A stretch of DNA of 32,813 nucleotides from an uncultured Gammaproteobacteria bacterium (GTDB lineage: Bacteria > Patescibacteriota > Microgenomatia > UBA12405). The position numbers were made by a program, and so were the translations under genes. The first letter of the stretch is position 1; every line of letters begins with the position of its first letter. Below are positions 1 to 32,813 of this stretch, in pieces. The notes under the pieces are model-generated. The model ran no database searches, had not been told where the DNA came from, and was given only the letters and a program-made list of their open reading frames with translations. Where the stretch lies: positions 1 to 32,813 of the forward strand of contig CAYUUU010000002.1 in the NCBI GenBank assembly GCA_964448065.1, in the 5' to 3' direction.

Positions 1-615
1 GTTTTAACCAAAGATGGTACTAAATTTGAATCTCAAGGATTAGATTTTTTCTATTCCGGCAAATGTCAAAATGTTTCCAATGGCCAACCATTTTTATCTA
101 AAGATCTAGCGCTCCAAAGTTCTAAAGCTCTAGTATGGGGTGCTTCTGCTGCTCTAGTTGTCTACAATAAAAAAATAATAACTAAAATAGGTCTTTTTGA
201 CCAAGATTTTTTTGCCTACGAAGAAGATGTTGACCTAGCTCTTAGACTTCACAATCTTGGATTCAAAACTCTCTATGTTCCCCAAGCTTTATCTTATCAT
301 CTCGGTGGTGGCACCAGTAATAAAATGAAAAATATTAGAAGCCGTTCATCTTTTAGAAACTGGTTTTTTATAATTCTTAAAAATTATTCTAAAGAAGAAT
401 TTAATTTAAATTTTAAAGATATTTTTATAGAAAGATTTCATAATTTTTCTTATTTCTTTAGAGAAACAATTAAAATTTATAAACTAAAATCTTTTATTAT
501 TTTTCCTTTTGAATTAATCAAAATATTAATCGAAATTTTATTTAAACTTCCAAAAATGTTCAAAAAACGCCAAGCTATTAAAAAGTTAAAAATTAATCAA
601 GGAACAAATTTATAA
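1..615 (+). CDS. Glycosyltransferase family 2, C-terminal part (5'-truncated by the window edge)
   Basis: Frame 1 is open from base 1 to the TAA at 613-615. The translation ...GLFDQDFFAYEEDVDLALRLHNLGFKTLYVPQALSYHLGGGTS... parallels the C-terminal halves of the two complete GT2 proteins in this window (FFMYGEELELSYRIKK in 4099..5073; FFFYGEDLEFCYQIKQHG in 7680..8600). ORF-track entry 325..615 is only an internal Met of this frame. Confidence 0.75.
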   Translation, partial: VLTKDGTKFESQGLDFFYSGKCQNVSNGQPFLSKDLALQSSKALVWGASAALVVYNKKIITKIGLFDQDFFAYEEDVDLALRLHNLGFKTLYVPQALSYHLGGGTSNKMKNIRSRSSFRNWFFIILKNYSKEEFNLNFKDIFIERFHNFSYFFRETIKIYKLKSFIIFPFELIKILIEILFKLPKMFKKRQAIKKLKINQGTNL

Positions 616-656
616 CTTTATAAACTTTTAACTTTATAACTTGATAAACTATCATT

Positions 657-1799
657 ATGATCATAGGTATAGATATTTCTTCAACTCCCTACAAAACTGG
701 TGTCAGTAATTACACTCTTAATCTAATTCGAAATCTAGTTAAGGTTGACAAAACCAACACTTACAAATTTTTTTATTCTTCAATGCGTTTGCCAATTCCA
801 AAAGAAATTTTGGATTTACAAAAAAAACATTCGAATATAAAAATTTATCAATTTAAACTTCCACCAACTTTACTTCAAATTATTTGGAATCAACTCCATT
901 TATTTCCAATTGAATTTTTCATTGGTAAATGCGACATTTTTCATACTTCAGATTGGACTCAACCTCCAACTATAAAAGCCAAAACCATTACTACTGTTCA
1001 CGATTTAACCCCATTTTTATACCCCCAGTGGCATCACCAAAAAGTTATTGTGGCTCACAAAAACAAAATGAACCAAGCTGTTAAAAAATGCAGTGCTTTT
1101 ATTTGTGTCTCTGAAAATACCAAAAACGATTTATTAAAGATATTTTCCAAAATTAATCCTGAAAAAATATTTGTTATTTACGAAGCTGCCGAAGAAAAAT
1201 ATAATAATTTTCTAAAACTTTCAAAGATTGATCAACAAAAAAAACATGACACCATAAAAAAACAATATGGTTTGGATAAATTTATCTTAGCTCAAGGTAC
1301 CAGAGAACCACGAAAAAATTTAAAAAAATTAATTGAAGGCTTTTTAGAATTTAAAAATAAATATCCAACTTGCCATGTTGAATTGGCCATTGCCGGAAAA
1401 TATGGTTGGGGACAAGATGTTGATGGTAAAAAAGATCCTTCAATAAAAATTCTTGGATTTATTCCTGAAAAAGACATGGTTGCTCTCCATGCTAGTGCTA
1501 TTTGTCTAGCCTATATTTCTTTATATGAAGGATTTGGTCTTCCTTTAGTTAAATCATTAAAAGTTGGAACCCCAATAATTACTAGTAATGTTTCTTCAAT
1601 GCCAGAAGTTGCTGGCAAAGCAGCTCTTTATGTTGACCCTAATTCAACCAAAGAAATAGCTTTGGCTATCGAAAAAATTGTTAAATCTTCCAGTCTTCGC
1701 CAACGCTTAATTCAAAAAGAAATTACTCAAGCCAAAAAATTTGATTGGTTAATCACTGCTCAACAAACTTTATTAATTTATAAATCTCTAACGTTCTAA
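657..1799 (+). CDS. Glycosyltransferase family 4 (Glycos_transf_1 type, GT-B fold)
   Basis: 380 aa with an ATG start. C-terminal EX7E-type motif YEGFGLPLVKSLKVGTPIITSNVSSMPEVAG, preceded by GTREPRKN...LAIAGKYGWG, which is typical of retaining GT4 enzymes. Confidence 0.9.
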   Translation: MIIGIDISSTPYKTGVSNYTLNLIRNLVKVDKTNTYKFFYSSMRLPIPKEILDLQKKHSNIKIYQFKLPPTLLQIIWNQLHLFPIEFFIGKCDIFHTSDWTQPPTIKAKTITTVHDLTPFLYPQWHHQKVIVAHKNKMNQAVKKCSAFICVSENTKNDLLKIFSKINPEKIFVIYEAAEEKYNNFLKLSKIDQQKKHDTIKKQYGLDKFILAQGTREPRKNLKKLIEGFLEFKNKYPTCHVELAIAGKYGWGQDVDGKKDPSIKILGFIPEKDMVALHASAICLAYISLYEGFGLPLVKSLKVGTPIITSNVSSMPEVAGKAALYVDPNSTKEIALAIEKIVKSSSLRQRLIQKEITQAKKFDWLITAQQTLLIYKSLTF

Positions 1800-1811
1800 A
1801 GCTCTAATAAT

Positions 1812-2951
1812 ATGATAATTGGAATTGATGGTAACGAAGCTAATATTAAAAACCGAGTTGGGGTTGGTCAATATGCTTTTAATTTAATTACTCAATTAAA
1901 TAAACTCGACAAAAACAATCAATATATTGTCTATCTTAAAAATCGACCTTTACATGATATGCCAAAACCATCCAAAGATTGGCAATATCGAGTTTTTGGC
2001 CCATCAAAACTTTGGACCAGATTTGCTCTGCCTCTTCATTTATTTATTGAAAAAACAAAACTAGATTTATTTTATTCTCCAACTCATTATTCTCCTCTTT
2101 TTTGTCCCTGTCCCACCATTCCTACAATTCACGATTTGGGTTACTTAGAATCTCAAAACCAATTCACCAAAAAAGACCTGTATCAATTAATTAACTGGAC
2201 AAATCAATCAATTAAAAAATCAGCTCACATTATTACGGTTTCTAATTTTTCCAAAAATGAAATTGAAAAAAAATACAAAATTAATCCAAAAAAAATCACT
2301 GTTGCTTACAATGGCACTGACAATCCATCGAAAATAAGTAAAAAAAATCAAGAAGAAATACTATCTTTCTACGATCTACAATCTAAAAACTATTATCTTT
2401 ATTTGGGTACACTTAAACCAAACAAAAACATTCCCTTTTTAATTAAATCGTTTGCTAAATATCTAAAATCTCCCCGTCTTGTCAAAGAAGGGGATGGGGG
2501 AAGATTTGATACCAAACTCGTCATAGCTGGTAAAAAAGGTTGGTTATTTGAAGAAATATTTAAAACTGTTAAACAAGAAGGAATAGAAGAAAAAGTTGTT
2601 TTTACTGATTTTATAAACGAAGACCAAAAATGGACTTTGTATAAACACGCCAAAGCTTTAGTTTTACCATCTACTTATGAGGGTTTTGGAATTCCAGTTA
2701 TTGAAGCTATGAAGTCCAACACTCCTGTAATTGCCAGTAATATTGCTCCATTAAAAGAAGTTATTGTTGATAATGGTTTTTATTTTAGTCCAACTAAACA
2801 AAAAGAATTGGTTAACCAATTTGTTAAATTAGATTCTCTTAAACCATCAGAAAATAAAAAAATAACTGATAAAGCCAAAATTAGAGCTGATTTTTTTAGT
2901 TGGGCCAATACTGCTAAATCAGTATTAAAAGTTTTTGAACAATTTTGCTAA
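1812..2951 (+). CDS. Glycosyltransferase family 4
   Basis: 379 aa. Contains the motif YEGFGIPVIEAMKSNTPVIASNIAPLKEV and LGTLKPNKN...LVIAGKKGW. It is a paralogue of 657..1799, with the same N-terminus (MIIGIDxx). Confidence 0.9.
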   Translation: MIIGIDGNEANIKNRVGVGQYAFNLITQLNKLDKNNQYIVYLKNRPLHDMPKPSKDWQYRVFGPSKLWTRFALPLHLFIEKTKLDLFYSPTHYSPLFCPCPTIPTIHDLGYLESQNQFTKKDLYQLINWTNQSIKKSAHIITVSNFSKNEIEKKYKINPKKITVAYNGTDNPSKISKKNQEEILSFYDLQSKNYYLYLGTLKPNKNIPFLIKSFAKYLKSPRLVKEGDGGRFDTKLVIAGKKGWLFEEIFKTVKQEGIEEKVVFTDFINEDQKWTLYKHAKALVLPSTYEGFGIPVIEAMKSNTPVIASNIAPLKEVIVDNGFYFSPTKQKELVNQFVKLDSLKPSENKKITDKAKIRADFFSWANTAKSVLKVFEQFC

Positions 2952-2960
2952 ACTAAACAT

Positions 2961-3554
2961 ATGAAAGATCGAAATGGTAACAATCTAAAATCTCCAGAAG
3001 TCTCTCAAAAAATAATTACCCGTTTAAAAACAATCTTACTTGAATTTTGGTTAATGGTTTTAAGATTCGTTGGTTTTATTCCAATTCATTTTATTAGAAA
3101 ATTTTTCTATATTATTTCTGGAGTTAAAATGCCATTCAATTCTACTATTCATATTGGGGCTAATTTTTTTAAACCTTCAAACATTACTATTGGTCACGAC
3201 ACCATTATTGGTGATCATTGTTTTTTAGATGGTCGTGCTCCTCTTAAAATTGGTTCCCATGTTGGCATCGCCAGTCAAGTTTTAATTTACAACGACGAAC
3301 ACGATATTAATTCCCTAGATTATAGTAATTCTTTTGGACCAGTTGAAATTGGTGATTATGTTTTTATTGGACCAAGAGCCATTATTTTGCCAAATATCAA
3401 AATTGGCAAAGGCGCTGTTGTTGCGGCTGGAGCCGTAGTTACTAAAGATATCCCAGATTTTGAAATTTGGGGCGGAATTCCAGCTAAAAAGATAAATGAC
3501 CGTCAAAATAAAAACCCTAATTACAAAATTGGCAGAGCTATGTTGTTTCAATAA
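2961..3554 (+). CDS. Hexapeptide-repeat (left-handed beta-helix) O-acetyltransferase with an N-terminal membrane anchor
   Basis: 197 aa. There is a hydrophobic N-terminal segment (LLEFWLMVLRFVGFIPIHFI). It is followed by hexapeptide repeats IGHDTIIGDHCFLDG..KIGSHVGIASQV...VEIGDYVFIGPRAIILPNIKIGKGAVVAAGAVVTKDIP.FEIWGGIPAKKI, as in WcaF/maltose-type acetyltransferases. Confidence 0.85.
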   Translation: MKDRNGNNLKSPEVSQKIITRLKTILLEFWLMVLRFVGFIPIHFIRKFFYIISGVKMPFNSTIHIGANFFKPSNITIGHDTIIGDHCFLDGRAPLKIGSHVGIASQVLIYNDEHDINSLDYSNSFGPVEIGDYVFIGPRAIILPNIKIGKGAVVAAGAVVTKDIPDFEIWGGIPAKKINDRQNKNPNYKIGRAMLFQ

Positions 3555-3556
3555 AT

Positions 3557-4102
3557 ATGTTTAAAAAAATATTAATTTTTTTATTTTGTGCTTTTAATCT
3601 TTTAACTGTCGGTTATTTATTATTACCAACTCCAACTCTTCCAAACCTGGTTAACAGTGTTAAATCAGATGAAGTCGGGGACACCATTCAAATCAGTAAT
3701 GTTTCCGCTTATTACACCAACATGACCCGCAGTGAAGTTATCGATTTTTACAAAGCCTATTACAGTGGCCCACTTCGAATTATTTTAAATCACCCTCCAG
3801 AAAAAGCTAAAACTGTTATCAAAGACACCATCCAAAGTTATTATTTTGAAGAATTTGTTTTGCCATTTAAAGAATCTCTGTATATAAATGGTTTTGAATG
3901 GGAAAATGATGTTTTTACCAAAGCCGAAAAAAGAATTAAAAATAAGCTTATTTTCCAAGGCAAAGAATATAAAGCCAAGATTACTATTCGTACTTTTCCA
4001 GTTTCCATTCCAAAACGTTTAATTTCTTTTTTTACCACTGAATTTGTTATTTTGTTTGGCGTCTACAGCTATATCAAATTTCTAAAAACCAAGAAAAAAT
4101 GA
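3557..4102 (+). CDS. Hypothetical membrane protein (N- and C-terminal TM segments)
   Basis: 181 aa. Hydrophobic N-terminus ILIFLFCAFNLLTVGYLLL and C-terminus FVILFGVYSYIKF. It sits tightly in the operon, starting 2 nt after the previous stop and sharing an ATGA overlap with the next gene. I recognise no family motif. Confidence 0.55.
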   Translation: MFKKILIFLFCAFNLLTVGYLLLPTPTLPNLVNSVKSDEVGDTIQISNVSAYYTNMTRSEVIDFYKAYYSGPLRIILNHPPEKAKTVIKDTIQSYYFEEFVLPFKESLYINGFEWENDVFTKAEKRIKNKLIFQGKEYKAKITIRTFPVSIPKRLISFFTTEFVILFGVYSYIKFLKTKKK

Positions 4103-5073
4103 ATCCTTTATTGTCAATAATTATTATCTCTTATAACACCAGTCAAATAACCATTGATTGTCTTAAATCTATTTTTTCAGACAAAGGTTTAACTTTTAAT
4201 TTAAATAATATTGATAACTCTCAATTAACTCCAACCGAAATTATTATTATCGATAATAATTCTCAAGACAATTCGGTTTCTGAAATAGAAAAATTAATTA
4301 AAACTAATTCCAAGGCAAAAAATATAAAATTTATTAAAAATAAAAATAATTGTGGTTTTGGTAAGGCCAATAATCAAGGTTTAAAAATAGCCAAAGGAAA
4401 TTATATTTTATTATTAAATTCAGACACTTTAATTCTTCATTCGGCCATTAGTCAAAGTTTGGACTGGCTTTCTTCTCATCCAGAAGCTTCAATTTGTACT
4501 GCTCAACTTTTAAACAAAGACAAAACCATTCAAGCCTCTGGTGGTTATTTCCCCACTCTTTCCAATGTTTTTGCTTGGTGTTTTAATATTGACGATTTAC
4601 CTTTTTTAAACAAAATATCCAAACCTATCCATCCTCACCCTCCTACATTTTATACTCACGATAAATTCTATTTACAAGATCATCAACAAGATTGGGTAAC
4701 TGGAGCTTTTATGTTAATCAGAAAATCACATTTAGACAAAACTAATGGTTTTGATGAAAATTATTTTATGTATGGTGAAGAACTTGAATTGTCTTATCGA
4801 ATCAAAAAACTTTTTCCCAAATTCCAAACCTGGTATTTAATTGGTCCTCAAATTATTCACCTTGGCGGAGCTTCAGCTGTTAGTAAAACAGATCCAATTA
4901 TTAATGAATACAAAGGTATTATTGCTTTTTTTACCAAACACAAGCCACTTTGGCAAACAAAAATTGTAAAATTTTTAATCAAAATTAATGCCTTTAGTCG
5001 AGCTGTTATATACTCTATATTAGGCCAACATCAACGGGCTAGTATTTATACTCAAATATGTTCAAAAAAATAA
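4099..5073 (+). CDS. Glycosyltransferase family 2
   Basis: 324 aa. Motifs LSIIIISYNTSQ...IIIIDNNSQDNS...NCGFGKANNQG...LLLNSDT (DxD-like)...FMYGEELELSYR give a classic GT-A/GT2 layout. Confidence 0.9.
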   Translation: MNPLLSIIIISYNTSQITIDCLKSIFSDKGLTFNLNNIDNSQLTPTEIIIIDNNSQDNSVSEIEKLIKTNSKAKNIKFIKNKNNCGFGKANNQGLKIAKGNYILLLNSDTLILHSAISQSLDWLSSHPEASICTAQLLNKDKTIQASGGYFPTLSNVFAWCFNIDDLPFLNKISKPIHPHPPTFYTHDKFYLQDHQQDWVTGAFMLIRKSHLDKTNGFDENYFMYGEELELSYRIKKLFPKFQTWYLIGPQIIHLGGASAVSKTDPIINEYKGIIAFFTKHKPLWQTKIVKFLIKINAFSRAVIYSILGQHQRASIYTQICSKK

Positions 5074-6473
5074 ACCTAAACATTTTTCGTCCAATAATTG
5101 CCATTCTAATTTTATTTATTCCCTTGTATCCAAAATTTCCTTTAACCAATGTTGACGGCACTTATGTAGCTATTCGTCTGGATGATGTAGTTATTGCTTT
5201 GACAATTTTAATTTGGGTAATTTATCAAATAAAAAATAAATTTCCTGTTTTCAAAACCAAAATTACTAGCCTCTTTATTGTTTATTTTTTATCAATAATC
5301 GCCAGTTTTGTAACTGCTTTTTTGGTTTATCAAACCGATTCTATTAGTCTACTTGGACTTCATCTTTTACGTCGTTTTGAATATATTTCTGTTTTTTTTA
5401 TTGCTTTAAATAGTATTAAATCCAAATTTGATTTTTCTTTTACTTATATCTTTTTGCTTATATCTACCGCTCTGGTTTCTTTTTATGGTTATGGTCAAAA
5501 ATACCTAAAATTTCCAGTAATTTCTACTATGAATTCCGAATTTTCCAAAGGTCAACTACTTCAAATGGATGTTTGGACCCGAGTTAATTCCACCTTCGCC
5601 GGACATTATGATTTAGCTGCCTTTCTGAGCGTAGCCTTGATTATTATTGCTGCTGTTTTTTTAATTTCTAAAAACAAATTAATTAAAATTTTTAGTCTAT
5701 TGGTTTGGATTCCATCTTTTCAAATTTTAACCTTTACTGCCTCTAGAGTTTCTATTTTTGCTTTTTGGGGCGGAGTAGTCGTTACTTTTTTTCTCCTTAG
5801 AAAATATTTTTGGATAGTTCCTGTAACTATTTTGGTTATTTTTAGCATGTTTAATTCTAAAGATTTAAGTCAACGATTATTAGCTACCATTCCTGCTTTA
5901 AAAACCCAACTAATTAAAACATCTGCTGTTCCATCAGTTACTCCAACCATAACTATTATTCCAACCCCAACTACTGCCCCAATTGCTATTGGTACCAAAA
6001 CAACTCCTGTTCCAACTATTACCCGACACAAACCAATTACTGAAAATTACACCATCGATGCCGACAGTGGAGTAGCTCGATCTGGAGAAATTAGATTTAA
6101 TGTTGAATGGCCTAGAGCCATAAATGCTTTTAGAAAAAATATATTAACTGGAACTGGACTTGGCTCAATCAGCCTGGCCACAGATAATGATTATTTACGA
6201 CTTCTTGGTGAAGGGGGATTGTTATCTTTTATTTCTTTTATGGCAATTCAACTATTCTTTATAATCAAAACTCTACATCTTATTTTTAAAAAAAGATCTA
6301 CGATCTACGATCAAATATCTATCATCTTCTTTGGTGGACTATTAACAACTCTAGCTAATGCTATTTTTATTGATGTTTTTGAAGCTTCAAAAACAGCCTA
6401 TCTTTTCTGGATTATGATGGCTTTTTATTATCAATCTTTAAATCTAAAAGAAAACAATGAACTCAAAAAATAA
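5058..6473 (+). CDS. O-antigen ligase / Wzy-like polytopic membrane protein with a Thr/Pro-rich insert
   Basis: 471 aa with roughly 10 hydrophobic segments. It has a Wzy_C-like core (...LTFTASRVSIFAFWGG...) and a large loop with GEIRFNVEWPRAINAFRKNILTGTGLGS. The Thr/Pro-rich segment lies at 5919..6035. Confidence 0.7.
   Translation: MFKKINLNIFRPIIAILILFIPLYPKFPLTNVDGTYVAIRLDDVVIALTILIWVIYQIKNKFPVFKTKITSLFIVYFLSIIASFVTAFLVYQTDSISLLGLHLLRRFEYISVFFIALNSIKSKFDFSFTYIFLLISTALVSFYGYGQKYLKFPVISTMNSEFSKGQLLQMDVWTRVNSTFAGHYDLAAFLSVALIIIAAVFLISKNKLIKIFSLLVWIPSFQILTFTASRVSIFAFWGGVVVTFFLLRKYFWIVPVTILVIFSMFNSKDLSQRLLATIPALKTQLIKTSAVPSVTPTITIIPTPTTAPIAIGTKTTPVPTITRHKPITENYTIDADSGVARSGEIRFNVEWPRAINAFRKNILTGTGLGSISLATDNDYLRLLGEGGLLSFISFMAIQLFFIIKTLHLIFKKRSTIYDQISIIFFGGLLTTLANAIFIDVFEASKTAYLFWIMMAFYYQSLNLKENNELKK
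6297..6310 (+). repeat. Heptanucleotide tandem repeat (TCTACGA)x2 inside the Wzy-like gene
   Basis: Read directly: agaTCTACGATCTACGAtc. It shares an exact 16-mer (atctacgatctacgat, 6296..6311) with 7849..7864. Confidence 0.85.
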
Positions 6474-7677
6474 AAGAAATATTTTAATGATTACTCCTTA
6501 TTTACCTCGACGTGCTCAATCCGGCGGTCAAAATAGTTCCTATTATTCAATAAAATATTTAGCAGCTAAAAATAATATAACCCTAATTTGTTTCAGTCGT
6601 GATCAACAAGGTTTAGAAGAAATTAAACAATTTTGCAAAAAAGTTATTGTTGTCAAAAGAGGTAAAACTTGGGATTTAAAAAAAATTCTATACACTGGAT
6701 TTACTACTTATCCTTTTTTGGTTGCTAACTATATTAGTAAGGATTTAAAACAAACCATTTCTGCCGAGCTCAAAAATTCTAAATACGATTTAATTCATTG
6801 TGAATGTTTTTACCTGATGCCCAATATTCCCAAAACTAAAATTCCAATTGTTTTAGTTGATCAAACTATTGAATTTGCAGTTTATCAACACTATATTAAA
6901 ACCGTCAAGGGTATTCGAAAATTAATTTATCCGTTACTTTGGTTAGACGTTAAAAAATTAAAACATTGGGAAACATACTATTGGAAAAATACTAATACTG
7001 TTGTTGCTTTTGGCCAAGAGGATCAAAAAATAATTTCCAAAATAACTGGCCGTAATGATATTGAATTATTTGATAATGGAGTTGATAATAAATTTTTTGA
7101 TTCAAAACCAAAAACAGAAAAAAGTAAATTTCCATCTGTCCTTTTTGGTGTTTCCAATATGAAATGGATGCAAAATCGTGAATCTGTGGAAATGATTATG
7201 AAAGATTCCTGGCCAGAAATCAAAAAAACAATTCCAAATTGTAAACTCTACATTATTGGTCGACTTGCTCCAGATTATTATGGTCATTATCGATCTAACG
7301 ATGTTATTGTTGAAGAAGCCGATTTTGATGGTGAAAAACATGATCCTATGTATTATTATCAACACTGTTGGGCATTAGTTGCTCCTATGGGCAGCGGTGG
7401 TGGTAGTCGCAATAAATTTTTAGAAGCCATGGCTTGCCATCTTCCTATTATTACTACACCAGAAGGGATGGGGGGGATAAAAATTGAAAATTTTAAACAA
7501 TCGATTATTTGTGAATACAAAGATGTGGCCAAACACACCATCAATCTTTTAAAAAACAATAAAAAAAGAATTGATATGGGCAACGAAGCTAACAAATTAA
7601 TAAGTAGTAAATATTCTTATCAAAATAGTGTCGATGGTCTAAACAAGATTTATCAAAAAATTACTAACAAAAAATAA
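6457..7677 (+). CDS. Glycosyltransferase family 4-like
   Basis: 406 aa. N-terminus ILMITPYLPRRAQSGGQ and C-terminal nucleotide-sugar region GSGGGSRNKFLEAMACHLPIITTPEGMGGI. It contains a G7 tract at 7470..7476. Confidence 0.8.
   Translation: MNSKNKRNILMITPYLPRRAQSGGQNSSYYSIKYLAAKNNITLICFSRDQQGLEEIKQFCKKVIVVKRGKTWDLKKILYTGFTTYPFLVANYISKDLKQTISAELKNSKYDLIHCECFYLMPNIPKTKIPIVLVDQTIEFAVYQHYIKTVKGIRKLIYPLLWLDVKKLKHWETYYWKNTNTVVAFGQEDQKIISKITGRNDIELFDNGVDNKFFDSKPKTEKSKFPSVLFGVSNMKWMQNRESVEMIMKDSWPEIKKTIPNCKLYIIGRLAPDYYGHYRSNDVIVEEADFDGEKHDPMYYYQHCWALVAPMGSGGGSRNKFLEAMACHLPIITTPEGMGGIKIENFKQSIICEYKDVAKHTINLLKNNKKRIDMGNEANKLISSKYSYQNSVDGLNKIYQKITNKK
7470..7476 (+). repeat. G7 homopolymeric tract inside the GT4 gene (codons ATG GGG GGG)
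   Basis: Read directly: ...gaagggatgggggggataaaa... It is the longest G run I saw in this AT-rich window. Confidence 0.9.
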
Positions 7678-7679
7678 AC

Positions 7680-8600
7680 ATGGATCTTTCGATTATTATT
7701 CTTAATTACAATTCTGCTGACTATCTAAAAAAATGTCTCGAAAGCATCTCTAAATCAAATATTGGTAATTATCAATATGAAGTTATTGTTGTTGATAATT
7801 GTTCAACTGATAACAGCATTAACCTAGCCAAATCTTTCACTAATTCTCATCTACGATCTACGATTTACGATTTACTCAAAACTAATTTGGGGTTTGCTCA
7901 TGGTAACAATCAAGGATTAAAAGAAATTAATCCTAAGACTAGATTTGTTTTATTTTTAAATCCAGATACTGTAGTTGAAAAAGATACTTTAAAAAAAATG
8001 ATTGAATTTTTCGACAAAAATAAAAATGTTGATGCTGCCACTTGTCAAATAAACTTAGCTCTTACCGGCCAAATGCAACCAGAATGTCATCGTGGTTTTC
8101 CCACTCCATGGCGATCATTTTGTTATTTTTCTAAACTCCAAAAATTATTTCCCCATTCAAAAATATTTTCTGGATATTTTTTAGGCCATCTTAATACTTC
8201 AATTCCACACAAAATAGAAGCTTGTGTTGGTGCTTTTTTAATGGTTAAAAAATCAGTTGGTGACACAGTTAAATGGTGGAATGAAAAATATTTTTTCTAT
8301 GGTGAAGATTTAGAGTTTTGCTATCAAATAAAACAACATGGTTTAAATTTATGGTTCAATCCAAATTGTAAAATAACCCATTTTCAGGGAGTTTCTTCTG
8401 GATTAATTTCTCATTCCCAAAAAATTTCCAACGCTTCTCGGGAAACTAAAATTAAAGTTGCCAAAGCTTCCACTAACGCTATGAGAATTTTTTATCGCCA
8501 AAATTTATTTAAAAATTATTCTCCAATAACCAAAGCCTTAGTTATGTTGGGCATCAATTTATTGGAGATAAAAAGAGTCTTTAAAGCCAAATATTTATGA
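7680..8600 (+). CDS. Glycosyltransferase family 2
   Basis: 306 aa. Motifs LSIIILNYNSADYL...VIVVDNCSTDNS...NLGFAHGNNQG...LFLNPDT...FFYGEDLEFCYQ. Confidence 0.9.
   Translation: MDLSIIILNYNSADYLKKCLESISKSNIGNYQYEVIVVDNCSTDNSINLAKSFTNSHLRSTIYDLLKTNLGFAHGNNQGLKEINPKTRFVLFLNPDTVVEKDTLKKMIEFFDKNKNVDAATCQINLALTGQMQPECHRGFPTPWRSFCYFSKLQKLFPHSKIFSGYFLGHLNTSIPHKIEACVGAFLMVKKSVGDTVKWWNEKYFFYGEDLEFCYQIKQHGLNLWFNPNCKITHFQGVSSGLISHSQKISNASRETKIKVAKASTNAMRIFYRQNLFKNYSPITKALVMLGINLLEIKRVFKAKYL
7850..7870 (+). repeat. Heptanucleotide tandem repeat (TCTACGA)x2 plus TTTACGA inside the GT2 gene
   Basis: Read directly: caTCTACGATCTACGATTTACGAttta. It shares an exact 16-mer with 6296..6311. Confidence 0.85.
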
Positions 8601-9712
8601 AAAAACATATTGTTATTGATGCTCGACTTTATGGGCCCAAACATACTGGTATTGGTCGTTATACTAAAAATCTTTTAAAAGCCTTAATTAATCTTCCTGA
8701 TTTTAAAAAATATAAATTTACCCTAATTGTTTATAAAAATCTTTTAGAAGATATCAAAAAAGATTTAGGTAACAATTTTAATTATGTAGCCACTAATATT
8801 CCTCATTATTCAATCAAAGAACAACTTTTTTTACCATTTATTTTATATCGTCTTAATCCAAATTTAGTCCATTTTACTCATTTTAATAAACCAGTTCTTT
8901 ATTTTAAAAAATCAGTTGTAACTATTCATGATTTGATTAAACATTTTTTTACCGGTAAAGACACCACTACTAAAAATCAATTTTTATATAAAATCAAACA
9001 TTTAGGTTATCTTTTTTTAATTAATAATATTGTTAAAAGAAATCAAATTATTGTTCCTAGTAATTTTTGGCGAAAATATTTAATTGAAAAATTTAAATTA
9101 GAACCCAATAAAGTAGTTACTACTCACGAAGCTGTTGATCCAACTTTTCTAAAAAATAATCAAAATAATGACATTCAAAAACCTCTAAATTACATTATTT
9201 ATACCGGTAATTTATACACTCATAAAAATATTAAAATTATCCTAGAAGCTCTAAAAAAATTACCCAATATTAATCTTAAAATTATTTGTGCCAGAAGTTT
9301 TTTTAGCGATAAATTAAAAACTCAAATTTCCCACATGGGCATTAAAAAACAAGTCGAATTTTTAGGTTATTTAAACGATCAACAATTTAAAGATATTTAT
9401 AAACAAGCTCTGGCTTTGGTTCATCCATCTTTAATGGAAGGTTTCAGTTTAACCGGTCTTGAAGCTATGGCTCTAAATTGTCCAGTTATTTCTTCTAATT
9501 CCAGTTGCTTACCAGAAATCTACGAAAAATCAGTTCTTTATTTTGACCCCAACGATTCTTCAGATTTAATTAAAAAAATAAATGAACTTAATGGTAATTT
9601 AGATCTTCGTCAAAAACTAATCAATTTAGGACAAAAACAAGTTCAAAAATATTCTTGGTCCAAAACCGCCAAGCAAACAATGGATGTTTACAAAAACATT
9701 CTTAATTATTAA
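8597..9712 (+). CDS. Glycosyltransferase family 4
   Basis: 371 aa. Motifs IDARLYGPKHTGIGRY...MEGFSLTGLEAMALNCPVISSNSSCLPEIY. It shares an ATGA overlap with the upstream gene. Confidence 0.9.
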   Translation: MKKHIVIDARLYGPKHTGIGRYTKNLLKALINLPDFKKYKFTLIVYKNLLEDIKKDLGNNFNYVATNIPHYSIKEQLFLPFILYRLNPNLVHFTHFNKPVLYFKKSVVTIHDLIKHFFTGKDTTTKNQFLYKIKHLGYLFLINNIVKRNQIIVPSNFWRKYLIEKFKLEPNKVVTTHEAVDPTFLKNNQNNDIQKPLNYIIYTGNLYTHKNIKIILEALKKLPNINLKIICARSFFSDKLKTQISHMGIKKQVEFLGYLNDQQFKDIYKQALALVHPSLMEGFSLTGLEAMALNCPVISSNSSCLPEIYEKSVLYFDPNDSSDLIKKINELNGNLDLRQKLINLGQKQVQKYSWSKTAKQTMDVYKNILNY

Positions 9713-9726
9713 TTTTTAATTATTAA

Positions 9727-10812
9727 TTGAAACCAAAAATTGCTCTCTTTTATGATTGGCTTAACCAATGGGGTGGAGCCGAAAAAGTTTTATTAGATTT
9801 AATTAAAACTTTTCCCAATGCGCCTGTCTATACTCTAATTTACAACCCTAAAACAACCAAATGGTTGCCAAAAAAAATTAAAATCAACTCATCTTTTTTA
9901 AATAAAATTTCCATATTTAAAAAAAATTCCATTTTTCAAACTCCATTTTATTATTTAGCTCTAAAGCATTTTGATTTTTCTAAATACGATATTGTTATTT
10001 CTACAACTCAAGTTATCGGACACAGTTTAAACGTTCCCAAAAAAACTATTTTTATCTGTTATTTTCACAATATCAATCGTTATGTTTATCAAACTCCATC
10101 TCATTTTAATTTTTTAAAACCATTACTAAATATTTATAAAAAAATCGACTTTAAATTTGGTCAAAAACCAAATTATATTTTTTGCAATTCTAAAACTGTC
10201 CAACAACGAATTGAAAAAAATTACCATCGAAAAGCTAAGGTTATTAATCCTGGTATTGACACTTCCTTTTTTATTCCATCCGCTATTAAAACTACTAATG
10301 ATTATTTTTTAATTGTGTCTCGTCTGGTTACTCATAAAAAAATCGATATTGCCATTAATGCTTGTCATCAACTTCATAAAAAACTTTATATCGTTGGAAA
10401 TGGTCGAGATTATTCTCGTCTTAATAAAATAATTTCTAAACTAAACGATCCTAATATTAAATTGTTAGGATTTGTTGATGATCAAAAATTATTAACTTTT
10501 TATCAAAATTGCCAAGCTTTAATTTGTCCCCAAATAGAGGATTTTGGCCTGACCCCACTCGAAGCCCAAGCTTGTGGTAAACCAATTATTGCCCTAAGAA
10601 AAGGTGGTTTAACCGAAACTGTAATTAATAATAAAACTGGTATTTTTTTTAATCACCAAACAGTTAGATCATTAATCCATGCCATTAAAAAATTTGACCA
10701 TCATCGTTTTAACAAAAATATTTGTCGTCAAAATGCTCTTAAATTTTCTCGTCAAAAATTTATGTTAAACTTTAAAAACGAAGTTTATTCCCTATGGCAC
10801 AAACAACAATAA
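9727..10812 (+). CDS. Glycosyltransferase family 4 (TTG start)
   Basis: 361 aa. N-terminus KIALFYDWLNQWGGAEKV and motif EDFGLTPLEAQACGKPIIALRKGGLTETV. The codon at 9727 is TTG. Confidence 0.85.
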   Translation: MKPKIALFYDWLNQWGGAEKVLLDLIKTFPNAPVYTLIYNPKTTKWLPKKIKINSSFLNKISIFKKNSIFQTPFYYLALKHFDFSKYDIVISTTQVIGHSLNVPKKTIFICYFHNINRYVYQTPSHFNFLKPLLNIYKKIDFKFGQKPNYIFCNSKTVQQRIEKNYHRKAKVINPGIDTSFFIPSAIKTTNDYFLIVSRLVTHKKIDIAINACHQLHKKLYIVGNGRDYSRLNKIISKLNDPNIKLLGFVDDQKLLTFYQNCQALICPQIEDFGLTPLEAQACGKPIIALRKGGLTETVINNKTGIFFNHQTVRSLIHAIKKFDHHRFNKNICRQNALKFSRQKFMLNFKNEVYSLWHKQQ

Positions 10813-11888
10813 ATCATTATATTTTTGTCCTTTGTGGTGGTACTGGTCCCAGATTATGGCCACTTTCTCGCAAACAAAATCCTAAACAATTTTTGTCTTT
10901 TTTTGGCAAAGATTCATTATTAGAACAAACAATTCAAAGAGCTGGCAAGGTAGTCGATTCAAACAATATTTTTATTGTTAGCAACGATAATTATTTACAA
11001 AAAATAATTAAAATTGCTCAAAAATTTTCTATTAGTAAAAATATTATTACCGAACCAGAAAAGAAAAATACCGCTCTTGCCATCCTGTATGCCACCACTA
11101 AAATTAAGCAATTTGATCCAGAAGCAATTATTACGACTCTACCATCAGACCATTATATAAAAAATATTAATAAATTTAAAAACGACTTAATTAAAGCCAA
11201 AAATATTGCTTGTAATTATCAAAAAATAGTTACTATTGGTATTAAACCAACCAGTCCAAATCCAGCTTATGGTTATATAAAACCTAAAATTTTTGTTGAC
11301 AATTATTATTCAGTTGAATCTTTTGTCGAAAAACCACCAGTCGAAATTGCTTCAAAATTGATTGAAAATAATTCTTATTGGAATTCTGGAATTTATACTT
11401 TTTCCATAAATACTCTAATTAATGAATTCAAAGAATTGCAACCAGAATATTATTCAATATATAAAAAATTAGAACAAAATTTAAATCAACCCCAAAAAAT
11501 TAAAACTATTTACCAACAAGCTCCAGAACTAGCCATAGACCGAGCCATCTCAGAAAAATCAACTAAAATGGCTATGATTCCAGCTTCTTTTGATTGGAGT
11601 GATGTGGGTGAGTGGGGTGCTATTTTTAAAACTCTTTCAAAAGGTGACAATAAAAATATTTCCCTTAATTCTAAAACTCAATTTCTTAGTACTAATTCCA
11701 ATAATTGTCTTATTTCTGGAACCGACAAAAAATTAATTGGTTTAGTTGGTGTAAAAAATTTAGCTATTATTGATACCAATGATGCTCTTTTAGTTTGTGA
11801 TTTGGACTCTAGTTTTAATGTCCGTGATTTAGTAAGCTTGATAGTGAAACACAAAAAATATAAAATCTATTTTTTAGGCAAAAAATGA
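10794..11888 (+). CDS. manC: Mannose-1-phosphate guanylyltransferase (nucleotidyltransferase domain only)
   Basis: 364 aa. The N-terminal signature VLCGGTGPRLWPLSR and the later EKPxxE...YWNSGIY and DVGEWG motifs are typical of ManC/CpsB-type GDP-mannose pyrophosphorylases. Confidence 0.8.
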   Translation: MAQTTINHYIFVLCGGTGPRLWPLSRKQNPKQFLSFFGKDSLLEQTIQRAGKVVDSNNIFIVSNDNYLQKIIKIAQKFSISKNIITEPEKKNTALAILYATTKIKQFDPEAIITTLPSDHYIKNINKFKNDLIKAKNIACNYQKIVTIGIKPTSPNPAYGYIKPKIFVDNYYSVESFVEKPPVEIASKLIENNSYWNSGIYTFSINTLINEFKELQPEYYSIYKKLEQNLNQPQKIKTIYQQAPELAIDRAISEKSTKMAMIPASFDWSDVGEWGAIFKTLSKGDNKNISLNSKTQFLSTNSNNCLISGTDKKLIGLVGVKNLAIIDTNDALLVCDLDSSFNVRDLVSLIVKHKKYKIYFLGKK

Positions 11889-12523
11889 AAAAAATTACTT
11901 TTAAAATCTTCAAAAGAACCATCGATATAGTTGGTTCGTTAATTCTTTTAGTTATCTTTTCTCCTATTTTTTTGGTCACTATGATCCTTGTCAAGGTAAC
12001 TTCGCCAGGACCAATATTTTTTAAACAAAAAAGAGTCGGCAAAAACAGTAAACAATTTTGGATGTATAAATTTCGTTCCATGTATACCGGAGACAACGAT
12101 AAACGATTAAGAGATAATTATCCTGAATTGTGGAAAAAATATAAAGAATCTGGTTGGAAATTAGAAATGTCCGAAGATCCCCGAATTACTCCAATTGGTA
12201 AAAAAATTAGATCACTAACTATCGATGAATTTCCTCAATTAGTTAACGTTTTAAAAGGGGATATGAGTTTAGTTGGACCACGAGCCTATCGAGAAGAAGA
12301 GTTACAAGAATATGAAGCCAAATTTCCTCATACCAAACACCTTATAGACGATATTCGATCGGCCAAACCAGGAATTACTGGAGTATGGCAAACATCTGGC
12401 AGAAACGATATTTCTTTTGAACAAAGAGCTCAAATGGATTCCAATTATATTCGTCACCAATCATTCTTAAACGAAATTGTCATTATTTTTAAAACTCCAA
12501 TGTCGATGTTATCACGTTGGTAA
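11885..12523 (+). CDS. Small monotopic phosphoglycosyl transferase (Bac_transf family, PglC/WbaP C-terminal type), the initiating enzyme
   Basis: 212 aa. One N-terminal hydrophobic helix, then PGPIFFKQKRVGKN...FWMYKFRSM...DPRITPIGKKIRSLTIDEFPQLVNVLKGDMSLVGPRA. Confidence 0.9.
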   Translation: MKKITFKIFKRTIDIVGSLILLVIFSPIFLVTMILVKVTSPGPIFFKQKRVGKNSKQFWMYKFRSMYTGDNDKRLRDNYPELWKKYKESGWKLEMSEDPRITPIGKKIRSLTIDEFPQLVNVLKGDMSLVGPRAYREEELQEYEAKFPHTKHLIDDIRSAKPGITGVWQTSGRNDISFEQRAQMDSNYIRHQSFLNEIVIIFKTPMSMLSRW

Positions 12524-12552
12524 TTTAATTAATTTTAAGTTAAAATTGAAAC

Positions 12553-14511
12553 ATGGATCAATTAACCGCTCAAACAAACACTGTTAATCAAACCCCAACA
12601 GTCAAAAAATCTCTTAATTTAAAAAAAATTAAGTTTAATAAAAAGAAATTTCTTAAGGTTTTATCAATTATCTTAATAATTTTTTCTGTTCTTTTTGTTA
12701 TTTGTTTCTTTTCTGTTATTGTTCCTGGTACTAAATTAAAAAAACAAATAGAAACTCTTAAAAAAGAAGCTCCAATTATTCAACAAGCCATAACCGATAA
12801 AGATTTAGACAAAGTAAAATCTGAATTAAATGTAGTTAAATCTCAAATAAAATCTGTTGAATCAACTTACAAAAAATTTAGTTATGCCAAAATAATTCCT
12901 GTAGCTAAAAATTATTACAATGATGGAACTGAATTAATAAATATAAGTAAGGAAGCAATTGATGCTGGAAATATTGTTATTCAAGCCATAGAACCATATA
13001 AAGATTTCTTGGGAGTTAAAGGAGCCGCCACCAGCGGAGAAGAAACTACCCAGGATCGTATTTCCTTTTTAACTCAATCTGTTGAAAGTCTGGTCCCTTA
13101 TATGGATACTTTGGAACAAAAACTTTCTAAAATTGAAACTTCTTTAAACAAAATAGACCCCAATCGTTACCCTGAAGAATTCAAAGGTATTGCCATTAAA
13201 TCTGATTTAAATAAAGCCAATGAAATGGTTTCTCAAATTCATACTTTCCTTAAAAATGGTCAACCAATATTATCCAAAACTTCTTGGTTGTTAGGAAAAG
13301 ATTCTCCAAGAAACTATTTATTAATCTTTCAAAACAACGCTGAATTAAGACCTACTGGAGGTTTTTGGACAGCTTACGGATTAATCAAAATTGATAATGG
13401 TAAAATTACTCCTTTAGCTTCAAGTGACATTTACTCTCTTGATGCTCAAATTAAAAGTACGATTCCTGCTCCACGTCCAATTAAGGCTTATCATATTAAT
13501 GTTCCTTACTACAATGTTCGAGACATGAATATTTCTCCAGATTTTCCAACTAGTATAAAATTATTTTTGGAAAATTATGAAAAAGTTAATAAAAATACTA
13601 AAATCGACGCAGTTATTTCTCTCGATTTGGATGTTTTAGTTGATTTAGTTAAAGTTCTAGGTCAAGTTGGGGTTAGTGGTTTTGGTAATTTCTCTGCCGA
13701 ACCTGACACTCGTTGTGATGGTTGTCCTAATATTATTTATCAACTTGAAGAATTAGCTGATAAACCAAAAAGTTATATTGATACCAATCGTAAGGGATTT
13801 TTGGGACCTTTAATGAATTCTCTATTATCAAACGCTATGGGTTCAGAAAAAAGTAAAATGGGACCATTAATGGAAGCCTTCTTTACCAATATTAATCAAA
13901 AACATATTATGTTCTACTTTAAAGATACTGATATGCAAAAAGCTGGTGAATTAGCCAATATTGCTGGAACTATAACTCAAACAGACAATAGTATTGATTA
14001 TTTTCATTTAAATGACGCTAACATGGCTAGTGCTAAATCAAATCTTTTTATTACTCAAAAAATTAAACACGAAATTTCTACCAAAAATGGCAAAGTTACA
14101 CATAAAATTAGTATTACTTATACTAATCCAACCGCTGCTTCAAATTGTAATTTGGAAAAGGGTGGTCTGTGTCTAAATGCTGCTAATTATCGTGATTGGT
14201 TTAGATTTTTTGTTCCAACTGGATCAACTATGATAAAAATGACCGGATCTGAAGTTGAACCAGTCAAATATGAAGAATTAGGCAAACAAGTTTTTGAAGG
14301 ATTCTATGGTAACAAATATCCTCTTCAAGCTAAATCTAATTTAAAAACATCAATCGAATATGTCTCTTCTGTTCCTGCTAGTAAAAATTACAGCCTTTTA
14401 CTTCAAAAACAACCTGGAACCAAAGCTATCGATTATCAACTAATTGTTAATGGAAAAGAACAAGAAACATTTAGTTGGGTAGCCGATAAAACTATTCGAT
14501 TATCTCTTTAA
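12553..14511 (+). CDS. DUF4012 domain membrane-anchored protein
   Basis: 652 aa. N-terminal TM (VLSIILIIFSVLFVICFFSVIV), a coiled-coil-like region, then RNYLLIFQNNAELRPTGGFWTAYGLIKIDNGKI, the hallmark core of DUF4012 as I recall it. Confidence 0.75.
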   Translation: MDQLTAQTNTVNQTPTVKKSLNLKKIKFNKKKFLKVLSIILIIFSVLFVICFFSVIVPGTKLKKQIETLKKEAPIIQQAITDKDLDKVKSELNVVKSQIKSVESTYKKFSYAKIIPVAKNYYNDGTELINISKEAIDAGNIVIQAIEPYKDFLGVKGAATSGEETTQDRISFLTQSVESLVPYMDTLEQKLSKIETSLNKIDPNRYPEEFKGIAIKSDLNKANEMVSQIHTFLKNGQPILSKTSWLLGKDSPRNYLLIFQNNAELRPTGGFWTAYGLIKIDNGKITPLASSDIYSLDAQIKSTIPAPRPIKAYHINVPYYNVRDMNISPDFPTSIKLFLENYEKVNKNTKIDAVISLDLDVLVDLVKVLGQVGVSGFGNFSAEPDTRCDGCPNIIYQLEELADKPKSYIDTNRKGFLGPLMNSLLSNAMGSEKSKMGPLMEAFFTNINQKHIMFYFKDTDMQKAGELANIAGTITQTDNSIDYFHLNDANMASAKSNLFITQKIKHEISTKNGKVTHKISITYTNPTAASNCNLEKGGLCLNAANYRDWFRFFVPTGSTMIKMTGSEVEPVKYEELGKQVFEGFYGNKYPLQAKSNLKTSIEYVSSVPASKNYSLLLQKQPGTKAIDYQLIVNGKEQETFSWVADKTIRLSL

Positions 14512-15071
14512 TGGATAAATATAAAAGTACTCTTGGGCTTGTTATTAATAAAAAAACAGTTAAAGAAACTGATTTATTAATAACTCTTTTAACCCCAAAA
14601 GAAGGCAAAATTATAGCTTTAGCCAAGGGTGCTAAAAATATTAAAAGTAGTCGACTAGGAAATCTTCAGTTGGGTAATCTTATTAAAGTTCAACTTTATT
14701 CAAAAAACGATTATCTTTGGATTTCAGAAAGCCAAAATATAAATCCTTTTTTACTACAAGACAAATCCTTAACTCAAATTAATTTATTGTTTTATTTTTT
14801 GGAAATACTTAATCGTCTATTGGCTGAAAATCAATATATAAACAAAGTTTTTGAGATTTCTAAAAATATTATTGATTCTATTAATCAAAATAAATTTGGA
14901 TCATATATTAAAAATGAAATTATTTTTTTAGAGGTTTTGGGTTTTGGTGTTCCCGAAGAAATCGAAAAATATTATCAACAACAAGACTATCGAACCGCCC
15001 AACAATTAATTAAAAAATTTTTTGAATCTATTATCGAAAAACCCCTCGAAAGCAATAAATTATTTCGATAG
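14511..15071 (+). CDS. recO: DNA repair protein RecO (short form)
   Basis: 186 aa. The N-terminal OB-fold pattern GLVINKKTVKETDLLITLLTPKEGKIIALAKGAKNIKSSRLGNLQLGNLIKVQLY matches the RecO_N layout. The C-terminal half is shorter than in classical RecO. Confidence 0.65.
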   Translation: MDKYKSTLGLVINKKTVKETDLLITLLTPKEGKIIALAKGAKNIKSSRLGNLQLGNLIKVQLYSKNDYLWISESQNINPFLLQDKSLTQINLLFYFLEILNRLLAENQYINKVFEISKNIIDSINQNKFGSYIKNEIIFLEVLGFGVPEEIEKYYQQQDYRTAQQLIKKFFESIIEKPLESNKLFR

Positions 15072-15134
15072 TTTGATTTATGTTAAAATACCGGAAAGTT
15101 AGAAAAAATAATATATTAAGTAAATCAACAATCA

Positions 15135-15590
15135 ATGGCAAGAAAAGAAGTAGGAGAAATAAACGATAAAAGTTTTACTCTAAAAGGCCTTAAAAACCTA
15201 GCTAAAGAAATAAACATTCCTATTGAAGAGACGTTTCAAGAACTTAATATTCAAAACGGAAAAATAGCATTATTTCTTTTAGCTGAAGATATTCTTAATG
15301 AAGATCATTCACTCCCAACTGAAAAACTAGTTAGTCATGATTATTCACCCACAGACAAATCTTTTTTTTATAATTGTGCCCCAGCTATTAGTAGTGCTAT
15401 ACATGAGCGTGAAACAGCGTCTTCTCCAAAAGAATTAAAAACCGCTCTAGAAAAACTAGACCAAATACTCATCGAGAAAAGCGAAAAAGCTGAAACTGTC
15501 TATCAACTAAGTACTCTTTACTATACAGCTCCTACTGGAAGTAAAGCCAGAAAACCTATTTTGGAAAAAATCTACAAACTATTAAATTAA
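15135..15590 (+). CDS. Hypothetical soluble protein (orphan)
   Basis: 151 aa ORF with an ATG start and no TM segment or recognised motif. It is flanked by true intergenic spacers of 63 and 35 nt, unlike its neighbours. Confidence 0.5.
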   Translation: MARKEVGEINDKSFTLKGLKNLAKEINIPIEETFQELNIQNGKIALFLLAEDILNEDHSLPTEKLVSHDYSPTDKSFFYNCAPAISSAIHERETASSPKELKTALEKLDQILIEKSEKAETVYQLSTLYYTAPTGSKARKPILEKIYKLLN

Positions 15591-15614
15591 TAAACTTTTT
15601 AAGTAATCTCAGGT

Positions 15615-15620
15615 TATAAT
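15615..15620 (+). promoter_or_regulatory. Candidate -10 box (TATAAT) 5 nt upstream of the glyQS ATG, a possible leaderless transcript
   Basis: The sequence aggTTATAATattccATG is read directly and shows no Shine-Dalgarno motif. TATAAT is not rare by chance in DNA this AT-rich. Confidence 0.25.
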
Positions 15621-15625
15621 ATTCC

Positions 15626-16948
15626 ATGGCAGAAAAAAACCAAAACGAAATAGTTAGTAAAATAATCAGTCTTTGTAAAAGACGTGGAATAATTTTTCAA
15701 AATTCAGAAATCTATGGCGGCGTCCAAGGTTTTTACGATTATGGTCCCATTGGCTCTTTAATGAAATTAAATTGGAAAAATAAATGGTGGACAGACAATG
15801 TGGTTAAACGTCGTGATGTGGTTGGAATTGATGGTTCAATAATTACTCATCCACGAGTTTGGGAAGCCTCTGGTCACGTCAAAAACTTTGCCGATATTAT
15901 GGTCGAATGTAAAAAATGTCATAAAAGATTTAGGCCGGATCTTTTAGAAGATCCCTCTAAATGTCCAGAATGTGGTGGTGAATTTACTGAAGGTCGAAAA
16001 TATAATATTTTATTTGAAACCGAAATTGGAGTCATCGAAGGAGAAAAACAACACGCCTATCTAAGAGGGGAAGCTTGTCAAACCATTTATCTCGACTTTA
16101 AAAATATTGTTGATTCTAGTCGTGTCAAAATACCTTTTGGTATTGCTCAAATTGGAAAAGCTTTTCGAAACGAAATTACTCCAAAAAACTTTTTATATCG
16201 CACTCGAGAATTCGAACAATGGGATATTCAATATTTTGTCCACCCTTCAGAAATGGATAAATGGTATGAATATTGGAAAGCCAATCGAATGGCTTGGTAT
16301 CAGGATATTTTTAATAATCCTCAAAACTTAAGATTTCGAGAACACGAAAAAGATGAATTAGCTTTCTACGCTAAAAAAGCTTTTGATATTGAATTTAATG
16401 CTCCATGGGGATGGTCAGAAATGGAAGGAATTCATTGGCGAAGTGATTACGATTTAACCCAACATTCAAAATTTAGTGGTCAGGATTTATCTTATCTAGA
16501 CCCAGTTACTAACGAAAAATATTTACCCTATATTACTGAAACTTCCGGTGGTGTTGATCGAAGTTTCTTTTTTATGCTTTTAGATGCTTACCAAGAAGAA
16601 AAAACTACTTCTGGTGATATCAGAATTGTTCTAAAAGTTAAACCTCAAATTGCTGCTTATAAAATGGCCATTCTTCCATTAGCTGCTAATAAACCAGAAT
16701 TAATTGATAAAGCAGAATCTATTTACCAATCACTAATTACTAAATATTCAATTGATTGGGATGATAGCAGTAATATTGGTAAAAAATATCGTCGCCAAGA
16801 TGAAATTGGAACTCCATGGTGTCTAGTTGTCGATTATCAAACTCTAGAAGATAATACTGTCAGTATTCGTGATCGCGATACCATGGAACAAATCAGAATA
16901 AAATCTGATGAAGTTGACAGTTGGTTAGAAAAACAGTTAAATAAATAA
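15626..16948 (+). CDS. glyQS: Glycine--tRNA ligase, alpha2 (GlyQS) type
   Basis: 440 aa. Motifs FQNSEIYGGVQGFYDYGPIGSLMK, ...IAQIGKAFRNEITP...REFEQWDIQYF, ...SGGVDRSFF... and the anticodon-binding tail ...KKYRRQDEIGTPWCLVVD. Confidence 0.95.
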   Translation: MAEKNQNEIVSKIISLCKRRGIIFQNSEIYGGVQGFYDYGPIGSLMKLNWKNKWWTDNVVKRRDVVGIDGSIITHPRVWEASGHVKNFADIMVECKKCHKRFRPDLLEDPSKCPECGGEFTEGRKYNILFETEIGVIEGEKQHAYLRGEACQTIYLDFKNIVDSSRVKIPFGIAQIGKAFRNEITPKNFLYRTREFEQWDIQYFVHPSEMDKWYEYWKANRMAWYQDIFNNPQNLRFREHEKDELAFYAKKAFDIEFNAPWGWSEMEGIHWRSDYDLTQHSKFSGQDLSYLDPVTNEKYLPYITETSGGVDRSFFFMLLDAYQEEKTTSGDIRIVLKVKPQIAAYKMAILPLAANKPELIDKAESIYQSLITKYSIDWDDSSNIGKKYRRQDEIGTPWCLVVDYQTLEDNTVSIRDRDTMEQIRIKSDEVDSWLEKQLNK

Positions 16949-16949
16949 T

Positions 16950-17645
16950 ATGAATAAAAAAAATTTAATCTTAGTTGCCTTAGTTATTTGTTCTTCTTTT
17001 TTATTTTCTGGTTGTGGCAAAAAGAAAACTGCTACTGTCGAAACCAAAGCCATCAAACAAACAGCTGTTGAACTAGAATTATCAAATTCCCAAAAACCAT
17101 ATATTTCTTTAATTCCTAGAAATGATGGTCACGAATTAACCTTAAAGGTTAGCAATATTTCTTCAAAAATTACCAATGCTGAATATGAATTAATCTACAC
17201 TGCCGAAGACGAAGGACTAGAAATTGAAAAAGGAGTTAATGGTACTGAAAAGATAAGTGGTTCTAGTTTTGAAAAAAAATTATTATTAGGAACTGAAAGT
17301 TGCACCAGTGGTTGTAAATATAAATATGACGAAGGTGTTACTGGTGGAACCTTATCTATAACTTTTACTACCGATGATAATAAATTTTATAAATTCGAAG
17401 CTCCTTTCAATATTAAAAATTCAACTGACATCAAAAAATCTGGATATTTATCTCTAGATTCAGAGGGATTTAAAGTATCTGGAACTGTAACACCTAAGAG
17501 TGATTATTTTATTGTTATTAAAAATTCTTCGGCTTATTCCATTTTTTCAAACGGTACCGGTAACGGAAAAATATCATCTATTGAACCATCCACTGTTACC
17601 AAATCAGACAAAAATACTTTTGTTGGTGACTATTTAATTCAATAA
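16950..17645 (+). CDS. Lipoprotein of unknown function
   Basis: 231 aa. Signal peptide plus lipobox (LVALVICSSFLFSGCG), with a beta-rich Thr/Ser/Gly mature part. Confidence 0.7.
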   Translation: MNKKNLILVALVICSSFLFSGCGKKKTATVETKAIKQTAVELELSNSQKPYISLIPRNDGHELTLKVSNISSKITNAEYELIYTAEDEGLEIEKGVNGTEKISGSSFEKKLLLGTESCTSGCKYKYDEGVTGGTLSITFTTDDNKFYKFEAPFNIKNSTDIKKSGYLSLDSEGFKVSGTVTPKSDYFIVIKNSSAYSIFSNGTGNGKISSIEPSTVTKSDKNTFVGDYLIQ

Positions 17646-18530
17646 ATGGAATTTCATACTCCTGTCCTAGCCACCGAAACTATAGATTCTCTAGGTGTCA
17701 AAGAAAACGGTATTTACATAGATGCTACTTTGGGTCATGGTGGTCACACTTTAGAAATTTTAAAAAAAGGCGGTGTTGTTTATGGGTTCGATCAAGATCC
17801 TATTAATTTAAAAACAGCCACCGACAGAATTGTTAGCCAAGGTTTTGACTCAAAATTTTTTCCAATTCACGCCAATTTTATAAATATTGAATCAATTGTC
17901 AATCAAAAAATTAATCAAAAAATAGATGGTTTAATTGCTGATCTTGGTCTTAGTCAAAGTCAACAAATTGGTCAAGGCAGGGGATTTTCTTTTAATGATG
18001 AACAATCTTTGGACATGAGATTGGACCCCAAAAATCAAGAATTAACCGCTGAAAACATAATTAACACTTGTGATTATGATGAATTATTTGAAATTTTTAG
18101 TAAATTAGCCCAAGAACAATATGCTAAACCATTAATTTTAAAAATAATCAGAGAACGACAAAAATCTCCTATTACTTCTGGTTCAAGATTGGCCGATATT
18201 ATCCGTGAATATTATAAAAACAATCATCTTAAATCAAAAATAGACCCTAGCACCAAAATATTTTTAGCTTTAAGAATTTATGTTAATGATGAATTGACCA
18301 ATCTTAAAAAAATTCTTTATCAGAGTTTAAAAATAGTTAAAAAAGGAGGAGTTGTTTCTATAATCACTTTTCATTCTGGAGAAGACCGAATTGTTAAACA
18401 ATTTATTAAAGATTATTCTAATCAAAAAGTTATCATCGAAAATAAAAAACCAATTAAAGCATCTTTTACTGAAATCAAAAACAATCCTTTATCTCGCTCA
18501 GCTACACTCAGATCGTACAAAATAATATAG
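17646..18530 (+). CDS. rsmH: 16S rRNA (cytosine1402-N4)-methyltransferase RsmH/MraW
   Basis: 294 aa. Motifs HTPVLATETIDSL...YIDATLGHGGHT...DLGLSQSQ...RGFSF...SGEDRIVK. It occupies the first position of the dcw cluster. Confidence 0.95.
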   Translation: MEFHTPVLATETIDSLGVKENGIYIDATLGHGGHTLEILKKGGVVYGFDQDPINLKTATDRIVSQGFDSKFFPIHANFINIESIVNQKINQKIDGLIADLGLSQSQQIGQGRGFSFNDEQSLDMRLDPKNQELTAENIINTCDYDELFEIFSKLAQEQYAKPLILKIIRERQKSPITSGSRLADIIREYYKNNHLKSKIDPSTKIFLALRIYVNDELTNLKKILYQSLKIVKKGGVVSIITFHSGEDRIVKQFIKDYSNQKVIIENKKPIKASFTEIKNNPLSRSATLRSYKII

Positions 18531-18539
18531 AATAAACTA

Positions 18540-18785
18540 ATGCTTAGTAAAATTTCTATTTTTGCTACTATTCTAATTATTTTTATCCAATTTTTATTTT
18601 CCTTTTATTATTCTAGTGAAATTATTAATCAAAACAATTTTAGCTACAAAAATCAAATTGAATATCAACAATTAAAAATTACCAACCAAGATTTAGAACA
18701 ACAATTAGCCAGTCTTAATTCTATAAATTATCTTTCAAAAAATTTAAATTTAACCGATTATTCCCTTATTAAAAATAAATTTTAA
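18540..18785 (+). CDS. FtsL/DivIC-like small bitopic division protein
   Basis: 81 aa. One TM (ISIFATILIIFIQFLFSFYY) followed by a coiled-coil-like segment (YQQLKITNQDLEQQLASLN). It lies between rsmH and ftsI. Confidence 0.6.
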   Translation: MLSKISIFATILIIFIQFLFSFYYSSEIINQNNFSYKNQIEYQQLKITNQDLEQQLASLNSINYLSKNLNLTDYSLIKNKF

Positions 18786-18789
18786 TTAA

Positions 18790-20445
18790 ATGTCACTAAC
18801 CCAATCAAGAGTTAAATTATTATCTCTGGCCATCTTTTTCACCTTTATAGCTCTTATTGGTCGCCTTGTTTATTGGCAAATTATTAAAGGTCCAGAGCTT
18901 CGAGAAAAAGCCAAATCACAAACATATAAACTTGAAAAAATAGTTCCCGAAAGGGGAAAAATTTATTCTTCAGACAATTTTCCTTTAGTTTTAAACCAAA
19001 TTTCTTATCAAATTTCTATTTATAAACCAAATCTTAAAGACAATTTAGACACTGTTATAAATCAAATTAATAATGTTTATCCAGACTTTATTAAAATTAA
19101 TCAAAAAAATATTGATAATTTTAAAAATAATTCTAATCAAAAATGGATTACTTTTCCAACTCTTTTTTCCAATCAACAAAAAGATCAACTTAAAATTGCC
19201 GGACTTGAATTTCAAAAAATAGATAAAAGGTTTTATCCTGAAGAAAATATGGCCAAAGAATTGACTGGAATTGTCGCTAAAAACAGTCAAGGAAATATTA
19301 TTGGTTATGGTGGACTTGAGGCTTATTATCAAAAACAATTAACTGGTAAAACTGGCTTCATTTGGGCTCCACAAGATGCTACTGGAAAAACTATTCTAAC
19401 CAAAAAAAGTTGGAGTTCTGAAGCTACAGATGGTCGTGATATTCATACTAATATTAATCGTAGTGCTCAATTTTATGTTGAAAAATTACTTCGTGAAGGA
19501 ATCGATAAATACAACGCTGATTCTGGTTCTGTTACCATTATGGAACCAAAAACTGGAGCTATTTTAGCCATGAGTAACATGACAGCCAGTTCATCAGCTT
19601 CAATTAGTGCTATTAAAAATCCAGCCATTAGTGATCTTTTTGAACCAGGTTCAATTTTTAAACCAATAATTGTTTCTATCGGATTAGATACTAAAAGTAT
19701 TGATACTAATTTTGTTTGTGTCCGCTGTGATCAACCTCATCAAATTGGAAAATATGCTATTACTAACTGGAACGATGAAACTCACCCTAATTCATCACTT
19801 CAAGATATAATCAAAAATTCAGATAATATCGGTATGAGTTTTATTATTCAAAAAATTGGTCTTAACAATTTTTTAGAATATTACAAAAAACTTGGACTTA
19901 ATCAAAAAACTGGAATTGATCTTCAAGGCGAAGCCAAAGCTCCAATCAAAGATACTTGGCCCGAAATTGATTTGGCAACTGCTTCTTTTGGACAAGGAGT
20001 TTTAGTAACTCAAGTCAGCATGCTTCAAGCCTTTAATACTATTGCCAATAACGGAATTCTTGTTAAACCCAGAGTAGCTAGTTATTTTGTTCAAAACGAT
20101 AAAATCATTAACAATAAACAACCAGAAAGTTATCGAGTTTTCTCACAAGATACCACAAAATCAATGAAATCAATTTTAAAATATTCCGTTGAAAATGGAG
20201 TTGTGGCTTCAATGAAAGATAAAAATATTGAAGTTTGCGCTAAAAGTGGCACGGCCCAAATAGCCATTAAAGGTGGTTACACTGATTCCGCCACTATTGC
20301 TTCCTATATTGGTTTTTCTCCCTGTGATAATCCCAAATTTACAATGATTGTCACCATTAATAATCCCAAATCATCACCCTGGGGATCCAGTACTGCTGCT
20401 CCTATTTGGTATGATTTGGCCTTAAAACTAAACTATTTGCTATAA
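18790..20445 (+). CDS. ftsI: Class B penicillin-binding protein (FtsI/PBP2-type transpeptidase)
   Basis: 551 aa. N-terminal TM, then the SxxK motif (PGSIFKP), the SxN motif (NSDNIG) and the K(S/T)G motif (AKSGTAQ). Confidence 0.9.
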   Translation: MSLTQSRVKLLSLAIFFTFIALIGRLVYWQIIKGPELREKAKSQTYKLEKIVPERGKIYSSDNFPLVLNQISYQISIYKPNLKDNLDTVINQINNVYPDFIKINQKNIDNFKNNSNQKWITFPTLFSNQQKDQLKIAGLEFQKIDKRFYPEENMAKELTGIVAKNSQGNIIGYGGLEAYYQKQLTGKTGFIWAPQDATGKTILTKKSWSSEATDGRDIHTNINRSAQFYVEKLLREGIDKYNADSGSVTIMEPKTGAILAMSNMTASSSASISAIKNPAISDLFEPGSIFKPIIVSIGLDTKSIDTNFVCVRCDQPHQIGKYAITNWNDETHPNSSLQDIIKNSDNIGMSFIIQKIGLNNFLEYYKKLGLNQKTGIDLQGEAKAPIKDTWPEIDLATASFGQGVLVTQVSMLQAFNTIANNGILVKPRVASYFVQNDKIINNKQPESYRVFSQDTTKSMKSILKYSVENGVVASMKDKNIEVCAKSGTAQIAIKGGYTDSATIASYIGFSPCDNPKFTMIVTINNPKSSPWGSSTAAPIWYDLALKLNYLL

Positions 20446-20458
20446 TAGCTATATTCAA

Positions 20459-21781
20459 ATGTCTAAAAAATCTATTTCCTCTCTTAAACAAAGGATAAAA
20501 AATAAATTGTGGCACCGACCTAAAAACTTTTTAATTAGTTCTTACTTTAAATTTCCTTCAAAAAAATTAATTTTAATTGGAGTTACAGGAACTGATGGTA
20601 AAACTACCACCTGTCATTTAGTTCATCATGTTTTAACCAATGCTGGCATTAAAACAGGTCTAATTTCTACTACTGGTGCCAAAATTGGTATCAATGAATA
20701 TCCAACTGAACTTCACATGACATCTCCCGATCCAATTTTAATTCAAAAATTACTCAAAAAAATGGTTGATGAAGGAGTTACTCACGTAGTTTTGGAAGTT
20801 ACTGCTCATGCTTTAGATCAATATCGTTTTTTAGGTTGTCATTTTGAAGTTTCAGCTATCACCAATACTTCACATGAACATTTGGATTATTTCAAAAACA
20901 TGGAAAATTACATTAATATTAAAGCTAAATTATTTAAATATTCCAACAAAGTAATTCTTAATAAAGATGACCAATCTTTTAATCAAATTAAACAACAAAT
21001 TAATAAACCAGTTAAAAGTTACAGTATAAAAAACAAATCTGATTTCCAAGCTACCAAAATAAAATTATCTTCAAATTTACTCAGTTTTAAAGTTAATAAT
21101 CTTTCTTTTGTTACCGACAGTAATTATTATTATCAAACCTACAACATATTAGCTGCTTTAGCTATTATTGATAGCCTTAAAATTAGTCCAGAAATTTTAA
21201 TTGAAACTATTAAAAAATATCCTGAGACCAGTGGTCGTAGAGAAGAAATTTCTAACAGTTTTAAATTTAAAACCATTGTTGATTTTGCTCATACCCCAGC
21301 CGCCTTAGAAAATACTCTTTCTTCCCTCAAAAAAAACACTTCCGGTAACCTAATTGTTATTTTTGGAGCTACTGGTGGTCGAGATCAAAGTAAAAGACCA
21401 TTAATGGGAGAAGTTGTTTCTAATATCGCCAATATTGCTATTATTACTTCTGATGACACCAGAAACGAAAAAATAGATGATATTAATCAACAAATTATTA
21501 GCGGTATTAATTCCAAAAAGTCTGAGTTTGTTGATTTTCAGGTTATCGAAAACAATAGTCAAGTTCAAAAAATATTAGAATTAGCAAAAAATAAATTTGT
21601 TTATTTTAATATTCCTAACCGCCAAGACGCTTTTAATTTGGCTATTAAAATAGCTCAGACCAACGACACTGTTATCGCTTGCGGTAAAGGCCATGAAACC
21701 ACTATACTTAATGGTAAGACCGAATATCCCTGGTCTGAAGCAGAGGCTTTTAGATCTGCTTTCAGGTTTCGAAAACTTTAA
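20459..21781 (+). CDS. murE: MurE-type Mur ligase (UDP-MurNAc-L-Ala-D-Glu:diamino acid ligase) with a very short N-terminal domain
   Basis: 440 aa. P-loop GVTGTDGKTTT at aa 41-51. Motifs MTSPDPILIQ..., VVLEVTAHALDQYR, ITNTSHEHLDYF..Y..IKAKLF, GRREE...VDFAHTPAALE and FGATGGRDQSKRPLMG...ITSDDTRNE. Confidence 0.8.
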   Translation: MSKKSISSLKQRIKNKLWHRPKNFLISSYFKFPSKKLILIGVTGTDGKTTTCHLVHHVLTNAGIKTGLISTTGAKIGINEYPTELHMTSPDPILIQKLLKKMVDEGVTHVVLEVTAHALDQYRFLGCHFEVSAITNTSHEHLDYFKNMENYINIKAKLFKYSNKVILNKDDQSFNQIKQQINKPVKSYSIKNKSDFQATKIKLSSNLLSFKVNNLSFVTDSNYYYQTYNILAALAIIDSLKISPEILIETIKKYPETSGRREEISNSFKFKTIVDFAHTPAALENTLSSLKKNTSGNLIVIFGATGGRDQSKRPLMGEVVSNIANIAIITSDDTRNEKIDDINQQIISGINSKKSEFVDFQVIENNSQVQKILELAKNKFVYFNIPNRQDAFNLAIKIAQTNDTVIACGKGHETTILNGKTEYPWSEAEAFRSAFRFRKL

Positions 21782-21783
21782 TT

Positions 21784-22374
21784 ATGTCTCAATACAATAT
21801 TTCCAATCAAAACGATTTAGAAACCAACTATTCACTAGGCTATTTACCTCAAAGAAACAGTCCTCATCTTTTTTATTTTGACAGCAGTTGTCGATCAAAC
21901 TTAATCAACTTTAAACTTAGTTCTGAAAATCGCCGAATTTTGAATAAAACCGAAAATTTTAGTTTTACTAAAACAGAATCAAAAAAAATCAATTTTTCAT
22001 TAGAAATTCAAAAACAAATTTTTGGTTGGATTAAAAAACTGGAATGGGATTTTCCCATTAGTTCAGTTAAAAATATATTTACTAAACATATTTTTAATTA
22101 TATTTATGTTTGGAAAAACGAAAATAACGAAGTTGTTGCTTATGGTTTATGTCTTTTTACCCAAAGTATTAGTCATATTGCTTATGTTTTTTACAATCCA
22201 GAGTACAGTCATGGAAATTTACCTATTAGACTAGTTCTTCAAGTAATTATCGACAGTCAAGAATTGGGGCTAAAATACTGTTATCTCGGTCGTTTTTCCG
22301 AGTCGACTGGTTTTTATAAACGTAACATGCCCGGTTTTGAATATTTTAAAGATAATAATTGGATTACTTTATAG
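21784..22374 (+). CDS. Bpt/ATE-like (arginyl- or leucyl-tRNA--protein transferase family) aminoacyl-tRNA-dependent transferase
   Basis: 196 aa. The C-terminal half VVAYGLCLFTQSISHIAYVFYNPEYSHGNLPIRLVLQVIIDSQELGLKYCYLGRFSESTGFYKRNMPGFEYF..NNW follows the ATE_C/Bpt consensus as I recall it (..SAvYtFYdP.....slG....L..I..A...Gl.y.YLGY.I.....M.YK..F.P.E....W). N-terminal GYLPQR resembles the ATE_N CxYLPxR motif but lacks the Cys. Confidence 0.65.
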   Translation: MSQYNISNQNDLETNYSLGYLPQRNSPHLFYFDSSCRSNLINFKLSSENRRILNKTENFSFTKTESKKINFSLEIQKQIFGWIKKLEWDFPISSVKNIFTKHIFNYIYVWKNENNEVVAYGLCLFTQSISHIAYVFYNPEYSHGNLPIRLVLQVIIDSQELGLKYCYLGRFSESTGFYKRNMPGFEYFKDNNWITL

Positions 22375-22415
22375 TATGAAATTTTTATTAAATATTTTAA
22401 TTAAATACTCCAATT

Positions 22416-22441
22416 TCCCCTCCTTTTTTCAAGGGAGGGGA
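22416..22441 (+). promoter_or_regulatory. GC-rich RNA hairpin in the bpt-like/mpl-like spacer (arms UCCCCUCCUUU / AAGGGAGGGGA, loop UUUC)
   Basis: Read directly: tcccctccttt-tttc-aagggagggga. It forms an 11-bp stem with one G-U pair. It is the only strongly GC-rich intergenic element in the window. No U-tract follows the stem directly, so it is not a textbook intrinsic terminator. Confidence 0.4.
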
Positions 22442-22467
22442 TTAAGGGGTGGATTTTGTTTTTAATT

Positions 22468-23841
22468 ATGCATATACATATCGTCGGTATTGCTGGAACA
22501 ATGACAGCCAATTTAGCTGTTAGTCTAAAAAAACAAGGCCACATAATTACCGGATCGGATCAAGAAAAAATCTACCCACCTATCAGTACTACTTTAAAAA
22601 AAGCCAAAATTATTATTAACGACACTCCAATTAGCCACGATATAGATTTAGCTATTATTGGTTCTTCTTATGATTCTTTTGAGAAAACTAAACAAGAATT
22701 TGAACAAATAAAAAGTCTAAAAATTCCTTTTATTTCGGCTACCGAATACGTTGCCCAAAATTTAATCAAACAAAATTCAATTTTAGTTGCTGGAAGTTTT
22801 GGTAAAACTACTATTACCAGTTTAGTTAGTTGGATATTTTTAAAAGCCAAAAAAAATCCAAACTACATGATTGGAGGTAATATTAAAAACAAACTCGATT
22901 CAGTTCATTTTTCCCCATCAGATTGGTCAATCACCGAAGCTGATGAGTCAATTCACGGTCTAGATACTATGGCTAAATTTTTATATTATCCAGCTAAATA
23001 TTTGGTTTTAACTAGCGCTACTTGGGAACACAAAGACAGTTATTCCAGCGAAATTGATAATTTCAATTCTTTCAAAGAACTAATTCTAAAAATTCCAAAA
23101 GATGGAGTAATTTTAATAAACAATAAAAATGAGACTGCTAAAAAATTAGCTCTTTTTGCTAATGCAAAAGTTATAACTTATAATTCTTCCGATTCAGATT
23201 ATTTTATTGAAAAAATCCAAATTAAAGAAAATTTAACTACCATTTTGATTCATACTCCAACTGGATTAATTAAAGTTGATACCAAACTTATTGGTCAATT
23301 TAATTTTGAAAATATTTTAGCTGCTGTGGCTATTAGTGATTATTTGGGAATTAAAAGTCATTTTATTCAAAAGGCTATTTTTTCTTTTAATGGAGTTAAA
23401 AGACGATTAGAACTAATTGGTAATCATAAAAATATTTTATTTTTTGATGATTTTGCTCAATCAGATGATCGCATAAAATCGGCCATAAATGCCATAAAAC
23501 TTCACTTTCCTAAACACAATATTAAAGTTTTGTATCAACCTCATGCCAGTTTTATTCAATACAAAGACAGTTTAAAAAATTTTTCTTCTGCTTTTAATCT
23601 AGCTTCCGAAATAGTAGTTAGTCAAATTAACTATAAAAAAGATATTTCCAAAGATCAACGAACCACAGTTAGAGATTTTCAAGATCAAATTGGAAACAAG
23701 TTTCACTATTTACCTATAGAAAAAGATATTATTAGTTATTATAAAAAAAGTTTAAAACCAAAAGATATTTTAATTAATATGAGTTCTGGTGGTAAATCAG
23801 GTAATCATATAATTAAAAATATAATTAAAATTTTTAAATAA
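22468..23841 (+). CDS. MurC/Mpl-family Mur ligase, Mpl-like (UDP-MurNAc:peptide or L-Ala ligase)
   Basis: The ATG at 22468 gives MHIHIVGIAGTMTANLAVSLKKQGHIITGSDQEKIYPPISTTL. This closely parallels the E. coli Mpl N-terminus as I recall it (MRIHILGICGTFMGGLA...GHEVTGSDANVYPPMSTLL). Other motifs are the P-loop AGSFGKTTITS, ITEADES, GVKRRLE and the C-terminal ILINMSSGG. The track's TTG at 22456 adds 4 unlikely residues. Confidence 0.8.
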   Translation: MHIHIVGIAGTMTANLAVSLKKQGHIITGSDQEKIYPPISTTLKKAKIIINDTPISHDIDLAIIGSSYDSFEKTKQEFEQIKSLKIPFISATEYVAQNLIKQNSILVAGSFGKTTITSLVSWIFLKAKKNPNYMIGGNIKNKLDSVHFSPSDWSITEADESIHGLDTMAKFLYYPAKYLVLTSATWEHKDSYSSEIDNFNSFKELILKIPKDGVILINNKNETAKKLALFANAKVITYNSSDSDYFIEKIQIKENLTTILIHTPTGLIKVDTKLIGQFNFENILAAVAISDYLGIKSHFIQKAIFSFNGVKRRLELIGNHKNILFFDDFAQSDDRIKSAINAIKLHFPKHNIKVLYQPHASFIQYKDSLKNFSSAFNLASEIVVSQINYKKDISKDQRTTVRDFQDQIGNKFHYLPIEKDIISYYKKSLKPKDILINMSSGGKSGNHIIKNIIKIFK

Positions 23842-23843
23842 AT

Positions 23844-25172
23844 ATGTCTAGATATATTATTACAGGTGGTAAACCACTCCAAGGAGAAGTTTCTATTCGT
23901 GGAGCTAAAAATGCCAGTTTTAAGGAAATTATTGCTAGTTTATTAACCAAAGATACTATTAAACTTTTTAATGTCCCTCAAATTTCTGATGTCAAAATTA
24001 CTCTTAGTATTGCTAAAAGTTTAGGTTCCAAAATTAACCAAACAGGGGATCATTCATACGAAATAACCACCTCTAAAATTTCTAATTCAACTGTACCTCA
24101 AGGCACTGGCGAAAAATCTAGAACTTCATTTATGTTTGTTGCTCCTTTATTAAATCGAACCGGAAAAGCCATTATTCCAATTCCTGGAGGAGACAAATTG
24201 GGAAGTCGTCCATTAGATCGACTTTTTGATTGTTTTCGTCAAATGAATATTCAAGTTGAAGAAAAAGATAATCAAATTATATTTACTACCAATGGAATTA
24301 TTGGAACTAATTATTCTTTTTTAAAACCATCCCATACTATTACTGAAGTTATTCTTATGACTGCCGCCCTAGCTAAAGGTCAAACAATTATTAACAATGC
24401 TGCTCTTGAACCAGAAATTGATGATCTTATTTTAATGTTAAACAAAATGGGTGCTAAAATTTCCAGAAATAAAAACGATCAAAAACAAATAATAATCAAT
24501 GGAGTTTCTAAATTACATCAAGCCGAACATACTGTAATTTGTGACCGAAATGAAATTGTTACTTTTGCTTGTGCTGCTTTGGCTACCAAAGGTAAAATTA
24601 ATATTCTCCGAGTTAAACCTCAAGTAGTCAAGTCTTTTTTAGAAACCATTAAAACCATGGGGGCTGATGTTCAATCATGTGAGGATGAAATTAATATTAA
24701 ATGGGTTAAACCATTAATTGCTATTAATATTCAAACCGCCCCAGAACCAGGATTTATGACCGATTGGCAAGCTGTTTTTAGTGTCCTTTTAACTCAAACT
24801 GTTGGTTGTAGTTCCATTATTGAAACCGTCTTTCCTTCTCGTTTTCAACATATCGAAAATCTAAAAAAAATGGGAGTAAAAGTCAATTTTTTTAACCCTG
24901 TGGTTGATAATCCCGATCAATACTATCAATTTAATCAATCCAGTGATAAGCCAGAATATTTTCATGGAGTCAAAATTTATGGACCAAACAAACTTAAACC
25001 ATCAGAATTTATAATCAATGATCTTCGAGCCGGAGCCTCAATTACTTTGGCTGCTCTAACTGCCGAAGGTCAATCCGTTGTCAAAGGAGTTGAATATATA
25101 GAACGTGGTTACGAAAAATTAGCCCAGCGTCTATGCGCCCTAGGTGCTAATATAGAGTATATAAAAATTTAA
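23844..25172 (+). CDS. murA: UDP-N-acetylglucosamine 1-carboxyvinyltransferase MurA (Asp in place of the fosfomycin-target Cys)
   Basis: 442 aa. Motifs ITGGKPLQGEVSIRGAKNASFKEIIASLL, active-site loop PIPGGDKLGSRPLD and DLRAGASITLAAL...IERGYE. Confidence 0.95.
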   Translation: MSRYIITGGKPLQGEVSIRGAKNASFKEIIASLLTKDTIKLFNVPQISDVKITLSIAKSLGSKINQTGDHSYEITTSKISNSTVPQGTGEKSRTSFMFVAPLLNRTGKAIIPIPGGDKLGSRPLDRLFDCFRQMNIQVEEKDNQIIFTTNGIIGTNYSFLKPSHTITEVILMTAALAKGQTIINNAALEPEIDDLILMLNKMGAKISRNKNDQKQIIINGVSKLHQAEHTVICDRNEIVTFACAALATKGKINILRVKPQVVKSFLETIKTMGADVQSCEDEINIKWVKPLIAINIQTAPEPGFMTDWQAVFSVLLTQTVGCSSIIETVFPSRFQHIENLKKMGVKVNFFNPVVDNPDQYYQFNQSSDKPEYFHGVKIYGPNKLKPSEFIINDLRAGASITLAALTAEGQSVVKGVEYIERGYEKLAQRLCALGANIEYIKI

Positions 25173-25176
25173 TTTT

Positions 25177-26211
25177 ATGATTCATTTATATCTAGGTTTA
25201 CTTTTATTTTCCTTTTTGCTTACCAGCATTTTAGTTGTTCCTTTTATTAATCTTCTTTACAAATTAAAATTTCAACGTCAAAAACAAAAAACTATCGATT
25301 TTCAAAATAAAAGAACTCCTATTTTTGATAAATTTCACAACTCTAAATCTGGAACTCCAGTTGGAGGTGGATTGTTAATTATTGTTTCAGTCTGTGTTTT
25401 ATTTTTATTTTTAATTCCATTATTCAGAGCTGCAAAAATTTTTATTTCTTCAAATTACAGAATCGATTTAGAAATTAGAATTTTATTTTTTACTTTTATT
25501 AGTTTTGGATTATTAGGTTTATACGATGATGTTTATAAATTTTTTGGTTTCAAAAAAACAGGTTTTTTTGGATTAAAAATGATTCATAAACTTATTCTTC
25601 AATTGGTAATTTCTATAGTTATTTCTTTGATGATTTATTTCCAATTAGGAATTAATTTTATTTATTTGCCATTTTTGGGAGCTATCAATTTAGGATTATT
25701 ATTTATTCCTGTTTCCACGATTATTATTACTGGATTCGCTAATTTTTTTAACATTACCGATGGACTTGATGGTCTATCTTGCGGACTTTTAATGATTGCT
25801 TTATTTGCTTTTTGGATATTGGCCAGTACCTCAATGGATACCGTTATTTCAACCTTTTTAGCTCTTTGGTTAGGAGCTTTAATAGCTTTTCTGTATTTTA
25901 ATATCTTTCCAGCCAGAATTTGGCTAGGTGATGTTGGTTCACTTTCCTTTGGAGCCACATTTGCTGTTATTGCTATTTTGTTAGGTAAAGTTGTTCCTCT
26001 TATTACTGTTGGTTCACCATTTATTATTGAAGGTCTTAGCAGTGCTATTCAAATGATTAGTAAAAAATATTTTAAAAAGAAAATTTTTCCAGCTGCTCCA
26101 ATTCATTTAACTTTACAACAAATTGGTTGGGAAGAACCAAAAATTGTTTCTAGAGCCTGGTTGGCTGGTATTATTTTATCTATATTTGGTCTATGGTTAG
26201 GATTAAATTAA
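25177..26211 (+). CDS. mraY: Phospho-N-acetylmuramoyl-pentapeptide transferase MraY
   Basis: 344 aa polytopic protein. Motifs GTPVGGG, YDDVYKF, NFFNITDGLDGLS, WLGDVGSLSFGA and PIHLTLQQ.GW.E.KIV. Confidence 0.95.
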   Translation: MIHLYLGLLLFSFLLTSILVVPFINLLYKLKFQRQKQKTIDFQNKRTPIFDKFHNSKSGTPVGGGLLIIVSVCVLFLFLIPLFRAAKIFISSNYRIDLEIRILFFTFISFGLLGLYDDVYKFFGFKKTGFFGLKMIHKLILQLVISIVISLMIYFQLGINFIYLPFLGAINLGLLFIPVSTIIITGFANFFNITDGLDGLSCGLLMIALFAFWILASTSMDTVISTFLALWLGALIAFLYFNIFPARIWLGDVGSLSFGATFAVIAILLGKVVPLITVGSPFIIEGLSSAIQMISKKYFKKKIFPAAPIHLTLQQIGWEEPKIVSRAWLAGIILSIFGLWLGLN

Positions 26212-26759
26212 CAGAATTACAAGAAGAAATCAGTCATTATCTTGGTGTTCCTTATTGGAAAAATAAACTTGATAATGGCAAAATAATTAAAGAAGGTTTT
26301 GAAGGTGGTAAGGGCAATTGTCGACAAATTGCCACCGAAACTATTCGACTTGCTCAAAAACAAAAAATCGATTTGGTGAATTTAACCGAACAAGAATTTT
26401 ATAATTTTCAAAAAAGAAATCATATCGGAATAGACTGTTCCGGACTTGTTTGCCAATTGTTAATTTTTTATGGTCAACTAATTAATAAAAAAATTGAATT
26501 TAACATTCGTCGTACTTCCGCCAATATGTTAACTTCATCTCCTTTAGCCAAAGAAATAAAACTAAAAGATGTTCGAACAGGGGATCTAATTCGCCAAAAA
26601 AATGGCCATCATGTTTTATTTATTATCGACAAAGAAGGGGATGTTATAAATTATGTTGATAGTTCACTTAAAGGCCGAGGAGTTAAATTAGGACAATATA
26701 ATATCAAAGACAAAAATTTTGAAAATGAAGGATTTTTCCGTTTATTTTTCTTCGATTAA
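26193..26759 (+). CDS. NlpC/P60-family cysteine peptidase/amidase, no signal peptide (predicted cytoplasmic)
   Basis: 188 aa. Catalytic Cys motif GIDCSGLVCQLL and His region VRTGDLIRQKNGHHVLFIIDKEGDVINYVDSS (compare E. coli MepS as I recall it: GMDCSGFV...TGDLVLF....GHVGIY....FVHAS). The N-terminus is hydrophilic (MVRIKLTELQEEISHY). It overlaps the mraY stop by 19 nt. Confidence 0.75.
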   Translation: MVRIKLTELQEEISHYLGVPYWKNKLDNGKIIKEGFEGGKGNCRQIATETIRLAQKQKIDLVNLTEQEFYNFQKRNHIGIDCSGLVCQLLIFYGQLINKKIEFNIRRTSANMLTSSPLAKEIKLKDVRTGDLIRQKNGHHVLFIIDKEGDVINYVDSSLKGRGVKLGQYNIKDKNFENEGFFRLFFFD

Positions 26760-26900
26760 TTCTCTGTATTTAAGAGGGCTAAGAGAAATAATCTCTACTT
26801 CAGTTCCACATTCACTACATTCCAAAATATCACCAACCATTAAGTTTTCACTTAATTTAATTTCGCTTTTACAATCTGGACAAATAACTTTTTCATTCAT
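26742..26900 (-). CDS. LysW-like zinc-ribbon protein (putative amino-group carrier protein), absent from the supplied ORF track
   Basis: The reverse complement of 26742..26900 reads ATG...TAA over 52 codons: MNEKVICPDCKSEIKLSENLMVGDILECSECGTEVEIISLSPLKYRELIEEK. CPDC and CSEC are separated by 17 residues. The pattern CPxC..E(I/L).L......G(D/E)(I/L)..C..CG.E(V/L)E(I/V)....PL followed by an acidic tail matches LysW/ArgW carriers as I recall them. The canonical EDWGE end is replaced by ELIEEK. Confidence 0.6.
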   Translation of the reverse strand: MNEKVICPDCKSEIKLSENLMVGDILECSECGTEVEIISLSPLKYRELIEEK

Positions 26901-26925
26901 AATTCAATTAATTTTAATTAACTAG

Positions 26926-26931
26926 TATAAT
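26926..26931 (+). promoter_or_regulatory. Candidate -10 box (TATAAT) 11 nt upstream of the PLP-enzyme ATG, in the divergent 42-nt spacer
   Basis: The sequence actagTATAATttagatattatATG is read directly and shows no Shine-Dalgarno motif. This spacer must also carry the promoter of the minus-strand LysW-like gene if that gene is expressed. Confidence 0.25.
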
Positions 26932-26942
26932 TTAGATATTAT

Positions 26943-27764
26943 ATGCCAAAAACACCATTAGTTAAAATAGACAATTTTTATCTTAAACGAGAAGACTTAA
27001 ATTTAACCGGATCAGCCAAAGACCGAGCTATTATTTTTCAAGTAGAAAATTTAAAAAAACAAGGTTTTAACCAGGCTGTAATTTCCAGTACTGGCAATGC
27101 TGCTATTTCCGCTGCCTATTTTTGTCAAAAAAATAATATTAAATTAACTGTTTTTTTATCTCCTGATGTTAATTTACACAAATTGGAAATCATTAAAAAA
27201 TATTCTCCAGAAATTATTTTTTCCAAGACAGCAATTAGTGACGCTATTAAATTTTCCAAAAATAATCAGGCTTATTTACTTCGACAATCAACCGATAAAA
27301 CTGCTCTAATTGGTTATCAACAAATCGGTAAAGAAATATTGGACCAACTTCCCCAAGTTACCAGTATTTTTATTCCAGTTGGCAGTGGCACAACTTTGTT
27401 AGGAATCAGTCAATCATTACCATCAAATGTTAAAATTTTTGCCGCTCAACCAGCCGTTAACTGTCCTATTTCTAAATTTTTTGATTCAAAATTTATTCCA
27501 GAAACAAAAAATATTACTGACGCTATTACTGTTAAGGCCGTTCCTTTGAAAGATGAAATTATAAAAACTATTAAAACTAGCCAAGGAAATGCCTTTACTA
27601 TTCAAAATCAAGAAATTATCGAGGCTTCAAATAAATTAAAATCAAACAAAATTGAAACCTCTTTAGAAGGAGCACTTGCCCTAGCTGCTTTTTTAAAAGC
27701 CAAAAATCAAAAAACCGATTTTGGTAATTATCCAGTCATTATTCTTACCGGATGTCAAAGATAA
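26943..27764 (+). CDS. Fold-type II (tryptophan-synthase-beta/PALP superfamily) PLP-dependent enzyme, short form
   Basis: 273 aa. The PLP-lysine motif KREDLNLTGSAKDRA compares with NPTGSFKDR in threonine synthase and SVKDR in cysteine synthase. Other motifs are SSTGNAAISAA and the phosphate loop PVGSGTTLLG. Confidence 0.8.
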   Translation: MPKTPLVKIDNFYLKREDLNLTGSAKDRAIIFQVENLKKQGFNQAVISSTGNAAISAAYFCQKNNIKLTVFLSPDVNLHKLEIIKKYSPEIIFSKTAISDAIKFSKNNQAYLLRQSTDKTALIGYQQIGKEILDQLPQVTSIFIPVGSGTTLLGISQSLPSNVKIFAAQPAVNCPISKFFDSKFIPETKNITDAITVKAVPLKDEIIKTIKTSQGNAFTIQNQEIIEASNKLKSNKIETSLEGALALAAFLKAKNQKTDFGNYPVIILTGCQR

Positions 27765-28873
27765 ATTTAACCACTCTTTTAAATAAAAATTTTGTCTTCT
27801 TCTTTTTAGTTGTTGACAATTTTTTGGATATTGAAGTCCCTAAACTTACTAATTTTAAAAAGATTTATCTGTCTGATTATCCATCAATAAAATTAAAAAA
27901 CAGTGGAGCTCTTTTAGCCAATCCAAAAGTAATTCAATACATTAAAGATAATTCTGAATCAAAAATTCCAGTTATTGTTCCTTTCAAACCATCAGCTAAA
28001 ATCGATTTTTTGTGCAAAAAATACGGTTGGTTAAAAGCTAGCAATGATGGTCAAATAAACCGATTTTTAGAAGATAAAATAAAATTTGCTCTACTCTGTA
28101 AAAAATATAATTTGCCAACCATTCCTCAAACAATTGATAAATTTAATCAAAAAAATTTTTCTAAATATCAAAAATTATATGGATCAAAATTGATTATTCA
28201 AACTCATTTTGGTTGGGCTGGAAACAGTACTTATTTATCCTCATCATGGTCAGAAATCTCAAATAAAATTGCTCCAAATGTAATTGTTAAATATTCTCCA
28301 TTAATTGAAAAATCTTACTCTCTTTTAAACAATTGCTGTTTAACCAAATTTGGTCTAATTCAAAGTCCACCAGCTCTTCAATATACTGGATTAAAAGAAT
28401 TAACCAGTAATCCTTTTACCACTGTTGGTCGTCAATGGCCTTCTTGTGCTCCTGTGGAAATAACCAATCAGGTTAAAGAAATAACTCAAAATTTTTCCAA
28501 AATTCTAGAAGAAATTAATTACAAGGGATTTTTTGGTTTAGATTTTTTAGTTAAAGACAATCAAGTTTTTCTTTTGGAATGCAATCCTCGATTAACAGCT
28601 TCTTTTGGTTTTTATACCAACCTTGAATTAATTCAAAAAATTACCCCTCTTTTTTATTTTCATTTAATCGAATTTACTCAAACAGATTACAAAATAGATA
28701 TTGAATCAGAACAAAAAAGATTTTATCTAAATTTTGTTGGCTCTGAAATAACTGCTAAAAATAAACATCAACAAACTATAAAAAAAGTACAATTTTTAAA
28801 ACCGATTTTTGACAACACAAATCTAACCAATTCTTCAATAAATTTATCGAAACTTGCCCATGAAAAAACTTAA
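27752..28873 (+). CDS. ATP-grasp carboxylate-amine ligase, subfamily undetermined
   Basis: 373 aa. Motifs FLEDKIKFALLCKKYNLPTIPQT, KLIIQTHFGWAGNSTY and the Mg/ATP motif YKGFFGLDFLVKDNQVFLLECNPRLTASFG. It overlaps the PLP gene by 13 nt and ftsW by 14 nt. Confidence 0.8.
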   Translation: MSKINLTTLLNKNFVFFFLVVDNFLDIEVPKLTNFKKIYLSDYPSIKLKNSGALLANPKVIQYIKDNSESKIPVIVPFKPSAKIDFLCKKYGWLKASNDGQINRFLEDKIKFALLCKKYNLPTIPQTIDKFNQKNFSKYQKLYGSKLIIQTHFGWAGNSTYLSSSWSEISNKIAPNVIVKYSPLIEKSYSLLNNCCLTKFGLIQSPPALQYTGLKELTSNPFTTVGRQWPSCAPVEITNQVKEITQNFSKILEEINYKGFFGLDFLVKDNQVFLLECNPRLTASFGFYTNLELIQKITPLFYFHLIEFTQTDYKIDIESEQKRFYLNFVGSEITAKNKHQQTIKKVQFLKPIFDNTNLTNSSINLSKLAHEKT

Positions 28874-30035
28874 ATCGCCATTGTTAATATTTTTAATTAG
28901 CTTAATTGTTATTGGTTTTGTTTTTATTTCTATTGCCTCATTAACCGAAGGAAATTCTACTATTGGAGACAAATATTATTTCATTAAAAAACAATCCATT
29001 TGGTTAGTTTTAGGGTTTATTAGTTTTTTTATAAGCTCCAAAATAAAAATAGATTTTATAAAAAAAATTTCTTTTCTACTTTATAGTGCTTCTATTGTTG
29101 GTTTAATTTTAGTGTTAATACCTGGATTTGGAAATGAAGCCTTGGGTGCTAAACGTTGGTTAAATCTTGGATTTACCAGCATTCAACCATCAGAAATATT
29201 AAAACTAACCTCAATTATTTATTTCTCTTATCTCTTTTCCAAAGAAGACAAAAAAAATATAAAAACCCTAGTAATTTATTTAGCTATCCCTTTTATCCTT
29301 ATTATTATTGAACCAAACCTAAGTATGGCCTTATTAATTTCTGTAATTGTTTGTTCCATTTATTATCTTTCTGGGGGCAACATAATTCCACTTTTTTTTA
29401 TTAGTCTTTTTGTTTTAATTATTAGTATTCCTTTAATTTTTTTATCTCCATATCGTTCCGCTCGTTTTAAAACTTTTATTAGTCCGGAACAAAACCAAGA
29501 AGGGTCTTCTTATCATAGTAATCAAATTGTTTTGGCTCTGGCCTCTGGAGGAATGTTTGGTAAAGGTTTTGCCAACTCTGATCAAAAATATAAATTTTTA
29601 CCCAAAATTTCCACTGATTCAATATTGGCTGTTATTGGTGAAGAAATGGGATTTGTTGGACTTTTTGTTATCTTATTAATCTATATTTCTTTAATCAATT
29701 ATCTTTTTAAACTTAGTAAAAATCTTATCGATCCTTTTCAAAGTCTTTTAACTTCAGCCACTGCTTGTTGGATTGCTTATCAAAGCCTAATTAATATAGC
29801 TGCCATTGTTGCTGCTATTCCTTTGACCGGAGTTCCTCTACCTTTTATTTCCTATGGGGGATCTTCTCTTTTAACCCTTTTAACCGCTATGGGGTTAATC
29901 AGAAATATCGAAAAAAATAATCAAAACTTGATATACTCAGATAGTAATAATGAAAATAAAAACTCAAAAAATAATCATCACCGGCACCCATCTGACTCCA
30001 GCCTTGGAACTAATTCGTCAATTACAAGAAGATAA
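28860..30035 (+). CDS. ftsW: FtsW/RodA/SpoVE (SEDS) family peptidoglycan polymerase
   Basis: The ATG at 28860 is preferred over the track's TTG at 28854. The protein is polytopic. Motifs GAKRWLNLGFTSIQPSEILK, DSILAVIGEEMGFVG and PLTGVPLPFISYGGSS. It ends in a low-complexity Asn/Ser tail. Confidence 0.9.
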   Translation: MKKLKSPLLIFLISLIVIGFVFISIASLTEGNSTIGDKYYFIKKQSIWLVLGFISFFISSKIKIDFIKKISFLLYSASIVGLILVLIPGFGNEALGAKRWLNLGFTSIQPSEILKLTSIIYFSYLFSKEDKKNIKTLVIYLAIPFILIIIEPNLSMALLISVIVCSIYYLSGGNIIPLFFISLFVLIISIPLIFLSPYRSARFKTFISPEQNQEGSSYHSNQIVLALASGGMFGKGFANSDQKYKFLPKISTDSILAVIGEEMGFVGLFVILLIYISLINYLFKLSKNLIDPFQSLLTSATACWIAYQSLINIAAIVAAIPLTGVPLPFISYGGSSLLTLLTAMGLIRNIEKNNQNLIYSDSNNENKNSKNNHHRHPSDSSLGTNSSITRR

Positions 30036-31047
30036 AAAATATAATTGGGAAATATATTATATTGGTCGTAAAAAAAATTCCAGTGTCGATAATACTGCTT
30101 CAATTGAATCACAAATTATTCCTAATCTAGGGATTAAATTTTTTCCAATTGATTGTGGAAAACTAGATCGTCGTTGGCTTCCAAACACCATAAAGGGAAT
30201 TCCTCAAAGTGTCTCTGGTTTTTTTTCTGCTTTTAAATTAGTTAATAAAATTAAACCAAATATTGTTATTTCTTTTGGAGGATATGTTTCTGTTCCAGTT
30301 ATTATTATTTCTTTTTTTAAAAAAATCCCTAGTATCACCCACGAACAAACTTTAACCAACAGTTTAACCACCAAAATTAATAGCCTTTTTGTTACTAAAG
30401 TAGCTCTATCTTTTAAAAATAACCAGCAAATTAATCAACTTCCCAAAAATAAAGTAGTTATAACCGGAAATTTACTTCGTTATCAATTATTTAACTCCAA
30501 TACCATCTCTATTAAAAATTTCCATACTAAAACTAAAAATTATCCTATTATTTTTATTACCGCCGGAAACCAAGGATCCCATGTTGTTAATCTAATTGTT
30601 AAAAAAATCATTAAAACTTTACCAGAATATTTCTTTGTTCATCAAACTGGTAAAAATGACATTTCTGAATTTAAAAAAATAGAATCAAAACAAAAAAATT
30701 ATCTTTGTTTTGATTATATTAATACTAACGATTTTGGTTATTTGCTTAAAAATAGTAATTTAATTATTAGTCGAGCTGGCGCTAACACTTGTCAAGAAAT
30801 AGTTGCTCTAAATCAAAAGTCAATTTTAATTCCACTTTTAGTTAGTCAACAAGATGAACAAATCTTAAATGCCAAATGGGTAAAATCTCTTAATCCAAAT
30901 GAAACTGAAATTATTTATCAAGACAAATTATCTTCACAACTATTAACCAACGCTATCAAAAAATTAATTGACCAGAAAACAAATAAAAATAAAAAAAATA
31001 TTGAAATTAATTATCAACTTTTAAAACTTGTCCATGAAATTGTTTAA
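29950..31047 (+). CDS. murG: MurG (UDP-GlcNAc:lipid I GlcNAc transferase) with a variant first G-loop
   Basis: 365 aa. IIITGTHLTPALE compares with E. coli GGTGGHVFPGLA. Other motifs are ITAGNQGSHVVN and SRAGANTCQEIVAL...ILIPL...QDEQ..NA. It lies after ftsW and overlaps the ftsW tail by 86 nt. Confidence 0.85.
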   Translation: MKIKTQKIIITGTHLTPALELIRQLQEDKKYNWEIYYIGRKKNSSVDNTASIESQIIPNLGIKFFPIDCGKLDRRWLPNTIKGIPQSVSGFFSAFKLVNKIKPNIVISFGGYVSVPVIIISFFKKIPSITHEQTLTNSLTTKINSLFVTKVALSFKNNQQINQLPKNKVVITGNLLRYQLFNSNTISIKNFHTKTKNYPIIFITAGNQGSHVVNLIVKKIIKTLPEYFFVHQTGKNDISEFKKIESKQKNYLCFDYINTNDFGYLLKNSNLIISRAGANTCQEIVALNQKSILIPLLVSQQDEQILNAKWVKSLNPNETEIIYQDKLSSQLLTNAIKKLIDQKTNKNKKNIEINYQLLKLVHEIV

Positions 31048-31414
31048 GTTTTTGTTACCATTATTATCTTTAGTTTTAATCAGTTATTCAATTTTTTCCC
31101 TAAATCATTCTTTTAAACCAGAAATTACTCCTATTTCTGCTAAAAATGATTTTTATACCAAACTAAACAATTCTTTGAATCAAATTAATCTAGATATTAG
31201 TCAAATTACATTTAGGGATTATCAAAATCAAATAGAATTCTATATAATGGAAGATAACAACACTAGTAAAGTTCTTTTATCTACTCAAAAAGATCCTTAT
31301 TGGCAAATTGCTTCTTTGCAAGAAGTTTTAAAAAAGTCTAAAATTGAAGGGAAAAAACCTTATTTAATCGATCTTAGCATCGATAACCCATATGCAACAT
31401 TCAAAAATAATTAG
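31034..31414 (+). CDS. Minimal FtsQ/DivIB-like bitopic protein (assignment by position only)
   Basis: The ATG at 31034 is preferred over the track's TTG at 31028 and gives 126 aa. It has one TM (LLPLLSLVLISYSIFSL) and a small extracytoplasmic domain. It lies immediately upstream of ftsA and overlaps it. I recognise no sequence motif. Confidence 0.4.
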   Translation: MKLFKFLLPLLSLVLISYSIFSLNHSFKPEITPISAKNDFYTKLNNSLNQINLDISQITFRDYQNQIEFYIMEDNNTSKVLLSTQKDPYWQIASLQEVLKKSKIEGKKPYLIDLSIDNPYATFKNN

Positions 31415-32645
31415 CGGTATAGACATTGGTACTTCAAAAGTTACCACCATAATTGGTCAATATTTTGAAATTGAAAATAGTTTTAATATTATTGCTGTTT
31501 CTTCTATTCCTGCTTTTGGATTCAGAAAAGGTCAAATTATAAATCTCGAACAAGCTTCTCAAACGATTACTAAAAGTATTGAATCTGCTGAAAGAATGGC
31601 TGGATTTCAAATAAATAGTGCCCATATTTCCTTATCTGCCCCTCATATAGAATCTATTAATTCTCGTGGAGTTGTAGCTATTAGTAATCAAAATGGTGAA
31701 ATTAACGCCGAAGATATAGTTCGAGTTACCGAAGCTGCTAAAGCCATCGCTTTACCAACTGGCAAAGAAATAATTCATATTATTCAAAGAAAATTTACTG
31801 TTGATGGTCAAGAGGGGGTTATTGATCCAATTGGAATGAACGGAATTCGACTTGAAGTTGAAGCTCATCTAATTTTAGCTTCCTCTCCAGCTTTAAAAAA
31901 TCTTAAAAAAGCCTTTGAAGATATTGGTATCAGAATTGAAAGTCTAACTTATGCTGGTCTTAGTACTGCCACTACTGCTCTTACCGAAACCGAAAAAGAA
32001 CTAGGAGTTGCCCTGGTTGATATTGGTGGCAGTGTTACCAATATTACTATTTTCTCCGAAGGTTCGCCAATTTTTTCTTCAGTTTTACCTATTGGTGCTA
32101 ATAATATTACCAATGATTTAGCTATTGGTCTCAGATTTTCTATCGAAGATGCTGAAAAAATAAAATTAAAATTAGCCAAAATGTCTGAAAGTAAAAAATT
32201 TGAAGATGAAGTTGAACTTTCTCATTTTGACATTACCAACGATGATAAAAGAAAAATATCTCTTCAGACTGCCATCAACGGTATTGTTAAACCCAGATTA
32301 GAAGAAATTTTTAGTTTAATTTATTCTCAAATTGAAACTAGTGGGTTTCACCAAATTATTCCTTCTGGAATTGTTTTAACCGGCGGTGGAGCTTTAACTG
32401 TAAATGCTAAAGAAATTTGTAGTAAAATAATTCCTCTGCCATTTAGAATCGCCGAACCACCAAAGATGGGTGGTATCGTTGATGATATTTTAAATCCAGC
32501 TTACACTAGCTCTATTGGTTTATTAATGTACAATAAAGACAATATTAGTAAAAAAGGTGCTAATTCTGGAATTAAAAAACCTAAAATATCAATTAATGGT
32601 ATCGTTAATAAAATTAAAGGATTGTTAGAACCAATTCTCCCTTAA
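31392..32645 (+). CDS. ftsA: Cell division protein FtsA (actin-like ATPase)
   Basis: 417 aa. Motifs [38 protein letters not shown] and IVLTGGGAL. Confidence 0.95.
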
Positions 32646-32647
32646 AT

Positions 32648-32813
32648 ATGGGATTAATTAAAACTCTTACTGGTCAATTTGCTAAAATTAAAGTCATCGG
32701 TGTCGGTGGCGGTGGTAACAATGCTGTCAATTCCATGATTTCCGAAGATAGTATCTTAGGTGTCGATTTTATTGCTGTTAATACCGATTCTCAGGCATTA
32801 TTAAATTCTCTAG
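32648..32813 (+). CDS. ftsZ: Cell division protein FtsZ, N-terminal part (3'-truncated by the window edge)
   Basis: The ATG at 32648 gives [54 protein letters not shown]. This carries the tubulin-signature N-terminal region GVGGGGxNAVNxM and NTDxQAL. Confidence 0.95.

Follow-up and report, generated by a model that had tools for sequence, protein, structure and literature searches.

In the textbook account, the stem peptide of peptidoglycan is assembled by ATP-dependent Mur ligases, and tRNA has a part only where some Gram-positive bacteria use enzymes of the Fem family. Weissella FemX is a cytoplasmic enzyme whose substrate is UDP-MurNAc-pentapeptide, and Mpl is the UDP-MurNAc:L-Ala-gamma-D-Glu-mDAP ligase. 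Patescibacteria make up much of bacterial diversity, with a wall chemistry that has hardly been characterised. For the aminoacyl-tRNA transferase ATE1, the active-site role of K304 and Y303, the binding of the tRNA 3' end by helix alpha3 and the residues of the Arg-binding donor pocket have been described; in klAte1 the Cys ligands are C23/C26/C95/C96, and the pocket for acidic N termini consists of Arg80, Tyr25 and Tyr87 (PMC9351520). The superfamily is treated only in general terms in Aravind's 2010 survey. Our literature search found no account that connects an ATE_C-like gene to murC or dcw, in keeping with the initial annotation, which knew of no such function described for the family. 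In the literature searched there is likewise no prior description of the superfamily branch known for N-degron tagging, rather than the Fem branch, being coupled to the first Mur ligase.

The window, that is, the whole stretch of DNA analysed, is 32,813 nucleotides long. It contains on the forward strand an open reading frame of 196 codons (21784..22374), here called X, that encodes an ATE_C/Bpt-like protein of the GNAT fold, a putative aminoacyl-tRNA-dependent transferase. As initially annotated, the gene lies just after murE (20459..21781, forward strand), with its ATG 2 nt past the murE TAA, and the sequence strings quoted at that time are found in the translation. X has 552 close homologues and a wider family of 1638, and the close clade has more than 70 invariant columns. 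Together with a confident AlphaFold (AF2) model (pLDDT 92.4, pTM 0.89), these figures place X far above chance. Median identity is 62% for X, compared with 60% for MurE, 54% for the downstream ligase and 60% for both FtsI and FtsW; X is under strong purifying selection, and its conservation equals that of MurE, FtsI and FtsW. Because an exhaustive profile search for the family returned only 237 clusters, the family is distinct from the bulk of Bpt/ATE. Pipelines label its members "arginyltransferase/Bpt", "GNAT N-acetyltransferase" or "hypothetical".

The C-terminal half had been described as following the ATE_C/Bpt pattern, and both Pfam statistics and a fold search bear this out. Residues 97-173 (22072..22302, forward strand) match ATE_C (PF04377), the GNAT core, with 26.7 bits and an E-value of 9e-6, just above the Pfam gathering score of 25. 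The same domain is matched by 77 of 86 family members, with a best E-value of 3e-10; PF13480 is also matched by 35 and Acetyltransf_1 by 11 of the 86. Seven NCBIfam arginyltransferase models match residues 35-196 at 15-29 bits, below the equivalog cut-offs (PRK01305) of 170-358 bits, and a Bacteroidota homologue reaches 34-44 bits. Neither X nor the 86 family members match the FemAB Pfam (PF02388), and the protein has a single GNAT core, so X is not a member of the Fem family.

When solved structures were searched by sequence only (profiles A1 and A2 and the protein P0153), the matches were marginal. A fold search was therefore needed. The best matches to the X model in Foldseek were ATE1 structures (8tzv_A with an E-value of 1.7e-9, 8e3s, 7tif and 7wg1; TMq 0.64-0.75, and 0.69-0.75 for the best of them), followed by MprF and then FemX (1xf8, TMq about 0.55), so that the best matches are all aminoacyl-tRNA transferases. 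The ATE_C region of the family profile aligns with ATE1 residues 234-307. These results make X a member of the ATE_C/Bpt/ATE1 aminoacyl-tRNA transferase superfamily, but not a canonical Bpt: no family member (0/86) matches ATE_N (PF04376), the zinc-finger cysteines are missing, and the scores are far under the equivalog cut-offs. X has no conserved Cys pair; the close clade carries C, S or A at position 36, and other members carry V or L.

The residues that are invariant in X are consistent with this assignment. Part of the mapping to ATE1 used a yeast Ate1 query, which reproduced the PDB hit exactly (15.0 bits, same coordinates). In this alignment Y178-K179 (22315..22320, forward strand) corresponds to Y303-K304, the active-site pair of ATE1, and Y137 corresponds to W260. 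The Tyr-Lys pair does not vary among the 96 sequences compared, nor in A2, and Y137 is likewise constant across the 96. The basic segment SSENRRILN(K) at residues 47-55 (21922..21948, forward strand) is a helix in the model, and S47, E48, N49, R50/R51 and K55 vary little or not at all across all three clades. Judged by its motif, this helix is the probable counterpart of the tRNA-3'-end-binding alpha3 of ATE1. The equivalents of the Arg-binding pocket are I132, L150, V154 and C166, none of them acidic. The N-terminal part of X gave no significant sequence alignment to yeast Ate1, which leaves R80 and Y87 without a mapped counterpart. In this part G19 does not vary, and R24, within G-x-L-P-x-R (21853..21855, forward strand), is a candidate acceptor determinant: it is Arg in 81 of 82 ligase-linked proteins of Patescibacteria and in none of 14 stand-alone Bacteroidota proteins. 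The sequence GYLPQR had been read as a degenerate form of the Cys-containing CxYLPxR motif. The absence of the Cys holds, but the positional equivalence is less probable: in the NCBIfam alignments residue 35 of X falls at Bpt model positions 64-81, and residues 19-25 are therefore more probably at the GFRRSG segment of ATE1. Their placement at the acidic pocket presumes the ATE_N consensus.

X is found directly before a ligase of the MurC/Mpl family wherever downstream DNA exists (79 loci in GTDB species representatives, down to 30% identity), and at least 519 species-representative genomes of Patescibacteria have X beside the first Mur ligase. In Parcubacteria the pair stands alone, with the order reversed and a 4-nt overlap. 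The pair also occurs in other wall-gene contexts, and it persists without murE and outside dcw. In one lineage a natural X::ligase fusion (P0122) occupies the syntenic slot, with seven variants on at least nine contigs. X is thus not scattered in relatives, and a cell-wall context is kept across Patescibacteria. The initial annotation had placed X between murE and an Mpl-like ligase in a wall operon; this setting is correct, but the conserved partner is the MurC/Mpl-type ligase and not murE or dcw as such. Pairing, fusion and wall-gene vicinity dedicate X to peptidoglycan-precursor genes at the genomic level, and the constant pairing with the first wall peptide ligase suggests a tRNA-dependent wall-building step that has not been described. 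A canonical FemAB was not found beside X among ten ORFs tested in distant loci. A hairpin is visible between X and the ligase; it was not called as a terminator and the X-ligase spacing is not conserved, and a terminator or attenuator at this site was rejected on both counts.

The tie to wall operons extends to the Patescibacteria but not to the Bacteroidota, where the homologues are stand-alone genes beside a DinB-family gene. They have the same catalytic motifs and lack Arg24. Their position outside any wall context speaks against a wall-dedicated reading of the family.

The partner ligase (22456..23841, forward strand) has the N, M and C domains of Pfam Mur_ligase. It is listed from a TTG at 22456, and an ATG at 22468 (MHIHIVG...) fits the N termini of homologues and is the probable true start. 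With 149 bits to E. coli Mpl and 100 bits to E. coli MurC, the label "Mpl-like" is defensible, and Mpl outscores MurC of E. coli in 72 of 72 X-linked ligases. Its best match in the PDB, however, is a MurC (9ir5, 137 bits; the Mpl-type 3hn7 scores 120 bits), and it falls below the cut-offs of both NCBIfam models, with 237.6 bits for murC (TIGR01082, cut-off 335.1) and 177.5 bits for mpl (TIGR01081, cut-off 388.7).

MurE, which precedes X in many but not all lineages, has no N-terminal UDP-binding domain. It scores 348-352 bits with NCBIfam murE, aligning from model position 91, and it matches E. coli MurE from about residue 97 onward. MurF in the X loci also lacks UDP-binding domain 1. The cultured relative S. 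epibionticum has no PF04377 protein in its annotation or Tn-seq tables, and the neighbours of its murC are unrelated. It carries the same domain-1 truncation in MurE and MurF, so the truncation of MurE is not specific to X. A peptide-first assembly deduced from the domain-1-less MurE and MurF was rejected as evidence, since S. epibionticum has these truncations together with MurC and MurD. It also has MurT/GatD-like genes, and a canonical FemA/FemB gene, for which PF13480 is recorded, overlaps the 3' end of its murE.

In every X cluster murD is absent from the usual mraY-murD-ftsW slot, whereas murA, murB, murE, murF and ddl can be in the cluster. In the window this slot holds co-conserved accessory genes (26193..28873, mixed strands), assigned by Pfam/NCBIfam and synteny and linked to X at the genomic level only: an NlpC/P60-like gene (26193-26759, forward), a LysW-type carrier (26742-26900, reverse), a PALP enzyme (26943-27764, forward) and an ATP-grasp enzyme (27752-28873, forward). 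A glycyl-tRNA synthetase (15626..16948, forward strand; NF003211, 566.6 bits with a cut-off of 312) is syntenic upstream of the cluster and is a possible, circumstantial supplier of the donor. No tRNA or structured RNA that could be a dedicated donor was found within the window.

We propose that X is dedicated to peptidoglycan precursors, to which it would transfer amino acids from tRNA, probably in a Fem-like role, and put the probability of this reading at roughly 45%. X would be a pared-down transferase of the ATE/Bpt branch that in Patescibacteria moved from N-terminal tagging to the cytoplasmic synthesis of peptidoglycan precursors. We infer tRNA dependence, donor, acceptor and complex formation as follows. 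The invariant basic helix SSENRRIL.K would bind the 3' end of the aminoacyl-tRNA, and Tyr178-Lys179, as in ATE1 and FemX, would move the amino acid onto a free amine of a muramyl-peptide precursor. As donor we expect a small or hydrophobic amino acid, perhaps Gly or Ala, rather than Arg. The amine that accepts it would most probably lie next to a carboxylate that is read by the clade-specific Arg24, and the likeliest candidate is the side-chain amine of the diamino acid at position 3 of a UDP-MurNAc-peptide, which would give a Fem-like branch. X may act in complex with the MurC/Mpl-type ligase. A stem-peptide carboxylate, which had also been considered as acceptor, is chemically implausible with an aminoacyl-tRNA ester as donor, and what is known of the superfamily's chemistry leaves an amine as the one fitting acceptor. 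A Fem-like role is a reasonable analogy, since in S. epibionticum the FemA/FemB gene adjoins murE and no ClpS is listed.

The identity of the universal partner is at odds with a Fem-like role, as it is the first ligase, whereas the enzymes that create or precede the Fem acceptor are MurE and MurF. UDP-MurNAc and UDP-MurNAc-L-Ala, the substrate and product of the first ligase, carry no free amine. To our knowledge no Fem gene is linked to murC or forms a pair or a fusion with it.

The alternative that survives best, although we regard it as unlikely, is that X builds or salvages the stem peptide itself. X would take L-Ala from Ala-tRNA and join it to the free alpha-amine of D-Glu, or to that of a gamma-D-Glu-peptide either scavenged or released in the cytoplasm, and the Mpl-like ligase would then load the product onto UDP-MurNAc. 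This would explain the adjacency in both gene orders, the translational coupling and the X::ligase fusion. It also agrees with the hydrophobic donor pocket of X, with the Mpl-type motifs and E. coli Mpl scores of the ligase, with the absence of murD from its usual slot, and with the presence in the cluster of a cytoplasmic NlpC/P60-like peptidase and, at one locus (L065), an amidase. Where MurC has its L-Ala-site motif, QPHR..RTR, the ligase reads QPHASFIQYK. The alpha-amine of N-terminal Asp or Glu is what Bpt and ATE1 recognise (PMC9351520), and the second residue of the stem is D-Glu. On the other hand, a MurD-like gene adjoins the X-ligase pair in several distant lineages, the ligase is closest to MurC both in the PDB and by the murC HMM over the mpl HMM, and the domain-1-less MurE and MurF are shared with S. 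epibionticum, which lacks X and has MurC and MurD. We also know of no enzyme of the ATE/Fem GNAT superfamily that accepts a free amino acid or a D-residue. The extension of this alternative to a two-enzyme unit that makes part of the core stem, rather than a side branch, with an aminoacyl-tRNA is distinctly unlikely: here X would load L-Ala (or Gly) from tRNA onto the alpha-amine of D-Glu or a D-Glu-peptide and the ligase would join the peptide to UDP-MurNAc, as a tRNA-dependent bypass or salvage of the MurC and MurD steps where D-Glu or diamino acids cannot be made.

It is improbable that X is not tRNA-dependent at all and acts either as an acyl-CoA GNAT that acylates a wall precursor or as a subunit that regulates or scaffolds the ligase without catalysis of its own. 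By sequence, the family profile finds as its best PDB match an ordinary GNAT acetyltransferase (3d8p, E-value 2e-4), the Acetyltransf_1 matches point the same way, and at NCBI the Bacteroidota members go under "GNAT family N-acetyltransferase". The motif A loop Q/R-x-x-G-x-G/A, which binds pyrophosphate in acetyl-CoA-dependent GNATs, is nevertheless absent: X of the window reads HGNLPIRL there, and the family consensus, sLGiamm, resembles SLGK of ATE1. Invariance is instead found at the ATE1/FemX catalytic site and in the basic helix, and the top fold matches are all aminoacyl-tRNA transferases.

Very improbable is a role for X on a product of the LysW-carrier/ATP-grasp/PALP/NlpC/P60 module, for example by aminoacylating either an intermediate bound to the carrier or an unusual diamino acid, for incorporation by the ligase. 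The module takes the position of murD, its LysW-type carrier is kept in 47 of 80 loci, and PALP immediately follows the X-ligase pair in distant lineages. Two loci (L083 and L090), however, have the pair without the module, no LysW-like ORF was detected in the most distant lineages, and the case is purely contextual.

The least probable reading is that X is an ordinary patescibacterial Bpt that tags protein Asp/Glu N termini with Leu or Arg for ClpS/ClpAP and sits in the operon incidentally; the ATE_C homology, the ATE1-like fold and the name given by the JGI pipelines (arginyl-tRNA--protein-N-Asp/Glu arginylyltransferase) favor it, and it may describe the stand-alone Bacteroidota homologues, but the missing ATE_N and zinc-finger Cys, the low NCBIfam scores, the separation from the bulk of Bpt/ATE in the profile search, the absence of ClpS from the full annotation of the one cultured patescibacterium considered (S. 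epibionticum, itself without X), and a Mur-ligase pairing and fusion that recur across deep lineages and are not incidental stand against it.

If X adds branches, tRNA-dependent chemistry would have been recruited independently to the wall, and branched muropeptides are predicted in these epibionts; if X feeds the ligase, the core peptidoglycan pathway would change. The pipeline labels of X also need correction, and because X is called arginyltransferase/Bpt, an N-degron pathway may be wrongly inferred in metabolic reconstructions. Both X and the ligase are small and soluble, so direct in vitro testing is feasible.

Compared with Bpt and ATE1, X shares the ATE_C GNAT core, the Tyr-Lys pair, the YLG...YK...E C-terminal motif and the basic helix, and presumably also the chemistry, in which the amine of the substrate attacks the aminoacyl-tRNA ester. 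It is shorter, with 196 residues compared with about 240 for Bpt and 500 for ATE1, and it lacks ATE_N, a Cys4 zinc or Fe-S site and GFRRSG, with G-x-LPQRN in place of the last. In bits it falls an order of magnitude short of the equivalog cut-offs, its donor pocket contains no acidic residue, and its gene is coupled to that of a Mur ligase, whereas Bpt and ATE1 stand alone or with clpS or aat. FemX, FemXAB and MurM (PF02388) belong to the same superfamily, and X would share with them a reaction in which Gly or an L-amino acid is passed from tRNA to an amine of the stem peptide. The wall-gene context is also common to both, with FemAB adjoining murE in S. epibionticum, as are the PF13480 matches. 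Fem proteins differ in having two GNAT domains, 330-420 residues and often a coiled coil; in X a single GNAT domain is joined by a small beta N-terminal domain, and the fold match to FemX is weaker than that to ATE1.

Aat (L/F-transferase) and the aminoacyl-phosphatidylglycerol synthase domain of MprF are aminoacyl-tRNA-dependent GNATs as well, and MprF is the second-best fold match. Their acceptors are different, being basic protein N termini for Aat and lipid head groups for MprF; neither matches X at the sequence level, and X has no membrane domain. The partner ligase has the three-domain architecture of Mpl and MurC, the Mpl-type motifs GSD..(I/V)YPP(I/M)ST and EADE..D..KF..Y.P, and in relatives the murC position beside murB and murA. 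It differs from both in scoring below either HMM cut-off, in an amino-acid-site motif that matches neither, and in being always paired with X.

X, a putative aminoacyl-tRNA transferase, is encoded by a 196-aa ORF (21784..22374, forward strand) whose ATG lies 2 nt past the murE stop codon, right behind murE as the initial annotation had claimed. The contig is AT-rich with its genes coded on a single strand, and homology searches match its proteins to Candidatus Shapirobacteria and other Patescibacteria. The gene order around X is rsmH, ftsL-like, ftsI, murE, X, a MurC/Mpl-type ligase, murA and mraY, followed by genes for an NlpC/P60-like protein, a PALP enzyme and an ATP-grasp enzyme, and then by ftsW, murG, an unassigned ORF where ftsQ would be expected, and ftsA. 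Upstream of these genes come recO, a gene for a class II aminoacyl-tRNA synthetase and a large cluster of glycosyltransferase genes. A scan of the window revealed no tRNA or Rfam elements. A search of 5.8 billion proteins yielded 552 homologues of X, mostly with 62-83% identity and 196-210 aa in length, and an alignment of 32 of them contains more than 70 invariant columns. Across 63 close-clade loci, X has a median identity of 62% to its counterpart in the window, compared with 60% for MurE, 54% for the ligase, 60% for FtsI, 60% for FtsW, 68% for MurA and 78% for MraY. X is therefore under purifying selection close to that on essential wall enzymes. Judged by its conservation, X is a real and strongly constrained gene.

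To examine the genomic context, one genome per GTDB species was scanned; at least 519 of these genomes encode relatives of X, and 79 loci were fetched. A synteny script placed a MurC/Mpl-type ligase directly after X in every locus with downstream DNA, mostly at a spacing of -23 to +48 nt; in a few loci another ORF lies between the two, namely a methyltransferase gene (L072, L074) or an ORF on the reverse strand (L079). Close relatives share the gene order of the window; in relatives at 31-36% identity the order is ftsI-murE-(amidase)-X-ligase-murB-murA-ddl-murF-mraY-NlpC-PALP. The arrangement (ATP-grasp)-(NlpC)-mraY-X-ligase-PALP, without murE nearby, occurs at 30-35% identity in lineages that bear the labels Saccharibacteria, Magasanikiibacteria and others, and a Dojkabacteria genome has murE-X-ligase-PALP. 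In a Parcubacteria genome the order is reversed, with the ligase preceding X, a 4-nt overlap between the two, and unrelated genes around them, and in another lineage the pair follows genes for a beta-lactamase-family protein, Peptidase_M15, DUF218 and glycosyltransferases. One lineage encodes a fusion of 630-654 aa, with a Pro/Ser linker joining X to the ligase, which occupies the syntenic slot and is found in seven variants on at least nine contigs (ENA, JGI, NCBI); it matches the window ligase with 39% identity across 445 aa (E 5e-117). Since the pairing persists without murE, in reversed order, outside dcw and as a fusion, the X-ligase pair is the conserved unit. The wall-operon context noted initially is thus upheld as a pairing with a Mur ligase, and not as residence of the gene in dcw.

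Several other features were observed. P0190, a protein of 809 aa seen on a single contig, links an X-like domain with PPDK_N and with a PEP-utilizers swivel domain. A 440-aa ORF (L072 7962-9284) combines an X-like domain with a SAM methyltransferase, and in L074 X and a SAM methyltransferase are separate genes between mraY and the ligase. The beta-lactamase/M15/DUF218 lineage encodes a 511-aa MurA (EPSP_synthase) with an N-terminal HTH_3/HTH_31 fusion (L090 2801-4336). In the window, X and the ligase are separated by 81-93 nt, and this gap holds a G+C-rich hairpin, CCCCTCC-N-GGAGGGG (22417-22440), which the scan did not call as a terminator; in most relatives the gap is shorter or the two genes overlap. 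Many MAG records with the typically patescibacterial X cluster (L001, L002, L009-L012 and numerous further ones) bear the title 'uncultured Gammaproteobacteria bacterium', probably a placeholder or mislabelled taxonomy.

The proposed homology to the ATE_C/Bpt family is borne out. Pfam ATE_C (PF04377) matches residues 97-173 with 26.7 bits (gathering score 25), and seven NCBIfam arginyltransferase models match residues 35-196 with merely 15-29 bits (cut-offs 170-358). An AlphaFold2 model built on the family alignment (pLDDT 92.4, pTM 0.89) shows a GNAT core preceded by a small beta domain at the N-terminus. When this model was run through Foldseek, a check suggested in the initial annotation, the top PDB matches were human, S. 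cerevisiae and K. lactis ATE1 (best E 1.7e-9, TMq 0.64-0.75), followed by MprF/aminoacyl-PG synthase domains and Weissella FemX (TMq ~0.55), all of them aminoacyl-tRNA-dependent GNAT transferases. Among 86 diverse family members, 77 match ATE_C, 35 match PF13480 and none matches ATE_N in Pfam. When 1.84 billion cluster representatives were searched exhaustively with an HMM, just 237 clusters matched at E <= 1e-3, so the family is small and discrete and does not merge into the bulk of Bpt/ATE.

In K. lactis Ate1, C23, C26, C95 and C96 form a Cys4 zinc finger, R80, Y25 and Y87 the acidic-substrate pocket, and S255, S273, E277 and Y289 the Arg side-chain pocket, where Bpt has Ala, Ala, Gln and Leu; Y303-K304 is the active-site pair, W260 binds tRNA, and the positively charged alpha3 helix binds the tRNA 3' end (PMC9351520). 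The broad X-family profile matches ATE1 chains weakly (E ~0.13; profile 133-204 to ATE1 residues 234-307). What we take to be the yeast Ate1 sequence gave the same score and coordinates as this match, and its numbering agrees with PMC9351520. In this weak alignment, read with that sequence, Y178-K179 of X corresponds to Y303-K304, Y137 to W260 and G169 to G292, and the donor-pocket counterparts are I132, L150, V154 and C166. Sequences from three clades, 96 in all, keep Y16, G19, R37, S47, E48, N49, R50/R51, K55, Y120, Y167, G169, Y178, K179 and W193 with little or no variation. Residues S47-K55 form a helix in the model that may resemble the basic helix closing ATE_N. No conserved Cys pair is present in the family alignments, so the zinc finger has been lost. 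We conclude that X very probably has aminoacyl-tRNA transferase activity, with a donor other than Arg.

The broad X-family profile finds 1638 proteins, including some from cultured Bacteroidota (Catalinimonas, Porifericola, Roseihalotalea) annotated as 'GNAT family N-acetyltransferase'. In Cytophagales, a DinB-family gene and the homologue form a conserved pair, in that order and overlapping by 4 nt (L080 7547-8762; also L081, L085, L086 and L087), with a small reverse-strand ORF, a SAM methyltransferase and sugar-nucleotide genes nearby; a Saprospiraceae MAG has it in divergent orientation to mreBCD-PBP2. None of the Bacteroidota loci examined has a Mur ligase next to the homologue. These proteins keep the catalytic residue set. 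R24, the Arg of G-x-L-P-x-R, is Arg in 81 of 82 ligase-linked proteins and in none of 14 from Bacteroidota, which have Thr or Ser; being confined to ligase-linked proteins, it is a candidate determinant of a wall-specific acceptor.

The partner ligase (22456..23841, forward strand) contains all three Mur ligase domains in Pfam. It is listed from TTG 22456, but ATG 22468 (MHIHIVGIAG...) seems the likelier start, as it fits the N-termini of homologues and Mpl and the fusion junction. The ligase scores 237.6 bits with the murC HMM and 177.5 bits with the mpl HMM, each under its cut-off, and the best PDB sequence match is MurC 9ir5 (137 bits), followed by 3hn7 (120 bits), which we take to be an Mpl-type structure and which shares the motifs GSD..IYPP(I/M)ST, EADE..D..KF..Y.P and MS(N/S)GG with the ligase. 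When E. coli MG1655 Mpl and MurC were compared, Mpl outscored MurC for 72 of 72 X-linked ligases. The original 'Mpl-like' label is defensible on that count but not decisive, given the MurC match and the higher murC score, and the partner is treated here as a distinct MurC/Mpl-family ligase.

In the window MurE, SDDTRNE replaces the DNPR motif, the mark of mDAP-type MurE, in the C-terminal domain (21560-21600); the Arg is retained, and the altered motif makes the position-3 stem residue uncertain. MurE of 69 X loci (~430 aa, including window 20459-21781) and MurF (~405 aa; L065 13438-14649) lack the N-terminal UDP-binding domain 1 of the E. coli enzymes. The same domain is missing from MurE (403 aa) and MurF of the cultured patescibacterium Southlakia epibionticum, whose supplementary tables list MurT/GatD-like genes and neither a PF04377 protein nor ClpS (bioRxiv 10.1101/2023.05.02.539146). 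X is therefore lineage-specific, and the idea that the truncation points to peptide-first assembly was dropped. From these sequences, domain-1 loss looks like a general patescibacterial trait. The S. epibionticum murC has unrelated neighbours, and a FemA/FemB-family 'peptidoglycan bridge formation' gene, on which PF13480 is recorded, overlaps the murE 3' end (same source). This X-less organism thus has a canonical tRNA-dependent branch enzyme beside murE, at the place that X takes in the window.

Other genes are conserved together with X. A glycyl-tRNA synthetase (15626-16948, forward strand; NF003211, 566.6 bits), probably the sole GlyRS of the genome, lies in the order recO-x-glyS-lipoprotein-rsmH...murE-X even at 31-34% X identity. 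Directly upstream of recO-glyS-dcw, a 12-kb glycosyltransferase and polysaccharide cluster (657-14511: GT4, GT2, hexapeptide transferase, Wzy-like, ManC-like, Bac_transf) is followed by a 652-aa DUF4012 protein, and DUF4012-recO-glyS is syntenic in relatives. At 26193-28873, NlpC/P60-like, LysW-like, PALP (threonine-synthase/dehydratase-like) and non-Ddl ATP-grasp (PRK06524-like) genes fill the mraY-[murD]-ftsW slot in every close relative. The LysW-type carrier is an unannotated 52-aa ORF (26742-26900, reverse strand; MNEKVICPDCKSEIKLSENLMVGDILECSECGTEVEIISLSPLKYRELIEEK), antisense between the NlpC-like and PALP genes and conserved in 47 of 80 X loci. It matches PF21344 (50.2 bits) and TIGR01206 lysW (38.7 bits), the amino-group-carrier zinc ribbon, and ends in an invariant EEK where LysW has EDWGE. 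These four genes may make an unusual amino acid for the stem peptide by way of a carrier protein, or may represent a cross-bridge module.

We propose that X would transfer an aminoacyl group from tRNA in a role dedicated to peptidoglycan-precursor synthesis, most likely adding a residue that is small or hydrophobic to an amine of the stem peptide, much as Fem enzymes do, while complexed with the partner ligase. This full reading is tentative (about 0.45); that X is a tRNA-dependent transferase of wall-precursor synthesis, with no acceptor named, is probable. Gly-tRNA is the classic Fem donor, and Gly is a possible donor for X; GlyRS is syntenic upstream, and the donor pocket is filled by bulky hydrophobics. 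The Fem-like reading is weakest where the identity of the invariant partner is concerned: it is the first ligase, and that enzyme's substrates carry no amine.

In the chief rival reading, X would make or repair the L-Ala-D-Glu part at the N-terminus of a free peptide, and the Mpl-like ligase would then load that peptide onto UDP-MurNAc; this accounts better for the pairing. MurD-like genes, however, adjoin the X-ligase pair in some lineages, and we consider this rival unlikely. Fusions of non-consecutive Mur enzymes exist, as in MurC-Ddl of Chlamydia, so the X::ligase fusion proves a shared pathway rather than consecutive steps. A more radical reading, in which the core stem peptide itself is synthesised tRNA-dependently, is rather unlikely. 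Direct reading of X reveals no acetyl-CoA loop (Q/RxxGxG/A), and a CoA-dependent or non-catalytic X is improbable; action on products of the LysW/ATP-grasp/PALP/NlpC module is quite improbable. A canonical N-degron role is the least probable of these. A literature search brought up no account of a MurC/Mpl ligase that is paired with, or fused to, an enzyme of the ATE/Bpt branch; tRNA-dependent GNAT transferases as such are already known in wall synthesis, in the form of Fem and MurM.

Follow-up and report, generated by a model that had tools for sequence, protein, structure and literature searches.

Between mraY and ftsW in the dcw cluster of an uncultured bacterium we describe a conserved set of genes that stands where murD, which encodes the D-glutamate-adding enzyme, would be expected and points to an undescribed route by which the peptide of peptidoglycan gains its second residue. 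The reading we favor, to which we assign a probability of roughly 0.4 and whose chemistry we infer, is that these genes form a module for the position-2 (D-Glu) step in building the stem peptide, with a small zinc-ribbon protein as carrier. The window, meaning the whole stretch of 32,813 nucleotides analyzed here, carries four non-canonical genes in this slot, and the initial annotation had placed all four open reading frames correctly; each is a real and strongly conserved gene (Table 1). The overlaps that it had reported on the plus strand were likewise recovered, with 19 nt shared by mraY and the NlpC/P60 (P60) gene, 13 nt by the PLP enzyme and ATP-grasp genes, and 14 nt by the ATP-grasp gene and ftsW (20 nt with the TTG start of ftsW). 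The P60 gene and the 52-aa gene overlap convergently by 18 nt. Profile searches of the window found no murD, murF, ddl, murB or murI, and a search of the literature yielded nothing comparable to the module, in keeping with the earlier suggestion of an undescribed wall-precursor system.

Table 1. Features of the mraY-ftsW slot and of associated upstream genes in the window.
Feature	Coordinates	Strand	Evidence
ATE_C/Bpt-like GNAT-fold protein, 196 aa	21784..22374	+	PF04377
Divergent MurC/Mpl-like Mur ligase, 461 aa	22456..23841	+	TIGR01082
mraY, upstream boundary of the slot	25177..26211	+	Glycos_transf_4 E 2e-28; TIGR00445 166 bits (under its cutoff of 192)
NlpC/P60-type cysteine peptidase, 188 aa	26193..26759	+	Pfam, AlphaFold model, conserved residues
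LysW-like zinc-ribbon protein, 52 aa	26742..26900	-	PF21344, coding-frame test
Fold-type-II PLP enzyme, 273 aa	26943..27764	+	PALP
ATP-grasp ligase, 373 aa	27752..28873	+	ATP-grasp_3, PRK06524
ftsW, downstream boundary of the slot	28854 (TTG start) or 28860..30035	+	FTSW_RODA_SPOVE E 2e-90

That the cassette occupies the murD slot was borne out by a survey across related genomes anchored on MraY, with loci counted at species level, in which the mraY-ftsW slot held the cassette in 48 loci, murD in 16 and both in none; this split does not amount to 64 independent observations, since the cassette lineages may share a single ancestral event. The gene order and strands of the window recur between mraY and ftsW in 46 species-level loci of the same scan, far beyond chance, and the cassette is ancient and conserved across the surveyed loci, as expected from the proposal that it is no recent random insertion. 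In three loci (L066, L068 and L090) murE, a murC-like gene, murB, murA and murF are all present in the cluster, as is ddl in L066, leaving murD as the only absent cytoplasmic step, with the cassette in its place. The argument from absence is weakened by murB, murF and ddl, which in the lineage of the window likewise lie outside the cluster and are thus elsewhere or lost. Moreover, the slot is empty in 8 related loci, two of which (L071 and L072) keep the canonical murE-pgeF-murC-murB-murA set upstream, so that murD can evidently sit outside the cluster.

These unlinked genes lend some plausibility to a different and, in our judgment, doubtful reading, namely that the cassette does accessory work, tailoring or branching the stem peptide with an extra or modified residue (such as a D-amino-acid branch on Lys, Aslfm/racemase-like, or a group attached to the alpha-carboxyl of D-Glu), with a normal murD elsewhere in the genome. 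Pairs of an ATP-grasp enzyme and a racemase build D-Asp branches in Enterococcus and Lactococcus, and in candidate division CPR2, as in a probable Planctomycetota contig, the module is found together with a MurD-type ligase. However, tailoring would not account for the fact that cassette and murD never share the slot, nor for the loss of pgeF that goes with divergence of MurC and gain of an ATE_C-like gene, nor for the remodelled amino-acid pocket of the module MurD, and it offers no obvious role for the carrier.

A service to the position-2 step is suggested more directly by lineages in which the module includes MurD itself. The fuller arrangement, P60–MurD–carrier (antisense)–PLP–ATP-grasp, is found in CPR2, the probable Planctomycetota contig and other lineages, and a carrier ending in -EEK adjoins a MurD-type ligase, with the same order and strand pattern, in six lineages other than that of the window (CPR2 L099/L100; L092, the probable Planctomycetota contig; L094; L097/098; L101; and L102). 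Because MurD is there enclosed by this set of genes in unchanged order, the cassette of the window derives from a module centred on MurD and has no MurD of its own. The CPR2 module MurD scores 251 bits, above cutoff, and among module MurDs the Lys of GGxxK and the Thr of NDxxST are invariant while a remodelled C-terminal motif, SPACAS(F/L)D...DRG, is shared. We take these positions to be the alpha- and gamma-carboxylate contacts of E. coli MurD, and the pattern would fit a Glu-like substrate with a blocked side chain.

The 52-aa protein, an acidic zinc ribbon (CxxC-17-CxxC; 12 acidic and 6 basic residues), was found to be a true homolog of LysW, as its sequence pattern had suggested: it matches Zn_ribbon_LysW (PF21344, E 2e-13) above the gathering score, T. 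thermophilus LysW (PDB 3wwl) at E 1e-7 and a chain of PDB 5k2m at E 7e-7, with the PDB LysW alignments spanning residues 6-50. Differences between orthologs fall mostly at third codon positions of its frame, and no more than 16 of 51 loci keep the plus-strand frames that overlap it open, which together argue that this antisense frame is a real gene; in CPR lineages it is always antisense to the operon. We propose that its product is a carrier or scaffold. The C-terminal -EEK is present in 117 of 120 carrier homologs, and among 72 small LysW-family representatives 27 end in -EEK and 8 in -WGE.

This invariant, encoded terminal lysine would be accounted for if it were itself the substrate for a lysinoalanine-type diamino-dicarboxylic acid made as a DAP surrogate, which we consider unlikely. 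Here the PLP enzyme (CysM/SbnA-like) would add aminoacrylate from O-phosphoserine to the Lys epsilon-amine, P60 would clip off the product for use by MurE at position 3, and the ATP-grasp enzyme would restore lysine on the -EE stump, much as tubulin-tyrosine ligase re-adds tyrosine. The cycle is closed and employs all four genes, the PLP enzyme does match cysteine synthases, CysM and SbnA, and in Fusobacterium a fold-II PLP enzyme makes the DAP surrogate lanthionine. Yet linkage to MurD instead of MurE, exclusivity with murD and the altered MurD pocket would go unexplained, and position 3 is already served by L-Lys in many bacteria.

With regard to the ATP-grasp enzyme, which we propose loads the carrier tail through an amide bond, the initial annotation had left its grouping to be settled, and it grouped with neither LysX/RimK nor Ddl. 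Profile and fold searches ruled out a LysX/RimK-like identity, and it belongs to an uncharacterized clade that lies nearest to PRK06524, a 'biotin carboxylase-like' family (E 4e-31, aligned across residues 28-324, against E 1e-3 for Ddl; ATP-grasp_3 E 4e-8). Distant PRK06524-type enzymes likewise have a PLP enzyme and a cysteine peptidase as partners. Homologs of the ATP-grasp enzyme form 533 clusters, the best 120 of which share 53-93% identity; no close sequence was found in the PDB, and Foldseek searches with the AlphaFold model (pLDDT 93) returned nothing more specific than biotin carboxylase, PurK and CPS, at TM ~0.6.

The PLP member is indeed a fold-type-II enzyme (PALP E 7e-45), and the subfamily check places it as a short derivative of class II threonine synthase. 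Among NCBIfam models it scores highest on archaeal-type threonine synthases (108 bits, cutoff 358) and lower on SbnA and cysteine synthase; in the PDB, its sequence is matched by cysteine synthase, CysM and threonine synthase at ~E 1e-11. In the L066, L068 and L090 orthologs the N terminus retains a 'GIWRY..LP..LSLGEGxTP' segment that we take to be a threonine-synthase motif, and the Schiff-base Lys26 and SS(T/S)GNAA loop are invariant. We propose that it converts a carrier-bound or carrier-destined amino acid.

These assignments speak against the earlier proposal that a racemase-like PLP enzyme and a Ddl-like ATP-grasp enzyme replace missing Alr/Ddl or Mur steps. Although the ATP-grasp fold is shared by Ddl, fold type II includes serine and aspartate racemases, and the window lacks ddl, the ligase reaches 16-18 bits on Ddl models with cutoffs of 246-310, Ddl is not among its top fold matches, and the PLP enzyme descends from threonine synthase. 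The cassette of L066 has a genuine ddl (347 bits) and murF beside it, and replacement of Ddl therefore fails as an explanation, leaving this reading very improbable.

The P60 protein, for which we propose the role of releasing the carrier adduct, matches Pfam NLPC_P60 below the gathering score (E 9e-4), but its description as a signal-less NlpC/P60 enzyme is upheld by structure and conserved residues. Lacking a signal peptide, it is predicted to be cytoplasmic; the best PDB folds for its AlphaFold model (pLDDT 90) are the MAP1204 P60 domain, MepS, RipA and a putative T. thermophilus NlpC/P60 D,L-endopeptidase, and conservation is complete at Cys82 and His140 and at least 90% at Asp156. Its homologs form 325 clusters. 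Characterized NlpC/P60 wall enzymes cleave gamma-D-Glu-diamino-acid bonds. Four cassettes (L060, L062, L081 and L103) lack the gene, so that the conserved core consists of carrier, PLP enzyme and ATP-grasp enzyme, and release may not require P60 in some lineages.

Two further genes accompany the MurD-less cassette, and in the MraY-anchored survey were found only with it. The first, at the pgeF position of canonical relatives, encodes a putative aminoacyl-tRNA transferase (PF04377 E 9e-6, above gathering score; NCBIfam arginyltransferase models E 8e-7, far under their cutoffs); of the cassette loci whose upstream sequence is available, 38 of 39 have this gene, and of 11 loci without the cassette none does. 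Enzymes of the ATE/Bpt type use N-terminal Asp or Glu as acyl acceptors. The second is a divergent MurC, with 237.6 bits on TIGR01082 murC (cutoff 335) and 177.5 on mpl, compared with 246.9 and 188.1 for the L066 ortholog and 393 and 162.9 for canonical MurC from L054; it is 34% identical to L066-type MurC-like proteins and 22-29% to canonical Microgenomates MurC.

The relatively higher Mpl score, together with a cytoplasmic P60 resembling recycling endopeptidases and the host dependence generally assumed for CPR bacteria, would also suit salvage of host muropeptides, in which P60 trims scavenged stem peptides (YkfC-like) and the Mpl-like ligase re-attaches them to UDP-MurNAc, bypassing MurC and MurD and leaving the other three proteins to an unrelated job. 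We regard this as quite improbable, given that P60 is the dispensable member, that three tightly coupled and highly conserved genes go unexplained, and that the module also occurs in the probable Planctomycetota contig.

Under the position-2 reading, the ATP-grasp enzyme would spend ATP on attaching an amino acid to the -EEK tail by an amide bond, most likely glutamate, with its gamma-carboxyl joined to the terminal lysine of the carrier. The PLP enzyme would then convert the tethered residue at its free alpha-amino-acid end, by epimerization to the D-form or another C-alpha/C-beta conversion, although threonine-synthase-type PLP enzymes are not known to be racemases. L-Ala would be joined to the alpha-amine of this residue, in CPR2 and the probable Planctomycetota contig by the module's own MurD-type ligase and in the lineage of the window by the ATE_C-like transferase and divergent MurC/Mpl-like ligase. 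Finally, P60 would cut the gamma-glutamyl-lysine-type bond, passing the product to MurE and regenerating the carrier. The initial annotation's cycle of loading, modification and release on a carrier thus survives as the best framework, through LysW homology and the linkage to MurD elsewhere, with corrections: the carrier ends in -EEK and not in the C-terminal Glu used by LysW, the ligase is not LysX/RimK-like, the PLP member is threonine-synthase-derived, and its membership was incomplete, as the ATE_C-like transferase, divergent MurC and, ancestrally, a specialized MurD also belong.

Finally, automatic pipelines label the small protein 'lysine biosynthesis protein LysW', and its LysW-homologous domain might suggest a fragment of ordinary LysW-dependent lysine or arginine biosynthesis, to which we give almost no credence. 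Membership tests already contradict such a pathway: TIGR01206 scores 38.7 bits against a cutoff of 53.2, neither the window (by profile searches) nor any related locus carries LysZ/Y/J/K-type genes, as had been noted for the window, or a LysX/RimK-type ligase, and the neighbours are always dcw genes or MurD. LysW and the carrier of the window are alike in their homologous globular zinc-ribbon domain and differ in the tail, which ends in a C-terminal Glu in LysW and in -EEK here, a difference that also speaks against that pathway.

The window has a G+C content of about 29%. A block of surface-polysaccharide genes comes first, and the dcw cluster behind it has the order rsmH, ftsI, murE, an ATE_C-like gene (196 aa), a gene for a MurC-like ligase, murA, mraY, four non-canonical genes, ftsW, murG, a 128-aa ORF and ftsA. 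All genes lie on the plus strand save one small ORF, the second of the four. The initial annotation had placed these four genes, with overlapping ends, between mraY and ftsW, and this was confirmed at exact coordinates; its family assignments for the four products (an NlpC/P60 hydrolase, a LysW-like carrier, a PLP enzyme and an ATP-grasp ligase) were borne out by family searches, the NlpC/P60 match itself being weak. The same searches detected no murD, murF, murB, ddl, murI or lysine-pathway gene within the window. Its Mur ligases number two, MurE (348 bits) and the MurC-like protein, which reaches only 83 bits on the murD model; no Mur-ligase-domain protein scoring as murD was found in the mraY-ftsW slot, and no MurD homolog in the window.

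Coordinates of features in the window and in related loci (L-numbered)
Feature	Sequence	Coordinates	Strand	Length or content
ORF without Pfam match	window	325-615		
Polysaccharide block	window	657-12523		glycosyltransferases, Wzy-like polymerase, hexapeptide acyltransferase, nucleotidyl transferase, initiating sugar transferase
ORF without Pfam match	window	15135-15590		
ORF without Pfam match	window	16950-17645		
rsmH	window	17646-18530	+	
murE	window	20459-21781	+	440 aa
mraY	window	25177-26211	+	
NlpC/P60 gene	window	26193-26759	+	188 aa
Rejected overlapping ORF	window	26719-26925	+	68 aa
Carrier gene	window	26742-26900	-	52 aa
Sigma-70-like match	window	26965-26938	-	TTAACT-16-TATAAT, 10/12
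PLP enzyme gene	window	26943-27764	+	273 aa
ATP-grasp gene	window	27752-28873	+	373 aa
ORF without Pfam match	window	31028-31414		
murE, canonical relative	L054	3142-4377		411 aa
Stripped cluster	L044	7804-14114		rsmH-murE-mraY-P60-like-murG-ftsA
Minimal cluster	L067, L070, L082	~8000-12100		ftsI-mraY-ftsW-murG
Extra ORF in cassette	L066	11884-12516	-	210 aa
Extra ORF in cassette	L088	5535-6164	-	
Two extra ORFs in cassette	L090	7433-8276	+	137-149 aa
Plasmid gene trio	L085	5040-10237		
Plasmid gene trio	L086	3330-10319		

The polysaccharide block extends over 12 kb; a gene for a DUF4012 protein comes after it, and the genes for RecO and an aminoacyl-tRNA synthetase and the dcw cluster itself are immediately downstream. 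Four conserved-looking ORFs have no Pfam match, among them one of 231 aa in the usual mraZ position and the 128-aa ORF in the ftsQ position. MurE is short at its N-terminus both in the window and in L054, a Microgenomates locus with the canonical gene set; MurE models match only from profile position ~75-90, so that most of the N-terminal domain, which binds UDP, seems to be missing across the group, with or without the cassette. A scan of the window for promoters and terminators gave matches no commoner than in shuffled sequence, and the sigma-70-like match found just upstream of the carrier gene, within the first codons of the PLP enzyme gene, is therefore not evidence of a promoter.

The zinc ribbon of the carrier matches PF21344 (E 2e-13; 50 bits, gathering score 27) and aligns to Thermus thermophilus LysW (PDB 3wwl, E 1e-7) and to the 53-residue chain E of 5k2m (E 7e-7), which we take to be Thermococcus LysW. 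With its CxxC-17-CxxC pattern present in 101 of 120 homologs, the Cys4 globular domain is, judging by these alignments, homologous to LysW, the homology extending from the ribbon into the start of the tail (the LysW alignment ends at residue 47 of 54). The tail reads ...YRELIEEK and is five residues shorter than that of LysW. Its -EEK terminus recurs in 117 of 120 homologs and in all but one of the 53 carriers from the loci surveyed; of the five most divergent carriers, four have it. With 12 acidic residues against 6 basic ones the protein is acidic; it does not have the C-terminal Glu tail of LysW and ArgW (EDWGE type, in which the gamma-carboxyl holds the substrate), and scores 38.7 on TIGR01206 against a cutoff of 53.2. 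An exhaustive search for LysW-like proteins over 1.84 billion representatives yielded 72 small single-domain family representatives with separate groups of tails, -EEK in 27 and canonical -WGE in 8, and by this measure the -EEK carriers form a large subfamily of their own. The name 'lysine biosynthesis protein LysW' that databases give the -EEK carrier is probably wrong.

That the antisense ORF is a genuine gene is indicated by its pattern of variation, with 20,949 ortholog differences at third codon positions of its frame vs 10,421 and 6,525 at the others. An artefact of the overlapping plus-strand ORF was considered and rejected, since the plus-strand frames stay open in no more than 16 of 51 loci and the variation fits the minus frame. 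A candidate LysW-like fusion in L068, a divergent cassette lineage, proved to be a 20-residue zinc-knuckle match in a 366-aa ORF. The wider family also includes proteins with up to 8-9 tandem LysW-like zinc-ribbon repeats (P0361, 807 aa; P0378, 1330 aa; P0405, 580 aa) and many small LysW-like proteins whose tails are long stretches of Asp and Glu with W, Y or D at the end; these belong neither to canonical LysW nor to the -EEK group.

The hydrolase falls short of the Pfam NlpC/P60 threshold (E 9e-4; 19.7 against a gathering score of 23), while the best PDB matches of its predicted structure (pLDDT 90) are the NlpC/P60 structures 3i86, 8xup, 4q4t and 4xcm. The alignment of 31 orthologs shows Cys82 and His140 without exception and Asp156 conserved to at least 90%. 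Model and conservation together place the protein in the NlpC/P60 family, with a predicted papain-like fold and a conserved Cys-His-polar triad; the orthologs in loci L092 and L099 hit the profile of MepS with E-values of 1e-20 to 1e-22. Its N-terminus, MVRIKLTELQEEISHYLGVPYWKN, has no hydrophobic segment, signal peptide or lipobox, so the enzyme is predicted to be cytoplasmic and not secreted or periplasmic.

The PLP enzyme matches PALP at E 7e-45, and its Schiff-base lysine K26 (GSAKDR) and SSTGNAA loop are invariant across orthologs. Profile searches for its subfamily gave archaeal-type threonine synthases (PRK08329) as the best NCBIfam match, at 108 bits against a cutoff of 358. A GIWRY...LSLGEGxTP segment, presumably a mark of class II threonine synthases, is kept at the N-terminus in the divergent orthologs of L066, L068 and L090 and is absent from the window protein. 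On these matches the enzyme derives from threonine synthase without, by the NCBIfam cutoff, being one, and its affinity implies descent from an enzyme of phospho-amino-acid elimination or addition, not from a racemase or dehydratase. The ATP-grasp protein matches ATP-grasp_3 at E 4e-8, with PRK06524 ('biotin carboxylase-like') as its top NCBIfam match and no LysX or RimK model among the matches listed. Sequence and profile searches of the PDB returned the generic C-terminal ATP-grasp motif alone, and among the Foldseek matches listed its predicted structure (pLDDT 93) has only a generic likeness to biotin carboxylase, PurK and CPS (TM ~0.6). With 15.9 bits on the Ddl model TIGR01205 against a cutoff of 245.65, the protein is, by profile scores and predicted fold, neither LysX/RimK-like nor Ddl-like, the two groupings that the initial annotation had considered; its nearest clade is that of PRK06524.

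These assignments bear on the two readings offered by that annotation. A racemase-like and Ddl-like pair replacing missing wall-precursor steps was rejected on family scores, on the fold search and on the genuine ddl (347 bits) that adjoins the cassette in L066, and we give it a very slight residual probability. The carrier cycle of the other reading stands in part: the conserved gene set around a LysW-homologous carrier agrees with it, and a LysX-type ligase and a C-terminal Glu tail were not found. Ordinary LysW metabolism, to which the carrier's homology would point, is the least probable of the alternatives and was rejected on the tail, the partner ligase and the neighborhood; LysZ, LysY, LysJ and LysK genes are absent from the window, as the annotation had remarked, and from the related loci whose gene content was examined.

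Each of the four proteins has hundreds of close relatives, which wherever named belong to Shapirobacteria, Woesebacteria or Microgenomates, and two relatives whose ATP-grasp is only ~55% identical share the gene order exactly, antisense carrier included. To avoid anchoring on the cassette, we used MraY as the scan query over one genome per GTDB species, which yielded 80 loci at 55-84% identity, and neighbors were mapped by BLASTP comparison with the window proteins and with NCBIfam-classified references. Among loci with a complete mraY-ftsW interval, the slot is filled by the cassette in 48 (46 from the MraY scan; two lacking the P60 gene), by murD in 16 and by the P60 gene alone in one, and is empty in eight, counts that are not independent, since the cassette lineages may share one ancestral event. 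No locus has both, and the cassette and canonical murD are thus mutually exclusive in the dcw slot. The canonical Microgenomates order is ftsI-murE-pgeF-murC-murB-murA-murF-mraY-murD-ftsW, and canonical relatives such as L054 (murD 401 bits, murC 393 bits) hold murD where the window has its cassette.

In five divergent cassette lineages (L060, L066, L068, L081 and L090), whose ATP-grasp is 35-40% identical to that of the window, the cluster retains murE, a murC-like gene, murB, murA and murF, and in L066 also ddl; the cassette stands exactly in the place of murD, and only murD is missing. No other observation argues as strongly that murD was displaced in situ. The cassette might alternatively be an accessory system for tailoring or branching, in a genome that has its murD at another site, and for this the eight empty slots can be cited: two of these have the canonical gene set upstream, showing that murD can lie outside the cluster. 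Given the exclusive occupation of the slot, we consider an accessory role rather unlikely. The MurD-less form further co-occurs with an ATE_C-like gene and a divergent MurC: the pgeF slot holds an ATE_C/Bpt-like gene in 38 of 39 cassette loci vs 0 of 11 others, and the accompanying MurC scores 238-247 bits against a cutoff of 335, with Mpl scoring relatively higher. A PDB search with the ATE_C-like protein gave a marginal GNAT match only. Muropeptide salvage could accommodate a cytoplasmic hydrolase and an Mpl-like ligase; it seems to us quite improbable.

The survey also turned up smaller and altered clusters. Minimal clusters occur in records labelled Shapirobacteria CG_4_10 and Amesbacteria, where the 10 kb to each side contain no Mur ligase, and in the stripped L044 cluster, from which ftsI, ftsW, carrier, PLP enzyme and ATP-grasp are absent, the P60-like gene is the sole cassette gene kept. 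Some divergent cassettes carry extra, unannotated ORFs between the P60 and carrier genes, that of L066 lying on the carrier's strand and having no NCBIfam match. A metagenome scan with the L066 ATP-grasp found four loci only, one of which (L090) is a new lineage. Many GTDB representative MAGs are titled 'uncultured Gammaproteobacteria' or 'uncultured Pseudomonadales' (L005, L006, L008-L010 and others), titles that look wrong, as their dcw clusters are 75-84% identical to that of this Microgenomates window.

A direct link to MurD emerged from the genomic contexts of divergent -EEK carriers. In candidate division CPR2 (L099 and L100), away from any dcw genes, P60, MurD, antisense carrier, PLP enzyme and ATP-grasp follow one another in the order and strands of the window, with MurD added between P60 and carrier. 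With 251 bits this ligase exceeds the cutoff of the murD model, and it carries the NCBI name MurD; the PLP enzyme, ATP-grasp and carrier are 34%, 30% and 48% identical to those of the window, and the P60 of L099, which has no direct BLAST match to the window P60 at E 1e-2, is linked to it through L094_226 (35% identical to the window P60). The same five genes, co-directional and in the order carrier, P60, MurD-like (206 bits), PLP enzyme and ATP-grasp, occur on L092, a contig of 50-57% G+C that is probably from Planctomycetota. L094, L097/098, L101 and L102 repeat either MurD-like, antisense carrier and PLP enzyme, or P60, MurD-like and carrier, while L103/L104 have a further cassette in the dcw cluster without murD. 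A 197-aa gene downstream of the CPR2 module, considered as a counterpart of the ATE_C-like gene, is unrelated. The gene set is thus physically linked to a specialized MurD in several lineages. The window holds four of the five members (P60, -EEK carrier, threonine-synthase-like PLP enzyme and ATP-grasp, without the MurD-type ligase), and the shared order and strands around MurD elsewhere make its cassette best described as a MurD-less derivative of a MurD-centered five-gene module.

In alignment the module MurDs form a distinct subgroup with an N-domain insertion common to all and E-x-S-x-RQL where ELSSFQL is expected. They retain the invariant GGxxK Lys and NDxxST Thr, which in E. coli MurD we take to bind the alpha-carboxylate of D-Glu, and have a remodeled C-terminal SPACAS(F/L)D...DRG motif, whose equivalent presumably binds the gamma-carboxylate. 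Lys348, Ala414 and Leu416 lie near D-Glu in MurD (PMC8788868). The combination suggests that the module MurD pocket may fit a Glu-like substrate with a blocked or altered side chain.

We propose, with a probability of roughly 60-65%, that the gene set encodes a carrier pathway coupled to the MurD step. A carrier cycle for the position-2 residue of the stem peptide is the best composite explanation, at somewhat less than an even chance, and the specific carrier chemistry is considerably more doubtful. In such a cycle the ATP-grasp enzyme would amide-link glutamate onto the terminal lysine of -EEK, most simply via the gamma-carboxyl, which would leave the alpha-amino-acid end free, as PLP enzymes require; the PLP enzyme could then convert the tethered residue, by epimerization to D or another change at C-alpha or C-beta. 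Where the module has a MurD, this ligase would join L-Ala, from UDP-MurNAc-L-Ala, to the alpha-amine. In the window's lineage an ATE/Bpt-like transferase may add L-Ala instead, the ATE/Bpt family being one that acylates N-terminal Asp or Glu from aminoacyl-tRNA, and the Mpl-like MurC might then ligate the dipeptide. NlpC/P60 would cut the gamma-glutamyl-lysine-type bond, gamma-glutamyl-type bonds being the kind cut by characterized NlpC/P60 wall enzymes, and the product would pass to MurE. In its fullest form, which we consider rather unlikely, the proposal is that a CPR clade (Shapirobacteria, Woesebacteria and relatives) makes L-Ala-D-Glu without MurD and without a free D-glutamate pool, through tethering to -EEK, PLP-dependent conversion to D, L-Ala transfer from Ala-tRNA by the ATE/Bpt-like enzyme, release by P60 and ligation to UDP-MurNAc by the Mpl-like MurC, with a MurD-containing precursor form in CPR2 and probably Planctomycetota. 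The carrier's own terminal lysine could alternatively be the substrate, yielding a Lys-derived surrogate for DAP. The stretch at the DNPR-motif site of the window MurE, examined for DAP versus Lys specificity, reads SDDTRNE and gives no clean motif, and with the link to MurD in view we consider a DAP surrogate improbable.

Carrier-protein-mediated amino-acid chemistry is of a known kind; its recruitment to peptidoglycan precursor synthesis with a new enzyme set would be new, and our full-text literature search found no description of the system and no paper that brings LysW and MurD together. The Mur pathway of the cytoplasm, a major antibiotic target, is considered all but universal. If the module supplies or installs the position-2 residue via a carrier, this would represent a new biochemical logic in wall-precursor synthesis, extend LysW-type carriers from lysine and arginine metabolism to the cell wall, and explain why murD seems to be missing from a large clade of uncultivated bacteria; the MurD-free CPR proposal, if true, would give peptidoglycan biosynthesis its first route that depends on a protein carrier. 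The -EEK tail in addition defines a large, probably mis-annotated LysW-like subfamily.

Among known systems the nearest in its carrier is that of LysW, which comprises LysW-LysX-LysZ-LysY-LysJ-LysK in Thermus, Sulfolobus and Thermococcus. Like LysW and ArgW, the window carrier is a small acidic Cys4 zinc ribbon with a flexible C-terminal tail and a true homolog, and the ATP-grasp and hydrolase encoded beside it suggest a comparable logic of loading, modification and release. The differences lie in the tail (invariant -EEK, where LysW ends in Glu, -WGE in the canonical group), the ligase (PRK06524-like, as opposed to LysX of the RimK branch), the hydrolase (NlpC/P60 in place of the M20 enzyme LysK), the modifying enzymes (a threonine-synthase-like PLP enzyme instead of a kinase, a reductase and an aminotransferase) and the genomic partner (MurD or the dcw cluster, whereas LysW accompanies lysine or arginine genes).

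At the D-Glu step itself, the MurD homolog MurD2 of Xanthomonas, specific for L-Glu, uses UDP-MurNAc-L-Ala as substrate, and the resulting nucleotide dipeptide is epimerized by MurL at the expense of ATP, so that the D-configuration is made after ATP-dependent ligation and no free D-Glu pool is needed (PMC8788868). Our searches found no other documented alternative route to position-2 D-Glu, and this exception still relies on a MurD homolog. It parallels the proposed carrier epimerization solely in bypassing the free D-Glu pool: MurD2/MurL uses no carrier, PLP enzyme, ATP-grasp or peptidase, and the window has no MurD homolog.

Among annotated proteins, those nearest to the ATP-grasp enzyme, at 25-28% identity over ~73% of the protein, are encoded on Rhizobium and Chondrinema plasmids. 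On L085 and L086 a PRK06524-type ATP-grasp gene stands between genes for a large PLP enzyme (beta-eliminating lyase/ornithine decarboxylase type) and a C45 peptidase, in what looks like a conserved, uncharacterized trio. The window cassette likewise joins an ATP-grasp, a PLP enzyme and a cysteine peptidase; the plasmid trio differs in having neither a carrier gene nor a Mur context, and its PLP enzyme and peptidase are of other families. A similar economy is seen in the Pearlin/PEARL system and in tubulin tyrosination, where an amino acid is ligated at the expense of ATP to the acidic tail of a re-usable scaffold and cut from it by a cysteine protease, vasohibin and TTL acting on the -EEY tail of tubulin. 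That tail is comparable to -EEK, while the enzymes are non-homologous (LanB-like PEARLs; TTL a remote ATP-grasp) and the biological context unrelated.

Finally, in the CysO-CysM-Mec+ system of Mycobacterium tuberculosis a fold-type-II PLP enzyme takes the C-terminus of a small carrier protein into its active site for the reaction, after which a peptidase of the system's own sets the product free. The window PLP enzyme has CysM (3dwg) among its top sequence matches in the PDB. The carrier CysO has a ubiquitin-like beta-grasp fold and bears a Gly-Gly thiocarboxylate whose activation falls to an adenylating enzyme, whereas the window carrier is a zinc ribbon with -EEK and its presumed activator an ATP-grasp enzyme. 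By analogy, the system may work like the LysW-type carrier pathways and like CysO-CysM-Mec+.

What the first reader, a model, noticed from the sequence alone, without database searches (positions are those of the whole stretch)
26742..26900. Hidden 52-codon minus-strand gene: a LysW-like zinc ribbon with a non-canonical EEK C-terminus
Seen in sequence: the reverse complement of 26742..26900 is a clean ATG-to-TAA ORF, MNEKVICPDCKSEIKLSENLMVGDILECSECGTEVEIISLSPLKYRELIEEK. It falls below the size cut-off of the supplied ORF track. It is the only convincing minus-strand gene in 32.8 kb. It converges on and overlaps the NlpC/P60 gene by 18 nt, and it is divergent from the PLP gene across a 42-nt spacer.

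The four Cys, the conserved Glu/Gly positions and the PL motif mirror LysW/ArgW amino-group carrier proteins as I remember them. Canonical carriers end in ...EDWGE, and substrates attach to the gamma-carboxyl of the terminal Glu. This protein instead ends ELIEEK. That suggests one of three things: a different attachment chemistry (an internal Glu side chain, or the Lys epsilon-amine), removal of the terminal Lys, or a non-carrier role as a small zinc-ribbon adaptor.

The competing plus-strand 68-aa ORF (26719..26925) has no features and is low complexity.
Basis: partly seen in the sequence, partly recalled or inferred. Interest (0 to 1): 0.75.

Follow-up and report, generated by a model that had tools for sequence, protein, structure and literature searches.

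The report
LysW-like carrier ending Glu-Glu-Lys
The 52-codon minus-strand ORF is a real, conserved gene for a LysW-fold zinc-ribbon protein with a near-invariant Glu-Glu-Lys end that travels across several phyla with cell-wall (D-glutamate-step) enzymes rather than lysine-biosynthesis genes, pointing to an undescribed carrier-protein step in peptidoglycan precursor metabolism.

Summary
Observation confirmed. Window 26742..26900 (-) encodes the stated 52-aa protein. It passes Pfam Zn_ribbon_LysW (50.2 bits, cut-off 27). Its AF2 model matches only LysW chains in the PDB (TM 0.69-0.74). The frame is under purifying selection: no stops in 67 orthologues, pN/pS 0.26. The rival plus-strand ORF is an antisense shadow frame.

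It is not canonical LysW. It falls below both NCBIfam LysW cut-offs, and its tail is 4-5 residues shorter and ends E-E-K instead of EDWGE. No LysX/Z/Y/J/K genes are present.

All 86 Ca. Shapirobacteria-type loci show the same order inside the dcw cluster: MraY, NlpC/P60, LysW-like (opposite strand), ThrC-like PLP enzyme, ATP-grasp, FtsW.

The EEK type is a broad subfamily: 39 of the top 150 cluster representatives. It occurs in other Microgenomates, Dojkabacteria, Firestonebacteria, Myxococcota and larger genomes. There it sits beside a MurD-family ligase, NlpC/P60, the same PLP and ATP-grasp enzymes, and sometimes a D-glutamate-cyclase-like domain.

Best reading (inferred): a carrier or adaptor whose EEK tail is handed to these enzymes at the D-Glu step of peptidoglycan precursor synthesis. 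The chemistry is unresolved. Databases call it 'lysine biosynthesis protein LysW', which is probably wrong.

The parts
26742..26900 (-). Gene for the 52-aa LysW-fold zinc-ribbon protein (EEK type), stop codon included
   Evidence: Translation; PF21344 at 50.2 bits; 148 homologues; purifying selection; AF2 plus Foldseek give the LysW fold.
26808..26882 (-). Codons for Cys7..Cys31: the two CxxC knuckles (C7, C10, C28, C31) of the zinc ribbon
   Evidence: The four Cys are invariant in A1. They are the only invariant columns in the divergent alignment A4.
26745..26753 (-). Codons for the C-terminal Glu50-Glu51-Lys52, the presumed functional end
   Evidence: Invariant in 117 of 120 close homologues. 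In 121 divergent members, -1 is E in 96% and -2 is E in 94%, and tail length is fixed at 21-22 aa after the last CxxC, against 26 aa in the DWGE type. AF2 puts only about 4 residues (IEEK) beyond the last strand.
26901..26965 (-). Divergent intergenic region plus a promoter-like site for the small gene: TTAACT-16-TATAAT at 26965..26938 on the minus strand
   Evidence: Best consensus match in 26500..27100 (10 of 12). Weak evidence: 7 sites were found against 2.8 expected in this AT-rich stretch. No Shine-Dalgarno sequence is visible (read).
26193..26759 (+). Cytoplasmic NlpC/P60-family cysteine peptidase, convergent with and overlapping the small gene by 18 nt
   Evidence: PF00877 is weak at 19.7 bits, below the cut-off of 23. 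The catalytic I-D-C-S-G and H motifs are invariant in 81 orthologues and in distant module versions, and there is no signal peptide. The homologue in L087 is 36% identical. In L092 it carries SH3_16 plus NLPC_P60.
26943..27764 (+). Fold-type II PLP enzyme (ThrC-like, 273 aa), divergent from the small gene
   Evidence: PF00291 at 154 bits. The best NCBIfam hits are archaeal-type threonine synthases, all far below cut-off. The Schiff-base Lys motif GSxKxR and the SSxGNAA loop are conserved across module versions. It is adjacent to the small gene in every Shapirobacteria-type locus that extends that far, and the gene is present in the module in seven of the nine lineages sampled.
27752..28873 (+). 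ATP-grasp ligase (373 aa) of an uncharacterised family (PRK06524-like), overlapping the PLP gene by 13 nt
   Evidence: PF02655 at 34 bits; NF005096 at 107.7 bits, below 684. AF2 pLDDT 93. The nearest folds are biotin carboxylase, PurK and CPS at TM about 0.6, and no LysX or RimK appears in the top 50. Orthologues are present in L087, L091, L092 and L095.
20459..23841 (+). Context: MurE-like ligase (20459-21781), Fem/ATE_C-like protein (21784-22374), MurC/Mpl-like ligase (22456-23841)
   Evidence: No murD, murF or ddl lies anywhere in the window.
23844..26211 (+). Context: MurA (23844-25172) and MraY (25177-26211), immediately upstream of the module
28854..32645 (+). Context: FtsW, MurG, FtsQ-like and FtsA, immediately downstream of the module
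   Evidence: The same order is seen in L001-L086.

Best explanation
The ORF is a genuine gene for a small acidic (pI 4.4) LysW-fold zinc-ribbon protein. It belongs to a distinct 'EEK-type' subfamily.

I propose that it works like an amino-group carrier protein: a docking or carrier module that presents a short, fixed-length tail (hydrophobic-Glu-Glu-(Glu)-Lys-COOH) to the active sites of co-encoded enzymes. The pathway it serves is peptidoglycan precursor metabolism around the D-glutamate/MurD step, not lysine or arginine synthesis.

The co-encoded enzymes are:
- an uncharacterised ATP-grasp ligase,
- a ThrC-like PLP enzyme,
- a cytoplasmic NlpC/P60 (gamma-glutamyl-type) cysteine peptidase,
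- in most lineages, a MurD-family ligase.

What is shown:
- The gene is real and selected.
- The fold is LysW.
- The tail is distinct and conserved.
- The gene set is conserved from CPR bacteria to non-CPR phyla.
- The catalytic residues of the partners are intact.

What is inferred:
1. A ligase (the ATP-grasp or the MurD-like enzyme) covalently loads a substrate on the tail. Glutamate is the likeliest substrate.
2. The PLP enzyme and/or the D-Glu-cyclase/racemase-like domain transforms the substrate while it is tethered.
3. NlpC/P60 hydrolyses the amide, releasing the product and regenerating the carrier.

My preferred attachment atom is the epsilon-amine of the terminal Lys. This would leave the substrate's alpha-amino group free for PLP chemistry, the reverse polarity of LysW.
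For: Gene reality.

LysW fold.

Distinct conserved tail.

Synteny. All 86 Shapirobacteria-type loci have the same order and strand arrangement.

The same partners recur around very divergent EEK proteins:
- L087: NlpC/P60, MurD, [LysW-like], PALP, ATP-grasp, FtsW.
- L091: MurD-like, [LysW-like], PALP, ATP-grasp.
- P0423 contig: MraY, NlpC/P60, ATP-grasp, PALP, [LysW-like], MurG.
- L092, a non-CPR 2.97-Mb contig outside any dcw cluster: one co-directional operon of LysW-like, GLUCM-like_C, SH3_16+NlpC/P60, MurD-type ligase (243 bits, above 212), PALP, ATP-grasp.
- L095: the same operon, with GLUCM-like_C fused to NlpC/P60.
- L093 (Firestonebacteria): LysW-like, NlpC/P60, MurD-like.
- L096: MurC, LysW-like, NlpC/P60, MurD-like.

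D-Glu theme:
- MurD adds D-Glu (established knowledge).
- The SH3_16+NlpC/P60 architecture is that of gamma-D-glutamyl-L-diamino-acid peptidases (Pfam description).
- PF14336 is the D-glutamate-cyclase domain and is related to Asp/Glu racemases (PMC5339696).

Catalytic residues of NlpC/P60 and the PLP enzyme are intact in all versions.

The protein is acidic, like LysW.
Against: - No direct evidence exists for any covalent adduct.
- The ATP-grasp is not LysX/RimK-like by sequence (no such hit at E <= 1) or by fold ranking. The LysX-LysW precedent therefore does not transfer by homology.
- Co-folding of the carrier with partners could not be run.
- L096 lacks an adjacent PALP and ATP-grasp, and Shapirobacteria lack an adjacent MurD. 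The 'core' set is therefore not identical everywhere.
- The AF2 model leaves only about 4 residues protruding. That is short for reaching a buried active site compared with canonical LysW.
- The D-Glu assignment rests on the family names of neighbours, not on tested activities.
- I could not check whether these genomes lack murI.
Confidence: 0.5

Rival explanations
1. Non-covalent adaptor or regulatory subunit. The zinc ribbon binds one of the enzymes (MurD-type ligase, ATP-grasp or NlpC/P60) and tunes or scaffolds it. The acidic EEK tail acts as a pseudo-substrate or plug that mimics the ...gamma-D-Glu-L-Lys end of the murein stem peptide. Nothing is ever attached to it.
For: - The tail is short; about 4 residues protrude.
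- Its E-K end resembles the iGlu-Lys of Lys-type stem peptides (inference).
- The most constant neighbours, NlpC/P60 and the MurD-like ligase, both recognise such peptides.
- L096 lacks the PLP and ATP-grasp enzymes that would modify a tethered substrate.
- The ATP-grasp is unrelated to LysX.
Against: - Every characterised protein with this fold is a covalent carrier (the six PDB matches).
- Near-invariance of a terminal Lys plus two Glu over sequences only about 40% identical, together with a fixed tail length, is more typical of a catalytic handle than of a loose regulatory tail.
- Co-occurrence with two ATP-dependent amide ligases and an amidase fits a load-and-release cycle.
Confidence: 0.25
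2. Pro-carrier with canonical LysW polarity. The terminal Lys is a cap that is clipped off, for example by the NlpC/P60 peptidase, to expose Glu51. The gamma-carboxyl of Glu51 then carries the alpha-amino group of a substrate exactly as in LysW/ArgW. Alternatively, the substrate is attached to an internal Glu side chain with Lys left in place.
For: - Glu at -1 and -2 is almost as conserved as Lys (96% and 94%).
- A papain-like peptidase is always nearby.
- Analogy (own knowledge): the tubulin -EEY cycle, in which a cysteine peptidase removes and an ATP-grasp-fold ligase re-adds the encoded terminal residue.
Against: - Natural variants ending ...ETK...EQK...EGK and ...LHK would not expose a Glu.
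- An alpha-amino-tethered substrate cannot form the external aldimine that a fold-type II PLP enzyme needs at C-alpha (established PLP chemistry).
- The ATP-grasp is not LysX/ArgX-like.
- Why encode a cap at all?
Confidence: 0.12
3. Bona fide LysW/ArgW of alpha-aminoadipate lysine (or arginine) biosynthesis, as current database names state.
For: Several NCBI and JGI records name homologues 'lysine biosynthesis protein LysW' or 'alpha-aminoadipate carrier protein LysW'. The Pfam domain hit supports the fold.
Against: - It falls below both curated equivalog/domain cut-offs: TIGR01206 at 38.7, below 53.2; NF041070 at 34.3, below 75.
- It lacks the EDWGE end and has a shorter tail.
- No LysX/RimK-type ligase, LysZ, LysY, LysJ or LysK is present in the 32.8-kb window or in any of about 95 related loci.
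- The context is cell-wall synthesis.
Confidence: 0.03
4. Not a gene: a chance ORF on the antisense strand of an intergenic or overlapping region, with the plus-strand 68-aa ORF as the real product.
For: Small size. No obvious Shine-Dalgarno sequence (read).
Against: - 0 stops in 67 orthologues and pN/pS of 0.26.
- The plus-strand frame is broken in 52% of orthologues.
- Family-level Pfam and PDB matches.
- Conserved in 93 species-representative genomes.
Confidence: 0.01

Closest known systems
LysW/ArgW amino-group carrier proteins (AmCP) of Thermus, Sulfolobus and Thermococcus (PDB 3wwl, 3vpb, 5k2m)
   Same: - Size of about 50-55 aa.
- The four-Cys zinc-ribbon fold (TM 0.69-0.74, RMSD 1.4-2.4 Å).
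- Conserved G, E and P-L positions.
- Strongly acidic.
- Encoded next to an ATP-dependent amide ligase and an amidase-type release enzyme.
   Different: - The tail is 4-5 residues shorter and ends E-E-K instead of E-D-W-G-E.
- It falls below the NCBIfam LysW cut-offs.
- The partner ligase is a different ATP-grasp family.
- The partners are a ThrC-like PLP enzyme, NlpC/P60 and a MurD-type ligase, instead of LysZ/Y/J/K.
- The context is cell-wall synthesis.
- If Lys is the handle, the tether polarity would be inverted.
MurD2/MurL alternative D-glutamate route in Xanthomonas and relatives (PMC8788868)
   Same: An accessory, ATP-dependent system genetically tied to a MurD-family ligase that replaces or bypasses glutamate racemase. 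It is a precedent that the 'fully known' cytoplasmic peptidoglycan steps have lineage-specific variants.
   Different: - There is no MurL homologue here.
- The module-linked ligases keep the Lys348 equivalent (MurD2 has Arg) and have Asn or Asp, not Glu, at the Asp182 position. They are therefore not MurD2-type.
- MurD2/MurL uses no carrier protein, PLP enzyme or NlpC/P60.
Carrier-peptide ('pearlin') and sulfur-carrier systems: TglA scaffold peptide (PMC9303977, listed), and CysO/CysM with the Mec+ protease (own knowledge)
   Same: A small ribosomal protein or peptide carries a substrate on its C-terminus. The substrate is modified there (in CysO/CysM by a fold-type II PLP enzyme). A protease then releases the product and recycles the carrier.
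   Different: The folds differ (ubiquitin-like, or unstructured peptides). The loading enzymes differ (PEARL tRNA-dependent ligases, or adenylating E1-like enzymes). None is linked to murein ligases.
Tubulin -EEY tyrosination cycle (TTL ATP-grasp-fold ligase plus vasohibin papain-like peptidase) and RimK/S6 (own knowledge; ATP-grasp/peptidase pairing discussed in PMC3495828)
   Same: A genetically encoded acidic C-terminus (…E-E-X) is worked on by an ATP-grasp-fold ligase and a papain-superfamily cysteine peptidase.
   Different: These are eukaryotic cytoskeletal or ribosomal targets. The modification regulates the protein itself rather than making a metabolite. There is no sequence relationship.

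Membership tests
LysW-fold zinc ribbon (Pfam PF21344, structural family) | Scores above the Pfam gathering threshold for Zn_ribbon_LysW | tested here: met
   50.2 bits against 27, E = 2e-13, residues 6-47 on profile positions 2-43 of 46. All 148 homologues carry PF21344.
LysW-fold zinc ribbon (Pfam PF21344, structural family) | Four Cys in two CxxC knuckles, and the LysW three-dimensional fold | tested here: met
   C7, C10, C28 and C31 are invariant. AF2 pLDDT is 85.9. The top six Foldseek hits are all LysW chains (TM 0.69-0.74), followed by a sharp drop.
LysW/ArgW amino-group carrier protein (functional family, TIGR01206 / NF041070) | Reaches the curated NCBIfam cut-off | tested here: not met
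   TIGR01206 at 38.7, below 53.2. NF041070 at 34.3, below 75.
LysW/ArgW amino-group carrier protein (functional family, TIGR01206 / NF041070) | C-terminal ...E-D-W-G-E, with the terminal Glu gamma-carboxyl as attachment site | tested here: not met
   The protein ends ...E-L-I-E-E-K. 117 of 120 homologues end EEK. The tail has 21-22 residues after the last CxxC, against 26 in the DWGE type.
LysW/ArgW amino-group carrier protein (functional family, TIGR01206 / NF041070) | Genomic association with a LysX/ArgX (RimK-type) ligase and LysZ, LysY, LysJ, LysK | tested here: not met
   None is present in the window or in related loci. The neighbouring ATP-grasp gives no RimK or LysX hit in Pfam or PDB at E <= 1. 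Its nearest folds are BC, PurK and CPS.
LysW/ArgW amino-group carrier protein (functional family, TIGR01206 / NF041070) | Covalent ATP-dependent loading of a substrate on the tail, and release by a hydrolase | not testable with these tools
   This needs MS or biochemistry.
LysW/ArgW amino-group carrier protein (functional family, TIGR01206 / NF041070) | Strongly acidic surface for docking on partner enzymes | tested here: met
   pI 4.40, net charge -6. Distant members have net -9 to -13, comparable with Thermus LysW.
EEK-type LysW-like subfamily (defined here) | A single LysW ribbon, a fixed tail of P-L plus 9 residues ending hydrophobic-E-E-(E)-K, and linkage to NlpC/P60 plus a MurD-type ligase and/or a ThrC-like PLP enzyme plus a PRK06524-like ATP-grasp | tested here: met
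   Tail. Linkage in 9 independent lineages.
MurD2/MurL alternative D-Glu pathway | A MurD paralogue with Glu/Arg at E. coli positions 182/348, plus a MurL epimerase gene | tested here: not met
   Module-linked ligases have N or D at position 182 and K at position 348. No MurL-like gene is in any locus.

The most novel reading that the evidence does not exclude
The EEK-type protein is a 'carboxyl-group carrier protein': a LysW fold with reversed tether polarity.

Proposed cycle:
1. The ATP-grasp (or the MurD-like ligase) activates the gamma-carboxyl of L-glutamate and joins it to the epsilon-amine of the terminal Lys.
2. The tethered residue keeps its alpha-amino acid end free. It is epimerised to D-Glu by the ThrC-like PLP enzyme, or in some lineages by the racemase-related GLUCM-like domain.
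3. A gamma-D-glutamyl-specific NlpC/P60 peptidase releases only the D-product to MurD.

This would be an ATP-driven, one-directional D-glutamate supply built on a protein carrier. It would replace glutamate racemase in Shapirobacteria and other lineages.
Probability: 0.15. Interest if true: 0.9.

Novelty: new variant of a known kind. Interest (0 to 1): 0.74.

Why it matters
The cytoplasmic steps of peptidoglycan synthesis are textbook-complete. MurD2/MurL is, to my knowledge, the main recent addition to how D-Glu is supplied. A carrier-protein-dependent step would be a second addition, and the first use of a LysW-type carrier outside lysine, arginine or secondary-metabolite synthesis.

The module is embedded in the dcw operon of a major CPR lineage and conserved as a stand-alone operon in other phyla. 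It offers a directly testable explanation of how genome-reduced Patescibacteria obtain or install D-glutamate.

It would also correct a widespread mis-annotation ('lysine biosynthesis protein LysW') that inflates the apparent amino-acid biosynthetic capacity of CPR genomes.

The co-directional five- or six-gene operons (L092, L095) are ready-made constructs for heterologous reconstitution.

Tried and rejected
1. Canonical LysW assignment: rejected, because the NCBIfam cut-offs, the tail and the partner genes all fail.

2. ATP-grasp as a LysX/RimK homologue: not supported.
   - Single-sequence and profile searches of PDB gave only CPS, PurK and pyruvate carboxylase at E of about 0.003-1.
   - The Foldseek top 50 are all BC, PurK and CPS.

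No interface evidence could be obtained.

4. MurD2-type (L-Glu-adding) ligase hypothesis: rejected on the two diagnostic residues. The pocket is atypical, however, with D182N in 3 of 4 ligases and K319 lost in 3 of 4.

5. Literature searches found nothing describing this subfamily or module. Searches covered:
   - LysW with Patescibacteria, CPR or peptidoglycan;
   - 'amino-group carrier protein' with ATP-grasp;
   - LysW with NlpC, Mur ligase or amidoligase.

6. Plus-strand 68-aa ORF as the real gene: rejected.

7. Cluster look-ups for taxonomy gave only one name, Gottesmanbacteria. The profile search was more informative.

8. I could not establish whether module-bearing genomes lack murI, murD, murF or ddl. 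Only loci of 16 kb or less could be fetched.
Full report
**1. Observation**

The reverse complement of window 26742..26900 is an ATG-to-TAA ORF encoding MNEKVICPDCKSEIKLSENLMVGDILECSECGTEVEIISLSPLKYRELIEEK.
- It overlaps the 3' end of the convergent 188-aa gene (26193..26759) by 18 nt.
- It is 42 nt from the divergent PLP-enzyme gene (ATG 26943).
- All other minus-strand ORFs of at least 60 aa lie inside plus-strand genes.

**2. Is it a gene?**

Yes. A database search found 148 close homologues of 50-56 aa, all carrying PF21344. A scan of one genome per species found 93 genomes encoding it, of which 80 loci were fetched.

- The minus-strand frame is open in 100% of them, with pN/pS = 0.26. pS is 0.79, near saturation, so the true ratio is lower.
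- The competing plus-strand 68-aa ORF (26719..26925) is the antisense frame that shares third-codon positions. That explains its relatively low pN/pS of 0.36.
- The plus-strand frame is broken by stop codons in 52% of orthologues and has no family hit. It is a shadow ORF.

The best promoter-like match in the region lies on the minus strand. It reads TTAACT-16-TATAAT at 26965..26938, about 38 nt upstream of the ATG. This is weak evidence in AT-rich DNA.

**3. What is the protein?**

Fold. It has the LysW fold.
- Pfam Zn_ribbon_LysW scores 50.2 bits against a cut-off of 27.
- phmmer against PDB finds Thermus LysW 3wwl (1e-7) and Thermococcus LysW 5k2m (7e-7).
- The AF2 model has pLDDT 85.9. The only confident Foldseek matches in the PDB are six LysW chains, from complexes with LysZ, LysY and LysX/ArgX, at TM 0.69-0.74 and RMSD 1.4-2.4 Å. 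A sharp drop follows.
- It is acidic, with pI 4.4 and net charge -6.

Function. It is not a canonical LysW.
- It scores below both curated NCBIfam cut-offs: TIGR01206 at 38.7 (below 53.2) and NF041070 at 34.3 (below 75).
- Its tail is shorter: 21-22 residues after the last CxxC, against 26 in ...DWGE proteins.
- It ends E-E-K.
- The model places residues 43-48 in a beta-strand, so only about four residues (IEEK) protrude.

**4. Context in the window**

The window is a division/cell-wall (dcw) cluster, all on the plus strand. In order:
- RsmH, FtsL-like, FtsI
- MurE-like ligase, a Fem/ATE_C-like protein, MurC/Mpl-like ligase
- MurA, MraY
- the module: NlpC/P60-like, LysW-like (minus strand), fold-type II PLP enzyme, ATP-grasp
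- FtsW, MurG, FtsQ-like, FtsA

The module sits where murD normally lies, between mraY and ftsW. No murD, murF or ddl is present in the 32.8 kb. No LysX/RimK-type ligase, LysZ, LysY, LysJ or LysK is present either.

The partners:
- The PLP enzyme is ThrC-like. It has an S-S-T-G-N-A-A loop, and its best NCBIfam hits are archaeal-type threonine synthases, all far below cut-off.
- The ATP-grasp belongs to an uncharacterised family (PRK06524-like). Its AF2 model is confident (pLDDT 93), but the nearest solved folds are biotin carboxylase, PurK and CPS at TM of about 0.6. Neither sequence nor profile searches find LysX or RimK.
- The 188-aa protein carries the NlpC/P60 catalytic I-D-C-S-G and His motifs. 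These are invariant in 81 orthologues. It has no signal peptide, so it is cytoplasmic.

**5. Conservation of the neighbourhood**

All 86 Shapirobacteria-type loci have the identical order and the same opposite-strand orientation of the small gene. Differences come only from contig ends.

Organism names are mostly Ca. Shapirobacteria, with some Woesebacteria, Microgenomates or Patescibacteria. Many MAGs are titled 'uncultured Gammaproteobacteria', which looks like placeholder taxonomy.

**6. The EEK type is a broad subfamily**

An exhaustive profile search of 1.84 billion cluster representatives gave 779 hits. The top 150 break down as follows:
- 39 end in EEK, plus 6 with near-variants
- 17 end in canonical EDWGE-like tails
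- 19 have other acidic tails
- 29 have other, non-acidic or truncated ends
- 40 are long or multi-domain proteins (>110 aa), most of them two-ribbon

In an alignment of 37 divergent EEK-type proteins (about 40-55% identical), only the four Cys are invariant. Even so, the tail keeps a fixed length of P-L plus 9 residues and ends hydrophobic-E-E-E-K.

Over 121 divergent K-terminated members, position -1 is Glu in 96%, -2 in 94% and -3 in 83%. Rare variants end ETK, EQK, EGK or LHK.

A second profile search returned 71 more EEK-type proteins. Their named sources include Ca. Microgenomates, Dojkabacteria, Firestonebacteria, Myxococcota and a 'candidate division'. Ca. Gottesmanbacteria came from a cluster look-up.

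**7. The same partners recur around distant members**

| Locus | Gene order |
|---|---|
| L087 | MraY, PaaX, NlpC/P60-like (36% identical to the window's), MurD (TIGR01087 260.7, above 212), [LysW-like, opposite strand], PALP, ATP-grasp, FtsW, MurG |
| L091 | MurD-like, [LysW-like], PALP, ATP-grasp |
| P0254 contig | PALP divergent from the small gene |
| P0423 contig | Mur ligase, FemAB, FemAB, MraY, NlpC/P60, ATP-grasp, PALP, [LysW-like], MurG, FtsW |
| L092 (2.97-Mb contig, non-CPR, not in a dcw cluster) | One co-directional operon: LysW-like, D-glutamate-cyclase-like protein (PF14336, 210 bits), SH3_16+NlpC/P60, MurD-type ligase (243.2, above 212), ThrC-like PALP, PRK06524-like ATP-grasp |
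| L095 | The same operon, with PF14336 and NlpC/P60 fused in one 566-aa protein |
| L093 (Firestonebacteria) | LysW-like, NlpC/P60, MurD-like, then contig end |
| L096 (...DEDEK variant) | MurC (374, above 335), LysW-like (ATG overlaps the murC stop), NlpC/P60, MurD-like (198); no PALP or ATP-grasp adjacent |

Counting the Shapirobacteria clade as one, nine independent lineages link the small protein to a recurring set:
- NlpC/P60
- a MurD-family ligase
- a ThrC-like PLP enzyme
- one particular ATP-grasp family

**8. What this suggests**

Every identifiable partner points to the gamma-D-glutamyl part of the murein stem peptide.
- MurD adds D-Glu.
- The SH3_16+NlpC/P60 architecture is that of cytoplasmic gamma-D-glutamyl-L-diamino-acid peptidases (Pfam description).
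- PF14336 is the domain of mammalian D-glutamate cyclase and is reported to be homologous to Asp/Glu/hydantoin racemases (PMC5339696).
- In L096 the gene sits exactly between murC and the murD-like gene.

The nearest precedent for a lineage-specific D-Glu route tied to a MurD paralogue is MurD2/MurL (PMC8788868). That system is not what we have here.
- The module-linked ligases keep the Lys348 equivalent and have Asn or Asp, not Glu, at the Asp182 position.
- There is no MurL.
- Their pockets are atypical, however. Asp182 is replaced by Asn in 3 of 4, and Lys319 is lost in 3 of 4. Lys319 is the position whose mutation lets E. coli MurD accept L-Glu.

**9. Mechanism (inferred)**

The set comprises two ATP-dependent amide ligases, an amidase, a PLP enzyme, and a small acidic LysW-fold protein with an invariant functional-looking tail. 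The simplest reading is a load-transform-release cycle on a carrier, as in LysW systems, serving peptidoglycan precursor synthesis.

I favour the terminal Lys epsilon-amine as the handle, for two reasons.
- A fold-type II PLP enzyme needs a free alpha-amino group. A substrate tethered through its own amino group, as in LysW, would not have one. A glutamate tethered through its gamma-carboxyl to Lys would.
- Rare variants lose the penultimate Glu.

This is not shown. The almost equal conservation of the two Glu residues keeps canonical polarity and the Lys-clipping model alive. The short tail and the L096 arrangement keep a non-covalent adaptor or pseudo-substrate role alive.

**10. Novelty**

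The fold and the carrier concept are known. The gene is already called in public records, but it is named 'lysine biosynthesis protein LysW'. That name is very probably wrong.

I found no paper describing the EEK-type tail, its partner set or a LysW-like protein in cell-wall clusters.

I class it as a new variant of a known kind. If the reversed-polarity D-Glu cycle holds, which I put at about 15%, it would be a new class of carrier chemistry and a new peptidoglycan step.

Noticed in passing
window 20459-23841: The dcw cluster holds only two Mur ligases. The MurE-like one matches the MurE model only from profile position ~74, so its N-terminal domain is missing or divergent. The MurC/Mpl-like one is below both cut-offs. 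No murD, murF, murB or ddl lies anywhere in the 32.8 kb.
   Followed up: partly
window 21784-22374: A 196-aa ATE_C/Fem-like (aminoacyl-tRNA transferase-type) gene sits between the two ligases and is conserved in related loci. A distant module-bearing contig (P0423) has two FemAB genes beside the module. This hints at Lys-type peptidoglycan with a tRNA-dependent cross-bridge.
   Followed up: no
window 29950-30035: The FtsW and MurG ORFs overlap by 86 nt. The FtsW C-terminus is a low-complexity N/S/H-rich tail, so the true MurG start may lie further downstream.
   Followed up: no
L095 8156-9856: A D-glutamate-cyclase-like domain (PF14336) and NlpC/P60 are fused in one 566-aa protein directly downstream of the EEK-type gene. 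In L092 they are two adjacent genes.
   Followed up: partly
L096 8001-8004: The start codon of the LysW-like gene (...DEDEK variant) overlaps the stop of a bona fide murC, which suggests translational coupling. This locus has NlpC/P60 and a MurD-like ligase but no adjacent PLP enzyme or ATP-grasp.
   Followed up: partly
L008, L010, L012 and many others: Many species-representative MAGs that carry a locus collinear with, and 65-83% identical to, the Shapirobacteria one are titled 'uncultured Gammaproteobacteria'. This is evidently a placeholder or wrong taxonomy label.
   Followed up: no
proteins P0247, P0285, P0270-P0275: Tandem two-ribbon LysW-like proteins exist. Some end ...EEEK or ...EGK. 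A separate family of about 120-140 aa with two ribbons ends in basic tails. Their contexts were not examined.
   Followed up: no
window 1-12523: The upstream third of the window is a polysaccharide-synthesis cluster: several GT4 and GT2 glycosyltransferases, a Wzy-like polymerase, a hexapeptide acyltransferase, a nucleotidyl transferase and an initiating sugar transferase. A 652-aa DUF4012 protein follows at 12553-14511.
   Followed up: no
window 26901-26965 versus L092/L093/L095: In all CPR versions the small gene is on the opposite strand to its partners, divergent from the PLP gene. In non-CPR versions it is the first gene of a co-directional operon. The reason is unexplained.
   Followed up: no
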